Assembly: GCA_965235115.1 (NCBI GenBank)
Contig: OZ249440.1
Coordinates: forward strand, 2,790,001 to 2,854,000
DNA: 64,000 nucleotides
Origin: Laetmonice hystrix
Taxonomy: Eukaryota
Direction of reading: 5' to 3'
Within the stretch, counting starts at the first letter, position 1; the number at the start of each line of letters is the position of its first letter. The notes beneath the pieces were generated by a model. The model was not told the origin of the DNA. It did not search any database and saw nothing but the letters and a program-made list of their open reading frames with translations. A program made the translations under genes and the position numbers. Positions 1-64,000 of this stretch are shown one piece after another.

Positions 1-68
1 TTGTGTCCGTCAGGCTGGGACTTACTTTGTCACTGTCTGTCCTCACCTCACCTCTCAATATGCACTGT

Positions 69-314
69 CAGGGGTAGATTTCGTGTGTGATTTTTTAAGA
101 GTCAGCAGGACTCCCAAGTTGCAAACTTTAGGAGTCCGCCAAAAAATGTGGGAGTCTGCTATACAGGGAATACATTGTGTCTGAATGTAAAAAAAAAAGA
201 CCAATCACAGACGGTGTTATGCCATAATAGTTTGGCCTAAATAATTGAGTAATCAAGCCATGATGGGGGGGGGGGGGAGTCTCGGACTCAGACTCCCGTC
301 GAAATCGACCCCTG
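69..314. mobile_element. MITE (non-autonomous DNA transposon), CAGGGG termini, 5-bp TSD
   Basis: TIRs caggggtagatttcg (69) / cgaaatcgacccctg (to 314) match 14/15; flanked by direct repeat actgt (64-68, 315-319). Confidence 0.8.
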
Positions 315-1426
315 ACTGTAATTGAAAGTCCAATTACCTTATTCTTCCAGAAAGGATTTCAATTTTAGAATCTTGTGATGTCTCACTAATAATATTATTA
401 TTAATATAATATATTGCAAGTAAACTTGAATTATTTTCATTACATGTCCCAACGATCTGGACACTGACACCACATGAATTTTATTCCCTTTATGTGATCC
501 CCAATTACAACACAGTACATGTTATATTCTGCCAGGTCAGAAGGAGTGTGAGTCAGTATGAGGTATGGCTTGTTGACACGACCGTCACCCGTCCCCTAAT
601 CCTGAGGTCTCATGGTACAGGTACAAAATCAATACAGAGTCAGTATGAGGTATGGCTTGTTGACATGACCGTCACCCGTCCCCTAATCCTGAGGTCTCAT
701 GGTACAGGTACAAAATCAATACAGAGTCAGTATCAGGTATGGCTTGTTGACATGACCGTCACCCGTCCCCTAATCCCGAGGTCTCATGGTACAGGTACAA
801 AATCAATACAGAGTCAGTATCAGGTATGGCTTGTTGACATGACCGTCACCCGTCCCCTAATCCCGAGGTCTCATGGTACAGGTACAAAATCAATACAGAG
901 TCAGTATCAGGTATGGCTTGTTGACATGACCGTCACCCGTCCCCTAATCCTGAGGTCTCATGGTACAGGTACAAAATCAATACAGAGTCAGTATCAGGTA
1001 TGGCTTGTTGACATGACCGTCACCCGTCCCCTAATCCTGAGGTCTTACGGTACAGGTACAAAATCAATACAGAGTCAGTATCAGGTATGGCTTGTTGACA
1101 TGACCGTCACCCGTCCCCTAATCCTGAGGTCTCATGGTACAGGTACAAAATCAATACAGAGTCAGTATCAGGTATGGCTTGTTGACATGACCGTCACCCG
1201 TCCCCTAATCCTGAGGTCTCATGGTACAGGTTACAAAATCAATACAGAGTCAGTATCAGGTATGGCTTGTTGACATGACCGTCACCCGTCCCCTAATCAT
1301 GAGGTCTCATGGTACAGGTACAAAATCAATACAGAGTCAGTATCAGGTATGGCTTGTTGACATGACCGTCACCCGTCCCCTAATCGTGAAGTCTCAAGGT
1401 ACAGGTACAAAATCAATACAGAGTCA

Positions 1427-1644
1427 CAGGGCATCCGCCAGAGGGGGGGACGGGGGGGATTTATCCCCCCCATGATTGGGACATGGGGGGGATATCCCCC
1501 CCATAAATCTGCAGAGCAGTGTTTTTTTTTAAGCTATTCTCGCTCTGAGAGGCCAGGAAAACGCATCTCCGGAGTTCATGAAAAAAAATTTCTGGGGGAG
1601 GGCCCCCTGTCCCCCCCATTAATTATTTTCTGGCGGAAACCCTG
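1427..1644. mobile_element. MITE with CAGGG termini, 5-bp TSD, inserted in the 87-bp satellite
   Basis: TIRs cagggcatccgccag / ctggcggaaaccctg match 13/15; TSD agtca (1422-1426, 1645-1649); neighbouring units show the empty site gagtcagtatc. Confidence 0.9.
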
Positions 1645-1969
1645 AGTCAGTATCAGGTATGGCTTGTTGACATGACCGTCACCCGTCCCCTAATCCTGAG
1701 GTCTCATGGTACAGGTACAAAATCAATACAGAGTCAGTATCAGGTATGGCTTGTTGACATGACCGTCACCCGTCCCCTAATCATGAGGTCTCATGGTACA
1801 GGTACAAAATCAATACAGAGTCAGTATCAGGTATGGCTTGTTGACATGACCGTCACCCGTCCCCTAATCCTGAGGTCTCATGGTACAGGTACAAAATCAA
1901 TACAGAGTCAGTATCAGGTGTGGCTTGTTGACATGACCGTCACCCGTCCCCTAATCGTGAGGTCTCATG

Positions 1970-2356
1970 CAGGCCTCGAATTACACGACGGCATCGACGG
2001 CAATTGCCGTCGTGCCCCTTCCATTTGCCGTGGTGCCCTCCTATTTTTTGCACCATCGACGGCAGTCCAGTGCCGTGGTGCCCTTTTCCCTTGCTACCAT
2101 GTGCCCTTCAGCTGTAACCAGCCATCGCCAAATCATCCCTGACATCGATCCCCTAGTGATCACCAACACCACTAACCTAAAGTGTGAAGATTCCTTGTTT
2201 TTCTGTTAAGCCAGACATGCGAGGTTTGGTTTTGGAGAAGTAAATTTGCCGTGGTGCCCTTCTAAACTTGTTGAAAATGCCGTGGTGCCCTCCTTTAAAC
2301 AAGGCCCTCGACGGCAATTTTTGCCGTGCCCCTTTTAACTTCTAATTCGAGGCCTG
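1970..2356. mobile_element. MITE with CAGG termini, 6-bp TSD, inserted in the 87-bp satellite
   Basis: Perfect 14-bp TIRs caggcctcgaatta / taattcgaggcctg; TSD ctcatg (1964-1969, 2357-2362); internal repeats of gccgtggtgccc; empty site gtctcatggtac is visible in other units. Confidence 0.9.
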
Positions 2357-3183
2357 CTCATGGTACAGGTACAAAATCAATACAGAAAACTGGCACACGA
2401 TAAATCAAAGCTGACCTCATGCAGCACTGAAATCAGACAAAGCAAATTATATCAGCACACTTGGCTTATTTATTATGTACACTTCCCTGTCCCATAACTC
2501 CTGCCTAACAAAAGTCCATTGCAGCTTACATAATGTTCTTTACGGTTTCTATCCCTGAAAGTATGTTGAGTGGTGTGAAGTGACTAACCATACCACTTGA
2601 TAGATTATTTTACTTTAATCTGGGGTCAATGTCAATGAAGCAGGAAGCAAACTACCGATTGTTGGGAAATTACCACTATATGTATATTTAACTTAAATCT
2701 GGCGTCAATGAAGCAGGAAGCAAACTAACTGATTGTTGGGAAATTACCTTCCAAGGTTTTTATGAAACGATTCACTTCCTAACTACTGTGTACACCAGAT
2801 AGACACCCGAGAGATACTGAGGTATCATCCAGCTCTGGTGTAAGTGTTCAACACATGAACAACTTGTAATAAGTTTGAATTACCCGGAGTATTCAATGGC
2901 CCACATTCAATTACATTTATAATATCATCACATACAACATGTACATACAAACTAAGAAATAATTTACATTTTTAACTTGGGCATCAACTCTGTTTTCTCA
3001 AAGCAGGACTGTCCGGTCTTTACTGGATTGCAATGACAATACAACAGACCCTCAGGGTAGTCAGGACTAGACTTATAAACATTAAATTTTCTCAGATTAT
3101 CGTGAACAAAAATTCATACATTATATAAAAGGTCTTGTACCCTCTTACTCACTGTGAGGTGTTAAATAATGACAGTTTTATCA

Positions 3184-3605
3184 CAGCGGCAGATCCAGAA
3201 AGTGGGTTCAGATCAAACTTTATACTATGGCAGTGGTTGACGCATATGGATGGGTCATGTGACTGCAATACTGGATTCCTATTGGATGATGTCTTATGCC
3301 AATTGGCAAAATAGTGGATTATCTAATTAGCGCCTAATTAACAAACCAATTTGAGACTACTAAACTAATGTTTACTAACCTTAGGCCTAACCTTAATCCT
3401 AACCCAAACATATTGTTTCGTGTTGGTAATTAGTCAAACTCATTTTAACTTATTTTGACAGAATTCCAGCAAAATAACCACTGCGTAAAATTACCAAAAA
3501 TTTCTAAATCGGCCAATGGACCCACCCTCTACCTTCAGCCTTTGACAGATCTGGCCCATTAGAACCCCGTAACCCCATTTCATAGAATTCCTGGATCTGC
3601 CCCTG
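3184..3605. mobile_element. MITE with CAG termini, 5-bp TSD, 40 bp inside RNF103 intron 1
   Basis: TIRs cagcggcagatccag / ctggatctgcccctg match 14/15; TSD tatca (3179-3183, 3606-3610). Confidence 0.8.
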
Positions 3606-3645
3606 TATCAGTGGTCAGTTGATGAATGCCCACCTGAGTTCTCAC

Positions 3646-3871
3646 CTGAAGAGTCCACCAGCTCGGTAAGTTCTTGTTTTTCTACCACCCCGGCATAGCT
3701 GACACCGCGTTGATCAAGGATAGTTTTCAGCTTGCGAACACTGAGTGTGACAGGATCCAGGAGTCTGGAGGCGAGGTAGCCGCTGTCATAGTATGACACA
3801 GCCTCCAGTATACGGGAGAGAATGAAGAGTACCGTTAGGTAGAGGGTAAGGAGAAGTAACTTCCACCACAT
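3646..3871 (-). CDS. RNF103: E3 ubiquitin-protein ligase RNF103, first coding exon (rest of gene not identified, probably left of window)
   Basis: MWWKLLLLTLYLTVLFILSRILEAVSYYDSGYLASRLLDPVTLSVRKLKTILDQRGVSYAGVVEKQELTELVDSS closely matches the RNF103 N-terminus as I recall it (MWLKLFFLLLYFLVLFVLARFFEA...DPVALSFKKLKTILECRG). The 226-nt exon ends in a TCAG|gtgag donor at 3645. Confidence 0.88.
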
Positions 3872-4958
3872 GTTTGGGTGTGGTGGGGGTGGGGCAGGGA
3901 GAGGTCAGTGAGGGCGGGTTGTGACTTTGTGTCAGACCGCCGCTGTCAGACCGCCGCTGTCAGACCTACACCCCGACCCGCGGTCACGGGCGGACAGTAG
4001 GCGGGCCTCGCGCTAACACACACTGTCTCTAGCCCATCAGTACTCCCTCCAGTAAACCTTCCTAACTCCCTGCTCACTGTATCGGTGGTCAACACAAGGC
4101 TAGCGTCTGGTTTCTCAACCAGCGGTTCGTTCTCATGGCAGTGGGGCGCCGTCTAGTCCCTTTAAACTATTGTTGATGTTGTGAATCGGCCGACCCTATC
4201 CGCCCCCACTGACACGTCGTTCACCGCGCACTTACTTCACGTAACCACACCCACTGCTTACTCCAACCATGTGACAATGGTGCTGTAGGTATCAACAGGC
4301 CACAGTCCACTTCGACCCCCACCAACTTCAGTGTATGCACACCTGAGAGCGACATAAACCGACGTAGAATCCACACCCGTCTGCGACCTACTCTCTCAGA
4401 TGGCCCACCAAAATGGCAGAGGTGAAGGCTTGTCACGTGATCTGGGTATTTACTGCTTTAGTTCAATGGTCACTCGTCAGAGGGCGCCACCATACACTCG
4501 CGCGAGACATTGCAGACTCACCTTATTAGAACTTCGCGGACTCATTTTGACACGATAGGAACCTTCTAGGAGTAAATTAATGTTTTAGTGTCCTGATAAA
4601 AACATAACCATAAATACCACATTTTTATCCTTAGGTCCTTTTTTGTTGTAAATACCTGGCCTTACATTGAAAGCATCTGCATACCCAATGGCAATGAGAA
4701 TATATTAGCAAGATCTCCATGGAGATAAAATAATAAAATAAAGTTACTGTCAATGAAATCATTATTCGCTATAATTCTCGGCTTTAAGTGGTTATGTAGG
4801 CAAGTTTAGAATATGTTTTTATATTATGATAGTCCTGACCTGGGCTAGATGCTGGGCCTTGGGTTATATCAAAACATGACCAGTTTTTGGCACACTGTGA
4901 ATAACAAACACAATATACAAAAGACGTTTCAACAAATTTACTGAACATGTAAGAAATG

Positions 4959-5666
4959 TCATACACGTTTTTGTATCTTTATTAGTTTATATTCGGTGCC
5001 CTGAAAATCTGGAGGATGCCTATCTTTAGGAACATCAGTGGCAAAAAGTGAATAGTTTTTCAACATCTCAAAGAACACTTCTTCTCCGAGTCCACGTCTT
5101 TTGTATGATATCAGGATAGTGGTTGATTCTCCACTGAGGGTATCCAATGTTTTAATTAAATCTTTCACAGCGGCTGGATGATATATAATATCTGATCCTA
5201 AGATAACGTCAAAGGGTTCAGTGAACTTCTGACAATCCTCCGATCCCCACAACAAACTCTCCGTTCTGATCCTGCTGCCACCTGCATCTCCTCTCTTCTC
5301 ATTAAACCTAGCCATATTGTGGTCAAGGCACTTTTGGGTGTGAATTAATGTTTCTTTGAGATCAGTCAAAATCACATTGGCATTTTGTAACCACGCAACC
5401 ATCCCAACAAGTCCACATCCAGCTCCAAGCTCAAGGCAATTTTTCCCAGTCCAGAATCCTTGTGGAAAGTCTGTTTTGTTTTCCAGATAGCGAGCCAGGA
5501 GGTATGCACCGTCCCAAAGCTTCAGTCCCGTGTTTTTAGTTACATCCACCTCTATCTCTGTGTCTTGGAGAATCTCAACTGTCCATCCTTGAAACGAAAA
5601 CTGCTGGTTGGGCATCGATTTACGGTTGATTCTTGGGTTGTTGTAGGTCCACGGAACCAGTGCCAT
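4959..5666 (-). CDS. METTL21-family (Methyltransf_16) protein-lysine N-methyltransferase, intronless CDS, 235 aa
   Basis: Class I SAM-MTase motifs: LWDGAYLLARYL, motif I LELGAGCGLVG, post-I VILTD, motif II FDVILGSDIIY. First ATG is at 5666 (the track start at 5675 is TTG). The paralogue (A/B/C/D) cannot be assigned by eye. Confidence 0.9.
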   Translation of the reverse strand: MALVPWTYNNPRINRKSMPNQQFSFQGWTVEILQDTEIEVDVTKNTGLKLWDGAYLLARYLENKTDFPQGFWTGKNCLELGAGCGLVGMVAWLQNANVILTDLKETLIHTQKCLDHNMARFNEKRGDAGGSRIRTESLLWGSEDCQKFTEPFDVILGSDIIYHPAAVKDLIKTLDTLSGESTTILISYKRRGLGEEVFFEMLKNYSLFATDVPKDRHPPDFQGTEYKLIKIQKRV

Positions 5667-5849
5667 ACTTGGCAAGTCACCTAGTCCTATAACAATCTGT
5701 AAAGGAGTATGTATGTACAGGAATCCATTAGATTTAACGGTAGGAAACTAAAACTAAAAGCTGTTGTAGTGCTGGCTTTAGTTTTGCCCCAAACTTGGGG
5801 CCAAAGGCCAAGCGCATGTTGTGAGCGATAATACAAGTACCATACTATA

Positions 5850-6098
5850 CACGCGCAGCGATCTGAGAAAAAGCACCTCTCAAACTTTGCTACCATTACC
5901 TATAAATATTAACGCGAACTTAGGAGTTAAAAAGTCACCAAAACAACTTTTTCACTCAGTAATAACTTATTGTTAACCTCACAAGAGCTCCGGGACAAGT
6001 CAGCGGGTTGTCTCAGTCCCAGTTTCTGCCGCTAGGCGGCTTCGTAAACTAACACCAGGTGGCGCCAGGTCTGTGCCCGCCAGTCCCGACCGACAGAA
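5850..6098. promoter_or_regulatory. Candidate bidirectional promoter between the METTL21-like gene (-) and SPATA24 (+)
   Basis: Divergent start codons are only 432 bp apart; GC-richer stretch containing CTCF-like caccaggtggcgc at 6053-6065. TSSs not determined. Confidence 0.5.
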
Positions 6099-7544
6099 AT
6101 GGAGGCCGAGGAAAGTGACCTACCACAACATGAGCTCCATGTCCCCGCGCCAAGCTTCCCACCCGCACAGTTCATCGTCCAGCAACAACTGCAAGATGTC
6201 ATACTCACTCAGCAGGCAGCGTATGAAAAGTTGAAGAAATCGGTACGTGCCCGGCTCAATGCAGCCGTTCTTGTTGGATACAATGGTGAATGTTTACACA
6301 AGACAAGTTGAAACAAATCGCACTGACTCCGAACTGCCCCCTGGAGAAGTTGGCTGAACTGCCAATAGAGGCCGCCACTTTCCCTAACTTTGAGACAGCA
6401 CTCGCCGTGTGCAGTATATATTATAAATATTATAAGAAAGAGTTGTGTCAGACAATGTATCGTGTTTATTGGTTGAGGAGAAAATAAGAAAGTTATTTTT
6501 TCTATGTCATTCCCTCAGATTGAAGGCCAAGGAGAAGTTGTGCCCCTGAAGCAATATGAGTCGTTGTTGAAATTATTTGAGGTGAGTTAACTAAGTCCTA
6601 GATCATAGACAACATGTCATAGATTTTTTTTTAAATTCTATCATTTGTGCAGATCACTGACGTTTAAATTTTTTTTTTTTTATAAAAACATAAAACAAGT
6701 GTTTGTTTTCCCAACAGGATGAACAGGTGGCCCATGCAAAAACGCAGAGCAGACTTCTAGACGTTGAAGACAAACTCGAATTTGCTCTTGGAGAAATTGA
6801 AATTCTGAAAAAACAGATTGAAAGGGAAAAAACCCAGTTTCAGAAAGCGTAAGTAGGGCCTACTTGGTATCAATGCGTTCTTGATCCTTGAGGGTCATCA
6901 GTGATAAAGTACAGACAATTAATGTTAAAGATGGTGCTTGAAATTTTATGGCGAGATTTTTGAAATTGGATGTTTCAGATTTGGGGTGCTGAAGACCAAG
7001 GCATTAAAGGAGTCGTGCAAGAACGTAGAACTTGAGGATAAATGTGGAGGTGAGAAAAGTGGTTCACTCCTATTGCTCCTGGATTATTTTTTAGCACTTT
7101 TACTTTTTTTTCAATCATTTGTATGTTTTTGAAAGTTGTAAGCGAATTTGAATTGTCTCCCTGTCGACCTTTGTTCCTCCCTCCCCAGTCTACCACTCAC
7201 ACACATGGAAAGTTATGACTGGAGACTTAGTCAAGCCACGTTGTCCAATATTTTAAATGATATGATTTGAAATGTTCTGATTTATAGGTTTTTGAGAATT
7301 TATTTCTGTTTCAGCTATTGAAAAGCACGTTGAGGTTACACAAGATTGTTTGAGTGAAAAGGAAGCACAGATTGCCAGTCTTACTGACCAGCTACAACGT
7401 CAGTCAGTTCATTATGAGCGACAGGTTAGTGAGTTAACAATCCAGCGTATGCAAGACGCATACATCAACCGTACTCTCGCCGATACTTCCTCAAGGTCAG
7501 CAAGAGGTCAACGAAAGCAGCCCAACCAGAGCAGAAAGTCTTGA
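6099..7544 (+). CDS. SPATA24: Spermatogenesis-associated protein 24 orthologue (coiled coil), 5 exons, 212 aa
   Basis: Exons 6099-6242, 6519-6581, 6718-6848, 6979-7049, 7315-7544; all introns GT-AG, 639 nt in frame. DEQVAHAKTQSRLLDVEDKLEFALGEIEILKKQIEREKTQFQKA matches recalled SPATA24 EEKAAHAKTKVLLAKEEEKLQFALGEVEVLSKQLEKEKLAFEKA. AATAAA at 7622-7627. Confidence 0.88.
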
Positions 7545-10495
7545 CGTTGTGCGAAGTTATTTTTGTATGCTTATAGTCTCTTCAAGTTTGTAATCATGTA
7601 TTCTATGGATCATTTAATGATAATAAAATTCAATATCTATTTGAAGGACTTCCATGTCGACTTTTAATTCACATAATTTCTAACTTCATTTAATTTAGTG
7701 TAATCTATCACTGTCTTCATCCTTGTAATTTGGGGAATGGCCTTTCATGACAGACGAGGTAGACAGACATGAGCTGTTGCACAGTTTTATTGAGGGAAAT
7801 GTAGACACACCAACCGTTGAAGGACCTGATGTTGGTCTCGCCTCCATTCTGTCATGGGTACACGCATAGTGTGCCGTGAACGTCGAGTGACCATGATCAG
7901 GACATTAGATCAGATACCATCAAGTGTACGATACCTTCACACTGTCCACTTCCAGTTTACATATCAACAATTTATATCCGCTTTCTCTTAATCGCATCAT
8001 TTTCTTCTCTACTGAACTTTGAGAAATACTATAAAAGGGCATGCCCCTCAATGTTTTCAACATCCGAATGGTACAGCATCTTTCCTGTTTTAGTCTACAT
8101 TAAACTAGCTTTCCTAAAATGTTTTACAATGATTGAAACGTACACATTCACATGCGCAGACAACTCATTTCCATCATACTTGCCAAAATGCCCCAAACTG
8201 CCTAAGACTGGTGAGAATTTGAAAAGTCTAGTAATGACATAAGTTTTAACTACGATGCCTGTCAAGGGTTGAGAAGATCTGAAGTGGCTACATTTCCCAT
8301 GGTGCACAGCGCTAGAAGGGCAGGAGAGAGCTGCAAGCTCACGCAGCACAATCTTCATCCAACATTATATCATTGAAACATTGTTCAGACACACACTTGA
8401 GTCAGAGAAAGAAAAGTAAACGGACATTTTACTCTGGCGCTGACCAGTGGGATATCAGGCTGTGTGTACGCCTACCCTCGTATCATTATAATAATTGTAA
8501 TGACATCTTCATTGGCTGTCCACGAGGTTATCCTCATATACCGGGTACTTGGAGAAAATACGACATCCTCATCCACCTAAACTAGGTCACGAGGCAATGA
8601 AAACAAATACAAAATGTCGAATGCAACAAGCAGGTTATTATATAACAAGGGCGTCTACCATGTTAGCTTGGCTCTAGCAGCAGCAGCTGTAGAACCACTC
8701 GCCATGTTAGCTTGGCTCTAGCAGCAGCAGCTGTAGAACCACTCGCAATCCATCGATCACCTATAGGGCCTACCAGGCAGTGCGAGGTGCCCCGCCCGAG
8801 CTTTGAGAGGAACTCTGTTTGACCTTGGGTTCACAACGTCACACCTTCCCATCAAACCTCAGAGGGTGGTAAACCTCGGGACAGGTAAGTCTTGACCTTG
8901 TGGGACAGGGACGGCAGGGTCATAGCAAACACTTGGGTCTACTGTGAGCAAACACTGACAACTAAACCAACCCCGCTATGTTTCTAGTTTGGCAGAATTC
9001 TCCCCGTACCTAGACTACCTCTGCCTACTGACACACCAGCCATGCTAGAAGCTACGAGAGGCATTGGTCGGAAACGTCCATGTAAACCAGCCAAACTTCC
9101 TGGTTAAAAAGCTTCAAGCCAACATCAGGTCAATTTACTTGGACAACACTTCCTGTGATAAACTTGTCTGTAGGTAAACCGGAATACTGCTACTTTCTTC
9201 TTTAATCTACACCTCAAACACTTCAATTCTCGTTCTGATCAGGGTCCAATAATACAGATCAAAAAGTTGCGATAATTGCCAAATGACCTTGTAGTACGTT
9301 CTCAACACTTGTCAACAGGATGCACTACTTCAGCTATGGGCATGACTTGCATAGATCGGGGTCCAGTTCCTACATTGTTTCGTAAAGCCAGGGGTTTGGA
9401 AGACCAACATGTCAGCAGTATAAAAATGTTTATTGTTTCTACGGTCAACAAGTTAAAAACATGAGCTGGCCTAGTCAGTGAATTATAGATGGGCAACTAG
9501 GGTTTGACTGGCGCTCTGCAATATAGGCCCTACTCCAAACTATCGCTATGCACATAAATGCAATCATAATAACGAAGACAACCACGCCACAGGATAAGTT
9601 GACTAAAATCTACATGCCAAGAACATATGATAGAATTGTGAACACCACACTGACAGCCATTGTTCCTGCAGTGACAAATTAACAAGACTTGTAGAATAAT
9701 TGTACGCTACTCATTCCAAACACTTGAATCGAGCTATAATTGAACACATGCCTCATTTTTTCATTCGGAGTAAATTTAGGTAACACTACCTAAGTTCAGA
9801 CTGCAGATCAAGATTTTGCGTCTCTTTCATAACTGGACTTCAACATGTTGAAAGTGTGATTTCCATGTAGATCAAAGCTATGGTTCAATACCAGGTACTG
9901 TGCCTTGCGTGTAGGAGGGTAAATACACACAAGATAAATCCAACCATTCAATCCACCCAGGTCTTATACACGTCAGAGGAGAAGGTGGCCCTAAAAATAG
10001 TTCCTTTAATCTCTTTGACAATATACCATATGAAAAGGCCATTCTCTTCTACGTGTTGTTATCACTAGCAGTCTGGTTCAGCTATGAATCCATTACATAT
10101 CCCTTGTCAAAGTGTTTGCACGATGGACCAAACGGTTGAGGAAATGCTAGAAAGCATAGATCATGTTGCACTGCAATAACTGGACACAAATAAGCAGTTT
10201 TGAGGTGCTGAAAGTATAACATACAAATCCATCATTCATTTTCCTACCCAAGTCAGGTAGAAAAATCCCTCATCACTCCCGTACAACTAACTACATGTAC
10301 TCCTCGGGGGTTTGGTATCCCTGGGCTAGGATGGAACGTTTGGTAGCTTATGTTTTAGTCCCTCAGTACGAGCTCGTGTTGGGTCGGAGCTCGTCAGTCT
10401 GGCTACCTGTAGTTGGGAGGATCCCGGGTTTGTACACAGCCGGGCCGGTCAATGGAAGGACAGCTCGGCTGAGTGCTATCTGCTGGTTGGTTGAC

Positions 10496-12245
10496 TCAGA
10501 GCGAGTACTCGAGTAGCGTGCTGTAGGATGCCTTGACTGAACCGTAGTTGGCACAGAGAGCTGCCTTGCTCTCCCGACCCCAGTGTTTCTCCATAAACAC
10601 TTCTCCTTCCCATGTCGTTGTCGGCTTCTGCTCCAGCTGGGTCCAGTCTTCTCCCACAACCACCGCCACGGCGTTTGCCTTCGGTACATCTACTCGGAAC
10701 GCCACGTACTGGTAGCTGGACGCTGACCCTTTCGACGGTCGGTTGGCGGTCAGCTGGCCCTCTAGTGGCTCGTGTAGGAAGCAGCCTTCCTTCCATTGGC
10801 CGTACTGCTTCGGGAAGGGAATCAACGTAGCGTAAGTCATGTGGCAGGCTATCAGGTAGTTGTAGACACCAGGCAGGCTCTCGGAGGTGTCTGAGTATGG
10901 CAGTGCATACACTTGGAACTTGTACATTCCCATCTTGGGCAGCTTGATGTTGAAGATGACATTGTTGTCCCGGCCGAGCTGCAGGATGTAGTCGGAGAAG
11001 TCCTCGTTCTTGTTGCCGGAGACGTAGATAAGTTGTGACGTCATCCGGAGAGGTTGGTTCATGGCGAACGATACTTGAAGATCGCCGTTGTCTGACTGGA
11101 TGTACGGGTCGTTGTGACTGGTAGTCGCCAGTCCCAGCTTCTTGAAGGATGGCTGGGGACCGAGGTAACCAGGGGGTAGGACAGGAAGTGGTTCTACAGC
11201 TCCCTTAATCTCCTGACAAATGATCAGGTACTGGTAGGCGTGATACAACGAGTTGCCATCAGCTTCAGGATCATTGGCGTAGATCTCCAACCCATACTCT
11301 CCGACACCTGGGGCATTGATTGTGAACACAGCCAGGTCTCCAACAACACGGTGCATGATGTATCCTGCTAGAGCTTTCTCATCTTGCTCGTTGCTCTTTA
11401 GTTTGGCCGTAAAGCGCAGATCCTTGGGCAGCCGGAACTTGACCTCAGCCTGGCCGTTGACAGTGCTGAAGATGGCGCCACGCTGCATTGGTGTGATGTT
11501 GTACTTGTGTGCACTGTCTCCAGGTCCCCACGAGGTGTGAACGCATGGCGGGAACGGTTGTGGGCGTGGTGGGGAGGATTCAGCGATCACCTCATACTCA
11601 CACACCCCACCGTAAACTCCCTCCTTGGTGGCTTGTGTGAGATCCTTGGCGTACAGGATCAGACGGTAGGACCCAGCCTCAGGGGGTCGGATGGTGAAGA
11701 AGGACACGTTGTCAAGCATCTCCTGCATCCCGAAACGATTGAGTTTGGTGTTCTTGTACTCCTCTCTGCCATCGTCATAGGACAATGTGAATGTGAACGC
11801 CAGCGAGTTGGCCTTGAAGGGTGGACAACCGACACGGATCGTCACCTCCCGAGTGGTGTGGATGACCGCTTCACGGTGGCTCAGGATCTGAAGGCCGTAC
11901 TTGAAGAACGCAGACTTCACAGGTACCAGGTTCTCAAAGTCTGACAGCGAGATGGGGCGCTCAAGGAGCTGCCAGCTGGGGTCGTCCGGGAAATGAGTGA
12001 AGATGAGCTGATGAGGATCAGGCATGAAGTAGTACTCGTCCAATTCGTAACGCACGTTTTCAGCTGTCACCTTCTTGCCCACCAGTCGGCGCGCAGCCCA
12101 GTGGCAGTCAACGAGTCGCCACGCCCCGTTGACAAGGACCGCGTTCCACGAGTGCTGGCCCTGCTCACCAGTGAACTTCATCCCTGGTTTGTACTCGGCA
12201 CCCTTGGCGTACCCACTGATTGTCTTACAGTGGAGGCCGGCGTAA
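10496..12245 (-). CDS. Terminal exon: TG-like core of module 2 plus KY-type Ig-like repeats
   Basis: ttccag| acceptor (phase 2); SYAGLHCKTISGYAKG...HSWNAVLVNGAWRLVDCHW, then repeated Ig-like units (GSYRLILYA, GEYGLEIYA, GMYKFQVYA); TGA at 10496. Confidence 0.92.
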
Positions 12246-15200
12246 CTGGAACACGACAAAAACACCTATATTACATTCTCAGTCTACTATCAAACCTATT
12301 CGAGCAGTAACTTCCATCCCGTTTACAGACCAATACAAAGATTCCCACTCCCTTGGTTACCGACACCCATTGGGTGGATTACTCCGGATACCAACAACTG
12401 GAGTGCCTTCCTCCACGGCATACCTGCAGAGAGTTTCGAAGACAACAGCATAGGTGGTCTGGCCCCGCTGGAGGCTCATCAGGATCTCCTCCGGCGTGCC
12501 CTTGCCGACGTCATTGAAATTGAGGCGGGTCAAGTCCTTGGAGCACAGCCACAGGAAGATAGCTCTGAGAAAACAGGTCAAGGTCATGGTCAAGGTCAAG
12601 AGTCAAGTCAAAGTTACTGCTACAATATCGTGGTATGTCTGGCATTGCTGCAGAATATTGTTACAATTTTACACAGCAACAAATAAAATTTCCTTCTTCA
12701 CATAAGATATCATGGTTACGTCCGTGAGAACAATTGAGGTACTTTACTCACCTGGCTTTCTCAAGTTCGTTGGTGATATCACGGGCATAGATCAGATGCC
12801 AAACTAGGTCCCGGAAACTGCTGTGCTGCTCCTTAGATACCTGTTATTGGAAGGAGGCAACAATTGTTAATCAGTTGCATAAAATATAACAAAGAAACTA
12901 AGCCATCGGTTCGGATTTTCATGTTTGAAATGGACACTTTACTTCTGCCTTTGGTTCTAGTGTGGTAGAAGCTTGACATACTCCTAGCCACGTGGGAATA
13001 CGGTGGTAGGTACACGCTCTCTCTGATTGGAGCTAGCTGGGGTCTTCAATAAATACAGTGCAGAAAGTGGAAGTGTTTGCCTACCTCGACGGCATGGGTG
13101 TCGACGTTCTTGAAGACGTCAGTATCCTTGAAAGGTTTGGGTGGTACGGGTGGAGGTTGTGGTTTGGGAGCCTGTGACTGTTGGTGGATGGGGATTGGCC
13201 TGAAGTGTTCCGGAGGGTTGATGGTGATGGTGGACGTGTAAACCTTGGGATTGTGTGGGGTGTACTCAGACTCAGGCTCCGTCGGGCGCTGTGCAGGCTC
13301 CAGGCCCTCTCCGAATGGATACGCCTCTCGGCCTCCAGGCGCTGTTGCTGGAAAATCATAATTCAGAGCCTCTCTTTCATTTTTGTATTTAAAAATAAAA
13401 TCCGATAACATAAAATCCAAAAGGAAAGGGCATCATCGTGTAGAACGTCAGCTGAAAGAAAATACTTCAATTTGGTATTCATTTATTTATTGTATTAGAT
13501 CCTTAACTGCCCCAACTGTGAGACTGAGCCTTGGACAATGACCTTGTGACCGTCTGCACTGACCACAGCCTACAATTAACGACTCATTGGTCCATCGTTA
13601 TCGTATTATCGTATTTTGTCATTGATACCAATGTTCTTGTCTCTATTTGAAGAAGACTTGTTTTATTGCACTGAGTAACTTTACAGTCAGATTAGCAGAT
13701 TGCCACGGAACGAGAAATAATTTATTTCCTGCTGATATTGAAACAAATTGCAGAATTTCTGTTACAGAACATATGTCATAATACTGCATAAATAACATAA
13801 GAAATGCTGTAATAAAATTTGCCGGTAACAATACTTTGCCTCACTCGAGACATACATTTGTTGTAATTCAAATGGCTCTGGCTATTCTCTAGATAAAACG
13901 ATACCTAAGAATTATAGATAAAACTCTACGAATTATTTCTCTTTCAAAGCACTATTTAAACGGAAGCCAACTGAAAGACGCAATCACTGCCAGTAAAGCC
14001 GGTAATATAAGCACCATGAATAATGACTTTATCGGCAATAAAATCAATATTTTTTTCGTCTCCATTAGAAAGATTTGTCTTCAGATCTTCAATTTTCCAC
14101 CTTACAGACTGGACTTGAGAACTTAGAAATGTGTCCCTGTTGTGGTATGTGTATGCCCTTTCTAACAGCTGAACGCACATTCAAATCTCCGAGTAGAAAT
14201 CAAAATTCTAATTTACACTTTATATGCACCAATAATCTGCAAATATATTCAAAAAGACTTTTCTTCTTACATCTAGACTGAGCGAACCCTTTGTTATCAA
14301 AGTGTTCTGATAATCAGAACGAGCCCCAATACGTTCACCTCCCCATCAAGTTATTTCTCTGAGAGAGCGGTTCCGGGCCCATACCTTCACCTCCCCATCA
14401 AGTTATTTCTCTGAGAGAGCGGTTCCGGGCCCATACGTTCACCTCCCCATCAAGTGATTTCCCCGAGAGAGCGGTTCCGGGCCCATACGTTCACCTCCCC
14501 ATCAAGTTAATTCTCTGAGAGAGCGGTTCCGGGCCCATACGTTCACCTCCCCATCAAGTGATTTCCCCGAGAGAGCGGTTCCGGGCCCATACGTTCACCT
14601 CCCCATCAAGTTAATTCTCCGAGAGAGCGGTTTCGGGCCCATACGTTCACCTCCCCATCAAGTTATTTCTCTGAGAAAGCGGCATGCAGGTTTCAAACCA
14701 GCGCTTACTCCAGACCTACGAGAGGTCTTCAACATGTAAGTTTGTTGGATTTTTTCTCGGAAAGACCGCTAGTGATTTAGTTATATTCGTCCTCTATGAC
14801 AGAAACCAAACGTTTCTCTGTCTGATCTTGATCTTCCGAGTTACAATACTTAGTATGATTGAAAAATCTAAACATTATCAACAAAGAGCTGTGCCGAATT
14901 GTTCCCCCGACTCTGCCTTAAGCCGATGACACTAACAGCAGTAAGTGCAACTCAAGGGGGGCAAGGAACTTTCAGGGATTCACAACACAACCAGCTAACT
15001 GAATATAAATTACGAAAAATTTTAATCAAAGTTACTTGCCATTCCAAATCCAGAACGGTACTACACGAAATGGTGGAGGAAGGGGAAAAGTAAATTTAAG
15101 TGGATTAATTAATACTGTGGAGTAGGTAGAGTCCTTTCTCTCTGTAACGTAAAACTTAAAGGTTTCAACTAATTATTTGTTACAACTTAGCGGGGTGTTA

Positions 15201-18200
15201 TTTGTTACAACTTATTTGTAATATTCTGGATATCAGGTTGTTTTTTCAATCAATACGCCACCGTACAATGGTCCTTCTACAATTTATGTGAGTAACATAT
15301 AATATATTTATTTTAATGCCAACAATTTTTTCTCAACAGACGTTTTCTAATTTACTACTACCTTGTTTAAGGATCAACTTCAAACTGAAAAGCGTTATAT
15401 TTCTTACGAACTCTTTAGTATAGCTGGAATTAACTGCGCTCAAACTACGTATCCATAAACTGTACCGCGCTCTATGAGAAAGGACGAAGTGAAAACTAGC
15501 ATATTTGTATAATACTAACACAACTAGCAGCCGACGTATCAAAAAACTGCAGAAATATCAAGCGCTGTGTGAAGAAATACGGCAGAACATGCTCTATCAA
15601 TGGCTACCAGCATGTAATTAGTATAACTCTACGTATCACAAGTTTTCTAATAACCTACAGCACACAACCATAACAAATTTGTTTGTTCTGCCAATCCCTT
15701 GATTCTCAAGCTGGGCCGATTTGGGACCATTAACAAATGGTGGACAGGCTTTCCGTGATATTTACACATCCGTAATTGGTCCCATCTCCGAATGAATCCA
15801 ATCAACAGTTAATTAATAAAATTATACTTGTTACAGTTTGGCCTTCGGGACCAACGCTGGGGCAAATTAACGGAATGATTTCACCGTTTTTGGTTTCATA
15901 AATCACTGACAGTCTTTCCCTCATCGCTTTCATAACTTTTCTTATTCCAGATTAATTATTTTGATTACACGCATTCCATGACTATTTGGATTACAGACTG
16001 GTTAAAATGCACCTCGAATTTTACCTGGCTTCCAGTTGGGTCCTTTATCACGAACCAAAGTTTGGACAGGAATCATAGCAACACACTGGCTTTAATAAAC
16101 TAACTGGAGTTCAATACCCCTATACCTTAGAAAACTCAGGTATATTACAATAATACATGTACATATTTTAGAAAGTTTTATTTACCCATGGTTATTATTT
16201 AGCAAGATGATGATAAATGGATGATGTCACGACGAGGACTAAAGAAAAAATCTCTTCTTCCTCATGCATTATAAAGTAATATAAAACATGCATTCAAACA
16301 GGGCTTAAAGTAATGAAACGGCCCTCTTCTATATCATCTATCCTGGATAAACATTCTTCACACTATCCGCTTTTCTTCTTCTCACAAACTAGAAACTGCC
16401 GCCAGGACTGGTTTGTATACTCACAATAATTATAATAGTCATAGGAGGCTAACATAGCAAGCATATCCAGTTAATAAGAAATAATCCAACAATACTGATG
16501 GAAATAATGTGCCTCTATCGTCATTAGTAGTCCTGGTACTTGTCATTTGAAAGCAATGAATGTGTCAATTTGTCGTTTCATTGCTTTCAAAATGATCACA
16601 ATCAATGTTCAAATACTTCTGTTAGTAGCTTCAACATTAGCAATAAATATCATTATAATGGTGTGTTATTAGTATGTCTAATTCATCTAGTCTCTTAAAT
16701 AATCATCTAAAACGTGTGCCATGTGGAAAATGACGTTCATTATAGCATTGTTATGAAATATCCTTGGAAGGTGTTTCTTTTTAATAAGGACGACACCACC
16801 ACAGTGTCAAAATCTATTAGTTTGAAATGAATCCACTACGTGTCGATTGTAGCAACTCTAGTTTCAACTCTTCACGCTAGGTGTCTTTGATTGTAAGTTT
16901 ATATCGTGACGTCAGAGTACGACTACCATTTATCGTTGACATACTTACTGAATCCGTATCGAGATCGTTCTAATTAAGTAAAGTCGTAAAACCAAACATC
17001 GTTAATATCATTATCATCAAGTCCATTGCAGGGCAGGGCAGTGACATTTAATTTTCGCGCTGTAGCAAACTGTTTCACCCGACTAAAAAAACGGTACGGT
17101 CACCGGCGACCTGCATCAATGTATGCCACCTCCACGCGGCGCTTTGAACACTCACATTTCCCTTTAACATCAGCTGCTCCCCGGATGCTTAGACTACCCC
17201 CTGCAGGCCCGTTCACAGCCCCCAATGGGGTCCTGCTGTACAGGCCAGTCTCCGGGAAGCGAATGTAAATTACTTTGTATACCCGTAGCAACACATCAAT
17301 GACATTTGGTGGGAATCTATCACGATATAGCCCCAACCCGAACATCTCACCCCGGTCTCCCGACAGGTGGGGGTAGTATAACCGCAAGCCGCCAGGTGGC
17401 GCCCCGGTAGACTAATCATCCGTCAACCCTGAGCCCTCTACAAAAGTCGTGCTTTATTGTACTTACCATGCGTGATGTCACGGGTATCTTGGCCTCGGAC
17501 ATCCTTCCCGTCTTGTGCTTGCACAGGGATGTAGCGGTTGTCTCCAGCGCCACCTGGTATTGAGATTCACAACTAATTACTCATAACAAATAACGTCCTC
17601 ACTAAGTAACAACACTGTACCAGGCAGCAGTGGCACTGCACCAGGCAGCAGTGGCACTGCACCAGGCAGCAGTGGCACTGCACCAGGCAACAGTGGCACT
17701 GCAGCAGTGGCACTGCACCAGGCAGCAGTGGCTCTGCAGGCAGCAGAGGCTTGGTTACCGGGGCTAGGGCGCGTTCTTCATTCAACCAAGCTTTATAGCA
17801 AAACATGCAATAATCACTTGAGCGTGCTCATCTGTCAAATTCCAGCCTATCTAGCACCCCCCCCCCCCTGCTAAACCCCCTCATCACTCCCTGCAATCTA
17901 TTACTACTTTCTAAAAGGATATCTTCACCTAAAATCCTGGGTTGAAGAAAACTAAAATTACAAACAAAAATAAAAGAAAGAAAAAAAAAATCACAATAAG
18001 TATTGAAGCCAGGAATAATCACTTGTAGCTGCAACATTATACTTTTTGTCAAGCACGCATTAAAAACTGCAACAGCCACTCACGAAATCACGAAGAGAAT
18101 CTTGGAAAAGAACTAAAATTGGTCACGAAAAAGACAGCCAAACAAGATCAATAGAGTTAAAATTAGTGAAAAAAATCTATCTGCAAACCAAATGGAAGCG

Positions 18201-21200
18201 TCTCATGCCTTGAGCGTAGCTGGCGTCACTTCCAAAGGACATGCCACCGCTAGGGGCGCGACTGCCAGAAATGGCGGACATCCGCGCGTCCTGGCCTCGA
18301 TCTGAAGTCGACATCTCACGTCGTTACGTCACAAGTTACGTCACACAATACATCGAACACACATGCGCGCGCATGCAGAAAGGTCACATGCAAGATCACG
18401 TGGACGTTATTTGAAGAACAAACTACGTTTTGCTAAACGAGTTGAATTTGCGAAAATTTTTGTGGATCCCTTGTCAATGTTTCGATATGTGACAAGGGTG
18501 GTACACGATTATACTGTTTTGTACAAACGATACAGGTAGGAAAATTACATAATACAAATTCAACTCGTTTAGTAAAACCCGAGCCCCATAATGGATTCGG
18601 AAACGTTCAGTGGGAACGAGATCATTCAGTATTTCAGAGCAGACCTCGGCCATTGTCTTAGATTAATTAACTACTACAGACCCGTTTGTAAACACCTGTT
18701 CACTTACATGGCCGAATCATATCCTTAACTATCATTCCGTTTGACAACTTCTATACATCTATCCTTTACAACAAGTACTGAAATCTGCTAACAATTACTA
18801 GGAGCACTGGCAGAAACATTTACAGACGGTGCACTCAGGGGCAATTTACCAAACCGGGATCCTCTCCCATCAATTTGCTCTAACCGGAACCAAACTATTA
18901 AATCTCAATTTTTTCTTGTACGAGTCACCAACTTGGAAAGTAAAATTTCATAACATAATTTTAAAGCTCATGATGTAATTACTTGTAGTCTAAAACGTTT
19001 TTAGGTGTCTTTTCTTTAACTAATGCTAGAGGAAATCTCTGATATTTGGCCACTCCGAGTTAGTCCAAAGACCGTGTATGAGTGAGTTTGTTCATGTTAC
19101 TGTAGGAGCGTGAAGTGCGCATGCCTGTTTTCTTGGTTGACCCTGGGGAGGCGCCACCAGCCGCGTCCTTGACCTCCGTGACCCCTTGACTGCCTGAAAG
19201 GGTAGCGCCAAGCATGCGTAGGTAAGAAAAGGAGCCAGAAGTAATAAGAGAAAGAAAAACCTGGAAATATTCCCCAATTAAATGCAGAATATAGAAATTA
19301 TGCACAAATATATCGAATGCACTATGCCAAGTTAGACAGACTAGGCAGACGATTCGCAATAGGGCATTCCCCGTTACAAGTTTAGCTAGACAGACGAAGA
19401 TATTGTGGTTAAACCATTACCCATTGAGCAACCATTATCTATTCATGATATGTGTATCAGTGCAGATTATCATGCATATTCCGTTTAGTATATCATAAAA
19501 CTGTGCAAATCACAATGTTAATAAACAAGTTGTTCCTGAAATCCAAACATCTTAAATACTGGACAAGAGTAAGCAGTTCATGACTTACAAAACATGACAT
19601 TAAGAAATGGCAACAGGTTACTACAAATCACAAGGCGCGTCACACTGGCATAGAGAGCGCACTGCGCGTACATTGTGACGTCACACATATAACATCATGA
19701 CTAATAACGTCACAAAACATACGATTGATGACGTCATACCGAGATCATGATTGAACCCGTAGGAACCCTGAGGTGCGTTCCAATAAGCCCGAAAGACGTC
19801 TTTGAAATGGTCGCTGAGCCCAAAGAAGTCTTTGCGGCGACGGGTGTTCCACTAACCTCCTATACTTTAACATTGCCCCCCCCCCCCCCCCACGTCTTGC
19901 TAAAGACGTCTTTCGTTAGTGGAACGCACCCCTGGTTCACTTTATATTTGCTATCTAAATCGTGCCATGCCACCAGCGACTAGTTACAACCACCACCAAC
20001 CCCCACCCACCTGCTTCACGTTACCGGCATGTACCACATCCCCCCACCCCCACCCCCACCCCCACCCCCACCCCCACCCCCACCCCCACCCCCTTGTGCT
20101 GACAGACGCTCACAGACGCTCAAAGTCTCAAGTCTACGAACGGCTTCCATACCACCGGCGCATTACGTAATGGCTCGCCATTGTTACGTGTCGGGTGTGT
20201 CCTATTTATAACTAGGTGTTTTAGTTATACATAAACGACCGACAGAGACTGAGTCCGGGGATAGATTGTAACAACATAGCATTGATAATAACCCAAGCTT
20301 TTCAAGGGGAAATCCCCGTTGAGAAATTCTAAAATAACAAAGAAAAAAATCCCCCTGAACTGAACAAATGAAATAAGAAAATAAATATCGGACTATGTAC
20401 ACAGCAAACGCGAAAAGTAGGCCGTGAATTCCACCAGACACACCCATGACGGTGGAGCTTGCCGTTTAGGCACTGGTGGACGGGTGTACCATAATTACAG
20501 ACCAGGCTCGTCGGCATGGTGGCATTTGGCGACGCTGGCTGCCACCCGGCACACCAGAGCCACCTAGTGGTGAGCCAAGTGAACCACTCGGAATGCGCGG
20601 AGGCAGGCTTGCCAAGTTCTGGCACGGCCTCAGTGAAATAAACTCAATGGACAAAATGGTGGCTGGCATGTAACTGACTAATAACAAAACCAGTTCAGGT
20701 TACGTGCTTGGAAGGTTAATTCTACGGCGGTAACTCGACACAGAATGCTTGTGAACATCATAGAAGTTCGAAACGTGTTTACCCAAGTTACAATACAGCT
20801 GGTTTTCAGGAGCCTCGAACCCACATGGCGACATCCGCTAACAGTCGATTGTAATTTACGACGGAGCTACACCAGTTTAACGGCACCGCTGGCGACATTA
20901 TAACGAAGATTGATATAATGTTATTCTATCCATAGAAAATAACTTCCGAGTGCAGTCCTTTAGAAAACCTGTTAGCTGATTTCGCCGGTGCAGATTTATA
21001 TGACGGGCTGTGCAGGATTGTGCCATGGAGGTTCAAGTGTACAGACACGAGTTTCTAATACACTGAGGGACGATTCGAACTATCGCTGGAGCGTTTGCCC
21101 TTTTTTTTTATTATATCTGATTATCGGAAGTGCTCAATATACCTTACGAGAACACAGTAAACAATTCGACCAGCATAATCGCAGCCAGGCCTTCTGACAA

Positions 21201-24200
21201 GGTTTTAGTACAAAGATCTTTGTCTCATATTTTGTGTTTTCTTTTGTCAGGATTATTGAACAGCGTGATAAGCAAATTTGAGTTTCCATTCATTCTTAGG
21301 TCCTTATTAAACCCAACAGATACATTAATTCCTCATATAAATACTTGTATGTAATTAGACTAACAAGCAATATTTCTCCTTCCACCCTTGGCCTGCCGTA
21401 GTAATCTATCCTTCCCCTTCACAGGATCTCTACAATGTACAAGAACACCCAAAACCTGCGCTTTCCGCCATGTTCTGCTGGTGGAAGTCTACATCCCGGC
21501 ACGTATAACAACATTTCTTGGCTCATCCCTCACTAGTTCTTTCATGTCCATTCCTTTTTTCCCACAGAATCAGAAATGCGTATACATGTACATGTTGTAA
21601 TAGTTTTTCTACACCATTGTTAATTATGATTTCCACCGCGCCAGTCGAAACAATAAATCAGTTAGAGTTTTTGCAGTTTTAAAGATTGACTCAGTCTTTG
21701 TACTGCTGTAAGCTCAGTCGTTGTACTGTGTTGTAAGCTCAGTCGTTGTACTCTGTTGTAAGCTCAGTCGTTGTACTGTGTTGTAAGCTCAGTCGTTGTA
21801 CTCTGTTGTAAGCTCAGTCGTTGTACTGTGTTGCAAGCTCAGTCGTTGTACTGTGTTGTAAGCTCAGTCGTTGTGCAGTTTTAAAGGATACCTCCGTCGT
21901 TGTGCAGTGTTAAAGGATACCTCAGTCGTTGTGCAGTGTTAAAGGATACCTCAGTCGTTGTGCAGTGTTAAAGGATACCTCAGTCGTTGTGCAGTGTTAA
22001 AGGATACCTCAGTCGTTGTGCAATTTAAAGGACAACTCAGATGTGCAATTTAAAGGATCACTAAATTGTAGTGCAGTTTTAAAGGGTAACTCAGTCATGC
22101 AGTGCCAAAGCTTGTTATCATTTCTCATGCTGTGTTAAAGGAGAGTTTACTCTAAGCTCAGTGTTAAAGGATGACTCAGCCAGAATATGGTGCCTCCTCT
22201 ACCTATTCTTCACTACGGGGAGCTTCAGCATCAGGGGCTTAGTCGTGAGGCCGAGGTATTTTAAAATACATGATGAAAGAAGATATTTTGATAAATGCAC
22301 GGATAATCCGTGCATCACAGGTTTCGGGGCCCAACATGTACTATACATTGGAGGATGTGGCGACAATTGAAACTTCAACCATTTCTCAAAATGACAAAAA
22401 TTATCAGTAATTTCAAAATTGAGGAAACGTTAAGGTATATAAGAAATGGCGTTGGGGGAATGGAATAAAATGGCCTCCCCGACACTGCCTCTGTCACAGA
22501 ACTCTGGTTACGATGTGGTTAACAGCGTTACAATGCAACCAGTCACGTGACATTAACCACGTGTGACGACAGCAGTCACATGACGGCGGTGAGTCACGTG
22601 ACGGGCGGTGCAAGGTGCAGTGACTTAGATAAAACCAGTAAAACACCATGCCTTGAGGTCGCTGGGTGGTAGCTCGCTTGTCACCGCTCACATAAACGAT
22701 CTCTACGGGCGACCCTCGGCGGCCGGCCGTTTGTTCTGTTGACATGAGCAAATAAACATAGCATGCGGGTCCTACAGCTAGGCAACGCGACGACTGCGCA
22801 GGCGTCAAGCTCCTGTCAGGGGCACCTACAGGGGGCAGCACCGTCTCCAGGCCACAGACAACATGGGAGCTTGGACCCAGGGTTGAGGGATTGAGGAAGT
22901 GACATTTTAACAGCTCCTAACGCTAAACGTCAATCTACAAGCTATTGAAGCCATGATTGGAAACAATGGTCGGGGCACGTACGACCTTTCTCTCGTCGTG
23001 TTACTATTATAAATATCAAAATCGCTTTCTCTGATGGCATAACACCAATGGAAATGTTGTCAGCTTTACACTTCTAACATTTCTTCTATATACCTACAGA
23101 CTGCCTTCCAGGAATCAATGAATACACTTTGGAATATTTAAATATCAACGTTTTGGGGTGAAAAAAATGTAAAAAGCAAAACGGTCAAAATTTTGACGCC
23201 CTAAATTTTTCAGTATCTGAATTAGAATTTTTGTGAATAATGATAGGCAAAATTGTGTGGCTTTTTGAATTGTGGATCTACGCCTATAAGGGGCAAATTA
23301 CTAACGCAGTTGTGTGTCATGTGTAACAGTGCGCGACAAAACATAAATCATTCAATTTTACAAGATCCTGAGGTCTGAGTGATTGTGGTGGATTGTGCTC
23401 TCTCTACATGGTAGGTGTGCGCTCCATCCGGGGAACTAAATCCTTCCCTCCGACTGCCTTGATCTGTACCAGCCGTCGTAAAGCAGCCTTACTTACACTA
23501 ACATCTCACCCAGTATGTGTACCAAGCAACTTAATTGATACCTTACATTTTAATCATTTTGATCCCGATAGAAAGACTTGCCGGATCTTTATGAAAGCTA
23601 GCACCTTACTGCTATCTCTGAGCGTTTGGGTCAGACTGCGGCCTTTCACGGCGGACCACGGGCAGCACTGGGGCAGAGTTCACAGGGCTATCATTGTCGG
23701 TCTGTGTGTCTCAAGGTGACACGAATTAACTCAAGGTCATATCGGCAGAAATTCCCGACACTTCTCACGCCCGTTAGTTTTCTTTCAAATCTTGAATGAA
23801 CTTCAAAATTGCTCGAAAAAATCATTTGGTCGGTTTAAAATTTACTTGTTGCCGAATGCTAGCCCCTGTGAAGTTTTGCCCATGCTGGTTGGTCCATGGC
23901 GAATATTAGCCCACTTAAAATTGTGGCGACACATGCCTGCAGGACGGCGAGACAGCAGGGGCGAACGACCTCCTGGCACGTAGACGACCTCCACGGGCTT
24001 CGACCCTGAAACACCGCACGGCAAAACTCAACAACTCAACAAAACGGCATGCAGGAGAGGGGGCTAGGGGGGGGGGGACGCAATGCGTTCAGAGTGCTAC
24101 CCTAACAGGACTGTCCACACATACGTCAGCGGCCCAGCCAGCCGCAGCAGCAGCCGCAGCCAGGAGACACACACACCGACACATCGACATTTACCTAACA

Positions 24201-27200
24201 TTAATCTGACCAATTTACCGCCCTCTGGCGGCGGTTTCCTTACTATCGTCTGCTTCCGGATTTAGAAACATAATTCTCCGGAGGGAGACGCTGACCTATT
24301 TAAATACTGAACGGGTACTTGCTGTATTGATTTTCTGTCCGCAGTTTCAATGACACCAACTAAAAATACCTTTAGCAAATAAGCATCTAATGCCGCGGAG
24401 ACCTGGTAATAGTATGTTACCAAATTTGTCTGAACTGAGCGTTCAGCCATTGGAATATAAAACCGCAGCCTTGATTTTCATATAACAAACTTTATAAACC
24501 TGCAGCTACCAACAGATATGAAAGCAGTTAACTTCAGAGAGACGAATTTTATATGATTTGTTGTTTTATTCAACAAGTTCAGGAACTTCAGTGAAATAGT
24601 CAGTAATTTTTTTGTCGATGTGTCTGGCGCTGCCCGATCGGCCCAGAGTATACTATGTGGACAACCCGTTAGGTCTGTTACTACCACACCGGACAAAATC
24701 AAGCCGTTACAAGGTGATGTCAAGGTCACAACAAGGTTATCTATCAATGTGGCCTTGACAAAACACCATGCTGTTGTTCACAAGAACCGCTAGGGGGCAC
24801 GGTTAGCAGGAAGTTCTCAACACTGACCGAATCACACTGAAAACCTCCAGCTACACCATACCGGTTGAGGCTTGGGCAGACTTCGAGACACTGAGTCTGA
24901 GTCTGGTGACCACATGGCTATAAAACACATTCATATACACGTAGGGAATCACTCATACAGAACGACGATCAAAATCAAGACAAACAGTCACACGTACGCA
25001 TATTGAGATCAACAGTAGGCAGAGACCTGGTTCACATTCCAGTCGGCGACTGCCAAGCGCCGCTGACTCCGACTGAAATCGCGGAGGTCGTCGCGCCGTC
25101 GCCGACCGCCCAGGCGACGTCAGATATTCAGTCGGCGACTGGAGTGTGAACCAGACCTACTTCTCCCGCACCACCAAACAACTCCTGTACAACCATCACC
25201 TTCCGACCCAAGCAGGCCTAACCACAACACTATCACCTTCGTATTAATCCGCTACTCCACGGACACGAGCTAACACCGTCCAACCTTACTTAACCTATCC
25301 TTACGGCTACCTCATTACATCAGCAAGCCTCATACCGCCCATTACAACTAGTGCTTTAACAAAGCCTTACTCTGCACCGTTAACTAACTCACCCTAGACC
25401 TCCTTCAAATAATAAAAGGCACTGCGGCCTTTCTAAACTTGAAATTTGTAAATCTAAAGAGTGCTCACGATATGGATCGGGAAAAAGAATGCCGGAACGC
25501 TAGCGAAAGCTGGGTGTCTCTGTCCGGTCAGTCCAAGAGGGTTGGGTTGGCGACCTTCTGACCCCACACCGTGCTGGGAGTTAGATATTACTGTGAAAAC
25601 ATCTCTTATTACCCCGACTATTTACCTCACACACCTCACCCTTAATTACGGTTAGAGCTGGGATTACCAGCTCACCAACCACCAAGGCCATCACCTGTAC
25701 TATTTGTATAACACCTGTATGATAAACGCTGACTACGGACCCAGGGCCTCGTTCTCAAATACTGAACGTACTGTTTGAACTTAAGCTCAAGGCTTCTGAC
25801 TGGCTGGTTGCAGTAGACCATTCAATCAGAAGGTTTCTGACTGGCTGGTTGCAGTAGACCATTCAATCAGAAGGTTTCTGACTGGCTGGTTGCAGCCATT
25901 CAATCAGAAGGTTTCTGACTGGCTGGTTGCAGTAGACCATTCAATCAGAAGGTTTCTGACTGGCTGGTTGCAGCCATTCAATCAGAAGGTTTCTGACTGG
26001 CTGGTTGCAGCAGGCCTCCAATCAGAAGGTTTCTGACTGGCTGGTTGCAGCAGGCCTCCAATCAGAAGGTTTCTGACTGGCTGGTTGCAGTAGACCATTC
26101 AATCAGAAGGTTTCTGACTGGCTGGTTGCAGCCATTCAATCAGAAGGTTTCTGACTGGCTGGTTGCAGTAGACCATTCAATCAGAAGGTTTCTGACTGGC
26201 TGGTTGCAGTAGACCATTCAATCAGAAGGTTTCTGACTGGCTGGTTGCAGTAGACCATTCAATCAGAAGGTTTCTGACTGGCTGGTTGCAGCCATTCAAT
26301 CAGAAGGTTTCTGACTGGCTGGTTGCAGTAGACCATTCAATCAGAAGGTTTCTGACTGGCTGGTTGCAGTAGACCATTCAATCAGAAGGTTTCTGACTGG
26401 CTGGTTGCAGCAGGCCATTCAATCAGAAGGTTTCTGACTGGCTGGTTGCAGCCATTCAATCAGAAGGTTTCTGACTGGCTGGTTGCAGCCATTCAATCAG
26501 AAGGTTTCTGACTGGCTGGTTGCAGTAGACCATTCAATCAGAAGGTTTCTGACTGGCTGGTTGCAGTAGACCATTCAATCAGAAGGTTTCTGACTGGCTG
26601 GTTGCAGTAGACCAATCAGAAGCGTTAAGCCTATACCTAAGCTTAAGCAAAATCTTCAGTATTTAAGAAGATGGCCCTGGCCACACCGGGCCTGATACAA
26701 GAAAACCATGCCTGAAGACGGTCTGCTGCCGGCGGTGGGCGTCTGGTCAGAGATGAGCAGGTCACTCGGTGGAGGTGGAAGGTCTGTGAGCCCTGTAAAC
26801 ACGCAGCACACACCATGGACCACAGCGCCATCTAACGGGCTGTCTACAAACCAAGACTTAATGGTAGTAGTTTATGGAAAGGCCCCGAAGAATCAGGCTC
26901 CAACGGACGACTCGCAGCTGGCCTTCGTCACGAGTCTACTCGCATTGTGTAACTCTTAGTGTTAGACAAAGGCTGATTCAACATCTCACGTTTCCCATTC
27001 TATTGTAGTGTCCCCCCAGGAGTTACAGATCCTCGGGAACACATCCTGTTTCCACTGTACATTTCTGTTCCGTAGAATACATTTAAAAACTTTTTTGAAA
27101 TGCGCTTCGATGCGCATTGAATCCACATATGGATGTGGTTTGGGTTCAATGCGATTCAATGCGCATTGGGAACCGTGTTGGGTGTGTCACGAACCGTATC

Positions 27201-30200
27201 AATGCGATTTAAATCGATTTGAACTGCATTGAAGCGGTGGTGTGTCAACGGTATAATTCAAATCATAAATCCTATAAGCAGATAGATTTTACATACAGTG
27301 CCCTGAAACAGGTGCCATCTAGCAGTGCCCTGAAACAGGTGCCCTCTAGCAGTGCCCTGAAACAGGTGCCATCTAGCAGTGCCCTGAAACAGGTGCCATC
27401 TAGCAGTGCCCTGAAACAGGTGCCCTCTAGCAGTGCCCTGAAACAGGTGCCATCTAGCAGTGCCCTGAAACAGGTGCCCTCTAGCATCATTCTGACTATT
27501 TGCCGTCAGGGCCCACTGTCTGTCTGTGGCTGTCGACCGACAGTAACCAGGTCTGTATAGGGAGTCGGCGAGCGGCGAGTCTGGTAAAACCCATCACGTC
27601 AGGAATCTCTGCCACCGGACAACCTGATGGTTTCCAGGCTCCCTCCCACGTGTGGACCATCTACAGTCCCAGGAAAACCGTCTACCCTTACCCTGCCCCC
27701 ACCCCACACACCCTGCCCACTCCACCCCACCTCACACACCCTGCCCACCCCGCCCCCACCCCACACACCCTGCCCACTCCGCCCCCACCCCACACACCCT
27801 GCCCACTCCACCCCCACCCCACACACCCTGCCCACTCCACCCCCACCTCACACACCCTGCCCACTCCGCCCCCACCCCACACACCCTGCCCACTCCACCC
27901 CCACCTCACACACCCTGCCCACTCCACCCCCACCCCACACGCCCTGCCCACCCCGCCCCCACCCCACACACCCTGCCCACCCCGCCCCCACCCCCACACC
28001 CTGCCCACTCCGCCCCCACCCCACACACCCTGCCCACTCCGCCCCCACCCCACACACCCTGCCCACCCCGCCCCACCCCACACACCCTGCCCACCCCGCC
28101 CCCACCCCACACACCCTGCCCACCCCACCCCCACCCCACACACCCTGCCCACTCCGCCCCCACCCCACACACCCTGCCCACTCCACCCCCACCCCACACA
28201 CCCTGCCCATTCCGCCCCCACCCCACACACCCTGCCCACCCCGCCCCCACCTCACACACCCTGCCCACTCCACCCCCACCCCACACACCCTGCCCACTCC
28301 GCCCCCACCCCACACACCCTGCCCACCCCGCCCCCACCTCACACACCCTGCCCACTCCACCCCCACCCCATGCCCACTCCGCCCCCACCCCACACACCCT
28401 GCCCACCCCGCCCCCACCCCACACACCCTGCCCACTCCACCCCCACCCCACACACCCTGCCCACTCCACCCCCAACCCCACACACCCTGCCCACTCCACC
28501 CCTACCTCACACACCCTGCCCACTCCGCCCCCACCTCACACACCCTGCCCACCCCACCCCCACCCCACACACCCTGCCCACTCCACCCCCACCCCACACA
28601 CCCTGCCCACTCCGCCCCCACCCCACACACCCTGCCCACTCCACCCCCACCCCACACACCCTGCCCACTCCACCCCCACCTCACACACCCTGCCCACCCC
28701 GCCCCCACCCCACACACCCTGCCCACCCCGCCCCCACCCCACACACCCTGCCCACCCCGCCCCCACCCCACACACCCTGCCCACCCCGCCCCCACCCCAC
28801 ACACCCTGCCCACTCCACCCCCACCTCACACACCCTGCCCACTCCGCCCCCACCCCACACACCCTGCCCACCCCACACACCAAATAAAACCTACATGTAG
28901 AGGAGCTTGCATTCCAAGTGGAACATTGACCAGTCGCGACCTGAACCCGACCATGAGGCCCTGTAACCTGGCATACACGGGCCGACTCAAATAAACTCAA
29001 TCCGACTATGCGTCGCAAACCATACACCGCCTCAGCCCGACCCGACTCGACTCAACTGACTCTGTACTGGGGGTTGAAGGCGGTAAAACAAACACTTGGA
29101 TGTAGTCGGGTCGGGTCGGTGTGTTTGTGCCCTGTTGTTTCGCTAGTATATGTCGGGTGAGAGGACGGGTGGGGTAGTAGTATATGACAGTGACAGTTTA
29201 CTCGATCTGCTGAAATAACACGATTTATTTTCTCTTTCCTGGTATGGGTTGTTCCTGTTTTTATCATTCCTAAACTCCTTTCCCTGGAATTCATAAACTC
29301 CTGTCCCTGGAAGATCCATAATCACCTTTCCCTGGAGGATTCCTAAACTCCTCTCCCTGGAGGATTCCTAAACTCCTCTTCCTGGAGGATTCCTAAACTC
29401 CTTTTTCTGGAAGATCCCTAAAATCCTTTCTCTATCGGATTCCTTAACTGTCACTAGCAACTTTTCATAACACATTTAGAGTAAAGCAATCAAAGATTCA
29501 CACCTCACAGCTACCACAATGATCTAACAACTACACGATGAACATTCATCAACCTCATCACCCCTGGCGTCATTTAGAGTAAAGCAATCCAAGATTCACA
29601 CCTCACAGCTACCACAATGATCTAACAACTACACGATGAACATTCATCAACCTCATCACCCCTGGCGTCATTTAGAGTAAAGCAATCAAAGATTCACACC
29701 CCACAGCTACCACAATGAGCTAACAAGTACACGATGAACATTCATCAACCTCATCACCCCTGGCGTCATTTAGAGTAAAGCAATCAAAGATTCACACCTC
29801 ACAGCTACCACAATGATCTAACAACTACACGATGAACATTCATCAACCTCATCACCCCTGGCGTCATTTAGAGTAAAGCAATCAAAGATTCACACCTCAC
29901 AGCTACCACAATGAGCTAACAAGTACACGATGAACATTCATCAACCTCATCACCCCTGGCGTCATTTAGAGTAAAGCAATCAAAGATTCACACCTCACAG
30001 CTACCACAATGATCTAACAACTACACGATGGACATTCATCAACCTCATCACCCCTGGCGTCATTTAGAGTAAAGCAATCAAAGATTCACACCTCACAGCT
30101 ACCACAATGATCTAACAACTACACGATGAACATTCATCAACCTCATCACCCCTGGCGTCATTTAGAGTAAAGCAATCAAAGATTCACACCTCACAGCTAC

Positions 30201-33200
30201 CACAATGAGCTAACAAGTACACGATGAACATTCATCAACCTCATCACCCCTGGCGTCATTTAGAGTAAAGCAATCAAAGATTCACACCTCACAGCTACCA
30301 CAATGATCTAACAACTACACGATGAACATTCATCAACCTCATCACCCCTGGCGTCATTTAGAGTAAAGCAATCAAAGATTCACACCTCACAGCTACCACA
30401 ATGATCTAACAACTACACGATGGGCAGAAAGCCTACAAGCATAGCGCAGTGACGGTCATATGTCTGTTTGTATAATGTTTCTCAGTTCTGAGAGAAAATT
30501 ACAGTTCACTAACCCACCCACACTCTGGCGTCATTACAGTTCACTAACCCACCCACACTCTGGCGTCATTACAGTTCACTAACCCACCCACATTCTGGCG
30601 TCATTACAGTTCACTAACCCACCCACACTCTGGCGTCATTACAGTTCACTAACCCACCCACACTCTGGCGTCATTACAGTTCACTAACCCACCCACACTC
30701 TGGCGTCATTACAGTTCACTAACCCACCCACACTCTGGCGTCATTACAGTTCACTAACCCACCCACACTCTGGTGTCATGGAATGATAACAAATAACCAT
30801 GGAATACAATAACCTTCACACATTCCGAAGGTACGCGCCCTCTGGCCGACAGAGGGCGCCCTCCTCCCCCGTTATGCACTGAAAAATACACTTTCTGCGG
30901 TTAATCCACACATTATGTGATTACACAATATCGAGCTAGGTCGTGTTCACACAAGTCTATACCGCGTTCACACAGCACTGGTGATGACGTCACCATATTA
31001 TATACTAAAGTTCCGTGGCGTTCCCTGCCAACTGTGCAGCGTCTCCGTCCCTCCGGTCAGGGACGCTGGGAAGGATCACCTCCACATCCGTGTCACGGCT
31101 GACGGCTCCACCTGGTGGCGGCCGAGCTCATTCCAAGCGTTCGTATCCACAACTGTATCCGGTGATCCAGCGGCTGGTTTCACACGACACACCACCATGT
31201 ACCAGCCGCCTATCCGTACACTGACCAGCCGCCCGTACGTATCCCCCATACAGGGGGCTATATTAGACAGCTATATCAGCCATCTTGACTGCTACCTTCA
31301 GAATGCGATACACGTTTTTTGAGAAACTTGAACATGATGACCCCGTGAGCTGGAGGTCACTGAGACGCCCGTGGATCCTGTCGCGTTCCCGGTGTCTCAG
31401 CAGGTGTCGCCCCAAGGTTAGAGAGACGCTGAGACCGTTTACCAGCGGTCACCTCGCGCGCCCAACTGTGACGATCGCTGACGGCCAACTATGACGTACC
31501 TCCGCTCTCCTGGCCTGGAGGTCAATAACTCACTTCTGACTGACAGGGGGCGGGCACTGGAGCGAAAAGGGGCGTGGCTAGTGATTATCGAGGGACTGGA
31601 CTATGACTTGTATGGGGTAAGGGCGTTATGTACCCTGGCCGCTAAAAGTGGGGTGGGGGTGCTACAGGTGGGGTGGGGTGGGGCGATGGAGGGTGGTATG
31701 TATACCTGAGTCATTGTTGGGGTCCGGAGATGCTCCACACTTACTGCACCAACACCACCACGTAGACTTCATCCTCTTGTCTCTGTGCTAACACTCTGCC
31801 GTGGTCCTCCTCCTCCTCCTCCTCCTGCTGCTGCTCCTCCTCCTCCTCCTCCTCCTGCTGCCGGCCGCCAACACCCCCACCGCCGCCCGACAGACAGACA
31901 GACAGACTCTGTCTCCGACTCCCCCGCCGCAGGTGAGGCCTGTAACGGTCTCCCCCTCCGACTGCCCGCCACAGGTCCTCCTTTAACGGTCCTTTAAGGG
32001 TTAGTAAGATTGCGAGCCGGACGCGGCGCTGTGAGCAGTTCCTCCTGGGCGAGGAGTTCCTTCTGGGCTGACGGCGGCCAGGCGGTGCGTGATGATCCTC
32101 CAGGCTGTAACCATCACTGTCCGACGACTCCGTGGAACTGGCGCTAACCGTGTCGGCGGGACACAACCACCGTCCGACGCCTCCGTGGAACTGGCGCTAA
32201 CCGTGCCGGCGGGACACAACCAAACGACTATCCGACCACACAGCTCCCACTGGCAGGCGTCGACTGCATGCAGGCATCGGGCGGACCGTCCAACCACCCT
32301 CCTCACCTACCCTACCCCCCCCCCCCACACACACACACACGGCTGGCCCGCTGCCTAGCAACCACTTCCCCAACCACCCAACCAAACTCCGCCATAATCA
32401 GCGCCATAGGACCATCACCCCTGTCTAGTTTTTTTAATTAAAACAAACACCCGTCCCTATATTACAGGCGGGGTTTCACACCCCAAATATGGAGAAGACA
32501 CCCCAGCCATGTTTAATGACAGTTTGAGACAGGGTACGATTGGATTCACATCAACCCTGGTCTGGGTCCGTGTGAGCCCCGAACTAAATGTAAACCCAAC
32601 ACGAAACAACTCAATCCTAAACTTAAACCCAATTTACACTGAACTAAATTAAAGTTAACCCCAATACTATAAACTAACGGTCGAACTCATATTAAAACAC
32701 ACACGGCACACCAAACGTCCGTTACTTCACCCATACACATCCGGCCAAACATCAGTCATTAAAATTTATTTATCACTCATAGTCTCACCCTCCTCCCCCG
32801 CTAACCCCTCCATACACATCTCACCCCCCCCCCTAACCCCTCCATACACATCTCACCCTCCCCCTCCTCTAACCCCTCCGGACACATAATCTGAGTTTGA
32901 TAACCATTTATTCAGTGCGCGAATTTCCATGAAACTTGTAAACGCCCGTTCTGTCCGTAGTCCCGACTGTCAATGCTATACCCCTAGTTTACCCGAGTTG
33001 TCAGCACTCTGTGACGGTCCCACAACCTCACACCTCTTGTCTTGTCAACAACTTGTAAACGCCCGTTCTGTCCGTAGTGCCGACTGTCAATGCTATACCC
33101 CTAGTTTACCCGAGTTCTCAGCGCTCTGTGACGGTCCCACAACCTCACACCTCTTGTCTTGTCAACAACTTGTAAACGCCCGTTCTGTCCGTAGTGCCGA

Positions 33201-36200
33201 CTGTCAATGCTAGACCCCTAGTTTACCCGAGTTGTCAGCGCTATGTGACGGTCCCACAACCTCACACCTCTTGTCTTGTCAACAACTTGTAAACGCCCGT
33301 TCTGTCCGTAGTGCCGACTGTCAATGCTATACCCCTAGTTTACCAGAGTTCTCAACGCTCTGTGACGGTCCCACAACCTCACACCTCTTGTCTTTATATA
33401 TGTATATTTCTCGCCACCAGGATCGACGCCTCATCCAGGAGCCTTAATTAGAGAGGTGGCAGAAATCGATAGCTATATCAGCTGAGTCAGCAAACTTCCC
33501 AAGGTCCAGGCTCCTGTTTCTATTAATAGATCTAACGGACGCCGCCCTGTTTTCTGAGACTTTCAAGAGTAATTTCCGGCGGGGTTGAGGAACGCCAGCT
33601 CAACAAACCACACCCCGAAGTTTCAACCACATCTGTTCATTCATTGGAAACTCTACAATATCATAGATTGAGGACACAGATGCGAAACAAGTTTTAATAT
33701 CGGGGTTTGATTTTCTTATGATACGATCAAGCCGGTATTGATTGCGATCCTTCCTTATTAAACCTCTACTAAAAGAAAGATTTAGGTCATTCGAACGCTC
33801 CCAACTGTTACTCCCTGGATTGTGACGTCATCAGCAGAGACGAATGCCTACGGGATAGTGGGGGTATACACACGAGTAAATGCTCTAAAGGGGGTACAAC
33901 CATTATGGATGTATGTGATAATAGGAGAAGTCAAGTCAAAAATCACATTTGGACAGCTGCAAGACCCCTCTATATACTCACCTTTCAGAGTAGTGGTTGG
34001 AAATAAATGTCCCCCCATTCCAAGAAGTCATATGTTGAACATCACTGGCTTCAGCAGCGCAGCCATTTGTTGCTATTGGGCTGGCCGGAAGTGACGTCCC
34101 AGGGCTCTATTGCATGCCGGAGCTAGGCTAGACTAGACTAAAGTAAAGGCAGCCGAGGCGGGTCGGCAAAATTAACGGGGGTCAGTCCCACAGTCACAGT
34201 AACAACTAAAACAGGTCTGTGCTGAACTGACCACAGGAGTCTGACACTGCCAGCACCCGCCCGCGGTCGGAGCCACGGTCAGGGCCTGGCCCCCGGCCCA
34301 GTGGCCCTGCGGGCTTCGTCAACATCACCTCGAGCGGGACGAATTGAATTCAGGCAGCCGAAACCCACGGATGGAGCTTGCCCAGATCCGTGTCCACCCT
34401 GATATATCCCCTGACATCGGTAGGTTTAATTCCTTGCCATTCCTCATCACTATGATCGATGGTTTTCGTCTATGTTCTAACAAATTTTGCTTATATAAAT
34501 AATCTTTCAACGTTCGCTCAACGCAACAGGTGCGTCAGTTCTTCGTTCCTCCCAAAGTGGAGAGCAGTGGTCGGAGCATGCGCAATGTGAGATTAGCCCA
34601 AGGAGCAGACAGCTATGGCGGCCTCCACCAGCGGAGCAGGTTCTAAGCAGGCTCCGGCACTAAAGTGCTTATATCTTAACTATTTGAGCACCAATTGTGT
34701 TCAAATCTTTTTTAAATTGCTTAGAATATCACGGCCTGTGTGCCTGGCCTGTACACACTGGCGGTGGACGTTTCTTTTAAGTTTATTTTCTTTATGGCCG
34801 CGGGAGGCACGTATCTCCCTTACATCCGTATCCGATCACTGCCCCCAGAACAGCTTTTATATAAGTAAACTCCGTGCTAATATATCTTAACTCTTCAATC
34901 TCCTCCCTGCTACTGATCTCAGTGTATGCATCACGGAGTATGGGTTGTCTCTCAGAGTAAACAGGACCGTATTAATTAGTTGTCTGCAGGTCAGGCTCCT
35001 GACCTTCACTGAAACCTATCATTGGTTGTCTGCAGGTCAGGCTCCTCACCTTCACTGAAACCTATCATTGGTTGTCTGCAGGTCAGGCTCCTCCCTTCAC
35101 TGAAACCTATCATTGGTTGTCTGCAGGTCAGGCTCCTCACCTTCACTGAAACCTATCATTGGTTGTCTGCAGGTCAGGCTCCTCACCTTCACTGAAACAT
35201 ATCATTGGTTATCTGCAGGTCAGGCTCCTCACCTTCACTGAAACCTATCATTGGTTGTCTGCAGGTCAGGCTCCTCACCTTCACTGAAACCTATCATTGG
35301 TTGTCTGCAGGTCAGGCTCCTCACCTTCACTGAAACCTATCATTGGTTGTCTGCAGGTCAGGCTCCTCACCTTCACTGAAACCTATCATTGGTTGTCTGC
35401 AGGTCAGGCTCCTCACCTTCACTGAAACCTATCATTGGTTGTCTGCAGGTCAGGCTCCTCACCATCACTGAAACAAACTCGAACCGCAGGGCAGCCCAAT
35501 CGAGAACAATAAAATAACGTGCGACATTCTAGCGTTTGATCCGCCCGGCGAAACAAGCTCGGATTGGGAGGTTGTAAGTTCGGGGTGAACCCCCCCCCCT
35601 CCATCCCCACCTCCCAACCCCCACCAACGACAGTGGTTGATCGCATGTTTACCAGACATGACGACTGATGCTACTCAAGCCGGCATTCAGCCAACCGTGA
35701 CGGGATCACTGGTGTTACACCGGCGTTCCACCAGGAGACGCTACGACCGACCGACCGGCCCGCCGGAGGACGCCGAACCCTCCCCCCTGTTGGCGTCTCC
35801 CATGTTCGAATATTTCTCTAACGTCACTCCACCTCAAACAGCACACACCATCTACGTCTCTATCGCATTTTTCCGGGCGTTAAAAAAAACTACGCAAATA
35901 TCAATAGACGCTGTAAATGATTTTTGTAATAGCAAGGACTGTGGTGTTTGCTGTCTGATGGGACACCATGAACTACCCGCTTTACTGAGTGTGGGTGTGG
36001 GTGTGGGTGTGAGTGGGGGTGTGTGTGTGGGTGTGGGTGTGGGTGTGGGACGGGCAGGCCAGGAACCCCATAACCAAGGTATGCACGTCCTGGAGTTGGG
36101 TGGGGTGGGAAGAGGGTGTTTAGTCCCCCACTCACACACTCACCTGGACGGACGGCTAGGTGGGGTGGGGTGGGGTGGGGAGGGTGGTGGAGTCCAGAGT

Positions 36201-39200
36201 ACGGCTTTGCCATCATCACTATCACCATGACAACCGAGGTTTTTAAGTACACATTTTTTAGATAGGTGTTTCCGAAGTATGGTGAGTGACGGGCGTCGAC
36301 TGGGCACAGCGGCAGGACCGTCACGTCCCCAACACCCTCCCCATTACACCCCACCCCTCCCAACCACCCCCACCCCACCCCCTAACAACGGCCTGGCCCA
36401 TACCAACGCCAGCCTCCTGGTCCGTTAGTCCCCAGGCAGCGCACACCTACCCAACCTTAACCCCCACCCCACCCCACCACCCAGGCAGAAACTGTATACG
36501 CCAGCCATACCGAAAAGCTCCCCCTCCTTGACTGTACACACACAGGTGTCTGTTTCAAACAAATGTCAAATCAATTTATAATCAAACCTAACCGTCAACC
36601 AACTGTTCCCCAACCCGTGTCTACGAACTCCCACATCAACACAAACCCCCCCCCCCCCCAACCCGTGTCTACGAACTCCCACATCAACACAAACTCCCCC
36701 CCCCAACCCGTGTCTACGAACTCCCCATCAACACAACCCCCCCCCCCCCCCCCCCCCAACCCGTGTCCCCGCCTAACACTTGATCGGTCCATTCACCCCC
36801 TATGGGGGCGGAGGGTACTGCCTGAACCCCATCACAGATCAGCTACCCCTGAACCTCCTAACTGATATCTCTTTACCCGCTCACACTTGTCGCAGACCCC
36901 ACGATATACATGTAATTATACGTAGGGATACATATTACATACGCCTGTCGCAGACCCCACGATATACATGTAATTATACGTAGGGATACATATTACATAC
37001 ATGACGTCAGGTTGTACGTACCCCGCCCGCCCCACAGGGGGAGTATAGTAGTATTAGAAATGTGACGTTAGGATCGGGCTACTACCCCAGGTGGGTGTAT
37101 AGCACTAGGGTGTGGCGGCATGTGTATGACATAGAATATCTGTATTTGGGACGTGACATATTTTGTTTACCAACCAATTCAAACACTGTCAGCTAGTCAT
37201 GGTATGTCTCTGAACTTACGCACAGATGTTTTAACGTTTTCTTTCTCCCAGCGCCAACAGCTGCCTTTACTAACATTTGGGAATTCGTTTGACTTGAACC
37301 AAAGAAGCCAGTGGCAATAAGTAGTTCATGAAAAGTTCTCCCTGCTTCAGGGAACGACTGTACGACGTTCTGAGGCGCTATCCTTATCACTCAGTCACTA
37401 AGTTCCTCTTCCATATATCCCTACAACAAATCCTAACCAATGAATCAGAAACGACCAGACAGACGGACTATTTGTCGAACTTCTCGACTGTTGTACGGTG
37501 CTGTGAATCCTGACTCGAAACGCTGACCCAAATACAACCAAGTGTAACTGGAACGTTCTTATCACGACAAACCACCTCGATCTCGACCCAAACACACACA
37601 GACAAAACGTGTCATGCACCGTTTTATGACGTCACAAAAGAACATTTACTCACGCAACAATGACGTCATCAACAGACCACTTTATCATTGACGTAACGAC
37701 GAAGAACCACGTTTAACCATTTCTATGCTTTACTGAAGGTAAAGTAAAGCCATACGTCTCCACAATTCTGACAGATCTATATACCCGACACAACTACACT
37801 GGTGAATGGGATAATTAACAGCAGTATTAGGTATGAAAGATGGACCTGAACATATGGTAACCGGTAGCTAATACTGGCGAGAACAGCCTCTAGGTTTTCA
37901 ACGGGATCCGGGAATGTTAGGAAATCAAAAACATTTCAAACGTTAACTTCAAACAACGGGTGTGGAGATTGGGTGTGTTAGCTCGGAGTACTGACCTGGT
38001 CCGGCCTGGAGCTGAGCCTGTTGCTCCATGAGCTCAGGCGGTGGCGGAGGAAGCTCATCCTCACGGCCCTGCTGGCCGCGGCCAGGTTTGGGAGCTGTCG
38101 GAGGTGGTGCCTTCTTACCACTCACTGTCACTGCTTCCATCCGTGTCGTCACCTAGTGGCAGGTAAACGGCATTAATCAACCACTTCCGGGTCAGGGGTT
38201 ACATCGGAGGTATCATAACAAATCGTGTCGTGAACGGACCTACTCGGGTTTATAGAGAAACAAGGACGGATAAATACCGAAGTCGTGTCAGGAACGGACC
38301 TACTCGGGTTTATAGAGAAACAAGGACGGATAAATACCGAAGTCGTGTCAGGAACGGACCTACTCGGGTTTATAGAGAAACAAGGACGGATAAATACCGA
38401 AATCGTGTCGGGAACAGGCCTACTCGGGTTTATAGAGAAACAAGGACGGATAAATACCGAAATCATCTCGGGAACGGACCTACTCGGGTTTATAGAGAAA
38501 CAAGGACGGATAAATACCGAAATCGTGTCGGGAACGGACCTACTCGGGTTTATAGAGAAACAAGGACGGATAAATACCGAAATCGTGTCGGGAACGGATC
38601 TACTCGGGTTTATAGAGAAACAAGGACGGATAAATACCGAAATCATGTCAGGAACGGACCTACTCGGGTTTATAGAGAAACAAGGACGGATAAATACCGA
38701 AATCATCTCGGGAACGGACCTACTCGGGTTTATAAAGAAACAAGGACGGATAAATACCGAAATCATCTCGGGAACGGACCTACTCGGGTTTATAGAGAAA
38801 CAAGCTTGTGAAGCTTATAGCCCCCACCACGAACTATGGATTCTTGAAAAAACGATGCACGACTTCAATTGATCTTTGAAGGGCAAAGGAAATATTGTCA
38901 AATGAAACTTCGTAAACTTAGTAAAGTTCTATGCAGTTATATGTAGGCCTACAGGTTGATGGCGTTATCCGGCGTAAAGATGCATGTGTCAGCAATAACT
39001 ATGCAGTTATGTACAGTTTGATAGTGTTATCCGACATGAAGTGTTTTGTAGATATGCTTGACCTCGATTGACCTTTAGAGGTCAGTTATGTACAGCTTGA
39101 TAGTGTTGTCGGGCGTGAACCAACTGATAGGGACAAATTATCTGTGGGTCCGGGAACTATGCGTACTTTTGGCACGCTTGTTGCCCCTCATGCATTCTGT

Positions 39201-42200
39201 CAGCAGAAAATGTCAGAGTTATTGCTTCGAATTTCTTTAAATCCAAGATGGCCACCAAGCAGCCATTTTTAATGATATATTTGACCTGTGTCCTCCTTAA
39301 ACTGTCCCTGGTTATTATGTAATGTTTCATGCAAGATTAGATGTTGTTATTTTCAACTGGTTTGGAGGTACAGGCCATTAAAATATGCATGACCTTGATT
39401 GACCTTTCAAGGTCGCTCAAGGTCATGGAAAATGACCCCAAATGAAACTTCATATATGACTTCCTATCTATCAATAATAATAACTATTGCCTTATCTTGC
39501 ACCATTTTCGAGATATGAGCCAAAACAGTGTTATGGGGGGGGAGTAAAATATTAATATGGCCGCCATGTCGCCATATTTTCTCTGATCTGGCAATACATT
39601 GGCGTATACATTGCCCCTCATATACACCTACTTTCCACCAAATTTGAAAGAAATCGGGATTGTTTTGTCTGAGTTATTGCTCCAAATGTGTTTACATCCA
39701 AGATGGCCACCACGCGGCCATTTTGACTGATGTCAAAAATATCTTTGACCTGCCTCATCCGTGGACTGTCCCGGATCATTATGTAATGTTTCATGCAAGA
39801 TTATGTCGTTATCTTTAACTGTTTTGAAGATCCAGGCTACTGCAAATATGCATGACCTTGATTGACCTTTCAAGGTCGCTCAAGGTCATCGAAAATGGCG
39901 CCAAATGAAACGTCATATATGACTTCCTATCTATCAATAATAGTAACTATTGCGTCATCTTGCACCGTTTTCGAGATATAAGCCAAAACAGTGTCATTGT
40001 GGGGGTCAAGAAACAAATATGGCCGCCATGTCGCCATTTTGGATCTGAATTGAAATTTTATTGTGATGCATATTGGCCCTCATTATGCCTCATCCCTGCA
40101 CCATGTTTGAAAGAAATCGTGATTGTTTTGGCTGAGTTATTGCTCAAAATGTGTTTACATCCAAGATGGCCGCCAAACGGCCATTTTGAATGATATCAAA
40201 AATCTGTTTGACGTGCATCATCCTCAGTTCATCCCTGATCCTTGTGTGAAGTTTCAAAGAAATCGACCCATACACTTTTGAGAAATCGCTGTCTACGGAC
40301 ATACGGACGGACGGACGGCCGTACGGACGGACGGACGGAGGTCGAATTATAAGCCCCCCGTTGTGGGGGCTAACAAGGACGGATAAATACCGAAATGCAA
40401 TAAATCAGGAAACGGAAGTAAATAAATACTTGTAAAGGGATTGGTTGGTTAGTTATGATATGATTTTTTCCGTGAAAGTGTAAGGATTTTGTTATTACAT
40501 GTAATCGTACTACCTTCATTTGGTCTCAATCTATATATTAGTCGTTTCCAATGTAATCATACATGTTTTAACAAATCAGGCAACAATGGTAACAATTATA
40601 CAGATTAGTGACTTAATAACTGGACACGAAAACAATACTCCTAAAAAGGGTCAAGATCACTCTTAAAATAAACTATGAATCAAAATAAGTACGGGTGCAA
40701 ATATTGTTCCCCTAAAGTGTCACTATATTCTTAGTGAAATAAACAAACCGTGCTAAAAAATAAAGAATAAAATGGAAAGCTAGGAGAGAGATAGACTGAC
40801 CAATGGTGACTAACAGGGTTAACACATGCACAGAGTGTTCGCGTCTCCCCAGTCCATCCTAACCTTGATCCAAACTAAGTCAACATTTCCTGAAATCCAG
40901 TCTACCAAAATCTAAGTGTATGCTATTTATAGCCTGGAAGGGGTCACTTACAAGTAATGGTTAAGTTACCAAATCATCTTCATCTACTTCTGATGTTATT
41001 CGTACCCACTAATCCCAACCACTCCAGTCGCTATCCCACAGGGGTGTCTTGTATTACCCTTTAAGGGTCCTATTACCCTACCCCCGCAGCGTGGCCAGTT
41101 ACCCGGGGACCGACGTCCTACCTCTACCGGATGTCAACTGGTGCTGCCCTCTACACCTAGCGTCCCAAACCAATCTAAGCAGTGCTTTCATAAAGAACAA
41201 TAGCCATTGTCCGGCCACTTACGTCACCGGGTCCTTTTCCATAGGGGCTGTATTCGTTGCCCTGGGGGTTAAAAGCATGCGGGTATTTGGTTAATACAAC
41301 CCTAAGATTGGTACCACCTTAGACGAACCATAGATTCTACAACTCGTCAGATGTTCATCCACGCTGGCCGCAACAATCTGGGTCCAGTCCCTCAAAACTT
41401 AACATCTTGCTTAAAAAGCTTAGACTTAACGCGTCTGATTGGTTGGTCTGCTTAAACCAGCCAATCAGAATCGTTAAGCTTAAGCTTAAACAAGATCTTG
41501 AAGTTTAAGGAACCGGGCCCTGCAGGTCTTACATCCTGGCAAGGTTGTCGTCATGGCAATAGAGTAACAAACACTCGGCTCCCTTATCAACAGCACATAC
41601 TATCGTTTAAACGTATCAATTTGATAATTTTGACCCAACTCAATCTGAGATTCTTTTCTGTCTTGTTGAGACTGAGAGAAGTATTTGGATAAAGTCACGT
41701 GGTCAGACCGTGACTAGGTTTCACCAGCACAATCTGAGGGCAGCCGTGTTTGTTAACTGTCAATATCGTCACGTCATCAGTCCATTTAGAGACACCCTCA
41801 GTCTCCACACCCTCGGAGACAGGCCGGGGGTAACTGAGGGGTTCCCACGGGGGGGGGGGGTGAAGGGGTACGACTGGAATCCTGGTAATATTTGGCTATA
41901 CTTCACACCTTCCACTTCAAATACTAGTAAAGTTCACACAAAGTCTCCATCCAGAAATACACGTTAACCTGCAGCAGGTATAGGCCTACATTCTCTTAGG
42001 ATCTTTTATCACGTTAAACTTTATCGTCCCGGCTTAACGAACATAACAGGTAACCAAGCGACGGCATTTCGGCTCCGAGAGACCCTTGGCAACGTGTGAG
42101 GGCCTGTCTGAGAGATCAGGTCATTCAGACAGGGTCTCTGTCGTCCGGTTTGTGTCCGGGGGGGGGGGGGGGGTGCCGGGGGTGCCGATAGCGGCGGCGT

Positions 42201-45200
42201 TCTGCCCGACGTGTGTGGGCGGAGCTCCTACCAGGCACACCTGGTCCGGGGCCTGGCACGTTTTATTGGCTGCCAGGCGACTGAGCCTGACGTCACGGCC
42301 CATAACGAGGCTGCGCATGGCGTCCATACACCGCGCCGTGATGGACGAGGCGCGTCACGTCAAATATTGTCCATCTGTGTGTTCCCATCGCGCCACGCAT
42401 GCGCCATGCGTACGCTACGATCCGTCACGCCCCCGTGCGGCCAGGACCAGTATGACTGACGCCAAGTCACAGCATACTTAGGATCACTCATTACGGCAAA
42501 CAGCTTGGAATGCGATCGCTCCTGGAATTCACACACTCAGACGTGGGTAAATCGATCGCACTAATCACACAATGAAAGAGTCTACACACAACAAGCGCCA
42601 TGAAACGAGCTATATTTAGATCAATTAATCCAAAGCGTCCGCCCACTCAGTACCACGAGACGATACCGACAGGACGGACAAGCGTTCCACAAAACGCAGA
42701 CATTAATTTGTTTCCGCCATTAACAGGATATTTCTGACGTGATTTTCCCCCTATTTCATATGTTGTCTCTCGGTGTCAATGACGCCCATTCCGTCTTGGG
42801 TCCCAGAAACTGATCCCAGTTATTATAACGGTTATAGACCCAACGAAGCATACCGGTCATGGTCCAATAACCCTTCCCATACACTACAAGTCAGATCTTC
42901 GGAACGCCCGCCCCCAAGTTCCCCTGCCCCCCACACACCCCCACCGCGCTGCCCTGGACAACAGTTTGCCCCTGCTATATATAGCCCAAGCCTCGAACTG
43001 GCATGACAGCAGATATGATTGATGACGTTTTCCTAATACCTATTGAGGAAACAGTGACGGTGCTAGTCAAACATTTGCACACCCTGAGACTTGTAAAATG
43101 GAGCAAGCCATCAGGGAATCGGCTATTCGGTTACGGTGGAGAACAATTCCAATTCGACGGGAAATGAGGGAGAGGCAGTCTCTTGTATATGGATGGGCCC
43201 ACCACAACGATCCGACTCCAATCGATTTATCGGTTGTTCTAACGTTCCGCGCGTCTCAAGGCTGCCAGCCCAGTGGTGGCCGTTTTGTATTATAAACGAT
43301 ATCATAATTAGACAAATTTAACCGGCGCAATGTTTGGCATGGTATTGCCTTTAGAGCTTAACGAATAATATCAGCTACTTCAGAACGTAGACTCCCCGGT
43401 CGCCAACCGGGACTGTATTCATGAAGCGAGACTTAAGGACATAGGACACGCGAGCCTCACACAATACACGCCAGGTGTCGCTTCTAGTGGAGATCCTGCA
43501 CCGGATGGACGCTGACATTGCGTTTCATTCACAGTATTTGAGGGAAGGTGAAGAAGTACCGTTATTTTACGTAATGTCACAGAAAATGTAAATTTCCACT
43601 AAAGGAGATGGCAGTACAGACCTTAGCTCTATAAGGGTAGACTATTGGAGTCTACGTCTTACATGCATGTCACACAACCTAGCAATGGGTTTACAAATAA
43701 TAGGCGAGAAAATCACATGAAAAAAAAAAACCTTTGGTAAGTGAAGCTTGAAGACAATATCTGTTGGGTGGGGGTTCAAGCTCTGTAGGCCTATACATCT
43801 AATCACACACACAGGTAGGCCTACCAGCCTACGTACCGATAGGCGTATCGTGCACGAGACACTGTTGGGATAGCTTACAAGGCATGGTAGGCCTACAAAC
43901 TCAAAAATTTTTTGATCACAGGTTTATAACATCAAGGACAACTATTCTCGGTGTGGTCACTGTGACCATGCACCACACACGGCACATCGAGAGGTGTTAA
44001 TACTAGGCATGGCAGGTTTGCACCCACTCTCAGCGTCTGGGTTACATGATTTCTTCTGCTGCAACTAAGGGAACGCCTGGTCGGGTTAGTACTTGGGTTG
44101 ATAGCATGGGTAAGGAGACGATACACAGAGGTTGGACGCACGGTGGGGTGCGTATATATGGGGCACAAAGCAGGGTAATCAGGCTAGCCATGGTCCTCGA
44201 TGGAGGGTTACCGCAACACCGCCAGTCGGTGCCATCAGAGTCACCTGGTGGGACTACATGGAACCACCACCACAGTCTGCTGAGACGGGAAAGTTGTCAA
44301 CCACTTCGACCTCCTTCTTTGGAGCTCTCACTATTACGGCTTTACGCCCAGACATTTTCTCATATTTCGGTTTCTATCATCACCAAACCTTAAAACTATG
44401 TCAGAAATCTCGTTTTAAATGTAAAATTACACGATTTTTGAATCAGTTCTCTCAATTCGACAGTTTCTACTGTGGCGGTGGTGAAAGCTACCCCCTGGTG
44501 GCAAACCCCGACATTACGGTTAGTGCGAACCGTCCCTGTTAGAGGGCGCTGCAGGCTGGCAGGCAGGGTACCTGTGTGGTAGTTTCCTGCCGGAACGTTT
44601 GCTCAGTGCCATCTTCAGAGGCAGTCATTTCTACCTCCTCCCGGGTCCGCTGTTCAGTAAGCATGTTGCCATCCCATTCCTTAGTGGCCGTTTCTGTTAC
44701 CTAGCAACGCAGATGCGGGGAAGCAGGGAGAGAGAGAGAAAAGTCCAGACTTACATTACGACTGAGGAATAAGGAAGGATGATTGCAAAGTATACAGTAA
44801 AGTGGTTGCCAACGTCACAACACCAGAAAAAAACACATCTGAGTGAAAATATATCAAGGCTGATACATTTCCTGATTTGTTTTCCTGATTACAAAAGGAT
44901 TTGGTATACTAGAAAATCTATTCCCTTTTATAAAGAAAAGTTTTCTGCCACAGTTTTGGTTGTTTCCTGGAGATTGTTCCGCTGGCAACCATTACAGAAG
45001 TCTCTGACAGCTCTCCCGGGGGAGCATAGAGCATCAACACCAGTGGAAACAAAAGGTAGATCAATAATTTATACATCAATCTGCTGACTCTGGCAGACAG
45101 ATCCCTTCACGTGCGGAGTGTGGAGGATCGCAGTGGACGGTTTCAACCTTCCACCGTTCCTGTTGTTGGATGGGTGAAGCTTTCGTTAATAAATCAGTAC

Positions 45201-48200
45201 TCGGTAACCATGGTAACCGTTGCTGGATGGGCGAAGCTTTCGTTAATAAATCTGTACACGGTAACCATGGTAACCGTTACTGGATGGGTCAAGCGTTCGT
45301 TAATAATCTGTACACGGTAACCATGGTAACCGTTGCTGGATGGGTCAAGCGTTCGTTAATAAATCTGTACACGGTAACCATGGTAACCGTTGCTGGATGG
45401 GTCAAGCGTTCGTTAATAAATCTGTACACGGTAACCATGGTAACCACGGTGACCACCCACGTACCTCCATCACTACAGGTACTCCACCCAAGCGGTTGCA
45501 GCTGGTAATGCCGCCAGGGCCCGGTTTTTAAAAGATTAGGACACCAACAAGTTCTTTCCTGGGTTCTGATTGGTTGGTTATACTTGACCAGCAGCCAATC
45601 GAAAGCCCAGGGCAACTTAAGGTCCTCATCTTTACAAATCGTGCCCTGATGTCTTAGTTAGTGGATACTTATTAATAGGAAGCGTGTATTTTCTGGTTAC
45701 ATGTAGGTTAATTATTTATCCATGTTTTGGAGGTTTTTATTTTATTTTTTATTTTTGGGGTTGAAGTACTCGCAACTGCTTTAAGTTGTCCCTTAAATAT
45801 CCGGTTTGTAGGTTGTGAAGCAAGTGTGTAAGTTAATCACCAGGTGGCGTCTCGGATTATAAATGTCTTAATTAGGTCAAGTCATGCAGTCTCTTATTGC
45901 TGGGATCTGATTGCCTTAATATCGCTCAGTGGGCATTCCAAGCCGGGGTCCAGCGCCGGGCGTACATGAGTGGGGTAAAATGCCAACCTGTTCGCCGGAG
46001 GGACCTGTGACCTCGACCCCCGGCCCTGCCGACCGCGTGTGGGCCCATAATCCGTCGACAGGCGACATTGGCGGCCCCTCAGCCTCGTCCTGGCGGCCCA
46101 ACTGCTGTGGTTGGTCCAAATATAGGTCAAAGTTCGGTCACTCTGTTTTTTCTGGGTCAAATCACACGTGGTGTTTCGCTTACCCGTTACACATGGTGAT
46201 TATACAGAGTATAACTTAATGTTCTTTTCCGTCGTGATGGAATCTATCCATCCGTCGGCCCCAAACACTTGACATCAACACATAGGAAAGGTCAACACTG
46301 AATTACAACGCCATGCAAATACTCAATCGGGGAGAGCAAGCTTAACAACACCAACCACAACCAACATTTCCTGCCTGTCCCACCACAAATACTCCCAACT
46401 TTACCAGCTTTTCATTCTTAACACTTGTCTAATTCTATTCTCCGACGAAATGTCGACCTTAATCTTTTTCCTTTTCCTTTTCCTCAATAGTTATGTTGAT
46501 AATTTACAATGTACTCTTACAGGTAAAAGGCTGCATCTCGTAGGCTACCTATCTGAGCAGTATGTTAATTTTGGACAAATTATAGTTCTATAATTAGTCC
46601 AAGCTTTAGGAGAATTCTTCTGCTATCCGTTCGTATTTACAAACTTTCCGCGTGTTTACAGCTGAATCCTTACATCCAAATTATCTGCATAATATCGCCA
46701 AGGTCATTGAAGGTCACCAAAGGGACAGTAAGGACTTCTCGTGTTCTCTCTACTAAACAAAGGCAAAACGAATCAATGGAAGAAATATGCAATCTCAGAG
46801 AGTAGGAGGCAAGGGTAAACTAGAGGGTGGGAACTTGTAATAGTGGCCCAACTTCTCGCCAGGATAAGATCTGAATGAATCTAAAACAATTTAAACAGAA
46901 AATAACATTCTGTGACGTAAAGGGCATGCAAACTAGCACGATGCCATGACGCTAGAGAAATCTGAATATGACTTTCTGATTCTGGTTTTGGGAAGACTTG
47001 TTCACAGTGGTCTCATGCTGTTCCTTTCAATCTGAAGATTTAGATTTCTTAACATTAATACTCAATCTGTCTGGGATAAACTGGGATGAGATGCTATCAT
47101 GCTATCAGACATCACTGTGGCGAGACCCACGCCCAGGGTGATGGAGTCTGTCAGGGTACTGATCTAAATGTACACATCCACTACAGGAACTTAATGTAGA
47201 GTCTGTATCTACACATAACCCCTTGACCTTACATGACCCCGTAACCTTACATCTAGGTCCCCACCTGTGCCCGTGGAGGTTTGGGTGGGGCATGGCCTTT
47301 TGGCAACGCACCCATGTCAGCTACGTCTTGGGCTGCAAACTGGGGGCAAAAAGGGCAAAAGATTACACATTTCTCCCATTGTTTCAGTCAAAACTTACAA
47401 ATTCCGTCTTCAAAAACTTTTCTCCAATTGGAGTATAGTTTGCACAATATATACAGTCCAAATGTACAAGTTTCTGACGTGACCTATCTGAACATGAACC
47501 ACCAGATATGACACAGATAATGTTGCTAGGCCGTCCAAGCGCCTTACGACTACAAGGCCAACCTGTGTCTGCTGGTGTGGGGACATTGCAGTGCGGTCGT
47601 CGGACCGCCTCCCGTACTGGGTAGCGGCGAACGCACCCGAGCTGGGCGATAATGGGGCGAGGTTCGCCTCACCATACTGGTCATATTGCTGGCAGTAGAC
47701 AAACGAGGCTTTCTCTTAGTGTCATAAACTCTAACAGTAGCACGTCACTCTCACGGCAAGGGAACTGCTTATGTTTGTGGATTTTCTAGGTTTTACTTTT
47801 ATAGCATTAAGATAATGGTTCTTTTATCAAGTAAATACTCGAATTAAATGAAGAAAACGTAATATAGCACATAGACCGCTCGCAGAATTGTGCTACTTAA
47901 CCAAATTCATTTCTTAAACATACCAAATTGAAATTTGTTGTATCCTTAAACACTTCAAACGAGCAAAGATGAAAAAAGCCAAAAGCCATACAAGACTGAA
48001 GATAACAAACAGAGCCGAAGCCAAGCCTGTTCGCATAGTTTCAGATCGCCCACCTGGGAGCCGGGGGGTCGGTTCAAAGATTTGTCGTCAGTCTGACGGC
48101 CAAACTGGCCCCCATCAAACTGGCCAAACATCGGTGACGTCACGCCACGATTCGATTCACCATACTGGTCGTATTGCTACGATATGACATAAACATGCAG

Positions 48201-51200
48201 ACCGTCACCGATCGTATCATTCTCCCGACTTCCTAACCGAGTAACTGCATTGAACTGCCTTCCCCATTGATAATTACAGGGTGTCAAGTACCAATGACCC
48301 TCAAAAAAATAGGAAAATAGGAATGTGCTGTCCAAAAAATAAGAATAAAATAGGAATATCAAACAAAAAATATATGGAAAATAGGAATTTTTTTAAATAG
48401 TCAGTTATCTTTTTTGACTAATTTTTGAGATTTTAAAGCTTAAGTCTTTATAAAAAAAATGTCCAGCGACGAGGTGGTCTTCACTTTGGTACCATTTATT
48501 GAAATTCACGCAATTTTACGGATTATAAAAATCGACTAAAGACATGTTTAGGAATATCTTTGGGATCTGCCTAAAAAATAGGAAGTTTACTCCAAAAATA
48601 GGAAAAGTAGGAATAATGCTGAAAAATAGGAAAAAATAGGACCTTGACACCCTGCAATTAACATCCAAGGTAGGAATATCTTGTTCTACTAAAGTTTTGA
48701 TTCACTTATCTTACAGGAGACATTTCGTAATCCGTCAGAAACTTTTTGGAAGGACTGCATTTACTGTACCGGATCTTTCCTCAGTTTTCTATCAATGTTA
48801 GGCTACCATTTTAAAAGTGGTCCCCACATGTCTGTACTTACAATTTACTTTTCTCTATTTGTCATGTTTTGGTCCAAATGATAAATGTTTTTATCTGATC
48901 TTAATTACTTAGATTTAGAAGCGACTTATTGCTAGATGCCAACCTGTGAACCGGGTGGACGGTTTAAAGATTTGTCGCCGGGCTGACGGCCGTACTGACT
49001 TCCTGCAAACTGCCCATACAGCGGAGATGTCGGCCCACGGCCCGACTCGTCGTACTGGTCGTATTGCTGGTGTTGAAATATCAAAACTTTTTGTCTTTTC
49101 TCCTTTTAGGGTGTGTGTATCACTTTTTATTTTTACTTTTTGTTTAAAGTTATATTTCTAACCAAGTTGGGTTGTGGTTTTCACTGCATCCCCTGTTTTA
49201 TTATATGATATATTATATGATATTATACGACATATTATATGATATTTAGCACAGTCTGTTGGCCGTATAGAGTTTGAGAGAGAACTTAATACTAAGGTGC
49301 CAACCTGTGAACCGTGTGGACGAGTTAGAGATTTGTCGCCGGGTTGTCGGCCATATTGTCTCCCGGCAAACTGACCGTACATTGGCGAGGACGGGTCACG
49401 ACTCGATTCATCGTACTGGTCGTATTGCTGGCAACAAAAGATGTTATGCATTCTACCTAACTCCACAAAAATCAATAAATTAACATGACATTATTTATAA
49501 AAGTATTAAAACATGTGTAAAAACTACTGCGGGTATAAAATTGTATTCTTCAAAATGAAAAACAATAAAAATGCCAGTCTAAACTATCATACGGGATATA
49601 AGATTACATGACCTTGAGCCATTTCAAAACGTCTGTGTTGCTATTCTTAACCCTAGGTCAAACCTGTGACCCTTGTGGCCGGAAGTGGAACCGTGAATCC
49701 CCCTGCCCAGCAAAGTCATTCCTGCCCATTTTCCCCGCCAGGGGTGACGTAAACCCAGCCTGAAGCTCGCCGTATTGGTTGTATTGCTATAGAGATCAAG
49801 ATATTCTCATAACTAACGGCTCCAACTAGGTCAACAAACTAGGTCAAACTCATCCTGTCACTGTCCCAGTTACAGGGTTTTCCCGCACACAAAATTAACA
49901 TACAAAAACAAATCTGAAAACAAAAATGACGTGAAGCAGTAGCAGATATTCAGCTGGCCGTGCTGTTACATCCTCAACCCGTCCTTCCTCAACTCCCTCA
50001 AAGTCTCAACGTTACCAGGCAACGGTCACACTTCTGCCTTCTCTTTCACGTGGGACGTGAAGGTCACCTTAACCTTGGGGTGAGTACCACACTGGATTCA
50101 CGCTAATATTGATCCCTTAGAATGTTTAATCCATGCGTTTCGGTGATTAGAGCCGTCAATGCCTGATCACCCTGGTGGCCAAAGAAGGAACCAGTGGATG
50201 TTGAGAAACGCTGAAGTCAAGCACTTCCTGTGAACGTTGACATTTTGACGGAGGTCAGAGGTCAACCCAATTACCTACACCCATCTACAACCTATTGTCC
50301 AAACCTTACCCTACGTTCTTATCAGATTCACAGCGAATCAATATAGCTACCCATTGAAACAAACCACCACAGCTCTGCACGGATGCTTTCAATTTCCCTT
50401 TCCATTCCAACCTCTGCAATGGGGAAAATTGAAAGATACATTCCAACTACAGTGTAAGTCATGTTGAAACCCATAACTTCTCAAACTGAACATATACCAA
50501 AGATAATTTCTCCGAATTCTTCTGGCCTGGCTGTACAACCGGGTCGAAGTCACCCACAAATGATTTTCTGCTCCTAACTTGACTGACAAAGGTCTAGGCG
50601 ATGTCAATACGAAATCCAAGGTCAAGGCCATAGCCGGCTTACACTGTAGTTACCCTCCTCCACCAGTTTGTTTCAAGGGGATTAAAGGGTTTCCAGTTCG
50701 CATGCCCCAAGACATCAGTGAGCTGAGTGACCGCTACGACCGACCGACCCACACGGCCAGCGGTCAGACCAGGCGTTACCTAAACGACGACTCGGAACCA
50801 CTGCGTGCACGTCGTCCGTGACGTCACGTCACGTGACCCGCCATCGTCACGTGACCAAGAAAACATCTACAGCTCAAGGCAGACACCGACAAGCCAGTTA
50901 CTTCTATCAAAAGCTGAATGATGTTCAACGTCATCCTTATCTGGGTATCATAGATAACAGCCAATACCATGTAATATCAAAACATGGAACTTTGACGGAA
51001 AGGGTAACATAGATGTAAGGATGCTGCACCAATTTCTCAGTGATAGTTTGTCTTTAAACTTTCAAAAAACGGTCATCATTAAGAATATAGTATTCGAAAT
51101 GTTTTCATCCTTACTTTTAGGATCTGAATTGTACCCCCGATAAATATCACTCGTTTTGATTTTACCGTCTGGCAATCACCAAGATGATACTCTCAAGACG

Positions 51201-54200
51201 GCGTCCGTTGAAGCACTTCCCCTGTGTCGGTATCAGTTCTGTACAAGTTGTGACTACTTCAGGCAGACGTAGTAGAGACGTACACACAGTTAGACCGTAA
51301 CACAACCAGGCCGGACACAGACAGACATACAGATGGTGGTAGGGGAGAGGGGGTAAGGCGCGCCATCATCCCAAAGCCAGGAACGCTGGGGGTACGCGTG
51401 CAGGACAAACAAACGCCATGTACAGACAGGCTAACAGACTGTGGGGCAGACAGACAGACAGACAGTGGAGCAGACCTGTTTGCTCATCGGCCCACCCCGC
51501 AGGGCCGGGTAGTGACCGCCCGTAAAGCCGGGTGACGTTGGTGACGTGGGGCCCGCTTCAGTCGCCCCGCTATACTCCTGGTAGGACAGTAACAAAGTGA
51601 CGGTGAGTGACAGTCACATGGTCGACCTCCCGACCATGGCCTGCGACCTCCCGACCATGGCCTGCGACCTCCCGACCATGGTCTGAGACCTCCCGACCAT
51701 GGCCTGCGACCTCCCGACCATGGCCTGCGACCTCCCGACCATGGCCGGCCAGAGGGTTACCAGAGGTAGCGGTGAAGACTTAGGTACTAGTGATGGGGTC
51801 GGCTGTGATAACATTAGTTCTGTCATGGAGTCATTTCTTACCACTACCGTATCAACACAGGATAGTTCTGATGTCATGTTTTGGTTTTGTTTTCGTCATT
51901 GCAGTCTCTGAGAGACCGTGGTATGATTTGACAGGTGTGGATAGGTACTGAGACGCTCAGGTAAATTACCTGTAACCTAAAGTAGTGTGGCTGGGAAGTG
52001 ACTAAAGGCAGTCGCAAGCGTCCAAGAATAGGAGTGGGTTTGCATTGACTGTTATGTGCTCACACGTATTTTACGATGACATTGGGTTGTTTAGTTTGAC
52101 AACTACGTCTTGCCATGCATCATGTGCTGGGGGTTCTCTTAAAAGTGGCGTGGTCTTCTTTGAATTTTTCAGGAGGAATAAGGTGGATTACTGTTCTTAA
52201 GTCATGGCTTAAGTCACGTCGGAACAATGATCACTTAAGTAAAATTGACTGAAATAAAAACATTAATATATGTCCAGGATTGTGATATCGCTCTCAGTGT
52301 CTGGAGAACAGTATCAGGAATAGAATGATAAATAAATACTTGTGATTGCATGTCTGTAACAATTACACAGGTCATGAATAACATCACATCCATCAGGTTT
52401 ATGCGATCAATAAACAAATATGCATGTAGGCCTACTGAACATATTTACCACATCACATTTATACATTAGGTCGTAATGAACAATATCAATAGTAACACAC
52501 AACAATTATATATCAGTTTATAATGATCAGTTAGAGAATACAATGTTGAATCTGTTCAATCAGTAATCAATAATCAGTACTCAGTAATCAGTATGACATA
52601 GAAACGTTTGCTGCAGGCAGAAGTATCCTCATCCACATGCATCTACGAGGGCATAGAAAGCTATCAGTGTTAGAACATGGAGAAGGTCTCAGGTCAGGGC
52701 AAGTTATCACAGTGGGGGAAATAAACGTTAATATCTACCCATCACAAAACTGGTACATACCAAGGTCAAAGGTTATACCGGGTACACCTAAAGTACCGAG
52801 TACTAAAATTGCCATTGTTTCACCTAGTTGAAAAATTTAGGTACCAAATCACATATTTCACGTATGTACTAAACGTGGAGGAAAAGGTATATATAATATG
52901 TCTCAATGTACACCATCAGGGTTAGTAGTATACATGTAGTGTACACTGTCAGGGGAAGTAGTAGTATACATGTAGTGTACACTGTCAGGGGTAGTAGTAT
53001 ACATGTAGTGTACACCATCAGGGTTAGTAGTATACTGTCAGAGGTAGTCGTTCACCTGTAGAAGAAAGGCTCAAGAAGTCTATAGACAAACCATGCCTCC
53101 TATATAACAAGGTACTCTGAGGTAGCGACAGTTTGGCTTACGTATCTGCGAGTTTGATATATACAGACTGGTGACAAAAATTCACAGGTCCTTGTAATTC
53201 ACCGAAAGAACTATTTAGGAAATGACAAATCTATTTCAATATTTCTATTAAGGTCCACCATGACAAAGAAGCCATACTTATCTTAGGTCAAAGGTCACAG
53301 TAAGCTGATGTGAAAAATTCTTTAGAGCAGGCCAGTTTTGCTGTTTCTATTTACGTTTCTTCTTGTATATTTTAGGATTGTTAAATGTCGTTGATTTTGT
53401 ACTTTTGTGTGAGTAACACTTTCATCAAATTATGTTTCACGGAAGGATGTGTTTCCAGAAAACAGTATGTTTCTCCCTCAAATGACCCGAGGAAGGTTGC
53501 CATGGCAACTGTGCGACCTTGATATAACCTTAACATCTTAAAGTTTGTTAGCAGAGAGATGGTAAATGTAAACTTACAGTGCCAAAACAATGGACTAGAA
53601 CAATCCTTGTAAGTGTGCGTTTCTAGTTATGTCTTACGTAATAATTGTTAGGATTATGTACAAGACTAACTACGGTCAAACTTGTTGTTAGTGTCCCCAA
53701 CATCCACGTAGAACTGGCGGGCGGTGACAGACATATAACATAACAATAGACGCTGTTATTTACAAATGGACGCGTGGCCTAACGCCTGTCACCATGGTAA
53801 CCACGAGATCAACGTTAGCGCCACTGATTCCAACCTCTACGTCATCGACCGACCGACCTACGTGCCGGTACGGACACTGGACAATACGACACCAAGCGGC
53901 AAGCCTTAACACTACGGTTCACACCTGCGTTCCTGGTCCGGCGGCCAGTCTGGTCTGGCCACCAGGGGTCGCTCCGTATTGAGGAGCCGCGTACTGGCCA
54001 GCGATGGGCGCCGCTCCCGGGCCGTAACGTTCGTCTGCTCCGCCATATACCTGCCCGGTTAAAATCACCATCAGCCTCACCCAATCTTTTACAGTTCTAG
54101 GGTTCCTTCTCCCGCCATCTCTATACGGGCATCAATACTTTCAACCAATACAGGTCTAACGATATATCTGCAATTAATTCTTGTTGAGAAATACTGAGAA

Positions 54201-57200
54201 TTATTTTTTTTACTTGGACTCTCCTTTATTGGTACATTGTTTTATCTTTACGTGATATATACAGCTAGGCCTATGTCGACTGTAAAAATAAAATGTTATT
54301 ATTTAATTTTTAAATTGTTAATAATCATGCTTGTATTATGTACATGTGCAGTTATATTTTGACAGCTAGATTCGACAGGCTGTGTCTAGGCTGCCGTCAG
54401 TCACGATGTGCAGTTATATTTTGACGGCTAGATTCGACAGGCTGTGTCCAGGCTGCCGTCAGTCACGATAACCAGATATCTACGATCATGCTACTTGGTG
54501 GTTAGTCCTAGTCTGAACACCTCGGGTGAACACTCATGAACCGGGTGAACACTCATGAACTGTCTCCGATGAGCTCAGACTTCCCATGGAAAACATTTCA
54601 ATCAGCAGCTTTGGTCATGATGTCTTTGGATAAACTGTTCTTTAGGTTTCTTTTCACAGACGACATAGATCTGTAGTTTCTGGATACTTGGATATTTATA
54701 CTGTATATTGTATACTGTACATTGTATATTCTATATTGATACTGTATATTTTATAGTGTATATTCTATACTGTAGATAGTATACTCTATATTATGTCAGT
54801 TTATGCCCTTGTGAGACATCTCGTTGTTTTTATAGATCAAAATGAATAAAGTTTGTTGTTGTTACCTATAAAGATAATCATGGACCGAGTTCCAAAAGTT
54901 TTATGTAATGTGTTTGATAAACAGAACAGCAAAACAAGGATGTTAATACTGAAGAGAACCTCTATGTACAAGCAAGCACTGTTAGATCGAGCAGACCGCC
55001 ACAGTTGAAGGTTGGAGGAGTTGTTTCTGGGTAGGTTGGAGAGTTTGGAGCCTGCACCATGCCCGGACCAAGTCCTAAACCCTGACGGTTTGAAACCAAC
55101 AACCTTAAGATCTAGGATAAAGAAGCTCGGCAGAGTGAGAAACGCCAGAATCCAGCAAGACATGTTGTGTGCGTCTTCGCTCTCACAATAACCGTCTCTG
55201 GTCTGGACAGGTCCCTCTGGTGGCGAAGATGGGTACCAACCTGGCCACCTTGCGGCGGTGCCTGGCGTGCCAAGTTGGGGTCGCTAGGGCGGTAGGCGTT
55301 GGGACCGTAGGCGTAGCCTCCCGGTATGGGTGACGTGGGCCCACCGTACACCTGGTGACTTCTATCATACACCTGGTGATCACACCCAGACACACGCACA
55401 CACCCGCGTGCAATATCAACCAGGTATGCAACATATGCAAACAGAACACAGTGCAGCTTGTGTGCGTCCACACAGCTAAATCAAGATCTAGACTCCTACA
55501 ACTAGCACACGTGACGAGCTTACTCTGGCTTGCTGTGTGGAGATTAAATCATGGACATGTATTCTCAGGGTCATGCAGATAAACCCAGGTACAAGGAAAA
55601 TTATTATTGACTTTTGGGAAATGTTCTGATTGTGTTGATAAAATGAAATGACTAGTGAGAATAAAAAGAAATACAAGTAAATAACTACAAATGTAATTTT
55701 TGTAAAGGGAATTTTTAAAAAGGTATCTTCATCGTTGTATTTAAATGGTCCTCGAAGCGGACAAAGTGTGAAAACATTATGTATACAACACACTCTGAGG
55801 TAATGGTGCACACAACCGCTGTGAATACATGTACAATGTTTTCTTTAGAATATTGGTATTTGTTTGTTATCTATTCTCAACAAACAAAACCTACAAGTGT
55901 TAAATTATATTTAGTTACATTATTCTAAGTAAAGGTGCCATTCAATAATATAAGGTTAGCGTCGATCACCAATCTTTGTTAAAATCAAACAGAAATTATT
56001 TGATGTAACAGAAGATTGCATTATGTGCATAAAATCATAACCTTAAATCTCTAAAGGAAATGTTTTACTTGGTGCAAATCAACACACAGAAGATAAGTTT
56101 TAATTTACTAGATTTTGTCAAAACACGATATCATATCTAGTGCTTTTTCATATCCTACATGCAGATCAATGCTATAGCTATGTTTGATAAATATATGATA
56201 TCATGAACCTCAGCATGAGATGCTAAAAAATTAGTTGAGTCCATCTCGGTTGGGTCAGAGTGAGATTTTTGTCAGAGAAATTCGAAGGTGTTTTTGAAAT
56301 ACTACTCAAAGTGCTGCACTGCAAAAGACGACTCAAACAAAAACTCAATATAAGGAAATCAAAATGATTAACAGAATTGTTACAAATTCTGAACTTTTTA
56401 ACTGATTTCCTTTCTTTCAAAAATTTTAATGAGCTGAAAGTTTCGAAACAAAAAGGGTTAACAAAACAGACACAAAAGGTTTTAAAAAGGAAGTGTTCTG
56501 TTTAGCTACTTCTGCTGGGTACCTGAAAACTGAAATAGAAAGAAAATCACCATCTTTATACTGGAGGGGGTCTGGGGTACAACGAGGCCCTTGTACAGGT
56601 AGTGCAGCGTCTATGTTTCACTCACCTGTTTTCCTGGAGGACCTGAGCGGCTGTAGTCTCCTGGTTGGCTGGCGTACTGACTCCCAGCGAACTGTCCCGC
56701 CATTGGATCAGCTGAGGTGCCAAACGTTACGTCCTGTCTGTCGAAAACTTGTCCGTACATGAGGTTAGGGTCGCGATCGGTGTAGGCGACCAGGTATTGA
56801 CACATGTGTGTGAACGTGTCACCCTCTTTGTCTGGTTCGTTAGCGTAGACCTCCAGACCGTACTCACCACGAGCTGGGAGTAGTACCGTCACGTAGATAC
56901 GGTTGTCTTGTTCACGTACGTTCACTGCCCTCTCCAGGGTGTCCTCATCCATGTTCTCCTTGTTGAGACGAGCGTAGAGCCTGACTGGGCGTGACTTCTC
57001 GAAGGACACCTCAGCACGGCCATTGGGTGCGAGTAGGATGGCACTCTCCTGGGAGGGTGTGAGACCATACTGACGGACCGGAGCTCCAGGACCCCAGTTA
57101 GAGTCCGAGCATTGCGGGTATGGATGTATGTCTCCTGCTGCCTGGTCACAGACAATCTTGTACTCACATGTCGCCTTGAATACATTCTCCACCTTGATAC

Positions 57201-58652
57201 GGTCCCCGACCTGCTGCGCGAAGATGGTCAGGTAGTAATTGCCCTCACGTGGTGCCCGGAAGTAGAACGATACACGTCCGTCAGCTGTCTCCTGGATGAT
57301 GTACCGTTTGAGACTGACCCCTTGGATGTTCTCCACCATCGCGTCACCGTATCCCAGTTTGAAGGTAAACGCTGCCATCTTGGTGTATCCAAGATGGAGT
57401 GCCAGGATTCCCTTGTTGGTATACATGACGCCCTGTTCCATGCCAATAAACTTCATACCCACCGTGAAGAAGTACGACTTGACGAGCGGGTAATCCTCAA
57501 AGTCGCCATGGGTTCGCGATGGGTAGAGAAGTTGCCATGTGGGATCTTCAGGACAGTGAGAGTAGCCGAGATGTTGTGGTTCCGGGATGAAGTAGAAGTC
57601 GTCATACTCGTAGACAAGGTTTTCTGGCGTGTTCCGTTCTGACTGGAGGTAGCGGGTCGCCCAGTGGCTGTCCACTAACTGCCAGTTTCCGTCGATAAAG
57701 ACAGCGTTCCAGCTGTGGTTGATTGGGCCCGAGGTGATGGGAGATCCAGGGCGGTACTCAACCCCCTTCGCCCAACCTGACAGCGTCACGCACGGCAACC
57801 CGGCATAGCTGTAGGTAACAAACATTCAACAGGTCATCAATATAGCGATTTTGATTTTAACCAATAATTGTTTTTTATCTTTTCAAAAACCTTAAGACTA
57901 CTCACTTAAGATGGGACGGTTTGAGAACAACTGATCCGCTACTTTTATTAAGTTACCATTAAGTCATGCATCTTAAAGGGAAATGTGAGTGTTCAAAGCG
58001 CCACCTAGTGAGTCGCGTTGGTACCACTGTGGAAATATGAGTATTCAAAGCGCCGCGTACTGAGCTTTAACAGAAAAATGGTTGGCTTATTTATGCAGTC
58101 AACTACTTTGATGTGGAAATCAGATCTTAGAAAGCCTTTATCTATTTAGAATATTGTGGCTATATCTTTGTACGGTATCACAGTTAGTACCTCGCAAGGC
58201 ATTCAAAGATGCGGGCGTATGTGGTCTTGCCGTCCTTAAAACCGTCGATGATTTGTTCGGGAGAGCCAGGCAGCAGGCTGTCGAACATGATCGTGTACAT
58301 ATTCTTGGTGGTCATCCATCGGAAAATGGTTCTGAAGGGGAAAAAATGACATTAGTAGAGTACAAACACACTTTGAGGCCAATACGGGATCACTGAACTC
58401 ACCTAAATGTCTCAATCTCTGACAACACCGTGCTAAACATCTGACCTTGCCGAGTATTTAAAAAGAGATAACTTTTCTCTGATGTCCAGTAAAAGGATTA
58501 ACCCATTTTTTTACGCTGCACGTGTTACTTTGATGTCTATTTCTATGACGACAGGGTCACACTGACCTTGCTTTCTCAAGGTCGTTGAAGTTCTTGCGAT
58601 GGATCAGGTTCCAGATGAGATCCCGGAAGGCGCGATAGTTTGTCCTTGCCTC
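10496..58652 (-). CDS. Hillarin/kyphoscoliosis-peptidase (KY)/LTD-1-like protein with two transglutaminase-like + Ig-like modules; whole-gene model, 5' end unresolved
   Basis: Phase-consistent GT-AG chain: 58567-58652, 58191-58331, 56626-57808, nine cassette-type exons (55372 to 45988), 44572-44700, 37996-38152, 13085-13347, 12752-12840, 12424-12564, 10496-12245. Total 5034 nt with no internal stop. Two adjacent paralogous genes are less likely because module 1 has no stop and splices in frame onward. Confidence 0.78.
12424..12564 (-). CDS. 141-nt exon of module 2 (AIFLWLCSK...RGQTTYAVVFETLC)
   Basis: ttctcag| acceptor, AG|gtatg donor, phase 2-2; homologous to 58191-58331. Confidence 0.88.
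12752..12840 (-). CDS. 89-nt exon of module 2 (VSKEQHSSFRDLVWHLIYARDITNELEKA)
   Basis: aacag| acceptor, AG|gtgagt donor, phase 0-2; homologous to 58567-58652; not in the ORF track. Confidence 0.85.
13085..13347 (-). CDS. Pro-rich exon preceding module 2 (TAPGG...PPPVPPKPFKDTDVFKNVDTHAVE)
   Basis: ttttccag| acceptor (phase 1), GAG|gtaggc donor (phase 0); 263 nt. Confidence 0.8.
14329..14682. repeat. 52-bp tandem repeat (~7 copies)
   Basis: Unit atacgttcacctccccatcaagttatttctctgagagagcggttccgggccc. Confidence 0.95.
17614..17747. repeat. 21-bp minisatellite
   Basis: caccaggcagcagtggcactg repeated ~5-6 times with decay. Confidence 0.85.
19101..19193 (-). CDS. Candidate phase 1-1 cassette exon (or alternative terminal exon to TAA at 19060) of the hillarin-like gene
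   Basis: Long polypyrimidine tract ending ccctttcag|; reads (G)SQGVTEVKDAAGGASPGSTKKTGMRTSRSY; weak A|gtaaca donor; phase matches the host intron. Confidence 0.35.
21689..22095. repeat. Compound minisatellite: 25-bp units grading into 29-bp units
   Basis: gctcagtcgttgtactgtgttgtaa x~7, then ggatacctcagtcgttgtgcagtgttaaa x~5; shared core ctcagtcgttgt. Confidence 0.9.
25023..25158. mobile_element. Short palindromic MITE-like element
   Basis: ~30-bp arms agacctggttcacattccagtcggcgactg / cagtcggcgactggagtgtgaaccagacct; no clean TSD. Confidence 0.55.
25742..26679. mobile_element. Palindromic CAGGGCC-type MITE whose centre is expanded into a 36/41-bp satellite
   Basis: Arms cagggcctcgttctcaaatactgaa / ttcagtatttaagaagatggccctg with inner cttaagct motifs; related unexpanded elements at 41378-41522, 45515-45648 and 58781-58962. 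Confidence 0.7.
25794..26621. repeat. 36/41-bp satellite (~21 copies)
   Basis: ttctgactggctggttgcag(tagacc/cc/caggcc)attcaatcagaaggt; each unit has TTCTGA...TCAGAA inverted ends. Confidence 0.95.
27297..27485. repeat. 27-bp minisatellite (7 copies)
   Basis: agtgccctgaaacaggtgcc(a/c)tctagc; source of the ALKQVPSSS ORF. Confidence 0.95.
27692..28879. repeat. ~29-bp C-rich/G-rich satellite (~40 copies), G-quadruplex-prone
   Basis: ccacacaccctgcccactccgcccccacc variants; source of the Pro/His-rich and Gly/Trp-rich ORFs in all frames. Confidence 0.95.
29266..29445. repeat. Degenerate ~25-bp minisatellite
   Basis: attcctaaactcct(c/t)tccctggagg repeated ~6 times. Confidence 0.75.
29473..30421. 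repeat. 98-bp satellite (~9.7 copies)
   Basis: catttagagtaaagcaatcaaagattcacacctcacagctaccacaatg...catcacccctggcgt, period 98 (29473, 29571, 29669). Confidence 0.95.
30498..30779. repeat. 35-bp minisatellite (8 copies)
   Basis: attacagttcactaacccacccacactctggcgtc. Confidence 0.95.
32933..33393. repeat. 117-bp tandem repeat (~4 copies)
   Basis: aacttgtaaacgcccgttctgtccgtagtgccgactgtcaatgc... period 117; source of the 39-aa periodic ORFs. Confidence 0.95.
34978..35474. repeat. 46-bp tandem repeat (~11 copies)
   Basis: ggttgtctgcaggtcaggctcctcaccttcactgaaacctatcatt. Confidence 0.95.
37996..38152 (-). CDS. Pro-rich linker exon of the hillarin-like gene (VTTRMEAVTVSGKKAPPPTAPKPGR...QAGP)
   Basis: gccactag| acceptor (phase 0), CCAG|gtcagt donor (phase 1), which joins 13347 in frame. 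Confidence 0.78.
38220..38804. repeat. 60-bp satellite (~10 copies); last unit split by an insertion and resumes at 40373-40395
   Basis: aaatcgtgtcgggaacggacctactcgggtttatagagaaacaaggacggataaataccg; source of the 20-aa periodic ORFs on both strands. Confidence 0.95.
38800..40372 (+). mobile_element. Non-autonomous Helitron/Helentron-type (HINE-like) element, ~1.57 kb
   Basis: Starts (a)acaag; 5' tatagccccca is inverted relative to 3' tgggggcta; 3' hairpin agcccccc-gttgt-gggggct; (GGAC)n microsatellite at ~40295-40340; internal ~460-bp duplicated core (39381/39844). Excision restores the satellite unit exactly. Confidence 0.75.
41378..41522. mobile_element. Palindromic CAGGGCC-type MITE (unexpanded)
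   Basis: Arms ctgggtccagtccctcaaaactt / aagtttaaggaaccgggccctg; central hairpin tctgattggttgg...ccagccaatcaga. Confidence 0.65.
42241..42327 (-). CDS. Candidate alternative first coding exon for a short, module-2-only isoform
   Basis: ATG-initiated MDAMRSLVMGRDVRLSRLAANKTCQAPDQ with CAG|gtgtgc phase-0 donor compatible with exon 38152; CpG-rich surroundings. Confidence 0.3.
44572..44700 (-). CDS. 129-nt phase-0 exon (VTETATKEWDGNMLTEQRTREEVEMTASEDGTEQTFRQETTTQ)
   Basis: Strong polypyrimidine tract ending gttgctag|, CAG|gtaccc donor; not in the ORF track; Thr/Glu-rich and continues naturally into VTTRME. Confidence 0.75.
45163..45446. repeat. 57-bp tandem repeat (~5 copies)
   Basis: gctggatgggtcaagcgttcgttaataaatctgtacacggtaaccatggtaaccgtt. 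Confidence 0.92.
45515..45648. mobile_element. Palindromic CAGGGCC-type MITE
   Basis: cagggcccggtttttaaaagatt ... atctttacaaatcgtgccctg; central ttctgattggttgg...cagccaatcgaa. Confidence 0.6.
45988..46104 (-). CDS. Array exon 9 (117 nt): QLGRQDEAEGPPMSPVDGLWAHTRSAGPGVEVTGPSGEQ
   Basis: accacag| acceptor, CAG|gttggc donor, phase 0-0; divergent member. Confidence 0.65.
47563..47688 (-). CDS. Array exon 8 (126 nt): QYDQYGEANLAPLSPSSGAFAATQYGRRSDDRTAMSPHQQTQ
   Basis: ctactgccag| acceptor, CAG|gttggc donor, phase 0-0. Confidence 0.8.
48054..48176 (-). CDS. Array exon 7 (123 nt): QYDQYGESNRGVTSPMFGQFDGGQFGRQTDDKSLNRPPGSQ
   Basis: atcgtag| acceptor, CAG|gtgggc donor, phase 0-0. Confidence 0.82.
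48277..48654. mobile_element. MITE with CAGGG termini between array exons
   Basis: Perfect 12-bp TIRs cagggtgtcaag / cttgacaccctg; flanks taatta / caatta (6-bp TSD, one mismatch); internal aaaaatagga repeats. Confidence 0.75.
48944..49066 (-). CDS. Array exon 6 (123 nt): QYDQYDESGRGPTSPLYGQFAGSQYGRQPGDKSLNRPPGSQ
   Basis: tttcaacaccag| acceptor, CAG|gttggc donor, phase 0-0. Confidence 0.85.
49305..49427 (-). CDS. Array exon 5 (123 nt): QYDQYDESSRDPSSPMYGQFAGRQYGRQPGDKSLTRPHGSQ
   Basis: cttttgttgccag| acceptor, CAG|gttggc donor, phase 0-0. Confidence 0.85.
49664..49786 (-). CDS. Array exon 4 (123 nt): QYNQYGELQAGFTSPLAGKMGRNDFAGQGDSRFHFRPQGSQ
   Basis: gatctctatag| acceptor, CAG|gtttga donor, phase 0-0. 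Confidence 0.78.
51476..51577 (-). CDS. Array exon 3 (102 nt): EYSGATEAGPTSPTSPGFTGGHYPALRGGPMSKQ
   Basis: tttgttactgtcctaccag| acceptor, CAG|gtctgc donor, phase 0-0; shares the GPTSP motif. Confidence 0.68.
51617..51744. repeat. 21-bp minisatellite (6 copies)
   Basis: catggcctgcgacctcccgac. Confidence 0.92.
52910..53035. repeat. ~30-bp degenerate minisatellite (~4 copies)
   Basis: gtagtatacatgtagtgtacactgtcaggg variants. Confidence 0.75.
53925..54050 (-). CDS. Array exon 2 (126 nt): VYGGADERYGPGAAPIAGQYAAPQYGATPGGQTRLAAGPGTQ
   Basis: cgggcag| acceptor (weak tract), CAG|gtgtga donor, phase 0-0; AGQYAAPQYG is homologous to AGQFAGSQYA/GQFAGSQYG. Confidence 0.72.
55241..55372 (-). CDS. Array exon 1 (132 nt; alternative acceptor gives 111 nt from 55351): VYDRSHQVYGGPTSPIPGGYAYGPNAYRPSDPNLARQAPPQGGQ
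   Basis: Two in-frame caccag| acceptors, CAG|gttggt donor, phase 0-0. Confidence 0.7.
56626..57808 (-). CDS. Large exon: TG-like core of module 1, two Ig-like repeats and the first linker repeat
   Basis: cctacag| acceptor (phase 2); SYAGLPCVTLSGWAKG...HSWNAVFIDGNWQLVDSHW...GNYYLTIFA...GEYGLEVYA; ends DPMAGQFAGSQYASQPGDYSRSGPPGKQ|gtgagt (phase 0). Confidence 0.92.
58191..58331 (-). CDS. 141-nt exon of module 1 (TIFRWMTTKN...KDGKTTYARIFECLA)
   Basis: ttttttccccttcag| acceptor, AG|gtacta donor, phase 2-2; not in the ORF track. Confidence 0.88.
58567..58652 (-). CDS. 86-nt exon of module 1 (EARTNYRAFRDLIWNLIHRKNFNDLEKA)
   Basis: tgtgttccag| acceptor, AG|gtcagt donor, phase 0-2. Confidence 0.85.
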
Positions 58653-58780
58653 CTGGAACACATGAAACAGGACGAATTGATGAAATCTTCCAGACTTTAT
58701 GGCATGTAGATCCCCCAAGGTGGCACTTACCACTACTTACAGCACACAAACCGGGCCCAGACCTCCACCACAACTCACCC

Positions 58781-58962
58781 CTGGCCCCGGTTTTTAGTTC
58801 GTCATTTTACCAATCTTAAGACTGAAATTTGAAGATTGAATTGTGTTATAGTCTCTCCGTGGCTGACTTCATTTCAAGGACCGATCAGAAGCTCTGAAAC
58901 AAGAGTTTAGTCTTAAGATTTAAATCTTAAGACTCGGTTTGCAAACTAAAAACCAGGGCCTG
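58781..58962. mobile_element. Palindromic MITE-like element
   Basis: Arms ctggccccggtttttagtt / aactaaaaaccagggcctg match 17/19; internal tcttaaga motifs. Confidence 0.6.
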
Positions 58963-59342
58963 GCCCTGCCCTTGGCCCTACCCCTACCCCTACCCGTGCC
59001 CCTGTTCCACACCCGTACCCCTCATTCCGTGGGTACCCTGGGGGTATAACCCTGTGACACGCCACTGACAGAGTCCATGTTTGGGACTGTGTATTAGGCG
59101 TGGAAGGTTGGAGATAGGAAACCTTTGTACATACCAATACTGTGTGTCCACAAATCTAACAATAAATCTAACAATGTACACTGTGGCCAATATCAACTCA
59201 GACTGCCAACATGGCATGTGGAGTAGGACTGTTATCAATATTTCATACCAAGCTTTGGTTAACACGTTCAGTTATTTGGACTGTACAATTAGCGATGATA
59301 AGATTCCGTTTTTCTCATAGTTGCACCCATTTCCTAACTCAC

Positions 59343-59389
59343 CACATATATGGATCCCGTCGGGATGGGGGATGATGTACCTTGAAAAC
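59343..59389 (-). CDS. Candidate 47-nt upstream exon of the hillarin-like gene
   Basis: ttatttcttag| acceptor and strong GTG|gtgagt donor; (G)FQGTSSPIPTGSIYV if phase 1-0, but all three frames are open. Confidence 0.4.
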
Positions 59390-59555
59390 CTAAGAAATAA
59401 ACGTCCCTACCCTGCACATAGAGTTCTCTGAATGGACATTGTTAGACCCAGATTGTTCCCCTGGGCCTCCTCCCCTCCCATTTATAACATCCTTTCTCTG
59501 TTCCTGTTTACTGTAAGATTTACTGAGGCTGTCCTATATCAGCCTGTAATACTTA

Positions 59556-59746
59556 CAGGCTTTCCTGGAGATTTTCGACTTTTGGGGGAATCCTGCGAGT
59601 TGGGGGGGGGGGGGCGAAGAGTAATGCAAAATATTTGCCCCAGGAATTTTTTTTTTTGGGGGGGGGGGGAGCTGAATGATGGGGGAGAGTCCCCCCCCAA
59701 AAAAAAAAATAAAAATAAAAAAATAAAGGGCCTGCAGGAAACCCTG
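59556..59746. mobile_element. MITE with CAGG termini, probable 5-bp TSD
   Basis: caggctttcctggag / ctgcaggaaaccctg match 13/15; flanks actta / accta; TIR resembles the 1427-1644 element. Confidence 0.6.
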
Positions 59747-60398
59747 ACCTATCTAGATGAGGGACCCCCCCCCCCCAGCCTTTAATCAAGTCCATTTTTC
59801 CCAGTCCAAGTACTAACTTCTGCAGCCTTCCCAAGTATTACGTGTACTGTACTAGGTGATGTGCCTGCTGAGCACTCTCCGTTAAAGAAGATCAGTTTTT
59901 GTATCCATGTAGTTCACGCATTCCAATAATTACTCCACAGACAACAATATTTCAACCTCAACTGGCAGTGGGCCACATCAGATAATGTTCTACTGCCAGG
60001 ACTTTACAATAATAATAACCTGTCACTGACCTACATATAACTACGCTGGATCCGGGCCTAAATTCCTACCCTTTATTAGGTCAACTCAGTACATTGTACT
60101 TCCCAATCAGAATACGGAATGACAGTCAGAATTTTACTAGGACGGACGTATAATGCAATTAGCGACTTTTATATACGTAAAGATTAAAACATGAACTTTT
60201 TTTACTCATCTCCAGTCTGAACCTTTTTCCCCAATATCAGATATAGATTCAGGAAAAATGTGTATTTTGCATGTACATATAGTTCTGCTAAGTGGGACTA
60301 TTACAACTGAATATAGACGACAGAGGCAGTGACGTCAGTGAACGGCAATAAGTCATTCATTCACGATCCGTAAACCCAACAGTTCCTGTAGCTGACAC

Positions 60399-60480
60399 CT
60401 GGGGGCAGCACGGGTTCGACCTCCGGGTTGATGACATGGTGGTCACTGGCCCTGGTCTCACTGGTCAAGATGTCACAGAC
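60399..60480 (-). CDS. Candidate 82-nt upstream exon (VCDILTSETRASDHHVINPEVEPVLPP)
   Basis: cacgttctgtcag| acceptor, CCAG|gtgtca donor; phase 0-1 chains in frame with 59389 and 58652. No homology support. Confidence 0.35.
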
Positions 60481-60534
60481 CTGACAGAACGTGATGGTGG
60501 GGGGCTCTGGATGGGGGCACCACGGCATGCTAGA

Positions 60535-61012
60535 GGCCAGCCACGACATACGTCAGAACGTGATGGTGGGGGGCTCTGGATGGGGGCACCATAACCCCAT
60601 CAAACCCCCCGGAGGTCAGCCACGACATACGACCAGAGATAACCCAGGGGTCTGTAGGTAATCCCCCATCAGGACCCCTGGAGGCCAGCCACGACATACG
60701 ACCAGATATGACCCAGGGGTCTGTAGGTAATCCCCCATCAGGACCCCTGGAGGCCAGCCACGACATACGACCAGAGATGACCCAGGGGTCTGTAAGGTAA
60801 TCCCCCATCAGGACCCCTGGAGGTCAGCCACGACATACGACTTGATATGACCCAGGGGTCTATAGGTAATACCCCATTAGGACCCCTGGAGGCCAGCCAC
60901 GACATACCACCAGAGATGACCCAGGGGTCTGTAGGTAACCCCCCATCAGGACCCCTGGAGGCCAGCCACGACATACAACCAGAGATGATCTGTAGGTAAT
61001 CCCCCATCAGGC
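60535..61012. repeat. 69-bp tandem repeat (~7 copies)
   Basis: ccacgacatacgaccagagatgacccaggggtctgtaggtaatcccccatcaggacccctggaggccag. Confidence 0.92.
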
Positions 61013-61879
61013 CCCCTGGAGAATGGTCAGTCCCCACGGGTGCCGTGCCACACACCAACAAGGGGTCTCAAGCCACGGAACGACCAGTGACAAACTAGGT
61101 CAGAAAAGGCCATTTTTATTCCTTTTCTGTGGAGAAAATCTTTGATTGTTCATCTTCAGCACTGTCATAACGATGACGCTATGCTTTTTGTATCTGAGAC
61201 GGACCTCTCTACTGACTGAACACCACCACCCTATCTGTAGTCATATGGCTATTCTCTCCTGTATTTATAAATACATTGTACCCACAGCCCCTTCAACTGT
61301 TGTTGAAAACATTCATTCATTCATTCATTCATTCATTCACACCTGGTATCCATCCAAGGTGTGTAGTTCGTTGGTCAATGTATTTTGTAATGTATACGAC
61401 TGAGATCGACTGACATGTGACTTATTTAGAAGGGAAACGTTGGGATCTGATCCAATAGTGGCAGACAGTATCAAATAGTTGCCTCTGGTATCTGATTCTC
61501 CATGGTAACGGAGAGATGTCGAGCTGTTTCCACCCTGATCACCCGGCGGGCTTGACCTCTGACCTGTGACCTCTGACCTGAGGCCCACATCCCGACATAA
61601 ACCGAGTTGTGTTGTATATCAGAGTTGTGAGTGTCTGTGTGAGATAGCCAGGGAGATCGAAGAATGGGTGGGTGGGTGGGGGTGTTACGGGATGGGTTGC
61701 GGGGTAAACCACACGGTACCCCCTCTGACAGACGCTGGGGGTAGGTTAGGATGAAGGAGTGGGTTGGCGTGGCAAAACTAGGGGCCGGGGTGGGGTGGGG
61801 TGGGGGTGGGTGGGGGTGGGGTGGGGTCATGTAAGTAGTGGACCAGTCACTCCCCTTTACTAAAACAAAGACTGACCAA

Positions 61880-62461
61880 TCACTGATAGACGTATGGACT
61901 GATTGGCTATAATCACTGAGAGAGGTACTGATTGGCTATAATCACTGAGAGAGGTACTGATTGGCTATAATCACTGAGAGAGGTATTGACTGATTGGCTA
62001 TAATCACTGAGAGAGGTACTGACTGATTGGCTTTAATCACTGAGAGAGGTACTGACTGATTGGTTATAATCACTGAGAGAGGTACTGACTGATTGGTTAT
62101 AATCACTGAGAGAGGTACTGACTGATTGGCTATAATCACTGAGAGAGGTACTGACTGATTGGCTATAATCACTGAGAGAGGTACTGACTGATTGGCTATA
62201 ATCACTGAGAGAGGTACTGACTGATTGGCTATAATCACTGAGAGACGTATTCTCTGATTGGCTATAATCACTGAGAGAGGTACTGACTGATTGGTTATAA
62301 TCGTTAAGAGACCCATTGACTGATTGGCTATAATCACTGAGAGAGGTACTGACTGATTGGTTATAATCACTGAGAGAGGTACTGACTGATTGGTTATAAT
62401 CGTTAAGAGACACATTGACTGATTGGCTATAATCGTTGAGATACGTATTTCCTGATTGGCT
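61880..62461. repeat. 33-bp minisatellite (~17 copies)
   Basis: actgactgattggctataatcactgagagaggt; source of the IANQSVPLSVI / SLSDYSQSVST ORFs. Confidence 0.95.
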
Positions 62462-63395
62462 GTAATATGTTGACAGTACAAGAAATAACGATGTGTTCTA
62501 CCCGATCTCCTGTCCCCGAATCACCCCCACCCCCACCCCCACCCCCACCAGCGGGTGAGACTGGGGGTGTGTAAACAGGCCGCCACTGGTGGATTGGGTC
62601 ATCACGATGGACCACAGATCTCCTCGCGACCACCAACGGATCCTGACCCCGCCTGACCCTGACCTAGATACATATCAGCAACCACCACAGCGGACATACA
62701 AGGCGCCTTCTCATTCGATAACTGCCCGCCCTGCTCCATCCCACCGCCGCCACCACCACCACCAGCGGATTGGTGGTGGTGGTTGTTCCAAGCACCACCA
62801 TCCATCTGCTCACTGCTCCGCCATACGTGTCCATCTCACCCGGTATTATAGCATGATCATAGCCAACATGCCTGGGACTGGGTGTAACCTCTAGAGTAGG
62901 GGGGAGGGGTCAGACTGGGGGGGGGGGTACTCAGACTGGGGGAGAGGGGGGACTCAGACTAGGAGACTGGGGGCAGGGAGGGGGGCGGTGAATCGTGAAC
63001 TAGCCCACAGTGCTTTTTGTCTAAGTGTTTTTGTCTAAGTGTTTTTGTCTAAGTGGTTGGACCAATCTATAGTGGATGGCTATATTGGTTGATCCGAGAT
63101 GGTTTCGCCACATTAAACCATCTACTGGCTATAGATAATAAGATGGGGCTTATTATACAGCTACAGGTTTACACTGATGGACGGGAGTGGGTGGGCCCGA
63201 CGCACCAGGCACAAGTCAGGGGAATACTTGTGTCAGTGGTGGTGTGGTAGTTAGCGGGGATCTGTCAGGCCTGGTGCAGAGCAAGGGTTACAACCCCTAC
63301 CCCTCCGCAGCCCCCCCCCCCCCCCCTTGACATGACCCTGTTGCTGTAACCCGCGGTGTTTGTCGCGTACCCGACCAGATATGGTCAGCCGTTTA

Positions 63396-63692
63396 TGCCC
63401 CAATCACACTGGATGAAGACCTAACGGCGACCAATGCCGACCTAGCAGATCGCCGTTGGTCGCCGTCAAAAGGTGACGCTTTTAGATCCACGGCGACCCT
63501 ACGGCGTAAATTTTGTGCATGTTCAAAATTGGTCGCCGCTAATGGCGCTCATGGTGACCATATGACGACCCAAGGAGACACTATCTCGCTCCCACGACGC
63601 TCAGAAGGACCTCAGGGCACTCTATCCGCGCTCTACGGCGATCTGGCCCATTTTCTAGAGCGCAGCTAGATCGCCTTCTAGTGTGATGGGGT
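63396..63692. mobile_element. MITE with CCCC(A)ATCACACT termini; a second, inverted copy starts at ~63939 and runs off the window
   Basis: Ends tgccccaatcacactgg / ctagtgtgatggggta; 63633-63691 is the exact reverse complement of 63942-64000. TSD not resolved. Confidence 0.7.
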
Positions 63693-64000
63693 AACCAACG
63701 ATCAATGAGTCTGTGTACAACCTGTCCAACTCACACAAACTACAAACAGATCCCACAGAAAGCACCCTCAGTCAGCCCTCATCCTCTCTACCCATTCATG
63801 ACCCCAGAGGTCACAATAGTACGTCACGGACCCAATCGTATCTGTAACGTCACCACAGTATCTGTGACGTCACGGCCCCATCGTATCTGTGACGTCACGG
63901 CACAGACTCACAATGTTTGTCGCGTCCCCGGCCGTTTATACCCCCATCACACTAGAAGGCGATCTAGCTGCGCTCTAGAAAATGGGCCAGATCGCCGTAG

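What the first reader, a model, noticed from the sequence alone, without database searches (positions are those of the whole stretch)
45988..56700. Array of at least nine symmetric, tandemly duplicated exons forming a potentially combinatorial variable linker between two pseudo-transglutaminase modules
Seen: exons at 55241-55372, 53925-54050, 51476-51577, 49664-49786, 49305-49427, 48944-49066, 48054-48176, 47563-47688 and 45988-46104 are all 102-132 nt, multiples of 3, phase 0-0, AG/GT-bounded, stop-free and end in a Gln (CAG) codon. Five begin QY(D/N)QY and share SP..GQF(A/D)G.Q(Y/F)GRQ..D(K/R)S..RP.GSQ-like motifs. The prototype repeat is the tail of the module-1 exon (DPMAGQFAGSQYASQPGDYSRSGPPGKQ). 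The flanking introns are not alignable by eye while the exons stay in frame, which implies coding selection. Inference: any subset can be skipped without frameshift (up to 2^9 combinations), tuning the spacing between modules, as in titin PEVK or elastin exon arrays. I know of no such array described for KY/hillarin/LTD-1 genes.
Basis: partly seen in the sequence, partly recalled or inferred. Interest (0 to 1): 0.85.

Follow-up and report, generated by a model that had tools for sequence, protein, structure and literature searches.

The report
Alternatively spliced repeat-exon linker in hillarin
A hillarin/KY-family gene of a lophotrochozoan animal encodes the flexible linker between its two modules as a row of short, duplicated, frame-neutral exons; RNA from the same specimen shows some are skipped, so this is a real but familiar kind of exon array in a gene family where none was described.

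Summary
All nine minus-strand exons sit at the stated coordinates. Each is AG/GT-bounded, phase 0-0, stop-free and ends in CAG. Together with the tail of the module-1 exon they form a 10-copy family of a 41-aa unit, found nowhere else in the 627-Mb genome.

One run of the same specimen (X4) behaves as RNA. It joins exons 48944-48054-47563 at exactly the predicted borders. It also shows three skipping junctions:
- 53925 to 44700, which skips seven repeat exons;
- 51476 to 49427, which skips exon 49664;
- 45988 to 38152, which skips the conserved 'WDG' exon.

The best-kept copies are under strong purifying selection (dN/dS about 0.1), while their introns are at random identity. A relative whose module-1 exon is 85% identical carries the same array with at least 15 repeat exons. 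More distant relatives have none.

- Module 2 starts near 13.3 kb, not 44.7 kb.
- The linker also holds three unrelated symmetric exons (75, 129 and 39 nt).
- Exon 49664 was seen only unspliced.
- 2^9 independent combinations are unproven.

Verdict: a new member of a known kind (titin-PEVK-like cassette arrays). Moderate interest.

The parts
56626..57808 (-). Large module-1 exon (Ig-like_KY domains). Its last 41 codons (56626-56748) are the prototype of the repeat unit. Donor is CAG|GTGAGT.
   Evidence: Pfam PF23265 at E 4.7e-44. The acceptor cag|C at 57808 and the donor were read. The tail matches the repeat profile at E 3e-12. AlphaFold2 gives pLDDT about 90 for residues 1-355 and about 30 for 357-394, the tail.
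55241..55372 (-). Repeat exon 1 (132 nt, VYDRSHQVYGGPTSP...), phase 0-0.
   Evidence: E 1e-15. No RNA was laid on it, because it lies outside the 6-kb stretch. A weak counterpart exists in the relative at L001 8343-8477.
53925..54050 (-). Repeat exon 2 (126 nt, VYGGADERYGPGAAP...), phase 0-0.
   Evidence: X4 contig 25 carries its last 47 nt joined directly to 44700. This type is expanded in the relative, with 59-65% aa identity to L001 9125 and 9926 and L003 2261.
51476..51577 (-). Repeat exon 3 (102 nt, EYSGATEAGPTSPTSP...), phase 0-0.
   Evidence: X4 contig 29 joins its 3' end to 49427; the loose end equals 51479-51508 with one synonymous mismatch. Ortholog at L003 3156-3245.
49664..49786 (-). 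Repeat exon 4 (123 nt, QYNQYGELQAG...). Most diverged QY copy; use unproven.
   Evidence: X4 skips it (51476 to 49427). The only contig on it (49510-49777, depth 13) runs unspliced through its donor, and read-through gives a stop straight away. pN to its sisters is 0.37-0.43.
49305..49427 (-). Repeat exon 5 (123 nt, QYDQYDESSRDPSSPMYGQFAGRQYGRQPGDKSLTRPHGSQ).
   Evidence: Acceptor used in X4 contig 29. 85% aa identity to the relative's exons L003 5471 and 6008, with dN 0.07-0.11 at saturated pS.
48944..49066 (-). Repeat exon 6 (123 nt).
   Evidence: X4 contig 28 joins 48944 to 48176, skipping 767 nt with CT..AC ends. dN/dS to 49305 is 0.07.
48054..48176 (-). Repeat exon 7 (123 nt).
   Evidence: Both of its borders are used in X4 contig 28.
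47563..47688 (-). Repeat exon 8 (126 nt).
   Evidence: The joint 48054 to 47688 is in X4 contig 28. The contig then runs on for 1 shared G plus 68 nt that are not on the laid stretch.
47265..47339 (-). Candidate 75-nt symmetric exon, not a repeat copy (FAAQDVADMGALPKGHAPPKPPRAQ). Carries a PxxPxR-type proline motif.
   Evidence: AG/GT-bounded, phase 0-0 and ends in CAG. The PPKPPR(A/S)Q island is conserved in the relative at L003 7888-7986 while the introns are not. X4 has no cover here (depth 0).
45988..46104 (-). Repeat exon 9 (117 nt, QLGRQDEAEGPPMSPVDGLW...).
   Evidence: X4 contig 26 joins its donor to 38152; the loose end equals 38127-38150. Counterparts in the relative at L003 6952-7053 and 8865-8987.
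44572..44700 (-). Conserved 'WDG' linker exon (129 nt, VTETATKEWDGNMLTEQ...FRQETTTQ). Phase 0-0, ends in CAG, not a repeat copy.
   Evidence: tblastn to relatives. Borders read. X4 contig 25 joins it upstream to 53925 and downstream to 38152. Ortholog at L003 9922-10044. In relatives P0002, P0003, P0005, P0006 and P0008 this segment is part of the module-1 exon, with no intron.
41223..41261 (-). Candidate 39-nt symmetric micro-exon (GNEYSPYGKGPGD), donor GTAAGT.
   Evidence: Conserved in the relative with the same length and donor (L003 12461-12499). The tail of X4 contig 28 (1 shared G + 68 nt = 39 + 30) fits 47563 to this exon to 38152. This is inferred, because the letters were not shown.
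37996..38152 (-). Proline-rich exon (VTTRMEAVTVSGKKAPPPTAPKPGRGQQGREDELPPPPPELMEQQAQLQAGP). Shared acceptor for at least two upstream exons.
   Evidence: The 5' border is set by X4 contigs 25 and 26. The 3' border (CCAG|GTCAGT) is predicted only. Ortholog at L003 13408-13548. The motif DDLPPPPPELLQQQ lies N-terminal of the module in Patella hillarin isoform X2.
10496..13291 (-). Module 2: exons at about 13291-13067, 12843-12751 and 12566-12417, plus the large exon 12265-10496.
   Evidence: tblastn with P0021. The 589-aa ORF is, with homologues up to 92% identical. Transcripts of relatives (P0021, P0072, P0073, P0076) join module 1 to module 2 in one protein.
58190..58664 (-). Upstream module-1 exons (about 58664-58560 and 58333-58190), which hold the transglutaminase-like core up to GKTTYARIFECLAR.
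   Evidence: tblastn with P0021. Exact borders were not determined.

Best explanation
The region is the inter-module linker of one two-module hillarin/KY-family gene on the minus strand of a lophotrochozoan genome, probably an annelid.

Origin (inferred from the comparison of species): in this lineage an intron arose between the end of the module-1 exon (...GPPGKQ) and the ancestral 'WDG' linker segment. The last 41 codons of the module-1 exon were then duplicated in tandem several times. The unit is bounded by CAG on both sides, so each copy carries the exonic half of a donor (CAG|GT). Each copy is also preceded by an AG acceptor. Every copy is therefore a self-contained phase-0/0 exon.

Structure of the linker: nine such exons plus at least three unrelated symmetric exons (75, 129 and 39 nt). 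One unit per exon encodes a Gly/Gln/Pro/Ser/Tyr-rich, near-neutral, predicted-disordered peptide. The peptide has regularly spaced aromatic residues and an invariant (S/T)-P.

Splicing (shown): the exons are spliced at the predicted sites and are included differentially. One specimen holds at least three paths into the shared exon at 38152:
- 53925 to WDG to 38152;
- ... to 45988 to 38152;
- 48944 to 48054 to 47563 to another exon, probably the 39-nt micro-exon (this last step is inferred).
Exon 49664 is skipped.

Function (inferred): splicing sets both the length of the linker and the number of conserved motif units (valency) between two catalytically inactive transglutaminase-like/Ig-like modules of a cytoskeleton-associated scaffold. 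The weak donors (mostly GTTGGC) make the exons easy to skip.
For: Anatomy: borders, frame; profile; similarity confined to exon plus or minus about 10 nt; donors GTTGGC/GTGGGC/GTCTGC against GTGAGT for the module-1 exon.

Gene identity: PF23265. The nearest named homologues are annelid (Owenia fusiformis, 59-63%), then mollusc and flatworm hillarin/KY proteins.

RNA: X4 contigs lie only on exons. Their joints have GT..AG ends and are absent from the three DNA runs of the same sample. DNA depth is even across the stretch, so a deleted haplotype does not explain the skips. Loose ends map to 53927-53956, 51479-51508 and 38127-38150. Contigs 25 and 26 both stop 26 nt into exon 38152, exactly where two paths sharing 'ACAG' merge in a k=31 graph. 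Both paths therefore co-exist in the sample.

Selection: dN/dS is 0.07-0.11 with dS 1.1-1.7 among 49305, 48944 and 48054. Against the relative's orthologues dN is 0.07-0.11 at saturated pS, the same as the folded module-1 exon (dN 0.11, pS 0.80). Between the species only exons are conserved at DNA level.

Evolution: the relative (L001/L003) has at least 15 repeat exons in the same order of types, with a different type expanded. A third assembly has repeat exons 2.5 and 9.6 kb downstream of its module-1 ORF. Relatives at 72% identity or less have the WDG segment inside the module-1 exon and no repeat exons.

Disorder: composition is G 16%, Q 11.5%, P 11% and Y+F 10%, with net charge about 0, on the disordered side of the charge-hydropathy boundary. 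pLDDT is about 30 for the prototype unit.

One gene: X4 joins the array to exon 38152. That exon's motif precedes the module in Patella hillarin. Relatives' transcripts join modules 1 and 2.
Against: - There is only one RNA sample, and only assembled contigs. Rare forms are dropped, there is no quantification and no tissue or stage information. The run is not on record as RNA; its RNA nature is inferred from its behaviour.
- Only 6 kb could be laid. Exon 55241, the junction from the module-1 exon, and everything between 37996 and 13291 are unseen.
- The WDG exon shows a single upstream partner, which suggests a small number of discrete paths rather than free combination.
- The step from 47563 to the 39-nt exon rests on an arithmetic fit (39 + 30 nt), not on letters that were shown.
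- Function (length or valency tuning) is entirely inferred. No known domain or motif family matches the unit.
- The contig depths (28 to 198) are a poor measure of isoform ratio, by the tool's own caveat.
Confidence: 0.72

Rival explanations
1. Block switch: the gene makes only a few discrete linker forms. One is a short ancestral form (53925 to WDG to 38152). The others are one or two long forms that use the repeat block and bypass WDG. Exons are not chosen independently.
For: X4 contig 25 runs 47 nt into exon 53925 without branching, so the WDG exon has one visible upstream partner. Exon 45988 goes to 38152 without WDG. Three repeat exons are included consecutively.
Against: Contigs 26 and 28 stop exactly at the acceptors of 45988 and 48944, after only the shared CAG. 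In a k=31 graph this is what several different upstream partners would give. Contigs cannot show which junctions sit on the same molecule.
Confidence: 0.4
2. Fully combinatorial cassette use: each of the nine or more exons is included or skipped independently, giving hundreds of linker isoforms.
For: All exons are phase 0-0, so every subset is in frame. Donors are weak. Several distinct skip joints occur in one sample, and contigs break at acceptors.
Against: Only four junction classes were seen. WDG shows one partner. There is no read-level or long-read data. Exon 49664 is not seen spliced at all.
Confidence: 0.15
3. Essentially constitutive repeat linker: the skipping junctions are splicing noise or assembly artefacts among similar exons.
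For: The exons resemble one another, which can confuse assemblers. There is a single sample.
Against: Every 31-mer of a contig occurs in reads. The joints fall exactly on GT..AG borders and link non-similar sequence (53925 to WDG, 45988 to 38152). The depths of the skipping contigs (88-198) are not below that of the inclusion contig (28). The DNA runs of the same sample lack the joints.
Confidence: 0.08
4. Part of the array is decaying. Exon 49664, and possibly 55241 or 45988, are former exons that are no longer used. Their open frames survive by chance.
For: Exon 49664 is skipped or unspliced in X4. It has the highest pN to its sisters (0.37-0.43 against 0.08-0.15). A 41-codon open frame has a chance probability of about 0.14. 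The relative has degenerate copies without clean borders (L003 1006 and 6946).
Against: Exon 49664 keeps AG/GT, its frame and the profile match (E 6e-20). Exon 45988 is expressed at the highest depth. One sample cannot show absence.
Confidence: 0.45

Closest known systems
Titin PEVK exon array (vertebrates)
   Same: Many short, tandemly duplicated, frame-neutral exons, each encoding one unit of a disordered repeat between folded modules. Exons are included differentially to set the length of the segment. Copy number turns over between species (PMC6469411, PMC3575840; remainder is established knowledge).
   Different: The unit is 41 aa and Gly/Gln/Pro/Tyr-rich and near neutral, not the 26-28-aa Pro/Glu/Val/Lys-rich PEVK unit. 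There are about 9-15 exons, not more than 100. The host is a transglutaminase-like scaffold, not a sarcomeric spring. Unit sequence conservation is as high as in the folded domain. No mechanical role has been shown.
General rule: phase-symmetric exons encoding intrinsic disorder drive modular evolution
   Same: Symmetric (0-0) exons coding for predicted-disordered sequence, multiplied by exon duplication (PMC3632108).
   Different: That work is a genome-wide trend in human. This is a single lineage-specific case with RNA evidence and a comparison across species.
Mutually exclusive tandem-duplicated exon clusters (Dscam1, human MXE or 'tandem duplicated exon substitution' events)
   Same: Tandem paralogous exons of equal length and phase (PMC9741552, PMC5740500).
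   Different: Here three paralogous exons are joined consecutively in one RNA contig, so the copies are additive cassettes, not substitutes.
Hillarin / D-hillarin / LTD-1 / KY (transglutaminase-like plus Ig-like_KY proteins)
   Same: Same protein family and two-module layout. The transglutaminase-like domain of the family is described as catalytically inactive, and the proteins are linked to septins, actin and cytokinesis (PMC3718969).
   Different: Relatives whose transcripts or exons were examined have a 70-110-aa linker (P0021, P0072, P0073, P0076), or the WDG segment inside the module-1 exon. No exon array has been reported for them.

Membership tests
Hillarin/KY family (transglutaminase-like core + Ig-like_KY) | Ig-like_KY domain (Pfam PF23265) | tested here: met
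   E 4.7e-44, 150 bits against a cut-off of 27, for the module-1 exon. Homologues of both modules carry PF23265 with or without PF01841 and are named hillarin, KY or transglutaminase-like.
Hillarin/KY family (transglutaminase-like core + Ig-like_KY) | Transglutaminase-like core (PF01841) N-terminal of the Ig-like part; in this subfamily the catalytic Cys is lost | tested here: inconclusive
   The core is split over small exons, and single exons gave no Pfam hit. Homologous transcripts carry PF01841. Thr at the Cys position (GKTTYARIF, GQTTYAVVF), with His and Asp kept (HSWNAV, LVDxHWA), was read by eye only. PMC3718969 states that members lack catalytic residues.
Hillarin/KY family (transglutaminase-like core + Ig-like_KY) | Two tandem modules in one polypeptide | tested here: met
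   By homology and partial RNA. Relatives' transcripts P0021, P0072, P0073 and P0076 join the modules. X4 joins the array to exon 38152, whose motif precedes the module in Patella hillarin. No RNA was laid between 37996 and 13291.
Tandemly duplicated symmetric cassette-exon arrays encoding disordered repeats (titin-PEVK-like) | Tandem paralogous exons, one repeat unit per exon | tested here: met
   Ten-copy family.
Tandemly duplicated symmetric cassette-exon arrays encoding disordered repeats (titin-PEVK-like) | Phase symmetry, so any exon can be skipped in frame | tested here: met
   All nine, plus the 75-, 129- and 39-nt exons, are multiples of 3 in phase 0-0.
Tandemly duplicated symmetric cassette-exon arrays encoding disordered repeats (titin-PEVK-like) | Encoded segment intrinsically disordered | tested here: met
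   Prediction only: composition and charge-hydropathy, and pLDDT about 30 for the prototype unit against about 90 for the domain.
Tandemly duplicated symmetric cassette-exon arrays encoding disordered repeats (titin-PEVK-like) | Differential inclusion in RNA | tested here: met
   Three skip joints and one consecutive-inclusion contig, from one sample and from contigs only.
Tandemly duplicated symmetric cassette-exon arrays encoding disordered repeats (titin-PEVK-like) | Tissue- or stage-regulated isoform size with a mechanical or spacing consequence | not testable with these tools
   One RNA run, with no tissue record and no protein data.
Mutually exclusive exon clusters (Dscam-like) | Exactly one exon of the cluster per transcript | tested here: not met
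   X4 contig 28 contains exons 48944, 48054 and 47563 in series.

The most novel reading that the evidence does not exclude
The 41-aa unit is not a passive spacer. It is a conserved interaction module with evenly spaced Tyr/Phe 'stickers', an invariant Ser/Thr-Pro site and an RPPGSQ tail. Splicing would then dial the valency of a pseudo-enzyme scaffold, for example for phosphorylation-controlled multivalent binding or condensate formation at the cell cortex. Two lineages have independently amplified different sub-types of the unit (QYDQY-type here, VYGGADE-type in the relative), which implies recurrent selection for more copies.
Probability: 0.25. Interest if true: 0.7.

Novelty: new member of a known kind. 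Interest (0 to 1): 0.48.

Why it matters
It is a clean, datable example of how a disordered linker grows. The end of one exon became an array of self-contained cassette exons. The state before (distant relatives with no intron), the state after (nine exons here) and a differently expanded sister state (at least 15 exons) are all available for comparison.

The repeat peptides are as conserved as the folded domain. This points to a specific function in a protein family (hillarin/KY/LTD-1) whose molecular role is still poorly understood.

It is also a caution for annotation. None of the 1.84 billion representative proteins searched carries these repeats in a gene model, which suggests such arrays can be missed by gene prediction.

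Tried and rejected
- Both run searches, with an intron-rich stretch and with the 1.2-kb exon, listed no run on record as RNA. X4 was recognised as RNA only after it was laid.
- A word-index protein search with the 110-aa open piece around exon 49305 found no candidate.
- The profile search of 1.84 billion representatives gave only three true hits, all single-exon genomic fragments, plus two unrelated bacterial repeat proteins.
- Pfam on single repeat units, the WDG exon and the 75-nt exon gave nothing. Exon 38152 gave a sub-threshold CAP_N-CM hit (16 bits against a cut-off of 19), treated as proline-rich noise.
- A PDB sequence search with the transglutaminase-like core of P0021 gave only a weak FAP246 match (E 0.017). 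That is no use for checking the catalytic Cys.
- An alternative 3' end after exon 49664, to explain the unspliced contig, has no AATAAA or ATTAAA in that intron. The idea was left unexplained.
- The third species' contig (ERZ26222911) could not be read because its file is too large.
- Hemizygous deletion as the cause of the 'skips' was rejected. DNA depth is even and the DNA runs have no such joints.
- Mutually exclusive splicing of the paralogues was rejected (contig 28).
- I first took P0002's 434-aa ORF to be the 434-aa ORF on the ERZ26222911 contig, which would have put the repeats after a fused WDG segment. P0002's own contig (L004) shows no repeat exons, so the equal length is a coincidence.

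Full report
**1. What is there**

On the minus strand each of the nine listed intervals is preceded by AG and followed by GT. Each is a multiple of 3 (132, 126, 102, 123, 123, 123, 123, 126, 117 nt), open in frame 0 and ends in CAG. On the plus strand most of the intervals contain stops.

A profile of the nine finds only these nine in the window (E 5e-11 to 1e-22), plus the last 41 residues of the large upstream exon (E 3e-12). The same ten places are the only matches in the whole 627-Mb assembly. The aligned unit reads QYDQYDExxxGPTSPxxGQFAGxQYGxQPGDxxxxRPxGxQ. The Pro of (S/T)-P and the final Gln are invariant.

**2. The gene**

The upstream exon (56626-57808) is an Ig-like_KY domain exon (PF23265, E 4.7e-44). 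Homologues are hillarin/KY/transglutaminase-like proteins of annelids, molluscs and flatworms. The nearest named one is Owenia fusiformis at 59-63%.

A second module lies at 13291-10496. Transcript-derived proteins of relatives (P0021, P0072, P0073, P0076) join module 1 to module 2 through 70-110 residues.

It is the start of a 129-nt linker exon (44572-44700, '...KEWDGN...FRQETTTQ'). That exon is itself phase 0-0 and ends in CAG.

**3. RNA**

No run is on record as RNA. When the four runs of the single sample were laid on 44550-50549, three gave even genomic cover. The fourth, X4, covered only exons and carried intron-less joints with GT..AG ends that the DNA runs lack.

- Contig 28 joins 48944-49066, 48054-48176 and 47563-47688 at exactly the predicted borders.
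- Contig 25 is the WDG exon with 47 nt of exon 53925 upstream and 24 nt of an exon at 38152 downstream. This skips seven repeat exons.
- Contig 29 joins exon 51476 to 49427 and skips exon 49664.
- Contig 26 joins exon 45988 to 38152 and skips WDG.
- Contigs 25 and 26 both end 26 nt into exon 38152. That is the point where two paths sharing 'ACAG' merge in a 31-mer graph, so both forms are present together.
- Contig 28 runs on for one shared G plus 68 nt. This equals the 39-nt exon at 41223-41261 (which starts GG) plus 30 nt of a shared exon. The fit is inferred, not read.
- Exon 49664 is covered only by a contig that reads through its donor into the intron.
- Exon 55241 lay outside the stretch.

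DNA depth is flat, so a deleted haplotype does not explain the skips.

**4. Selection**

Among exons 49305, 48944 and 48054, dS is 1.1-1.7 and dN is 0.08-0.17, giving a ratio of 0.07-0.11. Flanking introns are no more alike than random sequence. Copy similarity ends about 7-10 nt outside the exons.

**5. Other species**

- A relative whose module-1 exon is 85% identical (pS 0.80, saturated; dN 0.11) has the same arrangement on two contigs (L001, L003). It carries at least 15 repeat exons, all AG/GT-bounded, phase 0-0 and ending in CAG (one, L003 8865-8987, ends in Glu instead).
- In that relative the types follow the same order as here: VYGGADE type, then 51476 type, then QYDQY type, then 45988 type. 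Orthologues of the 75-nt PPKPPR exon, the WDG exon, the 39-nt exon and the 38152 exon are interspersed and follow.
- There the VYGGADE type is the expanded one. Here it is the QYDQY type.
- Exon 49305 against its orthologues has dN 0.07-0.11, equal to the folded domain. Only exons are conserved at DNA level.
- A third assembly has repeat exons 2.5 and 9.6 kb downstream of its module-1 ORF.
- Relatives at 72% identity or less have the WDG segment inside the module-1 exon and no repeat exons. One (P0006) has an in-exon QQYP expansion instead.

The intron and the array are therefore a lineage-specific gain in a region that is evolutionarily labile.

**6. Nature of the peptide**

The composition is G 16%, Q 11.5%, P 11%, S 9% and Y+F 10%, with no Cys and net charge about 0. 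It falls on the disordered side of the charge-hydropathy boundary. AlphaFold2 gives pLDDT about 30 for the prototype unit, against about 90 for the domain. No Pfam family matches the unit.

**7. Mechanism**

*Shown:* the exons are used, and they are included differentially.

*Inferred:*
- The unit is flanked by CAG on both sides. The downstream CAG supplies the exonic half of the donor, which explains the universal terminal Gln codon.
- The intronic halves of the donors are weak (GTTGGC in five of nine, against GTGAGT for the module-1 exon). This favours skipping.
- The result is a linker of roughly 85 to 446 residues, with a variable number of conserved units.
- The unit is as constrained as the folded domain. 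I therefore favour 'number of motif units' over 'pure spacer'.

Whether the exons are chosen freely or in blocks is open. WDG has one visible partner (53925), which favours blocks. The contigs of 45988 and 48944 break right at their acceptors, which favours several partners.

**8. Comparison and novelty**

This works like the titin PEVK array and fits the general link between symmetric exons and disorder (PMC6469411, PMC3575840, PMC3632108). It is not a mutually exclusive cluster. The six papers in the library that mention hillarin describe no such array, and no representative protein carries it. Verdict: a new member of a known kind.

Noticed in passing
window 48150-48750 (intron between exons 48944 and 48054): A dispersed repeat with DNA contig depth of about 6000-11000, against about 60 in the flanks (roughly 100-190 genomic copies). 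It is also present in the RNA run at depth 110-400. Probably an expressed transposable-element fragment.
   Followed up: no
window 49510-49777: An RNA contig (depth 13) runs from inside exon 49664 through its donor into the intron, while other introns of the stretch have no cover. There is no polyadenylation signal in that intron. Unexplained: retained intron, or an unused exon.
   Followed up: partly
window 46310-46477: A 170-nt RNA contig (depth 13.6) lies colinear with the intron between exons 47563 and 45988, beside an indel-polymorphic spot at 46464-46473.
   Followed up: no
window 55372, 54050, 44700, 38152 (first bases of four exons): These exons begin with GT (GTGTAT, GTATAT, GTAACA, GTGACG). 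Joining them to a CAG-ended exon therefore rebuilds a 5'-splice-site-like CAG|GT. The matches at +3 to +6 are weak. Other notes on this genome mention recursive splicing.
   Followed up: no
window 4959-5675 (-): An intron-less 238-aa ORF with a lysine methyltransferase domain (PF10294 Methyltransf_16, E 4e-33).
   Followed up: partly
window 26000-38000: A GC-rich block (0.50-0.58) with strong negative GC skew inside the long intron between exon 38152 and module 2. It includes a C/A-rich minisatellite at about 27500-29000 and a 60-nt x 9.8 tandem array at 38220-38804, directly upstream of exon 38152. An internal promoter for a module-2-only isoform is possible: relatives P0062 and P0092 start with Met shortly before module 2.
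   Followed up: no
L005 9035-10954 (relative, ERZ25084518): In this species the same linker region expanded inside the module-1 exon as QQYP(G/A)G-type repeats instead of as separate exons. The ORF then reads into a 39-nt minisatellite in the intron.
   Followed up: partly
window 51479: The RNA contig has C where the assembly has T. The change is synonymous (AAA to AAG, Lys) and is presumably allelic.
   Followed up: no
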